Assembly: GCA_964016885.1 (NCBI GenBank)
Contig: OZ024742.1
Coordinates: 114,824,001-114,888,000, forward strand
Length of the DNA stretch: 64,000 nucleotides
Direction of reading: 5' to 3'
DNA from: Eledone cirrhosa
Taxonomy: Eukaryota
Part shown: one piece after another, positions 1 to 64,000 of the stretch
How the letters are laid out: the number at the start of each line of letters is the position of its first letter
How positions within the stretch are numbered: position 1 is the stretch's first letter
Position numbers and translations under genes: made by a program
The notes under the pieces: generated by a model
What the model saw: only the letters and a program-made list of their open reading frames with translations
Database searches by the model: none
Told to the model about the DNA's origin: nothing

Positions 1-207
1 ATATATACATACTACTGTACGTCTGTATACATATATGTATGTACCTATACATACTTATATTTAAGTAACAGCCGTACTAAGAGTGAAACATGAAATTTCG
101 TTTCATATTTTCCATTTATCGTTTTCGTTGCGCCCGGCCGATTAACTCACTCGATATACAAATTAGGCTGCTCAGCCGTTAATATGCATAAGGAAAGTAT
201 ATACTTT
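1..207 (+). repeat. Partial copy of the 469-bp HHR-bearing (retrozyme-like) repeat family, truncated before the ribozyme
   Basis: tactgtacgtctgtatacat...ctaagagtga...aattaggctgctcagccgttaat...aaggaaagtatatacttt matches about 26600-26812 and about 52715-52912. Confidence 0.85.
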
Positions 208-329
208 CAGAGGTTCAAATGACAGGTTGGAACAAATTTCTGAGGATGTTTTTGTGATGAGGCAAGCTTTTGTGTTTCAGGAAAACTGAACACCCCCTTG
301 TGACTAGGGAGCTTCACAGAGATAGTCCA

Positions 330-790
330 AACCTGAATGTGGGATGTAGAATTATGTGCAATCGAATAATTGTTCAATTTTCCATTAACGAGACACTTTG
401 ACTGAATAAGTGGCACCACAACTAGATGACCTTCAACCAACAATCATTTTCCAGCAAGATGCTGCACCACCACATTGGAGACTGCATGTTCGTAGGTTCC
501 TAAATCAAACATTTCTGGACTGGTGGATTGGAAAGGATATCTCAATTCCCTGACCACCTAGTTCATCTGATATCACTCCCCTGGATTTCTTTCTGTTAAA
601 GATACCGTGTTTCAAATAAAGATACGGAACACCACCGAGCTAAAGCAAAAGATCACAAATGTCATTGCCACCATTGTTGAGGCTATGCTACAGCAAACAG
701 GGCAAGAAATCTTGATGTGCTTCATGCAACTAATGTTGCCCATATGGCGGTGTATAAATTATAAAAAAAAACGTCAATATCTACTCCTCA
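330..790 (+). mobile_element. Tc1/mariner-superfamily transposase C-terminal relic
   Basis: Encodes FQQDAAPPHW (about 449-478) and (W>*)PPSSSDITPLDFFL (about 551-595), the conserved QQDxAxxH and WPxxSPDLxPxDF motifs; frameshifted; boundaries approximate. Confidence 0.8.
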
Positions 791-1084
791 TTTTGTAACA
801 CGTTTTACATATTTGCTTTTGTAAAAATAATTTATGGACACCATATATAACACTCAAATTTTCAAGTGGAAAGATAAGAGTTCTGAAATTAGGGATATTT
901 GGTTCGAATGTGACAGGGGGTATCACAAGACATATTCTGTGAGCAAAACCAACCACTTATAAGCCAGAGAAGTCGAAGGATTCCAACAGTCAATATAACA
1001 TGACAACAGAAGAAAATTAATAAAAATAGTATTTTTTTAAACATGTGTATAAAAGCAGACATTAATTACAAAACCACAGTATTC

Positions 1085-4000
1085 TTTTTTTTTTTCTTGT
1101 ATGTAGAATATTAATCGCAATAATACATTTAGCTAAGTTCTGCTGCAATTCAATAGTATACAGTCATTTCATGAATTTGCAGGGATTTAGTGATATAACA
1201 ATGGGATTGATGAGTTAATATCTGTATACAACAACTACAACGGTACGTGATGGGGCCCACCCACAGCCGCGGCGGACAGAATGGAGAAGGCGTTTCCCCG
1301 GAGGACGGCAAGGGAGACGCGTTGGAAAAGCGACTCCAACTCGCGGGGCTCACACCGTCGGTTGGCCAGCTCAGCGCCTATGGTGGTCAGTAAGGAGGTA
1401 GTCCTGGGGCCGAGGATACGAGAAGTCTCCACTGTCAGGGGTACGACCGCAAACCTGTCGAAGAGCGACCGGTATTTGAGGAGTTTGTCCATCTCAGCCC
1501 GACGTGCAGCAGAACATGGGTCAGTCGCAGACTGCACCAGGTTGCGGCAGCAGAAAGTGTCGGTGTAAGTGGCTTCCCGGACGAAGGGTTTGCCACCGCG
1601 GAACGGGAAGATGGTCCTGCCATCTGGCCTTTTGCCGTCCCCTCGATCCAGCCCCACCGGCTCGAGCTGGGAAGGGAAGCCTTCAGCGTCCAAGCCATAC
1701 TTAATGACCTCGTTGAGGGCAGCATGGCGTGGAATGCCGCCAGCACTGTGGCGGCAGGTAAGCCGGTGGAGGCCGAAGAGTCCACGCTGGAACCGCAGCG
1801 ACATCGGTATGGCTGGCAGATCCGGTGACTGAGCCTCAGGGAAACGCCGATTCGCATGCTATGGTTGTCTAGCTGCGTGCCAATGGAGAAGGAGCCAGGC
1901 ACCATTGTGGTGTTTGGAGGCCGCACAAATATAAGCAAGTCGGTGCTGGTCGAGCTGGCGCGTGAGCCTGTCTGAAGCCATGCTTCACTGCATTTCATGC
2001 CAAGTGCGTTGAGGGGACTTGACGTCAATAGGGGGAGAAGTAGGAGGTCCTACGTCTCACAGGCGGCCTCAGTTTCTCTCAACACATAGGGTTCTGTTGT
2101 GTTTTGAAGAACCCAGATGACGAGGACGCGGCCCGTGGTTACCGACGAAAGACACGCCTGCAAAGCTAGTGAGATAGGGGACCGGAGGCCAAGGCCGCCA
2201 TACGTGACAGGTAAAGTGGCCTCTTGCCACCCTATGTTCACACTTGACGTTGCATATCCCCTCGGCTGCTGCTCGGATACAAGTATCGAGATCAGCAATG
2301 AGAGATGCCTGGGTGTAACATGGAGCGCTGCGGAGTGTATAGAGGAGCGTCGGCATGGCGAAGCAGTTCCTCAGCAGAAAGAGAGCTGGGTGGCCGTCAA
2401 TCAAGCCCAGTCGACTCGTGAGGATCTGCAACTGTTGAAGCCTGGACCTGATGGTGGAGCGGATGGCCGGCGGGTGAATGGGTGACGTGAGTATGATGAC
2501 ATCCTCTTTGGTGGTCACCTGAATCTGGCGGAGAATGGACAGCGCGTCAAAGACGGAGGCTGCAAAGCTCGCAGCATCAGGGCTGCCTTTCACCACCTCC
2601 GATTTGGCCGAGTTGACATGTAGGCCGATTCCCGGCAGGGCAGGAACCACCGATTGAAGGTCATGGCCGACCGTCCATCGCGCTTGCCTAGTGTAGCATC
2701 ATCAAGATATCTAACGTAAAGAGGGGCCGTGATACTCCAGCCGATGTGGTCAATATCAAGGGCGAACAGGAGGGTTCCCAAAGGGTCGCCCAGTTGGACC
2801 CCAATAGCCGAGGGCATCACCGTATCAGCAGCAAGGAGCCTGCATGGGGCTCCATATCACAGGTAGGCCAGCGCGTAGGCAGAGGGGTCTCGGCTGAGGA
2901 AGGCCTCGAGCAGATTATTCCGGCGTAAATATTTGAAGACATTCTTCATCTCAAACTTGACAATCAGGTGACTGGAGTCTCTGGATGTCGTTTCGATGGG
3001 CAGCTGTTGAAGAACTGCCTGGTTGCATGAGCGGCCCCTTCACCGCCATCGGACACGCCGACACCCAGTTGCACCGGACTAACCTACTCACCCAGTTCGT
3101 GTGTTACGGACTTGCATATCACCTTGGCAGCCAGTCTCCGGAAGACATTGCCCACAGCAATGCCAACCTCTTTCTTTCTGAGAGCGGTGAGGCTGGCCGA
3201 AAATAAGATGCATCTGGCGTAAGGGTCTAGGGCACCATGGATGAGCCTATTGGTGAACCCCACAATTGCACTCAGAAGGCGGCGTCTCATTGGAGAGTGG
3301 AGATGTCAACTCCTAGAGGTGGCCTGGTCGGAGACCAACAACACCTCCGCAGCTGCTAGCTGGGAATGACCTGATGGCGGACATGATGTCTGCATCAGTA
3401 GCCACAAGGAGCAAGTGGTGTTGGGTGGGGGTATATGTTTTAGATCAGTGGGTGGATCGGTGTGTTTGAGCCGCAGAGCAGCCAGGATCTACTCGGTGGT
3501 TTGGAGGTCAGTGTTCTCTGAGGCAACAACTCTGACTGCGACCGAGACATCACCCATGTTAAGCTTGTCGTTTACCTGGTCACGCAAACGCCTGGCGCTG
3601 GCCTCGGGGGTACCTGAGGGTTGAGTGTGTGACGTCCCTTGACACGCTTGGAATGGGTGCTCGCCGAAAGGATGAGACATTGGCCTTGACGAAAGCTGCT
3701 GTTGACTGGCCGCCCGGTCAGCACTGGAGCTGGGGAGGTCGAGGGAGAGTGAAGAGAAATAGAACAACCGCTCCGAGTCACTAGGTCTATTGGAGTCCAG
3801 GACATTCTCAATCGAGGAAGCAAGGGCATCGGCTACCGGCACCCGTGCCGCTCTCGGGATCCTGAGTGAGATCTTCCGGAGCCGCCTGAGACGAGCGATG
3901 TTGACCAGCGAGCCTCGGTCGTCAGGTAAGCTCGCTGTCCCATCCGGTGGTGTGCTAGACGGCCGTGGCTGGAAATATGTGGGGGAGAGGCAGCTCCTGA

Positions 4001-4330
4001 ACCTCCACGCTGCGATAGCATTGGAAGCTCGACGAGTCAAGCCAACGCAGGTGAGGTGGTCGAAGCAGCTGCACCCTAAATAGTTCCGGCCCCTCCCCTG
4101 TTTGCTAGTGGTTCTGCAAGTGCTGCAGGTGTCGATTTGGAGGGGTGGGGGAGGGACATGGGGCCTGGGACTGGGGCACCGAGCGGCATCAGCGGCGGGT
4201 GGCTGGCGTGTGTGGGTGGAAGGGAAAGTGCTGGTAAGAGGGCCTCATAGCTCACATATATATATGGATGTGCCAGAAAACAAGAGAGAAAAGAAGGGGC
4301 GCTGGAGGTGAGTCACTGATGCTGGGGTAG
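1085..4330 (-). mobile_element. CRE-clade non-LTR retrotransposon (RT + C-terminal restriction-like endonuclease), near full length, degenerate
   Basis: Fragmented ORFs with RT motifs (GIAVGNVFRRLAAK, GVQLGDPLG, YLDDATL, GGLG), CxC/H-x2-C knuckle, RH, KRPDG, KLLKY, PLTVET, FQRVSLAVLRGN; possible poly(A) at about 1085-1095. Confidence 0.88.
1235..1804 (-). pseudogene. CRE restriction-like (PD-(D/E)xK) endonuclease domain fragment
   Basis: ORF-track protein has RH...E...KRPDG...KY...ET...QR.S.A..RGN. Confidence 0.85.
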
Positions 4331-4821
4331 GCTTCCTCTTCTTAATGGTAGAGTTGTTGTGTTAATGACACTGTTGTCGTCGTTGCCTTCCTCTTGTTAA
4401 TGGTGAAGATATCGAGTGAAATACAAAATCCACCAGCAGACAATTATATAAAAAAAGGATATAGAAATAAAGTTAACATATCGGTCTGGGATACAAATAT
4501 TTGTTTTACATTTTCGCAAACATCGTAACGATATTCTCAATGGACGGGTTATAATATTTGAATATAACTGAACCGTCGTGTCATTTAACTTGAAAAGTGG
4601 AGCAAAGTAAAAGGAGAATAGTGATTTTGGAGTGTCAATCCCTTGTGTTTTTTTTGTTTTGTTTTTTTATCCCAATACCGGACTGACAGCTTTCCAGGAT
4701 TTATAGACTCATTTGTGTTTACTTTTCCTTCAAAAGGATGGAGGCGTTTTATCTCATCATGAAACTGACATTAATTAATGATGTTCGTCATCTATGGCTT
4801 ATTCATATGTATTAGTTCATA

Positions 4822-4900
4822 ACTTTGCCTTTCCGGGGTCGATAGAATAAAGTACCAGTAATGCATTGGGTAATTGCTGGCCTTGTGCCAAAAGTAGAAA
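4822..4900 (+). mobile_element. SINE core fragment (cephalopod-type tRNA-derived SINE)
   Basis: actttgcctttccggggtcgatagaataaagtaccagtaatgcattggg...gctggccttgtgcc is the reverse complement of the SINE at 27905-28080. Confidence 0.7.
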
Positions 4901-7801
4901 CAATTATTTCATAACTCTATAGAACGTTTAAAATGGTTGTGCAGTGTTCTGTGTCCAGCTAGGTTTGTACAACAGGTAAGAAATATGATGATTCGGTTTC
5001 TTCTGATAGGAGCCTCTTCCATGTCGGAAGATCAAAGTGTGTGATCTTGTCTTCTTCAATAGTTTCATAGACGGCTTCGGAGATTTAAAATGTATGTTTC
5101 CATTGGTGCTTCCATTTCCATACGGCCTACTCGGAATTACCGGTAGATGTCATAAAACACTGTGATCTAATTTGCTTGTTCTTTATGTGAAATGTGTGGT
5201 CAGCGAATATTTCAGTCGTTGAAAGGCATATGAAAACATGATGATGTGTAGAATAATTCAATATTTACAAAAAATGTATTTATATTTCATTTTAAATATT
5301 GTTTTCAATTCCAGATATAACATTTTAATATATCTTATTAGTAATATATATCTAAGAAATATTGATTATATAAATCGGAAATATAACAGAACGTTATTCA
5401 TTGAGGTTTGGATTGATGGAAAATAAAAATCATGTTTAGGAAATTGTCAGAAGAATAAAAGTCGTTGTTGACACCTTTATATTTTTATGTGCAAGACAAA
5501 AAACAACTTGACAACTCTCTGATACATCACATTAAACGTTCAAAGCACCAATAACATGCACACTCCAATACACTATACGATTGCCGGATGTTCAGTACTT
5601 AGACCAACGGGTGAACAATGTACTTTAGAAATAAAATGTTTCACAACAACCAAAGTATACAATTGACCAACAAATAAACCATACTACTGATTTCAGCACT
5701 CTAAATAATTGATTTCAAGTAATCAATAGAAAACAGAAAGCCAAAGTAACTCACAAAATCACTATGAGAATTCGAGTAAACAGGTTAACTAAACCCCCCC
5801 CCCCCCCCCCCAGCCTCAAGTCACCAGAAGGCCGGAGATCTACATAATAATAATAATATAATAATAGCCGCTATAAACGTTTTCAGGGACAAATTTGCAG
5901 CTATGAATTGAAGACGACCATGATATTATTTCCAATAATATATCACCATTTTAGGAAGTTTCTTAATATCTGAAGTGCCATATACATAGTTATCTAGAAG
6001 ACATTATTGGTGGTATACAGTGGAAAAACTTATCAATAAATTGGGATAATGTAAGCGGTTAAATTACATTTTTGGAAATTATTATAGATGTTTTAGGTTG
6101 TTGAGAATATATCATAAAACTTCTCTTTGTCTCAAAAGTTATAGAAAGCTTCTGGCAAGACTGCAGTGTATAACTGTTTTGACGGACCATTAATACATCT
6201 GGATTGAGTAATATCCTATGAAAATGTCCTTGGTACTGTATGAAGACATTGCAATTAGTATTAGCTCTGGTCTTTAAGTAAATGATTTCTGTGTTTATGC
6301 AAACACAAAACGTTTTGTTTTCGCACAACAAATGGTGATATGTTGGATATGATGCCATTATTCTGACAAAGAATGATAGAAGCTTTAAAGCATTGCAGCT
6401 GACCACTTCCCATCATTGTTGAACTTGAAAATGATATAACATAATAATGAAAAAAGAAAGGATTTGTTGCCGGTTATGGAAAGTAGGTAGGAATTGTAAA
6501 TAGGGTATATTCATTTAAACTAATGAGTTTTCAAGAGGAACATTGATCCGACACATACTCATGCAGTTAAATATTTAATATGTCTGAATATACAGAAGTG
6601 CCTGGCAACAAGGTCAGGAAGAAGGTGGGAATGTGTAGTCATATAGCTTTATTTTAAATATTTTATTCCTACAAGAATTAAATCTCATTTTCATCACCTC
6701 TTTGTGAGGGGTGATTAAATAACTGCCATTAATTTATGAGGTATAATTCAGTCAACAAGACCTTTTCACTAAAAGAGTTCACTCATTTGGCATCATCTAA
6801 CTATGAAAGAGATCACTCTTTTGATCAGTGAAACAGACAGAGAAAACACTAAACATCTTGCTGTCTGTAATTTTCAATTACTTAAATTTCAAAATGATTT
6901 AGTAAGTTTGTTGTTCTTTATCAAATTTCTAATCGTGTGAACTTTTTTGCTTTGTATTTTGGAAGAAAACATCAAACAATCCAAAGAATATATGATTATT
7001 TCTATTACTTCCTTGGCAGAAGACATTACAGCAAAAAATGGACGGAATATTAATGTTACAATTAATCTTATGAAACAGGTGAAGTGAAAATTTAGAAACT
7101 ACAAAACTACATAATGACTTTGGCTCTTTTCACACCAAACATCGTTTCAGTAAATTTAACTCATTTCATGGTTTCATTAATACACAACTCAGAAATACCA
7201 TTATTCATATCACTTCAATATATTGATTAAACATTTTGTTTTTATTATACAGATTATTTTGTGAGTAAATTGTAGATCGTTATATTTTGAATTAATCTTT
7301 ACAAATTTACAAAATTCTGACAGGACTTTAAATGCTAATTTAACCTATAATTAATTTCTATGTTAGTCCTTGAAATGAGAGAAAAGGGTTTTCTCATTTC
7401 TCTTTCAATATTCTGACGCGGCCTATAACATCAAAGTGCTTATAACAAGTTTCATATTATTGATGTAGTGCATGATTTACTTATTAGAAAACAAAATTGA
7501 ATACGCTTTTAGAAATAAATTGCAAACGCACAGTTCAATTAACTTGAGGAAGGGAAATACTAAGTAAATTTACCAATAACGAACGGGCCTACGGGTTTCA
7601 AATAGCTTCAATATTTGCTTTAGGTATAATTACAGCAGCTCCATCAAGCGTTGTGTTTTAATGTGTTTTGACTTACATTTGTAAGGCTAGAGATTTAGAT
7701 AATAGATGTTATGTGGTGTAACCATATTTGTCCCATTCTATGTTTAGTCGATTACTACAGGAAATTGAAATATCTACATTAACACACATATAATTATATT
7801 A

Positions 7802-7836
7802 ACACACATTCCAATAAACACACGCACACACACAGG

Positions 7837-7877
<41 letters not shown>

Positions 7878-7914
7878 ACACGCACACACGCACACACACA
7901 CACACACACTCAAA

Positions 7915-7953
<39 letters not shown>
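7802..7953. repeat. (CA)n/(TA)n compound microsatellite
   Basis: Directly visible. Confidence 0.95.
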
Positions 7954-7955
<2 letters not shown>

Positions 7956-8267
7956 AGAGTAACGATCTAAACAACATTGTTTTCATCACATTATGCAACA
8001 AATATATGTGTACAGGCTAAAAACTATGTGTTACAGAGCTTCATTTATACAGATTATCCCTAGGTATAATAATATAGTTTGTAATATTAAAAAAAAATAG
8101 TATAATATCAACGAATGCATTTAAGGACTATCTAATTTTATATATACACTTCTTAGATCACTGTTTCATAAGACAAAGAAAATTAACAATTAGAGATAAT
8201 TAAAATGGTCGATTAATGAATTAAGATATTCAATACTCATTAGTCTGCAAGACTTAAAACATACTTC

Positions 8268-9656
<1,389 letters not shown>

Positions 9657-10128
9657 ACAAACACCTTTTTACTTACATATCTTCTTACCATCGTATGGAC
9701 GTATACTAACACACTAACGCACACCCACACACGCATACGCACGCGCACGCGTATATCTATATATCCAAAACATCTTCTGTTCCATTTCATGTAGACGCGT
9801 TCTATCAACCAATATTCTAAAAATGTATATTATAGACAAAACACCAGCATCAACAGTTTTCAACGAGATGACAACATTAATGAACCTGTTATTTTGCTCT
9901 AAAACTATTTTTTCCCGATTCCGAACTGCCCATCCGTTTTGTCTTTCTAATTTCTCATTTTTTTCTTCTGATGATGAACTCGAGTCCTTCTATTTCAAGC
10001 GTTAAACTAATATATTCCTCCCGTATACTGTAGAGACAATGATGTTATTTCTGTTTACCTTTTACATACACACACAGACACACACAAATACGAACGATCG
10101 CACGCACACACAGACACACCAGAGACAC

Positions 10129-10222
<94 letters not shown>

Positions 10223-10231
10223 ATATATATA

Positions 10232-10790
10232 TAATAAATCAGGAAAGAAGGTTGACATGGTTTGCTATACAAAAAAGGTTTAATCACATAGCTTACATTT
10301 GTTTCACTGAGCTGGTAGGTCTAGAGATCGCTATTCGCTTATTTTCGCGTTACTCGATCGCCAATACAAAATTATAACCAGTCAGATCTTCGGAGCATGC
10401 GAGAATGAAGAAAAAACACAGGCAAGAAAAGAATATACAGGCTACTATATGAAGTAGTGATGGCATTCAATTAGAACAATAACAACAATTACAACAATGC
10501 TATTAATAAATTATTTAAGGAGACCCTAACATTACTTAGGTGGGGGGTATATAATGTATCTAACGTTACGGCGTGTAAAACTAGCTGTCATGTGGCAAAA
10601 GAAAGCGTTTGGCATGTACAGAGTATCGAAGTGTATATCAATTTTAAATTTTAAAGATAAGCTAGTGTTTACAGTCTTTCTCTAGTATACATGAGTGGGA
10701 CAACACTGTCAAAGCTAAATAGTTGTTGAGTTAATACAGAGGTTAACGAAGTAATATACGCATATATTTACGCACACACACACACATACA

Positions 10791-10848
<58 letters not shown>

Positions 10849-12448
10849 CATATACACACATGCATGTGTACATAGACACATACATACACATCAATATACA
10901 CTCGTACAAAAATATACATACATGCAAAGAGATAAGCGTGCTAATTGTAATTATGGCAACAAGAAGGTAAAGTTACATTGTAGTAGTGATATGAGAAAAA
11001 CTAGGATTTAGGATCAAATGATGGCAGCAGCTGAGAAGGAATAAGTGTGTTGGTAGATGAGGTACTTACAGACAATTATGTGGTATAGACTTGTGAAGGA
11101 TATAGTTTACTTAATGAATATATTTCTGTGGGTAGTAGGTATCCTAATTTAAAGCTATGTTATGTTGGTTCGATTCACGGAGGTTTGAATCTTATGAATT
11201 TAGTGGCAATTCTATGTCTGCAGAAGATAGATCTTTCTAACTTATTGTTAAGTAGCCTTTTTATATTGTTGAGGATATACAATAATTCAAGATCACATAG
11301 CCCGCAGTGGGACATCCCTGTACTATAGGTTTTAGCAGCCAACAACTTCGACCAGTTGATACTGTAGTTAGTGTTGCTGTCCTTCAATTCCCATACTTTT
11401 TTGGCGAGGGTTGTGGAACCCATAAGTGCATGGTTTTTCATTGAGTGTCTGTGCACATACCATCTTTTTTTAAAAGAACCCGCGGTGGATCCTATGTAAT
11501 TCCAGGTGGAGTTACCCGAGATGACCGTGCACATGTACACCAGACTCGAATCGAGACATCTGTTCGCCAATTGGCACCTATCTGGGAGGTGACAGTTACA
11601 GTTTGAGGCGCTATTTTGTGCAGCTTTTACATTCCTGTTTAGTACTCTGTTATAAGTGGGTTGTGATATACGCCCAATGGGGTTTTGCTGCTGCGCGTTT
11701 GTATGCGCTTGTGGTTGTGATGTTGTGATGTGTTTGTGCTTATGTATAGGTGCAGTTGATTTACTAGAGATATATCTGTGGTTGATCTTACGTATGTGTG
11801 AATCTATGTTAGCTGCTGTTGAGAATGAGAGTTTTATAGTAGATCTATTGAGTATTTTGTGATATCTATGCGAGATAGGGAAGTGTTTATCTATTAGTTT
11901 AAAGAATGTAGAGGGCAGTCTAGTTTTTATAGAGGAGTTGAATATTGGGTTGAACCATAGGTATTTTCTTTGTCTGTTTCTTCTATTGTTTCTTGGGTTT
12001 ACGTTATTAGTGTTTTGGCCGTTTATTCCAGGTGTTACGTATCTAACCCTATGTCTAGTCAAGCTATTCCTATTATTATGGGACCGGTTGGAGTAGTAAT
12101 TACTAGGATTGTTTACCTTGTCCTTATTCACTATATACTGCAGTTTATCTTTATGACCGGCCCTACGTAATGCTGCATTATAATAGTCAGCATGCTCGTT
12201 AAAGATTTCTAGGTTTGAGGATAAGCGGGATATTCGGAGGGATATACTACGTGCTATGGATCTATTTACGGATTTGGGGTGATTTGAGTTGTAACTAATG
12301 TAGGCAAGATTTTCATTATTTTTGTAGAAAGGTTCTATTAATCCAGTATTTAGATTTAGAGTTACATCTAGAAAATTTACCTTCTTATGGTTTAGTTCGT
12401 AGGTAATTATTAGGCCTAGTTATTGGAAGAATATTCTAATATTTTTTC
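10232..12448 (-). mobile_element. 5'-truncated inverted copy of the Naiad-like PLE (thumb + GIY-YIG + 3' UTR + pLTR)
   Basis: ORF 11175-12131 is near-identical to the C-terminal part of 14021-15307; ends in (TA)n at about 10231. Confidence 0.92.
10287..10399 (-). ncRNA. Type I HHR variant (CCGAAGA core, extended helix II)
   Basis: Reverse-complement copy of 16110-16222. Confidence 0.65.
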
Positions 12449-12537
12449 TTGTTGTTGTTGTTCTAATTGAATGCCATTACTACTTCATATAGTAGTCTAT
12501 ATATTCTTTTCTTGCCTGTGTATTTTCTTCATTCTCA

Positions 12538-12650
12538 CATGCTCCGAAGATCTGACAGGTTATAATTTTGTATTGGCGATCGAGTAACGCGAAAATAAGC
12601 GCATAGCGATCCCTAGACCTACCAGCTCAGTGAAACAAATGTAAGCCATG
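12538..12650 (+). ncRNA. Type I HHR variant in 5' pLTR
   Basis: catgct-CCGAAGA-t-ctga...tcag-t-GAAA-caaatg-TA-agc(c)atg; predicted cleavage after 12643. Confidence 0.65.
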
Positions 12651-12922
12651 TGATTAAACCTTTTTTGTATAGCAAACCATGTCAACCTTCTTTCCTGATT
12701 TATTATTACTCCAAGTGTTTACAACATAGAAATTACGGCATACCCGCAGCATCACTATGAAAACGCCTTGTTGAGTCAAACCAAGCCAAGCGTTAATATC
12801 ATCCACTACCTGGAATACCATAACTGGACTTTACCTAGGTGGACTGCATTTAACTATTATTTGTTACCCCGTATATTTAGCTCCCACCTGGTCGAGCAAC
12901 AGCATTAACGCACGGCATCAAC

Positions 12923-15307
12923 ATGGAGAAGCACCATATAGGTATGTCACTGAAAAACATACCTGTACCTACAAAAAAGGACTATACACTGGGAATGATA
13001 CGACGGATTAATGATTTCATCCGCAGGGTCAGATGGAAAGCTTACCATTTCGATAAGGGACTGAATACCAACGGAAAGGAATTTTCCAAGGAGAATTACG
13101 GGTTTAAATCCTGCAAAAACCCGCCAAACAACCCCGCACTCGATGCCTTCGAGCTGGACCTTATGAACATGATAAGTGAAACTAAATTTAAAAAAAGAAC
13201 AAATCACAACAAATTGCAAAATGACTTAAATACATTACTTAAAAAACTAAAAGACACTAACGGTATCATAGTAAAAGCAGACAAAACATCTAACGAATAC
13301 TCTATGGACATTAACACATACGATAACTTTATTCAGCGTGAACTACATAAAAAAGAAATAAAAAAACAAATGATTACACTCACCAGCATTAACATGGAGG
13401 GCCTCAAGATAGTTAATAAACTCGGAATTTCAGATAGGACCGAACCGCTAACCCCGTGCAACCCAACATTTAACATGAAGGATCACAAAAATAACTTTGA
13501 AACTAATCCCACCATTAGATTAATATGCCCATCCAAGTCAGACATAGGTAAAATTAGCAAGAACATTCTAGATAGGATAATGGCACAAATAAAGGGTAAA
13601 CTAGAAATCAATTTATGGGGCAACACTAACGAGGCAATTAAATGGTTCAATAAAATACAAAATAGGGAGACGTGTAACTTCATACAATTTGATATAGACG
13701 ACTATTATGCATCCATATCCCCAGCTACCCTAGATAAGGCGCTTATATATGCCCAAAATAACTCTGATCTTAACCATGATGAAATTGAAATAATAATAGC
13801 GGCTAGAAGGACTATCATAAAAATTGAAAATAGCTACTGGGTAAGAAAGGATAGAATAAATAGCTTCGATATAACAATGGAATCAAATCATTCTGCGCAA
13901 ATCACAGATATCGTGGGGCTATTCATAGCACACAACCTACATATGGATTTCAGTAACCTCCAAGTAGGAATTTAAAGGGACGACACGTCACTTATAGCTA
14001 GGAACCTAAACAACCAGAGCATGGAAAGACTACGAAAAAATATTAGAATATTCTTCCAAAAACTAGGCCTAAGTATTACCTACGAACTAAACCATAAGAA
14101 GGTAAATTTTCTAGATGTAACTCTAAATCTAAATACTGGATTAATAGAACCTTTCAACAAAAATAATGAAAATCTTGCCTACATTAGTTACAACTCAAAT
14201 CACACCAAATCCATAATTAGATCCATAGCACGTAGTATATCCCTCCGAATATCCCGCTTATCCTCAAACCTAGAAATCTTTAACGAGCATGCTGACTATT
14301 ATAATGCAGCATTACGTAGGGCCGGTCATAAAGATAAACTGCAGTATATAGTGAATAAGGACAAGGTAAACAATCCTAGTAATTACTACTCCAACCGGTC
14401 CCATAATAATAGGAATAGCTTGACTAGACATAGGGTTAGATACGTAACACCTGGAGTAAACGGCCAAAACACTAATAACGTAAACCCAAGAAACAATAGA
14501 AGAAACAGACAAACAAAATACCTATGGTTCAACCCAATATTCAACACCTCTATAAAAACTAGACTGCCCTTTACATTCTTTAAACTAATAGATAAACACT
14601 TCCCTATCTCGCATAGATATCACAAAATACTCAATAGATCTACTATAAAACTCTCATTCTCAACAGCAGCTAACATAGAATCACACATACGCAAGATCAA
14701 CCACAGAAATATCTCTAGTAAATCAACTGCACCTATACATAAGCACAAACACATCACAACATCACAACCACAAGCGCATACAAACGCGCAGCAGCAAAAC
14801 CCCATTGGGCGTATATCACAACCCACTTATAACAGAGTACTAAACAGGAATGTAAAAGCTGCACAAAATAGCGCCTCAAACTGTAACTGTCACCTCCCAG
14901 ATAGGTGCCCATTGGCGAACAGATGTCTCGATTCGAGTCTGGTGTACATGTGCACGGTCATCTCGGGTAACTCCACCTGGAATTACATAGGATCCACCGC
15001 GGGTTCTTTTAAAAAAAGATGGTATGTGCACAGACACTCAATGAAAAACCATGCACTTATGGGTTCCACAACCCTCGCCAAAAAAGTATGGGAATTGAAG
15101 GACAGCAACACTAACTACAGTATCAACTGGTCGAAGTTGTTGGCTGCTAAAACCTATAGTACAGGGATGTCCCACTGCGGGCTATGTGATCTTGAATTAT
15201 TGTATATCCTTAACAATATAAAAAGGCTACTTAACAATAAGTTAGAAAGATCTATCTTCTGCAGACATAGAATTGCCACTAAATTCATAAGATTCAAACC
15301 TCCGTGA
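12923..15307 (+). pseudogene. PLE reverse transcriptase-GIY-YIG polyprotein (about 794 codons) with one in-frame stop
   Basis: ORFs 12923-13975 and 14021-15307 are in the same frame; TAA at 13973-13975 replaces the Y of the G-I-Y-R-D-D catalytic motif. Confidence 0.92.
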
Positions 15308-15627
15308 ATCGAACCAACATAACATAGCTTTAAATTAGGATACCTACTACCCACAGAAATATATTCATTAAGTATATTATATCCTTCACAAGTCTATACG
15401 ACATAATTGTCTGTAAGTAGCTCATCTGCCAACAAAATTATTCCTTCTCAGCTGCTGCCATCATTTGATTCTAAATCCTAGTTTTTCTTATATCACTACT
15501 ACAATGAAACTTTACCTTCTTTTTGCCATAATTACAATTAGCACGCTTATCTCTTTGCATGTATGTATATTTTTGTACGAGTGTATATTGATGAGTATGT
15601 ATGTGTCTATGTACACATGCATGTGTA

Positions 15628-15711
<84 letters not shown>

Positions 15712-16109
15712 GGGGGGGGGGGTTCCGTAAATATATGCGTATATTACTTCGGTAACCTCTGTATTAACTCAACAACTATTTAGCTTTGACAGTGTTGTTC
15801 CACTCATGTATATAATTGAAGATGAAGAGAAAGACTGTAAACACTAGCTTATCTTTAAAATTTAAAATTGATATAGACTTCGATACTCTGTACATGCCAA
15901 ACGCTTTCTTTTCCCTCATGACAGCTAGTTTTCCACGCCGTAACGTTAGATACATTATATACCCCCCACCTAGGTAATGTTAGGTTCTCCTTAAATAATT
16001 TATTAATAGCATTGTTGTAATTGTTGTTATTGTTCTAATTGAATGCCATTACTACTTCATATAGTAGCCTGTATATTCTTTTCTTGCCTGTGTATTTTCT
16101 TCATTCTCG

Positions 16110-16222
16110 CATGCTCCGAAGATCTGACTGGTTATAGTTTTGTATTGGCGATCGAGTAACTCGAAAATAAGCGAATAGCGATCTCTAGACCTACCAGCTC
16201 AGTGAAACAAATGTAAGCTATG
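16110..16222 (+). ncRNA. Type I HHR variant in 3' pLTR
   Basis: catgct-CCGAAGA-t-ctgactggt[insert]accagctcag-t-GAAA-caaatg-TA-agc(t)atg; predicted cleavage after 16215. Confidence 0.68.
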
Positions 16223-16450
16223 TGATTAAACCTTTTTTGTATAGAAAACCATGTCTACCTTCTTTCCTGATTTATTATTACTCCAAGTGTTTACAATATA
16301 AGAATTACGGCATACCCGCAGCATCACTATGAAAACGCCTTGTTGAGTCAAACCAAGCCAAGCGTTAATATCATCCACTACCTGGAATAGCATAACTGGA
16401 CTTTACCTGGGTGGACTGCATTTAACTATTATTTGTTACCCCGTATATAT

Positions 16451-17028
16451 ATATAAAAGAATTACAACCAAAATTAAATAGAAAACATGAGTGGAACAGC
16501 AACATCACAACTTACAATTAAGGACAAAAGGAAAATACACACAGGACAAAATGAAAACACACACACACATAGAACAAACAACTTACAATTAAGGACAAAA
16601 TGAAAACACACACAGGACAAAATGAAAACACACACACACATAGAACAAACAACCAACCAACAATAAATAAATAAATAAATAAACAAATAGATAAATGAAC
16701 ACAAACACACACAGACACCCGGATGTGGCGCATGCGCAAACTGAACACACAACACACACACAGAAACAAAATGGCGTAGGATAGAAGAAAGGAAAGATAC
16801 AGAAACAAAGAAAGGAAACCCCAGTCACTGAAGAGGTCACAGAGTGTGTGACGAAAGGACTATGACTATATATAAACAACTATCTGGTTGTGGAACCAAC
16901 CAACCAACCGGAAATTTATAGGTTTGTAAATTTGTAAATTTATAAATTTATAAATATATAATAAATTGAAGTGAAGCAACTGGTGCGTGTGTTTCTTATT
17001 GGCAACATGACCCTCCCAAAGTATAACA

Positions 17029-17029
<1 letters not shown>
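16451..17029 (+). mobile_element. 3' end/pLTR of second PLE family, inverted relative to 17154-19480
   Basis: Reverse complement of about 17154-17628 plus the family's terminal atgaccctcccaaagtataacaat; runs into (TA)n. Confidence 0.88.
16823..16867 (+). ncRNA. Minimal type I hammerhead ribozyme
   Basis: agtca-CTGAAGA-g-gtcaca gagtg tgtgac-GAAA-ggac-TA-tgact; 5-bp helix I, 6-bp helix II. Confidence 0.82.
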
Positions 17030-17080
<51 letters not shown>

Positions 17081-17090
17081 ATATATATAT

Positions 17091-17153
<63 letters not shown>

Positions 17154-17157
<4 letters not shown>

Positions 17158-19480
17158 AAACCTATAAATTTCCGGTTGGTTGGTTGGTTCCACAACCAGA
17201 TAGTTGTTTATATATAGTCATAGTCCTTTCGTCACAAACTCTGTGACCTCTTCAGTGACTGGGGTTTTCTTTCTTTGTTTCTGTATCTTTCCTTTCTTCT
17301 ATCCTACGCCATTTTGTTTATGTGTGTGTGTTGTGTGCTCAGTTTGCGCATGCGCCACATCCGGGTGTCTGTGTGTGTTTGTGTTCATTTATCTATTTGT
17401 TTATTTATTTATTTATTTATTGTTGGTTGGTTGTTGTTCTATGTGTGTGTGTGTTTTGATTTTGTCCTGTGTGTGTTTTCATTTTGTCCTTAATTGTAAG
17501 TTGTCTGTTCTATGTGTGTGTGTGTTTTCATTTTGTCCTGTGTGTATTTTCATTTTGTCCTTAATTGTAAGTTGTGATGTTGCTGTTCCACTCATGTTTT
17601 CTATTTAATTTTGGTTGTAATTCTTTTATGCTTACTACCTCTGTAATTTGCCTAAACATTGCATCTTTTCTGTGTCTGGATTCTATTTTTATTTCTATGT
17701 TCACTAATCTACCCCTGTGTTCTATCTTAGCATGTTGGTAGAGCACAGATGATTCTTTATTATCTTTGAGGTCTCGCCAGTGTTCATTTATTCGTTCCCC
17801 TATACTATGAGCTGTCTCACCTATGTACACTATATTTTTGTTTCTACATTGTCCTTCAGTACATCTTATGCTATACACTACATTTCTATTTTACAGTTAA
17901 TATGGGGGCTTATTTTAGAGGTTATACATTTCTTATCTATACATGAGGGTCTTTGGAACGGGTATGTCTTGCTAATAATTGTTTTTACGGAGGTACCTGG
18001 TCTTTCTACTATCTTAATATTGAGTTTATGTTTACTTGGGGCCCTTCTAAATTTGTAGGCTAGTTCGCCTCTAGGGGTTGTATTGATGAACATTACTCTG
18101 GTATTTATTGCTATCATACCATGAGTTTATTCTATTGGCCTTGTTCTTAGTTCTTTCTATTCTATTCCAAAATTTGCTCCTATACAAAGGGCAGGTCCCA
18201 TTTATGTCATTATTTCCCATTTTTTCCCATTTGGTTCTGGCTCCTCTATACACTCTGATTCTATCTCTCTGATTGTAGCCAGAGAACTGCATACGGTGGA
18301 TGAAGTGTTGTATGTGTCTCTCTAGTTCTTCGGGGTTGCACATGCGGGACACATTTCTCATCACCCGTACCAAATCCGCAATCAGTATGTTGATTTTGGT
18401 ATGGTCCGAAATGGCCGAGTTTCAGTGGATCAGATGTCTGGAAGTGATGAGTTTGGCATAATGGGAATGGAGGATTTGTTTTTGGTTGTTAATGGTATCT
18501 AACCAGAGCTCTGTGTCTAGTACAGGTAATCCATGGTTGGGGTGTCTACTTGGGTAGTCTATAGTAACTCTAATGCTCTGGTGGATGGAGTTTGCTATTT
18601 GCTGGATGCTTTCCATTGTATTTTTTTTTAGTTCCTGGCTGTTCTTTAGTGGGGGTGTCTTAACTACGATGTTTATATCATCTACGTAGCGGGAGTACAT
18701 TATCAGGGTTAAGCTGTCTTCTAATTGTTCTTTAAGTTTTTGTTTAAGTCTACTGTCCCACCATACCATGAATAAGTTAGCTATGTCGCCTGCAATGCTA
18801 ACACCAATGGCTGCTCCTTCCTCTTGGGCATATGTTTTACCATTAAATTTGAACATATGTTCCTTAAGGGTTAATTTTATGCTGACCCCTACCGCATGTG
18901 CAATCATTTTCTTCAGTTCATCGTGGTTTTCGGGTGTCCGTATGGCTCTGGTCCACCCGTTCCATCTATCTGTGTGGGTTTTCTTGACCATTGAGGTAAT
19001 GGTAGGTGGTCTGCCTCTTGCTGGTCTTGTAGGGCACAGGTTGCTAAGGTCATAAGTGTCTAGGTAACTATTACTATGGGTAAGCTTAAGTAGAAGTCCC
19101 AGCTCACTGGTATCAATCCCACGGAACTCAACCTTGCTCTCGCTGATAATTTCTACGCATTTCTCCACAGCAAAATCCACGTCAATAGATGGATACATGG
19201 ACACAACATCCATACTGCCTATTATGCAGTTTGTTAGGTCCCCAGATCGGTTACCCGCGCCGATTCTGCTGATGAGGTCCTCCGTGCTGTCACAAACATC
19301 TGGGGACATCTCAATGATGGGGCGTATGATCAGGGAGAGGAAGTAGGATAGTCTGTAGTTACTAGCAATGTTAGCCCCACAGACTGGCCGTGTTGGGGTT
19401 CCCGCGAGAGGGTCCCAGCCCGTTTTATGGTCTTTTCGAAGCCCATACAACGCCGGCACGTCATTGTTCCAGGCCTATAT
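17154..19480 (-). mobile_element. 5'-truncated Penelope-like element (RT + C-terminal GIY-YIG), frameshifted
   Basis: LYGLRKDHK, TRPVCGA, GSMDVVSMYPSID, GAAIG, YSRYVDD, PVLD; Y.I.C...YIGET...ER..EH endonuclease at 17561-17878. Confidence 0.92.
17216..17260 (-). ncRNA. Minimal type I hammerhead ribozyme
   Basis: Reverse-complement copy of 16823-16867. Confidence 0.8.
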
Positions 19481-20984
19481 ATAGTATTGCAATTTTTCAA
19501 CAAGATTTCGTGAAACTATTTGGCTTGCATTGTTCACTTTCACTTCCGCCTGTGAGACCTTCATTCTAGAAGCTATAAAATAAGTGTAGTTGACGTTATT
19601 TATGATTATCTTGTACGGTACAAATGGGATAAGAATTTGACTTAATTATTTTTTGTTTCTTATTCAGAATGAAACCTCTTAGTAATTTGGGGCTTATTAA
19701 GCTTACTGTGATTATATGATGGTGGATTTATGAAACCTTTGTATAAATATTCGTGCATATGCAATTATACGCATCCTAATGTGTGGTCATTTAAGGTTGT
19801 TATAGAATTGCGATATTAGTGGCCCTTGCTGAGAGCAGGTGTAGGTTCTTATATGGGCATCTTCTGAATATTTCAGGTTTAATATTCAGGAATTCGGTAA
19901 CGGACATCAAACCCTACAATAATCTGTATGTCATAGAAAACAAAGTGAACACTTATTGATTCCTTTAATATAGGGCTTGGTCTCCAATATTCTCTACTCT
20001 ATCGTAGCCATTACACTTGTTATTCTTATGTCACCGTTATTCTTATATATCTTATATGTTGCTGCCAATTTGACGAAGAACGTGAATAGTAGAGCTTTAT
20101 AAAGCGATCTAGTGTAATATGGATATAGTGGATATTACAATTTGTTATTATGCTAGCTTCATAAACTACTGACCTTTTATTACCTTTTTTTGAAGGGCAG
20201 ATCTCTAAACTACTTATGTCGTGTTGACGTTTTCTCTTGAATTCTGGTTTCGTTGAATTCTGGTTTCATTTTATCAATTAGATTTTTCATTTCATCGATT
20301 GGCCTCATGATTCATTATCTTTCACCGGCTTCCAGTTAAGTATCATATTATAACTATGATGAGTTGGGAAGTGCTTATCACTCAGTTGCCAGAATTTTCT
20401 CCCCAAGATAGTCTTCTTCGTAGAAGTGCTTCCTTGCTAGAATATTGGTCAGCGGTGGTTGATAGCGATACGGCCACCGGATGTGATAGTTAATTGCGAA
20501 ATGTGCAGGCAACTACTGGACGAATAAATAGCCCCGGGCCAACAGCGGTAAGATACCAGGAGAGATGGAGCAATAGCTGACACCAATAGCTGACATTTGT
20601 TATGACGAGGCTAGAAAAGTCTGCGTCTCTAAATAAGTATAGTTTCGAGGGTTGGACAAAGTACATGTTTGGTGTCTGACATGAATAACCCCACCGAAAC
20701 TGCAAATGCAATGTGGAGATATGGAAAAGAAAAAGAACAATAGACGCAATTACACACGAGACGCGTTCAAGGCATTTTTTGTTAACGGTAAACTCCGCCA
20801 GTTGCAATTTCTCTCCACAACGTTCGATCACCAGCAACGTTCAAAGAGCAAATATCAAATCCATTCCATACATCGACATTGCCAGGCCATCATTTTGACT
20901 GCCGGTCTCTGCTTCTCTTACCAAGCAGGCACAACCTAGTCACACCACGAGTTGATCTTTTTATATGGCCGTATAATTTTTTTG

Positions 20985-21345
20985 TACTCTTAACTTGAGA
21001 ATTGATGTAATTGGTCTACGTCAGGTTATCCTGAGCAGTTCAGTGATAGAGATACGGTCGGTGAGCCGCTTGCCAGTCATAAGTCACATGATGTGGTTCT
21101 GGAATGTAGAGACCTTCTGAAGTGACCTAGTCGTCCAATTAACCCAGTCAAGACCATATAACACAGCTGGTAGGATGTAAGTATCAGAGATCTTAGCCGT
21201 GAAACGATAGGAAATTCGTTTTGATGTTAGTACATCCTTGTTCTTTTTGAAGGCTTCCCAACATAGAGCGATTCTATATTGCGCAGCAACCCATCCATTG
21301 TTGTTGGATGACAGTTTGTGACCGAGATATACAAACTTGAGCAAT
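20985..21345 (-). mobile_element. RTE-type LINE 3' fragment (post-RT region)
   Basis: F.YLG...RI...W.AF...ILPAVLYG...W...FQN motif pattern in ORF 21084-21344. Confidence 0.72.
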
Positions 21346-21639
21346 GTGGTTGTAGTATATATATATATATATATATATATATAAGATGTGAATGGGAATT
21401 GGTGCTCACCAAGAAACAGGCGAAGCCTTCAAGAAGATCATCTATGTCCGTGTTCCGTTGCAGTTTTAATTTGGATTGCGTCGAGAACGTAACCTCATTA
21501 TGTAAGAACCTATCTGATGAGATCATGACACTAGTTTGGCGGAATCGCGTGGCCACTGTCGTCATTGATATATGTATCACACCATTATCTACGATCGACT
21601 CTAGCTTCTGAAACAACATTGGTCATTCCTTTTCTATTC

Positions 21640-21701
<62 letters not shown>

Positions 21702-22098
21702 GTGTGTGTGTGTGTGTGTAAATGAAGTAATTCCGTCGGAAAAGTCCATGAAAAAAGAGTGCTCTATGTAGGTAACAGAGCTTAATAGTTATGTAATAAA
21801 CAACATAAGGTGGTTTCAAAAAATGTTGCTTTCAATCATCAGAAGGATTTGTTCATTCTGCTGATTGAAAGCAAATTTTTTTGCTTTTCAGAAGTGAATT
21901 TATTTAGCAAGATTCTTTATCTGAAAACGTGTGTTGAAACCGATATTGTTATACTTTGGGAGGGTCATGTTGCCAATAAGAAACACACGCACCAGCTGCT
22001 CTCACTTCAATTTATTATAAATTAAATTCATAAATTTAGGAATTTATAAATTTCCGGTTCGTTGGTTGGTTTCACAACCAGATGATTGTTCATATATT

Positions 22099-22141
22099 GT
22101 CAAAGTTCTTTCGTCACATATTCTGTGACCACTTCAGTGAC
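22099..22141 (-). ncRNA. Minimal type I HHR (A9 mutated) in inverted pLTR
   Basis: gtca-CTGAAGT-g-gtcaca gaata tgtgac-GAAA-gaac-TT-tgac. Confidence 0.62.
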
Positions 22142-25100
22142 TGGGGATTATTTTCTTTGTTTTTGTGCCTCTCCTTTGTTCTGTCCTACGCCATCTTGTT
22201 TTTTGTGTGTGTTGTGTACTTAGTTTGCGCGTGTGTTACATCCGGGTGTCTGTGTGTGTTTATATTTCTTTATTTATTTGTTTATTTATAACCAACCAGA
22301 AATGAAATATTGTAAGCCTTAGCCAGGCTAACAAGATACTGAAAACCAACATGTTGTGTTGTCTACGAAAAACAATAACATCTCGAGAACTACTCTTCAT
22401 AAAAGAATGTGCCTCGTCCCGAGTTTACACCAATACCATCAACACCGATGTAAGGATATTACAACTCACCAAAAAGCAAGCAGATAGGCTAAAACGAACA
22501 CTAATTCTAACCATAAAAAAAGATTTACAGAGAATTAAGTAACCAAGAAAAACATAAGCGTAACCCAATACAAGAAATAACTAAGATCACCACACCAAGA
22601 GAAAAATTAATATTTATAAACCATATATGTCTTGAAGAAAAGTACATTGTTCAAGAATGTGACAAGCACTTTACAAAGAAACTAAAGTGGCTCAAACAGA
22701 TAAAACTAAATCAAGATACTTTAGAGAATGTCGATAGATACCCCGACAAAATTGACGGTATAAATATGGCCGAGATCTCATTAACAGATTAATTCAACAA
22801 CAACAACAAAATTATATACGGTAACACTATAGTCGACTCAGATGAATTATCGATATTACAGCTAACATCTAAATATGCCACATATAAGAAGGGAAATATG
22901 ATAAAATGCTTGTCAGAAATAGAAAAATCATTTAAAAAATTACGTTGGAGCTTCAAAAACAAAACAAAAACAAAATTAACAACATACGCACACACACACA
23001 CTCATACAGCACACATCCCAACAACAACAGACATACAGACACAAACAACAATAACAACAACAAACACATCAACATCAACAATAATAACACTCAGAAACAA
23101 CAACAACAGACACGCAGACGCAAACAACAATAACAACACACACAACAATAATAACATACACGCAGACAACAACAACAACACACATCAACAACAGCACACA
23201 TCAACAACAACAACAACACACACACATTCTATGCCTCTCACCAACACTACAATCTTAACAAACACACATACACAGAAAACAGGTAATGACAGTAACACAG
23301 AAATAAGGGACGGTAATATGATTGAAAGGAGAAGGTAGACTATCAATACTTAGAGAGAAAATAACCAGGACGAACACACAGACACACAAAATAGAATAGA
23401 TAAAAACAATGAGCCAGAGGAAAGAGACAGGCGTAATAATGAGAGACATAGAAACAACCATGAGGCTGTTGTTGGAAATAGAAATAGAAAAAACACAACT
23501 AACAATAACAATAGCAATAGTACACATAAAGCAGCAGCCAGGAACTCTACCTTTTATAATCCTTCCGATAAGTATTTCGACCTACGACGAGTAGACGCCA
23601 CGACTTTAGCTTTTAACAAACGCACGCAATTGCCGTAGCAGGTCGATGAATAAACAGAAGCACAATTTAGTATAGCTAGATCTAAACTTAGAAATATTAT
23701 AGAACAGCATATCAAGAAGCAACTTAGAATGGAGGCCCAGCAACTGTGAGAAAAATCTGCAAATGGCTTGCGTAAGCTCACTTGGCGCTCGTGTAATTGA
23801 GAGATTGCATGCTTTCCAACAGACAAGTCTGGCAGAATGTTGGTTGTCAGTCTGTCAAACTACATCCAGGCAATGCAACCCCACATCACTAACACAAGAG
23901 AAGTAACACCACATTAGCATGAGGATAGGGAAAAACGATATGATGATGTGAACAAATATAATGAGCCCAATAAAAGGACTGCCAACAACATCCAGGCCTG
24001 GAACAATGACGTGCAGTGACCCTGTCACAGGACCACCAACACAGCCAGTCTGTGGAGCTAACATTGCTAGTAACTACAGACTTGCCTACTTCATCTCGGT
24101 AATCATACGCCCTATCATTGAAATGTCCACAGATATATGTGACAGCACGGAGGACATCCTCGGTAGAATTGGCGAGAGTAACCGATCTAGGGATCTAACA
24201 AACTGCATAATAGATAGTATGGATGTTGTGTCCCTATATCCATCTATTGACGTGGATTTTGCTGTGGAGAAATGCGTAGAAATGATCAGTGAGAGCAATG
24301 TTAAATTGCGTGGGATTGATATCAGTGAGCTGGGACCCCTACATAAACTTAGCTATAGTAATGATTATCTAGATGCATATGACCTTAGCAGCCTGTGCCC
24401 TACAAGACCAGCAAGAGGCAGACGATCTACCATTACCTCAATGGCCAAGAAAACCCACACAGATATATGGAACGGATGGACCAGAGCTATACGGACCCCC
24501 GAAAACCATGATGAACTCAAGAAAATGATTGCACATGCGGTGGGCTCCAGTATAAAATTAACCCTTAAGGAACATATGTTCAAATTTAATGGAAAAACAT
24601 ATGCCCAAGGGGAGGGAGCAGCCATTGGTGTTAGCAATGCAGATGACATAGCTAACCTATTCATGGTATGGTGGGGCAATAGACTTAAACTTAAACTTAA
24701 AGATCAATTAGAAGACAGCAACCTCTTAACCCTGATAATGTACTCCCTCTACGTAGTAAAAACACCCACTAGATAACAGTCAGGAATTAGAGAAAAACAC
24801 CATGGAAAGCATCCAGCAAATAGCTAACTGCATCCATCAGAGTATTAGAGTTACTATAAACTACCCAAGCAAACACCCCAACCATCGATTACCTGTACTA
24901 GAAACAGAGTTCTGGTTAGATACCATTGATAACAAAAAACACATCCTCCATTCTCATTATGCCAAACCCTTGACTACCAAATATCTGATCCACCGAAACT
25001 CAGCTGTTTCGGACCATACCAAAATCAACATACTGATTGCGGATTTGGTACGGGTGATGAGAAACGTGTCCGGCATGTGCAACCCCAAATAACTAGAGAG

Positions 25101-26060
25101 ATACATACAACACTTCTTTCCACAGTATGCAGTTCTCTGGTTACAATCAGAGAGATAAAATCAGAGTATATAGAGGAGCCACAACCAAATGGGAAAACAT
25201 GGTAAATAATGATACAAATGGAACCTGCCCCTTGTATAGGAGCACATTTTCGAATAGAATAGAAATAACTAGGAATAAGGTTAATAGAATAAACTTATGG
25301 TATGATAGCAATACATACCAGCATGTAATGTGCATCGATACAACCCATAGAGGTGAATGAGCTTACACATTTAGAAGGGCCCTTGATAAACATAAAATCA
25401 ATATTATGATAGTAGAAAGACCAGGTACCTCCATAAAAAACACATATTAGCAATACATACCCTTTTCAAAGACCTCCCTGTATAGATGAGAAATGTATAA
25501 TCTGTAAATTAAGCCACCATATTAACTGTAAAACTAGAAATGTAGTATATTGCATAAAATGTACTGAAGGACAATGTAGAGATAAGAATATAGTGTACAC
25601 ATGTGAGACTGCTCGTAGTATAGAGGAACGGATAAATGAAAACAGGCAAAAGCTTCAAGATAGTAAAGAATCATCTGTACTCCACCAACAAGCTAAAATA
25701 GAACATAAGGGTTAATTAGAGAACATAGAAATAAAAATAGAATCTACACACAGAAAAGACGCAATATTTAGACAAATCACAGAGGCAATAAACATAAATG
25801 AACTCCAACCAAATTAAATAGAAAACATGAATGGAACAGCAACATCACAACTTACAATTAAGGACAAAATGAAAACACACACACATATAGAACAAACAAC
25901 CAAGCAGTAAAATGTAAATAAACAAATAAATAAAGAAATATAAACACACACAGACACCCGGATGTAACACATACGCAAACTAAGCACACAACACACACAC
26001 AATCAAGATGGCATAGGACAGAACAAAGGAGAGGCACAAAAACAAAGAAAATAATCCCCA

Positions 26061-26103
26061 GTCACTGAAGAGGTCACATAATGTGTGACGAAATAACTTT
26101 GAC
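26061..26103 (+). ncRNA. Minimal type I HHR in 3' pLTR
   Basis: gtca-CTGAAGA-g-gtcaca taatg tgtgac-GAAA-taac-TT-tgac. Confidence 0.7.
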
Positions 26104-26252
26104 AATATATGAACAACCATCTGGTTGTGGAACCAACCAACCAACCGGAAATTTAGAAATTCCTAAATTTATAAATATAATTTATAATAAATTGAAGTGA
26201 AAGCATCTGGTTCGTGTGTTTCTTATTGGCAACATGACCCTCCCAAAATATC

Positions 26253-26310
<58 letters not shown>

Positions 26311-26841
26311 AGTATGTATGTATACGTACATACATATATGTATACAGACGTACAGTAGCATGTATATATGTATGTATATATATACATACATGCAGGTACA
26401 CATACATATATGCACGCATCAGTTTAGCAGACGCTTATTATAGCGCTCGCATAATACAAACTGAACAGCCTGAATTTCAGGCTGTTCAGTTTGTTGACAA
26501 ACGAACAAAGCGAGCGCTATAATAAGCGTCTGCTAAACTGATGCGTGCATATATGTATGTGTACCTGCATGTATGTATATATATACATATATATATACAT
26601 GCTACTGTACGTCTGTATACATATATGTATGTACGTATACATACATACTTACATTTAAGTAAGTGCCATACTAAGAGTGAGAAATGAAATTTCGTTTTTC
26701 GTTTTCATTTTTTTTCAACTTATCGTTTTCGGTATGCCTGACCGATTTAACTCACTCAATATGCAAATTAGGCTGCTCAGCCGTTAATTTTCATAAGGAA
26801 AGTATATACTTTCGAACGTTCAACTATCTGGCAGATGGGTA

Positions 26842-26886
26842 AACGGTGCTGATGATAGCTAACAAGCTTGAAACTAGTACATCGTT
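26842..26886 (+). ncRNA. Canonical minimal type I hammerhead ribozyme
   Basis: aacggtg-CTGATGA-t-agct aaca agct-t-GAAA-ctag-TA-catcgtt; palindromic CTAG helix III; GUA cleavage after 26879. Confidence 0.88.
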
Positions 26887-27310
26887 CCTGTGTCAGTGTT
26901 GAACAAAAAGGTGACGTGGTTGCCTTAACACCGTATGGCATAAATTCAGGCTGTTCAGTTTGTTGACAAACGAACAAAGCGAGCGCTATAATAAGCGTCT
27001 GCTAAACTGATGCGTGCATATATGTATGTGTACCTGCATGTATGTATATATATACATATATATATACATGCTACTGTACGTCTGTATACATATATGTATG
27101 TACGTATACATACATACTTACATTTAAGTAAGTGCCATACTAAGAGTGAGAAATGAAATTTCGTTTTTCGTTTTCATTTTTTTTCAACTTATCGTTTTCG
27201 GTATGCCTGACCGATTTAACTCACTCAATATGCAAATTAGGCTGCTCAGCCGTTAATTTTCATAAGGAAAGTATATACTTTCGAACGTTCAACTATCTGG
27301 CAGATGGGTA

Positions 27311-27355
27311 AACGGTGCTGATGATAGCTAACAAGCTTGAAACTAGTACATCGTT
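27311..27355 (+). ncRNA. Canonical minimal type I hammerhead ribozyme (second unit)
   Basis: Identical to 26842-26886. Confidence 0.88.
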
Positions 27356-27904
27356 CCTGTGTCAGTGTTGAACAAAAAGGTGACGTGGTTGCCTTAACAC
27401 CGTATGGCATAAATTCAGGCTGTTCAGTTTGTTGACAAACGAACAAAGCGAGCGCTATAATAAGCGTCTGCTAAACTGATGCGTGCATATATGTATGTGT
27501 ACCTGCATGTATGTATATATATACATATATATATACATGCTACTGTACGTCTGTATACATATATGTATGTACGTATACATACATACTTACATTTAAGTAA
27601 GTGCCATACTAAGAGTGAGAAATGAAATTTCGTTTTTCGTTTTCATTTTTTTTCAACTTATATATATATATATATATATATATACAGACAAATCCACCAA
27701 TTAATGGTAGTGTCCAAGCCGTATAAAGTACTCAATGTAATCCGTATTTAAAAGATGTCGTGAAGCATTTCAACGATACAATTCATTGGAAGCAGAATAA
27801 AAAATGGCTGTCTTCTTCTATCTAACAATCTTAGTCTCTCAGCAATTGAGAGAAATAAAAAAACAAATTAGGAAATTCGTGAAAGATTATTATAATTGTT
27901 TCTA

Positions 27905-28080
27905 CTTTAGGCACAAGGCCAGCAATTACCCAGTGCATTACTGGTACTATATTTTATCGACCCCGTAAGGATGAAAGGCAAAGTCAACCTCGGTGGGATT
28001 TGAATTCAGATCGTAAAGGGACGTAACTATGCTGGAAAGCATGGCGTCCGACCATCTACCGATACTGCCAATCCACCAGA
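27905..28080 (-). mobile_element. tRNA-derived SINE (cephalopod-type)
   Basis: Minus strand has B-box-like gaattcaaatccc followed by gaggttgactttgcctttcatccttacggggtcgataaaatatagtaccagt core. Confidence 0.78.
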
Positions 28081-28456
28081 TTATTATAATGTTACCATTA
28101 CATTTAAAAATAGCACTAAAGTGGTCAATTTCCTCGACATCACTTTGGATCTATCAACAGGCATTTACCAACCATAACATAAACCAAACCAAAACCTGCA
28201 TTATCACAATCTAACCACGCTGGTTCCATACTAAAAATGTAGTGTACAATATCTCACTCAGATTTTGTAACTTATCATCTGATGAAGAAATATTATATAA
28301 AAATGCACCTTATCATAATGAGGCTTTAGCTAGAAGTGCCTACAAGGATACAATATTTTACATACCTACACCATCTATAAATCAAACAAAAAACAATAAA
28401 TCAAAATCTAATTCAATTAAATAATCTACTAAACAACTTGTTCACACCCCTAATAA

Positions 28457-28860
28457 GCTTGATCACGCTGACCGACCAGTGTGTCGGGCGCCATCCGGCG
28501 CCGCTGGTCACAGCACGTGCTGTTTTAGCCATATGATAACGCCATCCCACTCGCTGGGCCGGCAGGCCCTAAGTCTCAAGTCTGTCTTAAGCCAGAAGGC
28601 TCATTTGGCCGGTGCTTATCATGGTTTCATGGCGTGAAGCGAGTACTAGACTCCCCCACCCCACTCTGGACAGTACGCCAGTCCATCGCAGGTTTAAACC
28701 TCCAGCTATTGCTGGTACACATCTTCAGCTGAGTAAACTGGAGCAGCGTGAAATAAAGTGTCTTGCTCAAGGAAACAACACATCACCTGGTTCGAGAATT
28801 GAACTCACAACCTTTCGATTGCAAGCCTTCTGCTCTAACCACTAAGCTATGCGCCTTCAC
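28457..28860 (-). mobile_element. tRNA-derived SINE inserted into the PLE, with 14-bp target-site duplication
   Basis: Minus-strand head with A-box tagcttagtgg and B-box gagttcaattc; TSD cacacccctaataa at 28443-28456 and 28861-28874. Confidence 0.88.
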
Positions 28861-30631
28861 CACACCCCTAATAACAATATTATAGTATGATATGACAACA
28901 AGATCTACCTCCAAATGTCTATACATACCCAATATAACAATAGGAAACCAATTAGAAACCATAAAAGAAACGTAACTTGGTATAATGCTCCATTTAACTT
29001 GCAAATTATAGGCCAAATCCCTAAAAAATATTTTGTAATTCTCGATAAACATTTCCGACCTAACCACAAATGCCATCAAATCTTAAACAGTAACATTTTC
29101 TTACTCCACATCGAGCAATATACAACAAAAATATTAAAAAACTCCATGTATACCTCTAGCACAACACACACAAATTAACTATAATAATACTACAACGCAT
29201 AACCAGAATATTATTACCTATCCACCAGTTGCATCCACTCACTCACCTCACCAACACAATACATCAGCCTACAACCAACTACCATCTTCCTCATCCTTAA
29301 ACTAAGAATTACATACCCAATCTGATAAATAACTTCCAAAACAACCATCATTCTATAAACACTATATACTCTATACTTTCACCAACTAACAACCCTTCGA
29401 GCCATGACCACCCAACCGCAAACCCTTCTCTCGCATATAAAAATATAAATACAAATACTAGCACTGTTATTGGGAATATAGCAAGCAGATATGAAACCCT
29501 ATGTACACACGGTTGTATTGTAGAGAAAAAAGTAATTGCCCCTTAAATGGAAATTGCTTAATTAATAATATAGTGTATACATGTATAATTACCACTAAGG
29601 ACTCTAATCAATCCTATATTGGATCCACATCTAATCCGTTTAAATCGAGATGTTATGCACACACCCACAGTTTTCGAAACAAGATTAGCTAATACCACTT
29701 CTTTAGCTGAAGCAGTTAATAATTGTAAAAAGAAGAAAATTAATTATAAACTAACTGAGAAGATTCTCAAAAGAGCCATTTCTTATCAGGGCAATAATTT
29801 ATGTTCCCAATAATTTTTGGAAATTACTAAATCGAAAGACATTCTATTAAATAAAAGACAATAATTATTTATCGCATGTACCCATAGAATTAGAAAGACA
29901 TTCAAGTATTACAATTACAACTAAATAACTAAAGAAATAGATATAAAAGAAAAGATATAAATGGGTGTGTGTATATTTTTTGGCTATCCCAATAACTGTT
30001 TTAAATAATTAACTTTTACTGAGCACTATATATTACATTATATTCAACACTCTAACAAAACTTTAACAAACCTGCATTTAAACCTATTAAGGAAACCAGA
30101 TTATTAATGAGATTTCTTATTCGAAAATAAAATTCCCTCCAGGTAAAATTTTATTCTGACCACTCTAACACAACACAATATTACACACATTTTATTATTT
30201 TCTTACCTATATATATTTGTTTATCTACTTTTAACTTTACTTTGGTTCCATCTATATTCCTCTACTTGTTCTATTTTTAGAATACATTATTCCTCTTGAA
30301 CAAAGAAATAACAAATATTTAGGATTGTTCTATACTATTCTACTGGATATAACACACTGCTATCTGCACCCCTTTTCCTCCAATTTAAATCTTCCCTGAC
30401 CCTCCACACTTTTCAGAAATTTCTATACAATCTGTCTAAATTCCTTTACACTCGAAACTTTATTTACTTAAAGGTCATTTGATCCCTCATCCCCTGACTG
30501 CTAATTTATTCATCTACTACAACCAGATTAATGATCTATATCACCCATTCCTATGTTTACTATTGGTCAATATCAACCTTGTTCTTAAAAGGTTACTTAT
30601 TCATACATGTTTTTATATTCTTCAATACACG

Positions 30632-30782
30632 AAACTCATTATTTCTGAACACGGCGGGTAGAGAAGACGTATGTATACTTTCTTACTTTGATAAATTGTA
30701 ATATATCTTATATAGATCACGAATAGTATGAACATACGGAGAACCCCCCCCCCCCCAGAAACGATCGTAAAATAATGAGTTT
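30632..30782 (+). ncRNA. Type I HHR-like motif with 13-bp helix I and about 106-nt helix II insert
   Basis: aaactcattattt-CTGAACA-[insert]-GAAA-cgatcg-TA-aaataatgagttt; G8 replaced by C. Confidence 0.7.
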
Positions 30783-30837
30783 TACTATGATTTGCCCGTA
30801 TTTTGTTTAATTTCATTGTTTTCACTATTTGTATTTG

Positions 30838-30898
<61 letters not shown>

Positions 30899-31727
30899 TG
30901 TAAACATAGACATATACAACATATCAGAAACCAAAATTATTTTCTTTCGCGACTGATCTTTTTTTTATTGGCGCTAACACTTACTTAATATTCCATGACA
31001 TTACTGCCAGAAATTAAATATTTCATATAAAGATTTTCGCTCTACATTGCCTACTTATAATTTATAGCAGAAGAATTAATCTTTATTTCTTCAAATCATC
31101 CTGCTATTAACAATGATGTCCTCATTATATCAATGTTTGTTTCAGAATGTGGACCATGTAATTTTAACGTCTACGTCAACGATCTAGAACAATTTCGTAA
31201 ACTAAATTGCCTGGTCATTGTTACACCAATCAAGGAATCGTTTACATGTGTTACGACTTAGGCTATAAAGAAAGAATTCTAGTAGCTATATTTGACAGCA
31301 CCTGTGAATATGTTTACTGCTATTAATTCTCCGAAGTAGATTTCTGAATAGCGATATAAAACAAAATTACTAATATAGCATTGTTTTATTAACTTTGGGG
31401 AAAAATGTATATTTGCCGATGTCGAAAATGGACACTTCTCTGTCGGAAGTCGTAAGAAATACAAGACGATATTCATTTAAAGCAATTAGAGAAAAAGAAA
31501 ACAAATAAAAGCGCAAATATATATTTAGTATCAGTTCTTTATGGTTATTACATTTTGTCTTATAGTGTTATTTTATAAAATAAAGGAAACATTATACTCT
31601 AATGTTTGTATTGATGTGGTAGAATTAATGAATATTCGGTTTGGCATCTTGAAATATGTTGTCGTGATGTTTCCGTAACTGTGTATAGAGGTCAGTATAT
31701 TTCTTGGGAGACAGATAAAGGGAGATA

Positions 31728-31767
31728 TATAAAGAGAGAAAGAGAGAGATAGGGAGAGAAATCGAGT

Positions 31768-31841
<74 letters not shown>

Positions 31842-31866
31842 AGAGAGAGAGAGAAGGACAGAGAGA
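31728..31866. repeat. (GA)n microsatellite
   Basis: Directly visible. Confidence 0.95.
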
Positions 31867-34089
31867 TCATGAGAGAATGGGAGTGAGAGAACAGTGGAAA
31901 TGTAAAAATAAATTAGAGAACATTGCTGTTATTCTTAACCTCAGTAAAATTAATATCACTTTCATCACATATTCCTTGAATTTATATAGCTATCCCCTGA
32001 AATAACAAGAAGGAGAAAGTATTTACTTCATCTCAGTAAAAATAAAATGTTAGGCATCTGCCTTAACCATCTTAAACCATATTAAGGCGTGTTAACTAAT
32101 TAGAAAATATGTTCTCATATAACCATAAAAATTCAATGATACCCCTCCTAGACGAGGATTAATAGGAGTAATCACATTATCCATGACACCTAGCCCAACA
32201 TATATATAGCTAAGTATTTTCTATGTTGTTTTTGACCTATATAAACGCAGCAATATATTCGATATTATATTCTGCCGTCTTGAAAAGCGAAATGCACTTA
32301 GAAAGTAAGCAATTAGAAACAATTTATTCGAAGACCTACGAGTTAGGCCAGTTGTACACTACTACTTATATTGAGGAGAGCATAGATACAGTAGACTACA
32401 ACTTTACACAATCAAACACCTACATATCATTGTATATATTTTGAAACGTTTGCGTCTATGTTTTCTAAACAGTTATTATCAATTGACTAAAACGAGTTGG
32501 CCTCGGATAGCACAGTACTGCATCATTATGTTCTAGTTTACGTTTTACAGCAACATCCATCCTTTAAAATCTTTGACTTCAAATATGTTTTCTCTATCCC
32601 ATCTTTCATACTTTCACATTAAAGCTTGCATCTATTATTTATCAGAAATGTTTCTGATTCAAAATCTCCGGGTTAAGACCATGCTATAATCTGCATGAGT
32701 AGTATTCTTAATTGGTTGCCTGTTTTGGTATCACTTGACAGACGTAGGCACAAACGTAATACGAATAGATATATGTAATTTTGGAAATGAAATTCCTCAA
32801 TGTAATTTTTACTGGCACTTCAATAAATTAAATACGCCATGGGAAAATTAAAACAATTTAGCGTTGATACATCAAGTTACATATCTGATGTAGCCTCATA
32901 AATGCATCACTTTACACTACTATTGATATACATAAATGCCTGTCAATTATTTGCAATAATAAAGCGATAATTTCAATCACGGGATCTGGTAACTGGGTAG
33001 TCCCTTGAATATTATTATCAAAGATGTAAACATCTCTAAATAGAAAGTAACATTATAGGTTGTCTCTTCAAATGTATAGTAAATGGTTCATAAAAAAAAA
33101 AACGTTATTTCGATATTTGACAAGATGTAATATAATATTTGTTTGAAGATAGACTGAAACTGGGCTGTTGGTATAGCGAGAAAATCTAATGTACACTAGC
33201 GGCATGCGTATTGATCCTTGTTTGCCTGTCATATCTGGCATAGATTCTATTGTGGAGATACTCATTTGCATACAGCAAATAGAAAGCATCGGCTGGAAAT
33301 GGTGATATGCATATAATGCAGGCTTCGGTGATATATTTAATTACCAAAACACCAGAACAGTGTTTAAGCACAATACATATGTATATGAAAACATATATAA
33401 GTATGTACTAAACTTGATATACATTAAACATCTGCTCACACAGAAGAATATCGTCAAACATGTGTTTGTTTTCAAATGAAAATGTATTATTTTCCATAGC
33501 AAGGCAATACAAATGTTTAAATTATATATAGATGTAGTATATGTATATATATATTATCTCATATAACATCCGTATTATGATTAAACACTGTCCTAGTTTT
33601 ATTGCTAATTTATTATAATCTAGCAAGTTGGCACCATAGGCAAAAGAGCATTTCGAGGCTGTGTTCTATTTGCTATATGCAAGAGAGCATTAACAGCAAA
33701 TGCTAATGACACAAAACTCTATATAGACTCCAGTCTCATGTCAGTTAGTGTGGCTGATGAATGAGCTTGTCTTAACTCTCGACCATAGTGACAAACTTCA
33801 TATATTAACAGAAAATAGAGAAAACTAATAATTTTGCTACGAAATCGTATTTCTTTTTTATAGCGAGGCCACTCATATATATATATATATATATAATATA
33901 TGTTCATATATATTTCCATATGCCTCCCTGTAATACTTAAACTTTGCTGTCGTGCTATTGCATTTAATATGTATACAATTGGCGGTAGCACCGGCGCAAC
34001 CTTTCATCATATGTGAGGTATATATGAAAGCATATATAAACATATATGCACATGCATATATAAGCATATATATATGCATATATAAGCAT

Positions 34090-34310
34090 CGTCAGTCGAT
34101 CGACCTTCGTCAAATCGGACCGAGGAAACAATGTTTTCATGGGTCTTCCGAATTGCTAATATTATCTATCGGTCGCAACTCAAGGTAGAAGGAGAAACGT
34201 GAAATAAAGTGTCTTGCTCAAGGTCATAACGCAACGCCCGTGGAGAATAGAACTTACAACCTCACGATTGTAAATCCAATTCTCTTAGCACTCAGCCACG
34301 CGCCTTCACA
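34090..34310 (-). mobile_element. tRNA-derived SINE (head related to the 28457-28860 copy); partial copy also at about 47270-47355
   Basis: gtgaaataaagtgtcttgctcaagg...tagcactcagccacgcgccttcac shared with 28748-28860. Confidence 0.75.
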
Positions 34311-35751
34311 AATATATATAAGCATATATAAACATATTCATAAACAAATATATATAAGCATATATAAACATATATAATACATGTGTGTACCATTTTGAGT
34401 AAGTATGTCACTGATGAAAGTTTAGAATTCTGGAGTCAGTGCTGTCTGATATTCTCAAAACGTACTGGCAACTCTGGGATATATTCAGACAACAATATAG
34501 AAAAATACATATTTATTTTTGCTACGAAAACATATTTTTCTTCTGCTGTGTGACTAGGAATATGTTTATTGCATATAAACCCATTTTATGTTGCCATATT
34601 CATCGGTACCATATCATGCTCTTTCCAATTATCTGTTAAAATATATTTCTTTGTATAACCTCTTTCGGCTTCTTTGCGCATACATATGTTACCAATGTAG
34701 AATTAATGTAAAAATAGAAAAACGATATTGATGTATAGTCGTATGCATCTATAACTTCTAACTTTAAATGCTTCTTATCAAACATCTAACTTTCAGCCAC
34801 CGTAATATGCGCTAGTGTAGGAGGGAATGTGCAGAAATGGGAAATAATGAGTGTTGATGTCATTAAATGAATGAAACCATCACTTCCACGAAATATTCCC
34901 TACAATGTTTCTCGACTTATTTAACAATTGTAGCGTAACTTCCTCTATATCAAATTAAAATGAATAACAGAAATGATGACAGTTATCATCACAGTTATAA
35001 CGGAATGACCATGGATAGATTGTATTTGTTTTTTCATATCTGATTCTTCGGACCAAATAACGATAAAATAATCCGAAGTGTTAATTCTCATATTATGAAT
35101 AATAAAGTGGAGAAACATCTATAAATATGAAGTAAAAACGGGATTTAAAGGCCAAATTTAAGTGTGATAGAGAAATAATCTAAGGTTAATTGAAGATACA
35201 ATATGCATTATTTGATGTGTTTTTGAGATAGCACAGAGGCATAACCAAATATTTTTTTTTCTTTAATCCAACCACAAGAAAAATCTAATAATTGATGCAC
35301 TCTGTGAATTTACATTTTCTCAAATATCACTCGTTTCGATTGTTATATTAATCTTATGAAACGTTTAACATGTTTCTTCTCATATTAACTAAGGAGGTAG
35401 AATAGTCCTACCTGCTGAACCTCACTTCCACCTACATACGATTCATTTTGACAAAATATTCACATTTTTCTAACTGCTCAAAAAATATGAGAACAAACTT
35501 TAATATTTCGTAAGATTCATATATCGATAGAAACCTGTAAATAATTGAGAAAATTAAATCCATTTAATGTAACTTATGAAATTCTTCATTTTATCGGATT
35601 AAAGAAAATATAATCTTCAAATACACCTCTGTGTTTTTTTTTTATTTTTACTTTTTTGTCTATAACCTTTGAATTGTATGGAACACCATTTTCAACTATA
35701 TGTTTATGTATATATATATATATGGGGTGTATATAAAACGATGAATAAGAC

Positions 35752-35794
<43 letters not shown>

Positions 35795-38189
35795 AGTGTA
35801 TATAAAACGATGAGTAAGACTTTGTAAAAAATAGTAAGTTGCACGTGATATCAGATACATTTTGCAACATATATGTTCTTATATCGTTTTTCGCAACTTT
35901 CATTTTCATGTAGTATCCTTAATATGACCCTAGGTTCAAACGAGTTGTAAGTTCGTAGAAAGCCTATGATAAAAACAACAACAAGCCATCCTGGTGATTT
36001 GAAAGGAAAGAAAATATCAGAAAATATCAAAATAATACAAAATAAATTAAAGAAAATAACGTTGCCTTCCAGACATATTGGATTATTCTACTGTCCAATA
36101 AAATACCTTATCCCTTTGATGCGTGCTAATGCCAAATATGTTCAATCTATATTTGGCATATGCCGTAATAATAATAAAAATATCAATAACAATAAGGATA
36201 ATAGATATAATGCTTATACAAATAATATCAATAATACTAAAAAAAATATTATTATTATTATTATTGTTGGTGGTATCATTATTATTATTAGTAGTATTAT
36301 TATGAAAATTAGGAGTAGTAGTAGTATTATGACAAAGATATTTTTGATATACGAATTGCCTCCTTTCTCGCAATGTATCTCTTCAAAGACGTTTTGTTTT
36401 TTCTTCTCTATGAAAGAATCTATATTGAGCGGCACAATGCAAATTGTATGCAATGAATAGCACAAACAACATAATATGTTCCAAAGTAAACCCACAATGT
36501 CTTACTTATATTTACATACGTGTATAAAAAACACCCCAAACAAACAATAAAAACAATCCCAACAAATCATGACAGTGCACAAACCTAGATGTATTTAACA
36601 GTATATTCGCAGAACTCGAATGCTAGTAGTATCGACATAGCATTTAACTTCCCAGTGCCAGTAAAGTTAAAAGTTAGATTTGTACTGAATTTATTGGTAT
36701 ATAATGTCTAGTAAGCTAGTTTCATTTGAAGGTGCAGATCCTCTCCGCTTTTTTCTGCGTATAACGTATTGCTGTTAACTCTCCTGTTGTTTTGTATGAG
36801 ATTTTCAGCACAACCGGTGCGGTGATATTTGAAGTTTTACAAACAAATATACTACTCATTAGTGTTGTGACTGTATATGCATTTGCTACATATATTGCCC
36901 CACCACCGAATAATTTGTCTTCAATCATATCGTTAAATCCTCGACAAGACTGACCATTTTTGTATGTAATAAAAATATATCAAATATATTACCATGACAA
37001 AGCTCTACATGTTTAAATCACCAACCACTTTAATGTCAATAATTGTTGTGCTGATATTTGTTTCTGTTGTTTGTGATGTTGTTGTTTACATAATATTAGT
37101 AGTCCGAATATTTTCATTTATTATTTTGTTCGAATAAACATACGATCAAAGACATTCTAGCCATTAATATCCAATCATTTTAAAGTACCTAAGGCTATAT
37201 TATCCAATGTATTCCATCCTTATCCATGACAGCAATGTGCAAGATTTAAGAGGGATTTAACTACTCTTTCAAGAAGATAATGTGACAATGGAAACGATCC
37301 GCTGAAGAATCTTAGTTTGGTATTTAATCATTTGTTTCTATTGTGTTAAAATATGAGAGAAAATAGTTAAATTGATAGCATTCTGTTTTATGGAGTGACC
37401 GTGGGGGGTTGTGTTAAATTGTTTGGGAGCGTATATATAATGAATGTACGGGATGTTCATGCAGATATTAGAGGTGATTGAGTAGTGCTGGTGGAAGGAG
37501 ATGAGTGAATGAATGGTAAAATATAAAATATGGCAGGATGTTATTTTCTTAAACCAATTTGGATGTAAGGCAAATGTTGCCATAGCCTAATTTGGGTTCC
37601 GGACATGAATGATGAGATTATATTGCGTGGCGCTTCGTACAGAACATTACCATTCATGTTACGCATTCAGCATCCCCTTTTCATCTTTAATAGGGAAATT
37701 GGTGAACAATATTGTCGTTACTTGAAATGCTACAAATTGCTGCTCAGGGAGCCAGCTTATATCTGATGAGAAAAGGAACCGTGTGACTGTAACACTGTGA
37801 AGATAAAAACGTTTCAAATGAGGTCGTTCATCACCTTTAGTACCGATGTGTAAAACTTTCCCAGATATGTATACAAGAAAGATAAAGTCATTTTTGTTTA
37901 TATCCGTTAAACAACACAGATTTATTCAATCACCAAAAATAGAAAGCTTAAGAACACATAGAATACACACACACACACACAATCACATACACACACACAA
38001 ACACACACACACATACACACATACACACATACACGTATACATATGTGTGTGTGTAAGTGTGTGTATGCGTGTATGTGTGTGGGTGCGTAATATACGTATG
38101 TATGTATGTGTGTATGTACGTATGTGTGATTAACTATAGAAGGGTTACGGTTTTTGTTTATGTATACTAAAAGTAGAGATTAATGATTG

Positions 38190-40410
38190 GGGACTTCAAA
38201 CCCAAGAGTGATTGTAATAGTAATAGTAATTAGGATGCTATTGGCCCTTTGAACATGCTGGATACCGTCAAGATAATGGAAACTGGATGGTTTCTTTTTT
38301 CAGATTAAATGGACTCTCGATCTCCTATACATATGTCAAACACTGAGATGCACAAAAAACCTGGCACTCTCCTGACAACAGTAACACTCAGAAGGGATTG
38401 ATACATCTTCATCAATATTGGCAAAGTGCAAGTGAAATTGAAAACACTTTCCGAAGAGCCTACTTTAACAAGCCTTTCAATATTGCAAAGCTGACAGAAA
38501 AAGTGTCAGCTGAAAAAATATTACCTCGATCTAAATAATAAACTTACGTCTTTAAAAGTTGATGCTTAACTCATTGAAAAATTGGCGGATTCAAAAACCG
38601 TATTCAGTGGGCTGCTAACGCAACAAATGGCAACAAAGTGGCTCTCACAAAGGTCAATGGATCTCAGCTAGAACTTGTAATTTGATTGATGATGAGAAAA
38701 TAATCACATTAAAGCTAGACAAGGCAAACACACAAACCGAATAGCGACGTACAAGAATATGTCAACAGAGATCGTCAACTGCAATGAGGCCCAATCTGCA
38801 GCAAAAAGAAACGACCGTATAACGCTGTAGACAATCGTTCAAGACCTGACAAAAGTTAAAAGTAGTAGTACAATAGTAACAGGTAAGGACAAAAAGCTGA
38901 CTTCTCATGGTAGAGAACTAACAGTCAAAATGGATGGAACACTTCAGCGAATTGCTAAACCAGCTAAGCCCAACATCAATTTTAGAACTTAATGATACAA
39001 TGGAAAATGACACCAGTAATTCAGAGGTATTCCTCAGCGATATAAGAAAGGAAGGGGAAAAATGCACAAGGTAATCCTGTCCCAGAAGTCTAACAAATCC
39101 CTTCGATTAGACTAGTTACCTATGGAGCTCCTAAAAGACAGTGGAGATGTTGTCATAAAATAGATGATAGATATAGGAATGGTAATCCGATGATAAATGA
39201 GAGACACCTAATGAATTGGCAAATACATTTATAGTCAAACTCTCCAAGAAATGAGTACTTCCTGATAGCGGTAAAGGTCATAATATGATTCTTCTAATTA
39301 TGACCCCGAAAATCACGTGTTATCTTCCGTTGGTAACATTACAACAGGAACTTGACGACACACTGAGAAAAGAACAGGCAGGATTTTGAAACGGAGGATC
39401 TTGCAAATTAAAAAAGTATTTACACTAATGAATTCAATGGAGTATAGAACCTCGGAAATGATAAATTAGGTTAACTTTAAAAATTGGCTTCGATAGTGAA
39501 TTGGAAAGATCCCCTAGTGCTATGGTGTCCCTCATCATTATACCAACATTTATCAAGACTGAAGTTATTTTGTAAGAATAAAATCTAGATGTACTAAGAT
39601 CTTTTCAATCGCATCGGAAGTGTAATCAGATTGCACCCTATCTGCATTCTTTATTGCGATAATCTTGGATTAAAACTGATTAAAACTGATGGATTTAGAC
39701 TTTGCTGACGATGTAGCGCTTCACACAGGCAAATGCACAGTATAAGAGATACTGAAATATTTCCTAGTTGAAAGAATGACTTGAGCGTAAATTATTCAAA
39801 ACAAAAATACAGAAATGTGCCTGCAGGGAAGCATGTGAAGTTTAAGTCAATGGGAAAAGACAGCACAAGTTGAAACGTCACATATCTTGGTAGCATTCAT
39901 AAAGCAAATGGCAGTACTGAAGCTGGCATACAATAAAGCATCGCCAACGTTGCTTGAGTATGTAACAAACTGCAAACAGTATGGGAATAAAAGAAGTTCA
40001 CAACACTAACGAAATTCAGGTTATTCTCATCAATTTTTATCTTAACAGCAACATATGCAGCTGGCACATGGATACATACTACCAGAACTGAAAGAATAAC
40101 TTGATATATCCCAACAAAGGTGACACCGGAAGATCATATGCATTAGATCACAAGACAATTTCACATACCCGGGACTGGTCATCAAAAGAAGAAGAATGCA
40201 GCTGGCAGGGCTTGTCCTAAGAATGGGGTCCAATATAGCAGCATGAACTGCAATTGCCTAGTTGCCAGCTAGTGGAAAAAAATATAGTAGGCCAAACAAT
40301 TACTGGAAATCCACACTAAAAGATAACCTGCGCACGTGTGGCTCAACAGGGCTTCAGTAGCCAAGAAGAGCATAGTGGTCAGTTGTCGTGAGATTGGAGG
40401 AAACAGATGA
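38190..40410 (+). mobile_element. Heavily degraded RTE-type LINE (end of APE, RT, thumb)
   Basis: Relic motifs LRKEQAGF, DLDFADDVAL (about 39692-39722), YLGS, RRMQLAGLVLRM; many stops and frameshifts. Confidence 0.75.
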
Positions 40411-41367
40411 GCAAATAATAAATAGAAATACGTCATGCTAACAGTGTTTCAAGTTATTTTTTGAAGCCACCTAAGTTGCTCTCTGTGAATGGCAGACACT
40501 ATTGTTTCAGGTTATTTTCTCTACCGTCAGTGTCGTATCGTTTTTTGAGATGGAGAGGATTATAAGCGATAACCTGAATACTTTGCGTATACACATCTTC
40601 ATTGCAATGAAACTGGGGAATGTTACTGTTGGAGAAGACTAAGTTGATGATAAATATTATGGTGAAGGCGATGATATTTATGAGGATGAATACGATACTA
40701 CTGATGATGAAGAAGCGTTGATGCTGGTGATATCACTGCAAATCTGGCTGACGTCTATGATGATGATCTCCTCATATGTTTAATAATGTTCTTGAATGTT
40801 AAGTAAGTAATAGGAATTTCTAAACTACTGCTATCACAACGACACCCTCACTATGCTTAATACATATATTCGATTCATATCGATACACCAGTGTTGACAA
40901 CCGATGTTAAGCATTAGATCATTTACAAAACAAAAATCTATGTATACATAAAACGTGAATGTGAAAGAAAAAAAACTTCTATCGCTAAAAACAGCAACAA
41001 CTATAACTAGCATCAACTCAAATAAAAGAGTTGAAAACGGCACGATTCAGACTTTATTATTTATAACAGGTATATTATTTATTTATGTTAAGTTTACAAA
41101 TCAGTTCAGTTTCTCAAAAGATAACTTATATATGTAGACGAGAGTCAATGCAATGTACGGCATTACTGTTCAACTGCATAGATACCCTGGTTGACTGATA
41201 TATTTATTTCATTTGACAGAACTCTTTTCTAACAAGATGTGATAAGCACACTAAACAAAATTAACATTCTTCACTTGAATAAATGATATAGCTATATGTT
41301 CAGAAGCCCAACATTGGTCTATAGAATATATAAAAAGAGGGAGAGAGGGTAAAAAGAGAGACACGGG

Positions 41368-41440
<73 letters not shown>

Positions 41441-41799
41441 GGGGGAGGAAGTGAAACGCCTCCACTCCATGCATGGACATATTTTTTTTATTACTCCATA
41501 GAACAAGGAAATATATGATGAACAATTATTCAAACCCGCAGGCACACAGAAAACAACGAACACATACAAACATACAAGTAAAACATCAACAAATATATAA
41601 GCGAAAGCAAGCTTTTCCCAACTGAAATAATTTTTATTGCGTAACAGTTTGAGCTGAGTTGTTAAGAATATTATCATTTTTCGGACTATTAACGACATCC
41701 TTGAAGATGAAAGATTTTACAATATTTACACAATACTACTGCAATACTACACAGCCGGGAATAAGACATCTGATAACGATCGGAGATCAAACCGATTAG

Positions 41800-43857
41800 A
41801 AATAATAATGATGTACTCTCGTACAGCTAGTTTGATTTTTGTCGTTGCTTTTATAGTCATTAGTGTGGATATAAGTTGTAACGATGAAAGAATGGTATTT
41901 AACTAATGTATTGGTACGCGGTGGGGCCCACCCACAGCCCCGGCGGGCAGAATGGACAAGGATTATCCCCGGAGCACGGCAAGAGAGACGCGCAGGAAAA
42001 GCCACTCCAACTTGCGGGTCTCACACCTGCGGCTGGCGAGCTCAGCACCTATCGTGGTGAGTAAGGAAGTAGCCCTGGGGCCGAGGAGACCAGAGGTTTC
42101 CACTGCCAGGGGAGCGACCGCAAACCTGTCGGAGAGCGACCGGTATTTGAGGAGTTTGGCCCCTTCAGTCCGACGTGCAGCAGAACCTGGGTCAGTCGCA
42201 GACAGCACCAGGTTGCGGCTGCAGAAAGTGTCGGTGCAAGTGGCATCCCAGACGAGGGGTTGCCACCGCGGAACGGGAAGATGGCCATGCCATCTGGCCT
42301 TTTGCCGTCCTCTCGATCCAGCCCGACCGGCTCGAGCAGGGAGGGGAGCCTGCAGCGTCAGAGCCATGCTTAATGACCTTATTGAGGGCAGTATGGCGTG
42401 GAATGCGGTCGGCACTGTGGTGACAGGAAAGCGGGTGGAGGCCGAAAGAGTACACGGTGGAACCGCAGCGACATTGGTGTGGCTGGCAGATCCGGAGGCC
42501 GAGCCTCAGGGAAACGCCGATTCGCAGGCTATGGTTGTCTAGATGCGTGCCAGTGGAAAAGGATGGCAGATCATGGAGCCAGGCACCACTGTGGGGTTTG
42601 GAGGCCGCACGAAAACAAGCAAGGCGATGCTGGTCGAGCTGGCGCATGAGCCTGTCCGAGGCCAGGCTGCACTGGATGGCATCCCAAGTGCGTTGGGGGG
42701 ACTTGAAGTCAACAGAGGAAGATGGACGAGGGACATCTACTGGGCTAAGTCCCAGCCGGTCCCACGTCTCACAGGCGCCCTCACGTTCTCTGAACACAGA
42801 GGGTTCTGTTGTGTTTTGAAGAACCCTGCTGACGAGGACGGGGCGCGAGGTTACCGACAAAAGATACGCCGGCAATGCTAGTGAGATCGGGGACCGGAGG
42901 CCTAGGCCGCCATATCTGACCGGTAAAGTGGCCTGTTGCCACCCTATGTCGTCAAACTTGACGTTGCATATCCCCTCGGCTGCTGCTCGGATACAAATAT
43001 CGAGGTCAGCGAGGAGAGTTGTCTGGGTGTAGCATGGAAGGCTTCGGAGTGTATAGAGGAGCTTCGGCATGGCGAAGCAGTTCCTCAGCAGAGAGCTGGG
43101 TGGCCGTCAATCAAGCCCAGTCGGCTCGTGAGGGTCTGGAGCTATTGAAGCCTGGACCTGATGGTGGAGGGGATGGCTGGCGGGTGGTTGGGTGACCCGA
43201 GGATGAGGACATCCTCTTTGGGTGTCACCTGAACCTGGCGGAGAATGGACCGCACGTCTAAGACGGAGGCTGCAAAGCTCGCAGCATCGAGGCTGACGTT
43301 CACCACCTCCGACTTGGCCGAGATGAACTGGAGCTCGATTCCCGCCAGGGCAGAAATCACCGATTGAAGGTCTTGGCAGACCGTCCGTACGGGCCCGCCC
43401 AACGTAGCATCATCCAGATCCCAAATGTTGAGAGGGGCCGTGATACTCCGGGCCATGTGTTTAATATCAAGGTCGAACAGGATGGGTCCCAAAGGATCGC
43501 CCTGTTGGACGCAAGTAACCGAGGGTATGACCGTATGAGCAGCTAGGGGCATGCTTGGGGCTCCATATGACAGGTAGGCCAGCGTGTAGGCAGAGGGGGC
43601 ACGGCTGAGGCAGGCCTCGACCAGATGACCCCGGCGTAAAGAGTTAAAGGCATTCCTCATGTCAAGCTTGACAATGAGGTGCCTGGAGTCCCTGGATGCC
43701 GGTACCGATGGGCAGCTGCTGAAGAACTGCCTGATTGCATGAGAGTCCCCCTCACAGCCATCGGACACGCCGGCCGCCAGTTGCACCGGACTAAACTCCT
43801 CACCCAGTTCGTGTGTGACGGACTTGCAGATCACCTTGGCAGCCAGCCTCCGGAGAC
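41800..43857 (-). mobile_element. Second, 5'-truncated CRE-clade retrotransposon copy
   Basis: Collinear homology to about 1240-3140 (RRLAAK, KLDMRNAFN, VQQGDPLG, LDDATL, GGLGL, GAWL, LVWDATCTDTF, KLLKY). Confidence 0.9.
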
Positions 43858-45115
43858 AAAGGACGGTATTGTCAAGGATTATCAAATAACGATTGCTAGT
43901 TCAAAACCAAACTACCACTATCTAAATATCTTGGTAAACAATATCTGCTGACAGCCAAGGATTAAACTGATTGAAACATAACAGTTATTTGGTTTACAAG
44001 TATATATTTTATTCTACTCCAGTCTGTTTCAATGTGCATATCCAGGATTAAAACACGCGATGACGACTGGAAATAAAATTAATTGAATCATTCATCAAGA
44101 AATCTGTTTGGTATAAACAAACATTTATAATCTTTAAAAAAACTCATTTATGTTTATATATTATTGCTACTCATGAATAATGATATATTGGACTGCATTT
44201 TTTAAACTATTTTAATGACTCAATATAAGGGAGTTACGATTGCTTAAATTCAGTTCCATCCGCGAATAGACCAAATGAAAAGACACGGTCGTTCTTTGCA
44301 ACTTGTTTGAATGTAAAATATACGGAAACCACATCCACTACATTTTGAAGATCATGATGATCTTCCTTGTACTTTACACATCCACCACAGTGATATCTTG
44401 CACGTATTCCATCGTTTATATACATATCTTACCTTGGGATGAGTGTGAAAGAAACGATGTATATGCTGAATAGTATACGACAAGTAATACATCCCTGTTG
44501 AATGCAAACATTAATTTCTAATGACAGAAACGTTTTGAATTATAGGAAATAGAAACAGTTACCTTCAATAATGTATTATTAAAGTGTAATAATATTCACT
44601 AAAGTGCCGTAAGTATATTGGAAACTGTGTTGAAATAGAACATGGGATGCATCTATCGGACGTCGGGTGGCTCCTTCTGATGTTGACAATGAAAGTATAA
44701 TCTGCATCCACTGAAATTCAACTCACCTAATTACTATAAATTACTCACAGAAGCTCTTCAAGCTCTAACAAACAGGCATACAGCTACATTATTCTATTTG
44801 TTCTATTAAAAATGCGTTGTAATCTCATTTCACGTCTACTCACGCACACTTAATAAACACATCATTTCTTCTATTTGAAAAAAGAAACAAGAATAAATAG
44901 GTTGTGTCATGATGTTTGTAGGGAGACAAGCATAAAATACAATATAGTTTCAAGTTTTACAAATAGTAAGATGTTTTATCAGAAAACAAATGAAATAAAG
45001 AATTTGCTCACATACAGTGAACAGATATTCATATCAGATGCAATGTTTTCTAGAGAATTATTTGTTGTCAACTGGAATAGTTATAAAATAAATATGAATG
45101 CATAACACGGCATTT

Positions 45116-46235
45116 TCGAGGTTGGGCCCAGAAGTAAGGGTACATATGTTCTCTAACGTTTCTACACAACACGTTGGGTGAGATGTTGGCTGCGAGAACA
45201 TACTTGTTTCAACAGATTGAGTCTGTCAAGAGTTATCGCATATATAGATACATACATCTTTATGATAGCATTTACGTTTGAGATGCTGGATAATATCGGA
45301 CAATGGTTCGGATTCAAATTTCTGTGAAACGCAACAAATCTGCTACTGAAACATTTAATTATGGAGCTTGTGGAGATGCGACTCTTTCGAGAAATATAAT
45401 TTTTAAGAGCCACATAACATTCAAAGAAGAAATAGAAAATGTAAAAAATGAACCTATGCCTGGAAGATCAATCTCATCAACGAATGAAAACATTGTGGAA
45501 GTTGTGCGAGCGGTGAGCGTGAAAGATCACCAATAAGGAGTTAGGAGGATTGGAGAAGAAAGAGGTTTAGATGAAAATACAGTTAACAAACGTTTATAAG
45601 ACCATTTCCACCAGTGAAACATTTGTGCAAAAATAGTTTCCCAACAATTGTCTGTGCGGGGCAAAGCGCTTGGAAATGTGTCAGCATTTGCTAGAAAAAT
45701 TCCAAATTGAATTAAATTTCAAGGATAATGTATTATCATGGGTTTTTCGGGTAGGATCCAAAGACAACATCGCAAAGTGTGAAGTAACATACGAACATTT
45801 CTTTACATCCGAAGAAAATGCACACGTTTTTTTCGGCAGCCGTGGCATTTTTCACATAGTCGTTTTAAATATAGGATAAAGAGTCGATCACAGATCCTAC
45901 AAAGATGTGTCGGAACGACTTCCAAAACCATTTCAAGGAGTCCGAAAGGTCAATGAAGGAGGTTCCGTAGTACATCATGATATCGTGCCTGCTCACACAG
46001 CACGTTCAATCAGTAAAAAATAATTCCCACTCTTCAGCATCTTCCTTAAAGTCAAGATTTAGCTCCGTGTTTCTATTTTTTTACAAGTTGAAATCACTTT
46101 TGAAGGGTCATCATTTCGGGACATTTGAAAATATACAGAAACTTGTAAGAAGATGAGCTCAGGATACTCACAGAAAATGACTTACGATACTGATACTATG
46201 AATGGAAATCATTTGGAACCGCGGAGTAACGGTGC
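45116..46235 (+). mobile_element. Mariner transposon relic, 3' end replaced by a PLE fragment
   Basis: TIR-like cgaggttgggcccagaagt; HTH region KSATETF...FKE...PGR; HHD.VPAH (about 45974) and HLP*SQDLAPC (about 46038). Confidence 0.82.
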
Positions 46236-46239
46236 ACTG

Positions 46240-47120
46240 TACTAATAGGTAATGTGTTATATGTAAATTAAACCCCTGGATAAACTGTAAAACTAGAAAC
46301 GTAGTCTATAGAATAAGATGTACAGAGGGTACTCGCAGAAGCATGACAACAACATACATAGGAGAAACAGCTCGTAGCATAGGAGAAAGGATAGATCAAC
46401 ACTGGGGGAAACTAAAAGGACGAAAAAACGGTTCAGTACTATACGAACACGCCAGCCAACAACATGACGGTAACATAGACAACATAGAAATTAAAATAAT
46501 ATCTAAACATAGAAATGATCCAGCAGATAGGCATATCAGAGAGGCAAGTGAAATAGAACTAAGAAGGCCAAAGCTAAACAGAAAAAATGAATGGAATAAC
46601 AACACCCAAACAATACTGACTTAAGAGAAATATAAATAGATAAATAAATAAATATATACAAAAACACCATAACAACAAACACATATAAACACACACTAGT
46701 AAACTAAGATAGAATACAATAACCAAAACACAGTCATCCAAACGCGAACACACACCAAACACTATACACACACGCAAACGCATGCGCTGAGAAGAAGACA
46801 AACATACATGAATAAATAAACAGATAAAATAAAGATGGCGTAGATATACAATACAACAGGAGGAACACAATAGTACCACTGATGATGTTGCACATGTGCA
46901 ACGAAAGAACTTTGTTAGACTATATATATATATGTGTATATCTATATTATATCTGTATTTTTGACCGTTGTTAAATTAATGGTAAACATTGAGGACCGAA
47001 TGAATTAACTGTGGGGATATAAAAGATACAGAAGCTAAAACCAACCTAACAGTGAGTGTGTTCTGTTATTATTTCTGGCAATACTATTACAACAATATGA
47101 CCCTCTCCAATATAACAATA
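46240..47120 (+). mobile_element. PLE 3' fragment (GIY-YIG + pLTR), diverged relative of the second family
   Basis: CYIC...NCKTRNVVYRIRC...YIGETARSIGERIDQH...REA..I....PKLNRKNEW; terminal atgaccctctccaatataacaat then (TA)n. Confidence 0.88.
46874..46917 (+). ncRNA. Minimal type I HHR
   Basis: tacca-CTGATGA-t-gttgcac at gtgcaac-GAAA-gaac-TT-tgtta; one mismatch in helix I; same position as HHRs of the related family. Confidence 0.68.
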
Positions 47121-47210
47121 TATATATATATATAAAACTAGATAGTGAAATAGAACTTCCGCTGTTTGTAAACGATGCTAATTTTCAAAACACAACGCTA
47201 AGCGCTGAAT

Positions 47211-47257
<47 letters not shown>

Positions 47258-47532
47258 TTTCTATCGGTATTTCCAATTGCGAGTACTATCTATCTATCGG
47301 TCGCAACTCCAGGTAGAAGGAGCAACCTGAAGTAAAGTGTCTTGCTCAAGGTCATTTCCTCGATCGGATTTGACGAAAATCGATATCTATATATATATAT
47401 ATAAAGAAAGAGAGAGAGAGCGGCGGCGTGAAGAGATTAAGATGTTTTTCAACGCGCTGACGTGTATCCGTGTCAGTATGTGTATATGTGTGCGTATGTG
47501 TACGTGTGTGCGTATGGGCATATACATAGATT

Positions 47533-47755
47533 ACAAGCCGGTAATACACACATCTAGGACCACATGCAAGACACAATCAGGTAATACACACATCTAAGCA
47601 TACATGCAACACACAAGCTGGTAAGACACATTTCTAGGACCACATGCAACACACATCTAGGACCACATACAACTCACAAACGGGTAATATATATGCACAT
47701 AGAACCTCATACAACACACAAGCAGGTAATACATACAGTTAGGACCACATAAAAC
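47533..47755. repeat. Degenerate minisatellite of about 38-41 bp (ggtaatacacacatctaggaccacatgcaa...)
   Basis: About 5-6 imperfect units visible. Confidence 0.75.
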
Positions 47756-47799
47756 AAAAGGCAGGTGAAAGTGGTGGACAAGCGATCTACTACCAGAGC

Positions 47800-48330
47800 A
47801 AAAGATAATATCACGGGAGCACTGCGAAACCTCTCTAATAATGTTTGAGGCAAGCCAGTACACTCGCAGCGTTACCTGGGATGATGGCGAGGCTGAGGTA
47901 TTCGAACAACCAAGCGCCTTCACGAGCTTCCCTAGTTACCTGTTAGGCGAGCTGCCAGTGAAGATAATAATCTCGCAGTCAGTAATCCGACTTCCCCAAA
48001 CGTCTTGAACGCCACAGGCTGGAAAAGGTAGTTAGCCAACAGATCACGGTATTTTAGCATTTTGTCCTGTTCAGGTGCGGATGGTCTGGCTCTCGCCCTT
48101 ACTGTGACATCCGGGATGTGGGAAGAAGCAAAAGAGTCACTAACTGTGATGTCCCAGTCAAGGCATCTGCCTCTTGACCAGGATCACAGGGTAATGCCGT
48201 CAGGTCGTTTATCATCAATTCTGACAACCCAAACGGTTTCAAAATTGAGGGCATGTTTGCCCGGGCCACAGCTCTTCAGTGGTAATAGAACAGTGTGTAT
48301 TTGAGCGCGCCTGAGTTTGTCGGCATTCTT
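47800..48330 (-). mobile_element. Third CRE-clade fragment (endonuclease domain), divergent subfamily
   Basis: Minus-strand translation DDKRPDGITL*SWSRGRCLDWDITV...EQDKMLKYRDL...FQPVAFKTFG...WLFEYLSLAIIPGNAASV. Confidence 0.82.
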
Positions 48331-50479
48331 ATATTAGAGATGTGTGTGTATGTTATATATATTTGTGTGTGTACCATATATATGTCAGTGTTTGACGTAT
48401 ATCTATATATATAAAGTGAGATTGGGCGTTGTTTGTTTGTTTGTTTGGTGTCCCGAACTTGCAGGCTACACCGTTCATCCGATTTTCATGAAACTTGACA
48501 CATATATAAAACTCGAGCCGTAGATTGGAATAGGCTACTTGACATTTTCGAAGAATAGATAATCGGTCCCCAGAAGCCATAAACCGATATTTTCAAAAAT
48601 CGTCCGATTTCGATGAAACTCAAAGCAAATGTGTATTTTGATCCGGGGAGAACGTGCGCTGTATTAAAGTTTCGAAAAATCGATAATTGGATCACCAGAG
48701 GCAAAAATCCATATTTACGAAATTCATCTGATTCCAATGAAATTTGATATTACCACAATAATAGATGCATTAGGAGTTACTCAAAAGCTGCAAAAATTCA
48801 GAAAGTTATTTTAAACTCATAAATTATGCGTTAAATGAGACCTTTAAGAGTTAGGACAGACAATAATTCATAATTTAATTATCAATGGCGCAATATTGTG
48901 GAAATATGCAAATCTACGCCGTTCTTTGTGGGAAAATGGAAGGCTTTACAAACAGATATTCAGGGTTCTTTTAGTAGAATTCTTAATTCTTAAATAATTG
49001 TACAGTCAACAAAATACATGACAGAATGTTTTTCATATTTTTTTCAAAAATCTTTCGATTTCAATGAAATTTAATGTGTATGTATTCGAACAGAAACACT
49101 TTTAATTTACACTTGGCGCAATCAAAATCAATTTCATATGCCCATATAAGCACGCACACACCGTGACTCACGCGTGTTATTGATTGGACGGCCTGTCTAT
49201 ACCATGAGCAGTATGTTTTCTCAACGATAGATACACAAACAGGTATGCACGCACGTGCGAACTGCCTTTTTCTCTTTGTGTGTATCCGCTTTTTGTGAAC
49301 AACAATAAATCTGGCCGTCTCACTAATTGGACCTTTACATAATTGCCCACTTACTTATCGGTGAGTTAGTGCTTATTTATTTAGATTACTTGTATGCCAT
49401 TTCAGTTAAATTTAATTCATTTTTCGCCTTCCTTAAATTTAAAAATGCCCATTGGAACCAGGGGATTGTCAACATCTTAGCGTTAAACTTTTTCATATTC
49501 CTCCTTATTCAAGTGCAAATACAGTATTATCCCCATCTTAAAGAAAACCAAATTTACTGGTGTCTTTTGTGATGCCAAAAGCTAAAAGCGGTGAGTAAAT
49601 TTTCAAACAGTCTTAAATAATCATGCTTTTTGAAAAAAAATTAATAAATAATACTTTGACCAAGTTGTATTGGACACATACAAAGTTGTACAAAATGTTA
49701 CGTCCGTACCAATTTTTCCTTTTTTAAACAAAAGGTTCTAAAAAATTACTTAATTCATAACACTACTGTTACAGCCTTTTGCACAGGAAGTGAGTAAGTT
49801 TTCGGGATTTTAAACGTAAGTTCACCAGCATGTTTGTCTTTTCCATTATTAACCCACCACTAATGGCATGTTTTGTTCTATTCACGATTAAATGTTATGA
49901 GCGTATTTATAAATTGCTATTGTTCTTTAATTTTTTAATCAGTTGTCATAGACCATCTGAATGCAGTGAAATTGATTGCGCACACGTACACACCTGCATG
50001 CAGATAAACACTGACAGCTAATAAAAAATCGATAATTTGCTTATTAAGATATCGGTCAAAAAGAGAGATTGAATGTACTTTAGAAAATGTTTTGAATATA
50101 TTGTTCTTTTTGGCATGATATGTCAGAAATATAGCTACTATTCACTTTGGTTATTTTAGTCTAGATCTATTACTTCTGTTAGAGCCGTGATTGATTACCA
50201 TTGTATTATTTATACATAAGGCTCACCGGAATAAAAAGCGCAGAGCTGTTTTTTTGTGAAATTTAGGTATTTTAAGTGCAATTTATAGGCCGGAAAATTC
50301 GGTAACTTATTATAATCATATTTCGAAACCTTCCCATTCACCAGTAACCATGCTAGCGAATCTGGTTTCACCTGTCTCTGTACTTAATCACCCATTTCTA
50401 ATCTTACAGCTTCGTTACAAGTCGTTATGCCCACACGGTAACGTTCAATACGTACCTCCAAAAAAGATACAGCTACTTC

Positions 50480-50835
50480 TTTGAGACGACGAGTTAGTCA
50501 CCAACAAGGCTTGCTGATGTGCGCCTTCGTCGCCAACAAGCGCTTGCGGAGGAGTCACCAACATCATGTACGACGAGGTTTGCTGGTGTTCGCCTTCGTC
50601 GCCACAAGCGCTGGCGGAGGAATCACCAACATCCCGTACGTCGCGGCTTGCTGGTGTCCGCCTTCGTCGTCAACAAGCGCTGGCGGAGGAGTCAGCACCA
50701 TCCCGTACGACGCGTCTTGCTGGCGTTCGCCTTCGTCACCAACAAGGGCTTGCAGAGGAGTCACCAACATCCTGTCAGACGAGATTTCCTGGGGTTCGCG
50801 TTCGTCGTCAACAAGCGCTTGCAGAGGGGTCCAGG
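50480..50835 (+). repeat. About 5 x 69-bp coding tandem repeat (23 aa, RLRRQQALAEESPTSRTTRLAGV) in the Helitron ORF
   Basis: Units start near 50522, 50591, 50659 and 50728. Confidence 0.88.
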
Positions 50836-51185
50836 ACAGACAGAGACAACAGGTTTGCTGCTAAGCGTTACGGGCATACATTAGTTACTGCTGCCAAGAG
50901 CTCAGGCTGGGTAAAAGCAGCCTTCAGATATAACCCCTCTGAGGATTACGGACTTCTTCCTACAATTTCCATTGGCAAAATGGATAATTGATGTACATCC
51001 TGCAAGGCAATGAAGTGGCCAAGCGAGGCGGCTTCTATCTGCTGTGCAGGAGGTAAGGTGCAACTAGAGGCATTGGCTGGAACGCCAGACGTTTTTCTTA
51101 CAGGTGACGACAATACGGCTACAACGTTCCGCCGTAACTTGTGGAAATACAACTCCTGTTTGATGATGACCTCCTTTGATGTAGA
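50830..51185 (+). pseudogene. Helitron RepHel N-terminal zinc-finger region relic
   Basis: AAFRYNP...IGKMDN*CTSCKAMKW..E...CCAGGKVQL...FRRNLWKYNSCLMMTSF. Confidence 0.85.
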
Positions 51186-51489
51186 CAATAACAACATCAA
51201 CAACAGCGTAACCCCAACAACAACGTTGCACCTGTGATGCGCGGGAAGTAACTTTCACACATTTTAACAACGGAGCAAAGGTCGTCTTACAACCGGGCAG
51301 CGCCGGGTACTTCTGCTAGTATATGTATATATGTGTGTATGTGTTACCGTATTTTAAGCTAGAGACATATGTGTGTATCCCCTTCCTTCCTTCCTTCCCT
51401 TTACATTTACATACATTCACACAAACACACACACACATTTTGTGATGGACGGATGGACAGAAGTCACAAAAATGTATATATATGTGAAT

Positions 51490-52115
51490 GGATTTCCAAT
51501 GAAGCAGATGGAGAAGTTAAAGTATCATGAGTGGTGGAATGCAGGAGGCTGAATTAAGTGCAAGAATTGTAAAAGATTATGCAGTAATGCGCCAGCTTCT
51601 GCATTCAGTAATCAGAAGAAGGGAAGCAGGTGTAAAAGCCACACTCTCTGTATTCCTTGTATTTTTACCAACCCTTAATGAGGGTTATGAATCTTGGGTA
51701 ATGACCGAAAGAATACAAGTGCAAATACAAACGGCAGAAATAGGGTTCCTCAGAAGGGCCTTAGCAGTAATGTTTCTCAATAAAGCGGTTAACTCAGAGA
51801 CCAGAGAGTTACTCCTTGTAGACCCGTAACATCTCCGGATTGAGAGATCACAGCTCCGATACTATGGGCATGTGGTTAGAATGTGTTAGGAAAGAAACAC
51901 TGGATAGATTTTACCAGCAAAACCAACCAGCAAGACACCCAGAGGTAGACCCCGAGCAAGATAGTTTGATAACATCCATGAGTTTGGTTGGTCACGCTTT
52001 GGGATCCGTATGGATCAGTAAGAGATGTTTGCTTCTGACTGACTCCATGGATGGAGTGTTTGAGGAGGACTCTGCCCCAACGACCTTCTCAGAAATAAGT
52101 GGGCGAAGAAGAAGA
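51490..52115 (+). mobile_element. RTE-clade LINE 3' fragment
   Basis: ARI...VMRQL...PTL..GYESWVMTER...QTAEIGFLRR...IERSQLRYYGHVVRM...RGRP. Confidence 0.82.
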
Positions 52116-52460
52116 TATTGTCAATCTACTTTTCAATTTCATATAATATATATAGGCATATATATTTGCGTATAAAACAAATAGGCATACTACAAATGCT
52201 AGCAGAAAACCACCCGGTTGGCGGTTTTTCTGCTAGTTAGTCTAATGACTCCATTTATACCAAATACGTGGTTATGTCTTTACGTGTAGTTGTTCTCACC
52301 GCTCTACATAACGAAGTATTATCTTCGCTTTTTTTTCCATTCATTGCTAGGGAACGTCTTCACGAACCAAAGTATCGTCTTCATTTTTGCCTTCGGTTGC
52401 GTCGTTTTTCGAGTCATTTTTCGAAATATTTACTTCTGCGTCCACAGATTCATATATTTT

Positions 52461-52511
52461 AGATTCAGAGGATCCTGTTAAGGGTGAACGCAGCGATTCT
52501 TTGCTTAAATT
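52461..52511 (+). ncRNA. Degenerate HHR-like motif in a short repeat family (related partial copy 55588-55725)
   Basis: agatt-CAGAGGA-tcct gtta aggg-t-GAAC-gca..tgc-TT-aaatt; the 55588 copy has GAAA. Confidence 0.4.
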
Positions 52512-52633
52512 TTCATCTGTTATTTTAATAAATATTTATTCTATGGTTTTATATATGTTGATATATATATTATCCTTATCGAAGCTTGTACGGATTTTAG
52601 TCTTCACTTTAATTATTATTACTATTATTATTA

Positions 52634-52689
<56 letters not shown>

Positions 52690-52705
52690 GGAAAAACATA
52701 TATAT

Positions 52706-53266
52706 ATATATACATACTACTGTACGTCTGTATGCATATATGTGTGTACGTGTACATACTTATATTTAAGTCACAGCCGTACTAAGAGTGGGAACTAAAA
52801 TGTGGTTTCATTTTTTCCGTTTATCATTTTCGGTGCACCCGGCCGATTAATCCACTCGATATGCAAATTGGGCTCCTCACCCGTTAATATACATGAGGTA
52901 AGTATGTACGTTCAACAATCTGGCAGGAAGGTATACGTTGCTGACGATAGCTAATAAGCTTGAAACTAGTACAGCGTTCCTTTGTCAGTGTGAACAAACG
53001 AGCAACGATGGTTGCTAGACACTATAGCTTAATACGGGATGTTTGTTTACAAATACACCGAGCATTACAATAAATGTTCGGTGAATCCATACGTACATAT
53101 ATATATGTGTGCATGTATGTATATATATATATATACATACTACTGTACGTCTGTATGTATATACGTATGTACGTGTACATACTTATGTATATATATATAT
53201 ATATATATAAGGAAGTATCAGTCGTACTAGGAGTGAGAAATGAAATATTCGTTACATTCTTTTCCA
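52706..53266 (+). repeat. Diverged copy (about 1.3 units) of the 469-bp retrozyme-like family
   Basis: Homologous to 26600-26940; second partial unit from about 53130. Confidence 0.85.
52935..52977 (+). ncRNA. Canonical minimal type I hammerhead ribozyme
   Basis: acgttg-CTGACGA-t-agct aata agct-t-GAAA-ctag-TA-cagcgt. Confidence 0.86.
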
Positions 53267-53600
53267 TATATATATATATATATATTTATAATATATATAT
53301 ATTTATATACAGTTGTGGATTGGCCAGGTTGCTAGGGGCTCACTGTAGCATTGCAGGTCCACTGTAGTATTTTGTGGACCAATGCTTTGCTCTCAAAAAA
53401 ATACGTGAAGTGTAAGAGAAAGAATTACATTTTTTTAAATAAATAAAACAATAAAGCAAACCGTTTGGTCAATGAAATTTCCTAGGGAATTAATAGAAAT
53501 CAACATTTATGACAGTCAAAGACCTGGAATCAGTGGTTTTATATCCTACTAAATCAAATGCTTCATGCATGCAAACATACATATATACATGCACACACAA

Positions 53601-53636
<36 letters not shown>

Positions 53637-53853
53637 TATGAAGAGAGAAGAAACATTTAGATATAATTAGTAATAAAATGTATCATACCTAAACTGCTCC
53701 TAGATTCCTCGACTACGTAGTTTCGTGGCATAAACAAAAACAATACATCATAAAGATATAGAGTCTCTGCGAGGTCTGCCGACTTATCAAGAGGATACCT
53801 CATTTTATTAGCTTCAAGAACGCGTCTACACGACGTGAGAAAGAATCCCAAAA

Positions 53854-53983
53854 GGCGGAGGGGGAGATAGTCACGCGATATAACGGTCGAGAAACAGAGC
53901 TAAGCCTCTTATAACCCCGGGGTTATAAGAGGCTTAGCTCTGTTTCTCGACCGTTATATCGCGTGACTATCTCCCCCTCCGCC
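53854..53983. repeat. Perfect 130-bp palindrome (65-bp arms, no spacer)
   Basis: Centre ataacccc|ggggttat at 53918/53919. Confidence 0.95.
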
Positions 53984-54386
53984 ATTTTATGATGTCTACC
54001 TGTTATTATTCATTCTTTATATACACTCCGGAACACTGAAGGATCAGGAACTAAGTTTCTTGAACAATTCTTCCATAACTCGTAGAGTAACCTCTTACCG
54101 TACGTCAACCATATCCAGTGTAGTAATTAACCATCACTACATCTTGGATAATCCTATACCTAATATATATATATATATTTTTTTTTTTATATTTATATTA
54201 ATATATATATTTATATATGTATATTTATATATATATTTATATATGTATATATATATATAGAGAGAGATATATATAGATATAGATATATATATAAACATAA
54301 ATATACGCGGGTGTGTATGTTTGTGTATAGAAGTTTATTTTATTTTTGTCGGATTTTTTTGTTAAAATAATCAAAAATAATATGTT

Positions 54387-54441
<55 letters not shown>

Positions 54442-54524
54442 AGTGTAACTTGGAGTTACTGCAAGTTCACCCGGTTGAATACTCGATGTTTACGTTTACT
54501 TCTGTGTTGAGGTGTAGATCTTTA

Positions 54525-55420
54525 CAGAGTGTAATATATTGAAAGGATAACAACGATGATTGGTTACACCTTCATTACATTTATTGGTAGGTGACGCGCG
54601 TTTCGGCACTGATCAGCTCAAGGTTCGATCTGTATCGATCTTACCCGACTCAATAATCGGCAGCTCGACGGACCCATTAAAGTGGTATAAGAAAATGAAT
54701 ACATGATATGTGATAAAGTCAGAAGTTTATTAGCTGTATGAGTTGTTTTGATTGGTGGAAAAGATCATAGGGATGTATTGGCCTGTAGTGTATGTGGGGG
54801 TGGATGTGATGATAAGATGTTGGGACGGTTGCTGGCTGCGATGGGCTGTGGTGTGGTGGTGACGGTTGAATTTCGCCTGTAGTGTATGTGTGGGTGGATG
54901 TGATGATAAGATGGGGGTGACGGTCGCTGACTGGGTTGGGTTGTGATGTTGGGGGCAGTGGATTGTCGGTAGACAGGTTGGCGTATATATTTGGCTGGTA
55001 TTTCGTTGGAGTGTTGTTGTGGTGTTGTTGTTTATCGTAATGGAGTTTGTGGTGGTGTGGTGATTTGTAGGTGATGTCTGGTCCATGGGGAGGTACACAT
55101 CTAGACACTCTTAGTCTGACAAATACGTTGTATATATATACATGCGCATATGTAATGACATATATACATACACACCTATACACACACACATACACGAGCC
55201 CATATATCACACGTACATTTATCCACACGTGCATTTATCTATATGCATATATACACAAACATAAATATGTTCATGCGCGCGTGTGGATATATAGAGAGAG
55301 GGGCGCAGTATCGGTGGGGGTAGCGTAGTACATAGCGTAGTACAAAGATAGAGGGAGGCCAACGGAGATGGTGTTGTACATATAGCCATACACATACATA
55401 GATATACACACATACACGTA
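54525..55420 (-). repeat. Dispersed non-coding repeat (PLE 3' UTR/pLTR-like); second copy about 62845-63500 on +
   Basis: Shared blocks such as caacgtatttgtcagactaagagtgtctagat and tcgagctgccgattattga.tcgggtaagatcgatacagatcga; HHR-like motif at 54589-54675; flanked by (TA)n. Confidence 0.8.
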
Positions 55421-55477
55421 CACACATATATACACAGACATATATATATATACACATATATATATACACACACATAT

Positions 55478-55571
<94 letters not shown>

Positions 55572-55719
55572 TAACAGATTAAAGTTTGAAAGCAGCGATT
55601 CTTTGCTTAAACTTTAATCTGTTATTTAATAAATATTTGCTCTACGGTTCTTATATATTTGATATATATTCATCCTTATCGAGCCCTCTTTGGATTTTAG
55701 TCTTCAATGTTATTATTAT

Positions 55720-55762
<43 letters not shown>

Positions 55763-55821
55763 TAGATATAGATAGGTAAATATACACGGGTGTGTATGAT
55801 TGTGTATAGAAGATTAGATTA

Positions 55822-56176
55822 ATAAGAGGAATTCCAACTTTGTCTGATTTACTCGTTTTATTTACAATCATTTAAAATATATATAATGGTATTATAATGA
55901 AATAGTATGATAGAATATTAAATTCTAGGTGTTAATTGAACAAGTACTTTCATGCTTTCGCAATCTTCAGGTTCATGATATGTAGTGACAGTCGAGTTTG
56001 CAATTTTAGTCACCACATATCATGAACCTGAGGATTGCGAAAGCATTAAAGTACTTGTTCAATTAACACTTAGAATTTAATATTCTATCATACTATTTCA
56101 TTATAATACCATCATATATATTTTAAAGGATTGTAAAGTAAACGAGTAAATCAGACAAAGTTGGAATTCCTCTTAT
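55822..56176. repeat. Inverted repeat (about 168-bp arms, about 19-bp spacer), each arm with an HHR-like motif
   Basis: ataagaggaattccaac... / ...gttggaattcctcttat; near-identical arms. Confidence 0.92.
56023..56061 (+). ncRNA. HHR-like motif without helix II (second copy 55937-55975 on -)
   Basis: tgaac-CTGA(G/A)GA-ttgc-GAAA-gcat(t/g)aaagtac-TT-gttca. Confidence 0.5.
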
Positions 56177-56205
56177 GCATATATATATATAGAGAGAGAG
56201 AGAGA

Positions 56206-59200
56206 TTACAGTAATCAAAGTTCAGTTTAAGTCATTTATTTGCTTACACTTGTTTCCTCCAAACCGAGGTTTGGATTCTTCGGAGCAACTATTTATAACA
56301 TACTTGACCTCCTTTTCAACCCAAGGGACACATAAAACATATGCGCATATTGATCAACAGTGGGGTGACATTCATCAAATGAAACAGCATGGCAATTTAC
56401 ATATAAAGTGTTACATGATAAAAATAAAATAAAAGCAAGAGTGAAAATAAAGATAAACAAGAAGCGTTGGCAGTCTATGAAGATAAAGCAAGAGGAAAGC
56501 TTAGAGTAGTCAGTGCATGAAGCAATCTCCCGTGTAGCATGCACGCTTGTCTTATCTATACATGATTAGAGTGCGTCAGAATGATATTTGCAGGGTCAGG
56601 CAGTTGAAGCAGGCAATCGATCTTATAATATAGGCTGAATTATTAAGTCATTTATTCTCATACATCTGTATGATATACAGTCTCGGATGCGGGGAAACAC
56701 CAAAATATCAAAAACCTTCAACATACTATAAACCTTATTGTATCGTAGGCAAGGTCGTACCACTGTCCTTGCTCACACCACCACTCACATAATCCATGTG
56801 ACGCAATATATATATAGAAAACACGCGTCTATCGTATAATTCGCAGTGGTTCAGCATATAGTCGAGCTATAAACGGTATCCAGTCGGTTCTAATTAATAT
56901 ATCATACTGTCCAAATTCCGGAAGTGCCTGAATGATTAAGGGGAATTAATGCGTAAGGGGAGGTAATTAGCTAGTTATTTTAGTTACATTACTATGCTAA
57001 ACTACATTAATGGTGATTCAAATACGTGCCTATCATGTGAAGTTATAACTAATATCTAGAGTATGGTACCCATTTATAAGTTAGAGAGTTGTTCATTAAG
57101 AAGTACAAGGATGTATATACTAGGATGATTGCCAACCAATAATTAAGGGGTGTCATATCTGAACGTTCTATAAGAGGAGTCGGACTCTCAAGTCACTGCT
57201 CCTTGCAAATGTAATACAACAGTAGGACCTGGTATGGTCCCACTATTATATATGCCACCCTGTAGGCTCCGGGTCATTGCTTGCCCGCATCTCCAGTAAA
57301 TCTTCGGTATGGTCCGGAGATCCGATCTCTCATATAAACGCACTAGTCTGGCCATCAGGTAATAGACAACCCCCGTCTCAAGTATAAATCAATTATGTAT
57401 CACATCTCCAAGCTAGAGTGGAGTCTATTAATAGGTATTAAAGGAGTCCACATCAAGATGATTACGTTCATAATTCAATGAACTGATCGCTTACAGTATA
57501 TACTCACTTAACAATACGATTATCTATCTAATCATCGATCTATCTCTTGGTGGTAATCCATGCACAGGACTATGCTATCACAACCAGTACCGTGTCCCCA
57601 GTTTATACTAATCTTATATTTGTGCAATGCAGAATAAGTAGTCCACGGTCGGGATATCAGTACTATAGGTACAAGGGGGTATTCCCAGGGTAGGTGGCAC
57701 TCAAATGCTGTCAGTATTATCTTTAGAGTATAGAGATGGGTGTGGATGTGAGGTGTAAGGTGTGCTACTGATGTTAATTGCTAGGGGTGGTGCCGTTTCC
57801 AGTCTGACATTATTATATATAGGGTTTAAAGTTTTGGAACGAGTGTCGGAAGCGGTGTTGGCAATTTGCGAACACTTCTGATTTTTTATTAAGGAGATTA
57901 TGTTTAGAGAAGATGATAGTATGGGTCTCTAGTAGACAGAGGTTACAAAATTTATCATGTGGTTTGTACGATGTTGCACTACCTACCACTTCCCATTTAA
58001 GTGTATATATTTAATTTTTAGTTTTTAGATAGTGTATGTAGCTAGATAGTGAGGTGGAGTTGGCTAGACTGTGTTTTTTGAAAGAGTGGAGGTGCGAATT
58101 GTATCTATTTTTTAAGCAGTTAGAAGTGGAGCCTATGTAGGTTTCAGAAGAGCTGTTAGTTGTGACTGTACATGAGTATATGATATCCTTGGTTAAGCAT
58201 TTGTTATCTAAAGGGCAGGTTCTACTTGATCTACAGTTACAATTACTCTGGGTGCTAGTCTGCCGGTTACTATGCTGTGTAGAAGTTTGGAGGTTAGCTA
58301 TAGGGTTATGGTTATGCGGGTTGTGGTACGCAGCGTTAATGTTTACACTAGTGCTATTACCACTATTTCCATTGATATTACGGTTATTTGTTATAATGTT
58401 ACTTTGACTGTCATTTTGAATGTTATTTTGAAGGTTCATCGACCGTTGTGATTTAGTTTGTTGGAAGTAACAATTATTTTTTCTTTTATTTGTACTAGCT
58501 ATGTGGTATGCTAAGTTAGGCGTAGTAGAGTATGAGATCTTGATAGTGTTTTTGTTTAAAAGGCCGTGGTACCTGTGGCCGGATGGGAAGTGTTTATCTA
58601 GTAGTGAGAAGAAAGTCCTAGGAAGGTTGGTAGAGACGTTTAAATTGAAAGGAGGGTTGAAAAATGTATTATCTCTTCTTCTATTTCTGTTTATTATGTC
58701 TGGTGATTTGTTTCCTTTAATGTTCCTATGGTCATTTCTGTGGTGCGGGTTACTCCTGTTGTTACAATCCCTATTAGTGTGTGTGCAGTTGCTATTCTTA
58801 TTATTAAATTTTCTCATGGACATGTTGTGTGAAATGATATTGTAGCTATGTGTTTTTGTAGGTAGGAACTCTATCCCTGTATTATGGCCTGATCTAGCTA
58901 ATGCCTGATTATAATACTGCGAGTTATTGTTAAATGTGTTTATGTCATACGATAGATTAGAGATTCTATTAGATACTCCCTTAGAGATAGAGTTCAATAT
59001 AGATTTAGGGTGGTTAGACTTGGTATCTACGTAGATGAGTTTTTCATTAGGTTTGTGGAAAGGTGCATATATCATTGAGTCTAAGTAGAGTGTGGCGTCT
59101 AGGAAGTTGACGTTTTTGGTGTTTTTGTCCATGGTAATACTAAGGTTAAAGTTTTTGAATGTTTTGTGCAATAGTTTTCTAGTCCTTTCTATATTGAATT

Positions 59201-59635
59201 TTTTTTATAGTCTATAAGTAGAAGTGCATCATCGCGATACAAACCACCGCTGAGGTACGGAGGTTCCCTGTGGATTAGGTTAAGTAAGTATAGGCCAACC
59301 AAATCAGTGACCTGCGCCGAGTCACTAGACCCCATAGTAATGTCAAAGTTGTTTTGCGTATCCTTGCGGGTCCATAATTGGTCTTCAAAGGTGATTATTG
59401 TTTTACGGGCCGCAAGTATGACATCAATCTGGGTTCTAGTCAAGTCACTATTGTCCATGGCCATTATAAGTGCCTTATTTAGTAGGATAGGGGAAATAGA
59501 GGTGTAGTAAGAGTTGATATCAAATTGGATAAATTTGTTATCCTTGTTATCTATGATATTTTTGAACCATTCAATCACTTCACCCGTATTTCCCCATTGC
59601 TTAAGGTAAATCTTCTGTTTAATCTGTGGGATGAT
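56206..59635 (-). mobile_element. 5'-truncated Naiad-like PLE with about 1.6-kb 3' UTR
   Basis: [57 protein letters not shown]...YIGST, CNLC...CQHR (coding end about 57812). Confidence 0.9.
56240..56288 (-). ncRNA. Type I HHR variant (CCGAAGA core, compact helix II)
   Basis: ttgct-CCGAAGA-a-tccaaac ctcg gtttgga-g-GAAA-caagtg-TA-agcaa. Confidence 0.75.
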
Positions 59636-59660
59636 TATGTATATATTTTATATATATATA

Positions 59661-59692
<32 letters not shown>

Positions 59693-59694
59693 TT

Positions 59695-59738
<44 letters not shown>

Positions 59739-59797
59739 ATATATATATATATATAAGTTATATATATATATATATAAGTTATATATATATATATATG

Positions 59798-62845
<3,048 letters not shown>

Positions 62846-63497
62846 TCTATATTTTTACTACGCCACCCCCATCGATACTCCCCCTCTCTCTATATATCCA
62901 CACGCGCGCATGAGCATATATATGTGTGTGTATATATGCATATAGATATATGTACGTGTGGATGTATGTGGGCGCCTGTATGGGTGTGTATATAGGTGTA
63001 TATGTATGTATATATGTCAGTACATATGCGCATGTATATATATACAACGTATTTGTCAGACTAAGAGTGTCTAGATATGTACCTTCCCATGGACTTGATA
63101 CCACCAACACATCCACCACACCACCACAATCGCCACTACCATAAACAACAACACTACAATCACGCCCCACACAATAACCAGCCAAATATATATGCCAACC
63201 TGTCTACCGACAATCCACTACCCCCACACCACAGCCCATCGCAGCCAGCGACCGTCACCAACATCTTATCACCCCCCCCCCCACTATACACTACATGCCA
63301 ATACATCCCTATGGTCTTTTCCACCAATCAAAGCAACTCATATTGTACAACTTATGAACTTCTGACTTTATCACATAGCATGTATTCCTTTTCTTATACC
63401 ATTTTTTACCATCGAGCTGCCGATTATTGAATCGGGTAAGATCGATACAGATCGAGCCTTGTAATGAGGGAGTAACCAATCCACCTTGTTATGCTTT

Positions 63498-63533
<36 letters not shown>

Positions 63534-63732
63534 TTACATACATATTATTTTTTTGTTAAAATGATAAATTTAAATTAATTCAACAGTTCAATACACATAT
63601 GAATAATACCCTTGTTACCAGCCAAAAGATTGACAAGTCTACCCTAAATATGACTTATTGCTGTAAGAAAGCCATGAACGAATCCAATGACAGGTTCTCC
63701 ACCGTCTCTTATAACTGCTAGTCAACTGTTAC

Positions 63733-63769
<37 letters not shown>

Positions 63770-63802
63770 TGCATGTAAGATTCAAACTTACAATGATTGG
63801 CA

Positions 63803-63890
<88 letters not shown>

Positions 63891-63893
<3 letters not shown>

Positions 63894-64000
63894 AGGGTGT
63901 TAAAGTTTGCTTGAAGCATTGTGAAATGTGTAAAATACGTATTTAAGAAAGCCACAACAATGCAGAGGGAAATCTCGAGGTAGGAAGTGAAAGATAGATA
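63891..64000 (-). repeat. End of the repeat family also present at 8511-8610, abutting (TA)n
   Basis: ttgcttgaagcattgtg.aat...atttaag...gaa.gcc.c.acaatgca shared. Confidence 0.6.

What the first reader, a model, noticed from the sequence alone, without database searches (positions are those of the whole stretch)
12538..12650. Hammerhead with CCGAAGA core and an 81-nt branched helix II domain
Seen in three copies (10287 -, 12538 +, 16110 +): helix I catgct/agc.atg, core CCGAAGA, helix II ctgactggt/accag(c)tcag enclosing further stems (gatcg/cgatc), then GAAA-caaatg-TA. A different Naiad family has the same scaffold with a compact helix II at 56240-56288, which supports the reading. Inference: helix II hosts an inserted structured domain (protein-binding, RT-recognition or regulatory) that standard HHR searches would miss.
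Basis: partly seen in the sequence, partly recalled or inferred. Interest (0 to 1): 0.75.

Follow-up and report, generated by a model that had tools for sequence, protein, structure and literature searches.

The report
Long-armed hammerhead in Hydra-clade retrotransposon
The terminal repeat of an abundant Penelope-like jumping gene carries a hammerhead ribozyme motif with one arm stretched into an 81-base rod whose pairing is kept by matched changes across related element families; the RNA likely cuts itself slowly, and the rod likely serves as a docking site for the element's own copying protein, neither of which has been tested.

Summary
Confirmed: a type I hammerhead motif (C for U at core position 4, 81 nt between the core halves, predicted cut after 12643) in three window copies. 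Two corrections: the host is a Hydra-clade Penelope-like element, not a Naiad, and the arm is an unbranched rod, not branched. The genome holds 665 exact-pattern copies plus a larger sister subfamily. Related families (RT 59-72% identical) keep the rod: between two lineages 8 of 8 doubly changed pairs still pair, and two short non-canonical blocks stay nearly invariant while loops diverge. A close sister subfamily has the same rod with a canonical U4 core and GUC site, so rod and U4C are independent. Hammerheads in Hydra-clade repeats are published, but the 26 Hydra rows I read are all compact with U4. Against a special function: a compact-armed family is more abundant, and unrelated long arms lack the blocks. 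Cleavage and protein binding are untested; no RNA run was available. The scan noted this arm before on other pieces of this genome, and long arms in other genomes. New variant of a known kind.

The parts
12536..12652 (+). Type I hammerhead motif, 5' pLTR copy (the finding): helix I 5' strand 12536-12543, core 12544-12550, helix II domain 12551-12631, GAAA 12632-12635, helix III to 12642, predicted cut after 12643, helix I 3' strand 12644-12652
12551..12631 (+). 81-nt helix II rod: U-U closing mismatch, 9-bp basal stem with one bulge, 8x1 internal loop, middle stem with bulged A, 5x5 internal loop, 3-bp apical stem, 8-nt loop
12572..12575 (+). Conserved block 1, 5' side (bulged A then U.G, U-A, G.U); partner 12614-12616
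12582..12585 (+). Conserved block 2, 5' side (G-C, then A.G, G.A or U-A, U.U oppositions); partner 12604-12607
16108..16224 (+). Same hammerhead in the 3' pLTR; predicted cut after 16215; private change at 16161 breaks an apical pair
10285..10401 (-). Same hammerhead in the inverted 5'-truncated copy; identical to the commonest subfamily sequence over 115 nt; predicted cut after 10294
12449..12876 (+). 5' pseudo-LTR (direct repeat of 16021-16448, 96%); unit length 3572
12923..15307 (+). Hydra-clade PLE ORF, RT then C-terminal GIY-YIG; interrupted by an in-frame TAA at 13973-13975 in this copy
16021..16448 (+). 3' pseudo-LTR, ending about +239 from the predicted cut in TA repeats
10231..12448 (-). 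Inverted 5'-truncated copy of 14034-16278 (96%), ending about +59 from the predicted cut in (TA)n
56240..56288 (-). Compact (20-nt helix II) hammerhead with the same U4C core, of a more distant family with the same RT-EN order and CxCx5C linker (RT about 50% identical)

Best explanation
This is the type I hammerhead motif in the pseudo-LTR of a Hydra-clade Penelope-like retrotransposon, with helix II extended into a conserved unbranched 81-nt rod; it likely self-cleaves slowly after the GUA at 12643 (likely as a dimer or with protein help), and the rod likely acts as a sequence-specific docking site for the element's own RT-endonuclease close to where reverse transcription would start. Shown: position in the pLTR, host clade motifs, covariation of the rod, near-invariance of two non-canonical blocks, copy 3' ends about 55-60 and 230-240 nt downstream of the predicted cut. 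Inferred: folding in vivo, cleavage, dimer formation, protein binding, and that the 3' ends mark RT start sites.
For: Core and position: all other core positions canonical; helix I covaries between families; sister subfamilies carry U4, GUC and a palindromic helix III with the same rod (5 of 5 readable cores in two subfamilies are CUGA). Rod: RNAalifold on a sequence-only alignment of 13 copies predicts 22 pairs, 10 with changes on both sides; L080 vs L140: 8 of 8 doubly changed pairs kept, clumping of changes into pairs p=2e-4; family I, left out of the model and barely alignable to the finding's arm (z 0.9), folds into the same architecture. Blocks: a pattern for the four block strands matches 60 of 65, 13 of 13 and 11 of 12 distinct arms in the three lineages; the wobble pairs U.G and G.U are not converted to Watson-Crick pairs (13 of 13 and 12 of 13) while neighbouring pairs swap. 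The three lineages form one protein clade (SH-aLRT 99, quick tree). Geometry: microsatellite junctions lie at +54..+71 in 52 of 100 and +217..+237 in 42 of 100 copies. Literature: a lizard PLE hammerhead cleaved only with the element's protein, and copy ends matched RT start sites downstream of it (PMC11167929, passages); U10.1-U11.1 and U4C are tolerated natural variants (PMC3088659, section 8 and a passage).
Against: No experiment or RNA data. A family with a 20-nt helix II has 3081 exact-pattern copies and similar 3'-end spacing (+39..+53 in 32 of 59), so the rod is not needed for PLE mobility in general. 24 other long arms (47-115 nt; two are artefacts of compact copies) lack the blocks (0 of 24), so long arms are widely tolerated here. 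The blocks were picked by eye from the same lineages, so their invariance has no valid p-value; the covariation rests on about three lineages, not 13 independent rows. U4C considerably lowers activity in vitro, and this subfamily's helix III is not palindromic (predicted duplex -0.7 vs -6.4 kcal/mol for the palindromic form), so these copies may barely cleave. Copy 5' ends show no clear pile-up at the predicted cut. In the lizard element, catalytic mutants did not affect insertion in vitro.
Confidence: 0.5

Rival explanations
1. Tolerated insert: helix II grew by insertion and is selected only to fold back on itself so that the hammerhead core can still form; it binds nothing.
For: Many unrelated long arms in this genome without the blocks; compact family thrives; apical and 5' internal loops diverge freely; a few internally deleted arms exist.
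Against: Structure-only selection would not be expected to hold a bulged A, two wobble pairs and an A.G/U.U loop nearly fixed across lineages whose arms are 51-56% identical; arm length stays 75-85 nt in most copies of the three lineages; deleted arms are rare (6 matches at 43-72 nt vs 665 at 73-102 nt).
Confidence: 0.25
2. Tertiary brace: the rod docks on helix I, on flanking RNA or on the partner ribozyme of a dimer and raises cleavage, offsetting the weak core.
For: Helix I-II contacts speed natural hammerheads and are proposed to offset core variants such as U4C (PMC3088659, passages); non-canonical blocks are typical docking surfaces (own knowledge).
Against: The rod occurs with U4 as well as C4, and C4 occurs with a compact arm, so the two are not coupled; the blocks start more than 9 bp from the core; by eye I saw no conserved pairing partner in helix I or the flank (not tested by computation).
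Confidence: 0.15
3. Catalytically retired scaffold: in this subfamily the hammerhead no longer cuts and the whole fold is kept as a packaging or priming signal.
For: U4C, U-U closing pair, non-palindromic helix III, no clear 5'-end pile-up at the cut, single copies fold no better than shuffles.
Against: The cleavage triplet stays GUH (GUA, GUC, GUU) and the other core positions are kept across lineages (the pattern searches impose most of this, the 3'-anchored sample does not impose the 5' core); one copy begins exactly at +1 (L372).
Confidence: 0.1

Closest known systems
Hammerheads of Hydra-clade Penelope-like elements (Craig et al. 2021, PMC8557442; section 11, passages, supplement parts 2-3 read)
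   Same: Type I motif near the 3' end of a C-terminal-EN PLE inserted in (TA)n; very short helix III; many published rows also have U after the core and U before GAA.
   Different: All 26 Hydra rows of File S2 have a CUGA core and a compact helix II (stems 3-7 bp, loops 3-10 nt); here CCGA and 81 nt. Two spike-moss PLE-X rows have loops of about 30-35 nt and are flagged as deviating.
Minimal type I hammerheads of metazoan PLEs (Cervera and de la Pena 2014, PMC4209133; parts 1-2 of 4 read)
   Same: In pLTRs; unstable helix III implying dimers; low activity in vitro; high family diversity.
   Different: Described helix II is 6-8 bp with conserved G10.1-C11.1; no long conserved arm and no U4C in the parts I read.
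Protein-assisted hammerhead of the Anolis Poseidon element PAc (Frangieh et al. 2024, PMC11167929; passages)
   Same: Hammerhead upstream of two internal RT start sites that define copy 3' ends; uncut RNA is the template.
   Different: Other PLE clade; the two 3' ends here are about 175-180 nt apart rather than 30-40; no long helix II mentioned in the passages I read.
Naiad elements (same paper, PMC8557442)
   Same: (TA)n preference, pLTRs, inverted 5'-truncated copy.
   Different: Naiads have an N-terminal endonuclease and a DKA motif; this ORF is RT then EN with DKT at the homologous place.

Membership tests
Type I hammerhead ribozyme | Three helices around the core, helix I open | tested here: met
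   helix I pair changes on both sides between families (UA 7, GC 6 of 13)
Type I hammerhead ribozyme | Core CUGANGA | tested here: not met
   C at position 4 in the finding; a known natural, slower variant; U4 in 5 of 5 readable cores of two sister subfamilies
Type I hammerhead ribozyme | GAAA, A15.1-U16.1 and NUH triplet | tested here: met
   GAAA at 12632-12635, GUA ending 12643; GUC in the sister subfamily
Type I hammerhead ribozyme | R10.1-Y11.1 pair closing helix II | tested here: not met
   U-U here; reported as natural and the best-tolerated mismatch; frequent in published Hydra rows
Type I hammerhead ribozyme | Site-specific self-cleavage | not testable with these tools
   No RNA holder listed; genomic 5' ends inconclusive
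Dimer-cleaving PLE hammerheads | Short palindromic helix III | tested here: inconclusive
   2-bp helix; loop not palindromic in this subfamily, palindromic in the sister subfamily, G/H and compact families
Hydra-clade PLE | Single ORF, RT then C-terminal GIY-YIG | tested here: met
   Pfam itself gave no RT or GIY-YIG hit on these two ORF parts
Hydra-clade PLE | RWK motif and DKG changed to DKT | tested here: met
   RWK at 37, DKT at 120 in the invariant ADK column block; the strings DKG (44) and DKA (271) also occur, at non-homologous places
Hydra-clade PLE | CxCX5C linker, no CX2-5CxxC, no CCHH; CxxC and CxH near the C-terminus | tested here: met
   CxCx5C at 303, no CX2-5CxxC, one Cys only inside the GIY-YIG motif, CxxC at 401, CxH at 429 of the second ORF part
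Hydra-clade PLE | Insertion in (TA)n | tested here: met
Hydra-clade PLE | Generally under 3 kb | tested here: not met
   unit length 3572; a tendency in the paper, not a strict rule
Hydra-clade PLE | Placement among published Hydra RTs in a tree | not tested
   published proteins were not available as tool sequences; the tree used 7 unnamed homologues as outgroup
Naiad | N-terminal GIY-YIG, DKA motif | tested here: not met
Kink-turn / SECIS core | Tandem sheared 5'-GA/AG with 3-nt bulge, or UGA/GA quartet under a long apical stem | tested here: not met
   definitions recalled; the 5x5 loop is symmetric, the apical stem is 3 bp, a UGA/GA-like set occurs only in some subfamilies; no such Rfam match

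The most novel reading that the evidence does not exclude
A clade of Hydra-type Penelope elements has grafted a dedicated protein-recognition module onto helix II of its hammerhead: a rod with two non-canonical blocks about one helical turn apart that is bound by the telomerase-like RT, coupling RNP assembly and priming to a protein-switched self-cleavage. It would be the first defined RNA recognition element for a PLE reverse transcriptase and would show that long-armed, U4C hammerheads are an overlooked class in animal genomes.
Probability: 0.3. Interest if true: 0.8.

Novelty: new variant of a known kind. Interest (0 to 1): 0.52.

Why it matters
What PLE hammerheads do, and how the telomerase-related PLE RT picks its RNA, are open questions (PMC8557442 and PMC11167929, passages). 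A covarying rod with near-invariant non-canonical blocks, present in thousands of copies beside natural compact-armed and U4 controls, gives exact nucleotides to mutate in binding, cleavage and priming assays. It also shows that published search patterns (CUGANGA, short spacers) miss many animal hammerheads.

Tried and rejected
Rfam: 0 hits at gathering threshold in the window; 64 weak matches over 6 loci, none a hammerhead, nearly all miRNA models. Viral contigs: 18 pattern matches, none confirmed. Sequencing runs: no RNA holder listed. Contigs from runs labelled as other organisms carry variants of the arm but at low depth, in short pieces, and with changes that match this genome's own subfamilies, so I do not count them as other species. 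Cleavage footprint in copy 5' ends: none of 41 alignments (some loci overlap) nearer than -13; 1 of 30 at +1; by eye about 4 of about 31 distinct places among the first 100 of 141 matches fit +1 within 2-4 nt, one being that same copy, near the 2-3 expected from an even spread: inconclusive. Downstream-100 identities are inflated by shared (TA)n tails (seen) and were not used. Pair counts on the model-fitted alignment A3 lean to the model and were not used as main evidence. MAFFT misaligned family I against the others, so it was folded apart. K-turn and SECIS readings rejected on geometry. Lunse et al. 2017 on PLE hammerhead variants is not held; I saw only its citation and a review's passages, so U4C or long arms may be reported there. 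The model could not be run on the whole genome, so family counts come from exact patterns and are lower bounds.

Full report
Observation. The motif is at the stated place: helix I, core CCGAAGA (12544-12550), 81 nt, GAAA, a 2-bp helix III, GUA ending at 12643, helix I. Copies lie at 16116-16215 (+) and 10393-10294 (-), and a compact form at 56283-56245 (-). My relaxed descriptor found 5 motifs in the window and 0.02 per shuffled window (100 shuffles). The three long copies belong to one insertion: a pseudo-LTR repeated at 12449-12876 and 16021-16448 and an inverted 5'-truncated copy at 10231-12448. The 12538 copy has five differences from the commonest subfamily sequence, the 16110 copy two, the minus-strand copy none. 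Single copies fold no better than shuffles. Rfam finds nothing.

Host element. The ORF 12923-15307 (one in-frame TAA in this copy) reads RT then GIY-YIG. Craig et al. 2021 (PMC8557442; section 11, passages, supplement parts 2-3) define Naiads by an N-terminal endonuclease and the Hydra clade by RWK, DKT, a CxCX5C linker, no CCHH, CxxC and CxH near the end, and (TA)n targets. The ORF meets these motif tests; the 3.6-kb unit is longer than the usual under 3 kb, and I could not place it in a tree with published Hydra proteins. The compact hammerhead's element has the same order and linker. The Naiad label is therefore wrong for both.

Abundance. Exact patterns give 665 matches with a 73-102 nt arm, 6 with 43-72 nt and 3081 with a compact arm, all with 0 reversed-pattern controls. 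A 3'-anchored pattern for a sister subfamily with GUC and a palindromic helix III gives 2131 matches; in the 20 distinct contexts examined it carries the same arm or a truncated part of it. There, position 4 is C in 10, U in 5 (all in two older subfamilies), 2 show a change at G5, and 3 are unreadable. The long arm and U4C are thus independent traits.

The arm is a conserved unbranched rod. Looser patterns (29, 25 and 39 matches) revealed divergent families G, H and I (my labels). Their RTs are 59-72% identical to each other across lineages and about 50% to the compact family; F, G/H and I form a clade with SH-aLRT 99 in a quick tree (28 rows, one short row dropped, ORFs linked to hammerheads by adjacency, which is uncertain for a few). 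From 31 candidate rows I aligned 13 of the 20 F/G/H rows by sequence alone, dropping 7 that were redundant, decayed or carried indels, and keeping the 11 family I rows apart. RNAalifold predicts one rod of 22 pairs, 10 with changes on both sides. For my 30-pair model 93.5% of cells pair against 82.3% in shuffles and 30-37% in slid controls; the rows are related, so this is about three lineages. Between L080 and L140, of 24 pairs 14 are unchanged, 2 changed on one side (1 kept) and 8 on both (8 kept); changes clump into pairs with p=2e-4. Family I (9 rows), not used for the model, folds into the same order of stems and loops. No branch point appears in any of these folds.

Two blocks stand out. 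Block 1 is a bulged A followed by U.G, U-A, G.U; block 2 is a G-C pair followed by A.G, G.A (or U-A) and U.U oppositions, about one helical turn further out. A pattern for their four strands matches 60 of 65 F/J, 13 of 13 G/H and 11 of 12 I arms; a stricter one matches 44 of 56, 11 of 15, 10 of 13 and 0 of 24 other long arms. I chose the blocks by eye from these lineages, so I give no p-value. Their geometry does not fit a kink-turn or SECIS core (definitions recalled).

Mechanism. Copy 3' ends fall at +54..+71 (52 of 100) and +217..+237 (42 of 100) from the predicted cut, and similarly in G/H, I and the compact family. In the lizard element PAc such ends are RT start sites, uncut RNA is the template, and the hammerhead cleaves only with the element's protein (PMC11167929, passages). 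PLE hammerheads with short helix III are slow and thought to act as dimers (PMC4209133, parts 1-2; PMC6765202, passages). U4C lowers activity but supports viroid infectivity, and U10.1-U11.1 is natural (PMC3088659, section 8 and passages). I infer slow, assisted cleavage, and a rod that docks the element's protein just upstream of the priming sites (0.5). Against it: compact-armed elements are more numerous with similar 3' spacing; many unrelated long arms exist; this subfamily's helix III is not palindromic; genomic 5' ends do not clearly mark the cut. Rivals are a merely tolerated insert (0.25), a tertiary brace (0.15) and a retired catalyst (0.1).

Comparison and novelty. Hammerheads in Hydra-clade pLTRs are published, but all 26 Hydra rows in File S2 have a CUGA core and compact helix II, and two spike-moss elements reach loops of about 30-35 nt. 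Six literature searches listed no paper whose title or abstract opening describes a long conserved helix II in PLE hammerheads; I also saw passages of PMC13725137 and PMC10085705 and part 1 of 5 of the retrozyme preprint 10.64898/2026.07.22.740005 (its supplements are closed). Lunse et al. 2017 was not available and may bear on U4C. No relative with the rod was found outside this genome. Earlier notes of this scan reached the same reading on other pieces of this genome and report long arms in other genomes; I looked them up after forming my reading, and they are not independent support. Verdict: real, a new variant of a known kind, interest 0.52.

Noticed in passing
window 60678-60761 (+): A fifth hammerhead motif with a CUGA core, 53-nt helix II and a palindromic helix III, from another family.
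   Followed up: partly
L023, L038, L049, L092, L110, L125, L139, L141, L149, L152, L164, L168, L321-L323: About ten further families with 60-115 nt helix II arms unrelated to the rod; some fold as truly branched arms (L139, L149, L168). A few lie beside Hydra-type ORF pieces.
   Followed up: partly
L357-L386: 5 of 23 resolved copy 5' ends fall at -91..-115 from the predicted cut, at the 5' edge of the hammerhead; many inverted pairs join inside the motif. Cause unknown.
   Followed up: partly
window 16275 and 16455: Two preferred 3' ends about 175-180 nt apart, much longer than the 30-40 bp tail described for PLEs; compact and I families show similar pairs of ends.
   Followed up: partly
window 12644-12922: The 279 nt between the predicted cut and the ORF start contain upstream AUGs with short reading frames.
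   Followed up: no
window 17539-19474 and 23952-25883: Inverted pair of another RT-bearing element (weak RVT_1 match) without a hit to my hammerhead descriptor.
   Followed up: no
window 1235-4244 and 41907-43900: Two decayed copies (85% alike) of a non-LTR element with what looks like a restriction-like endonuclease motif (label recalled).
   Followed up: no
window 26473-27710 and 50510-50879: A 469-bp tandem repeat with an adjacent inverted arm, and a GC-rich 69-bp minisatellite.
   Followed up: no
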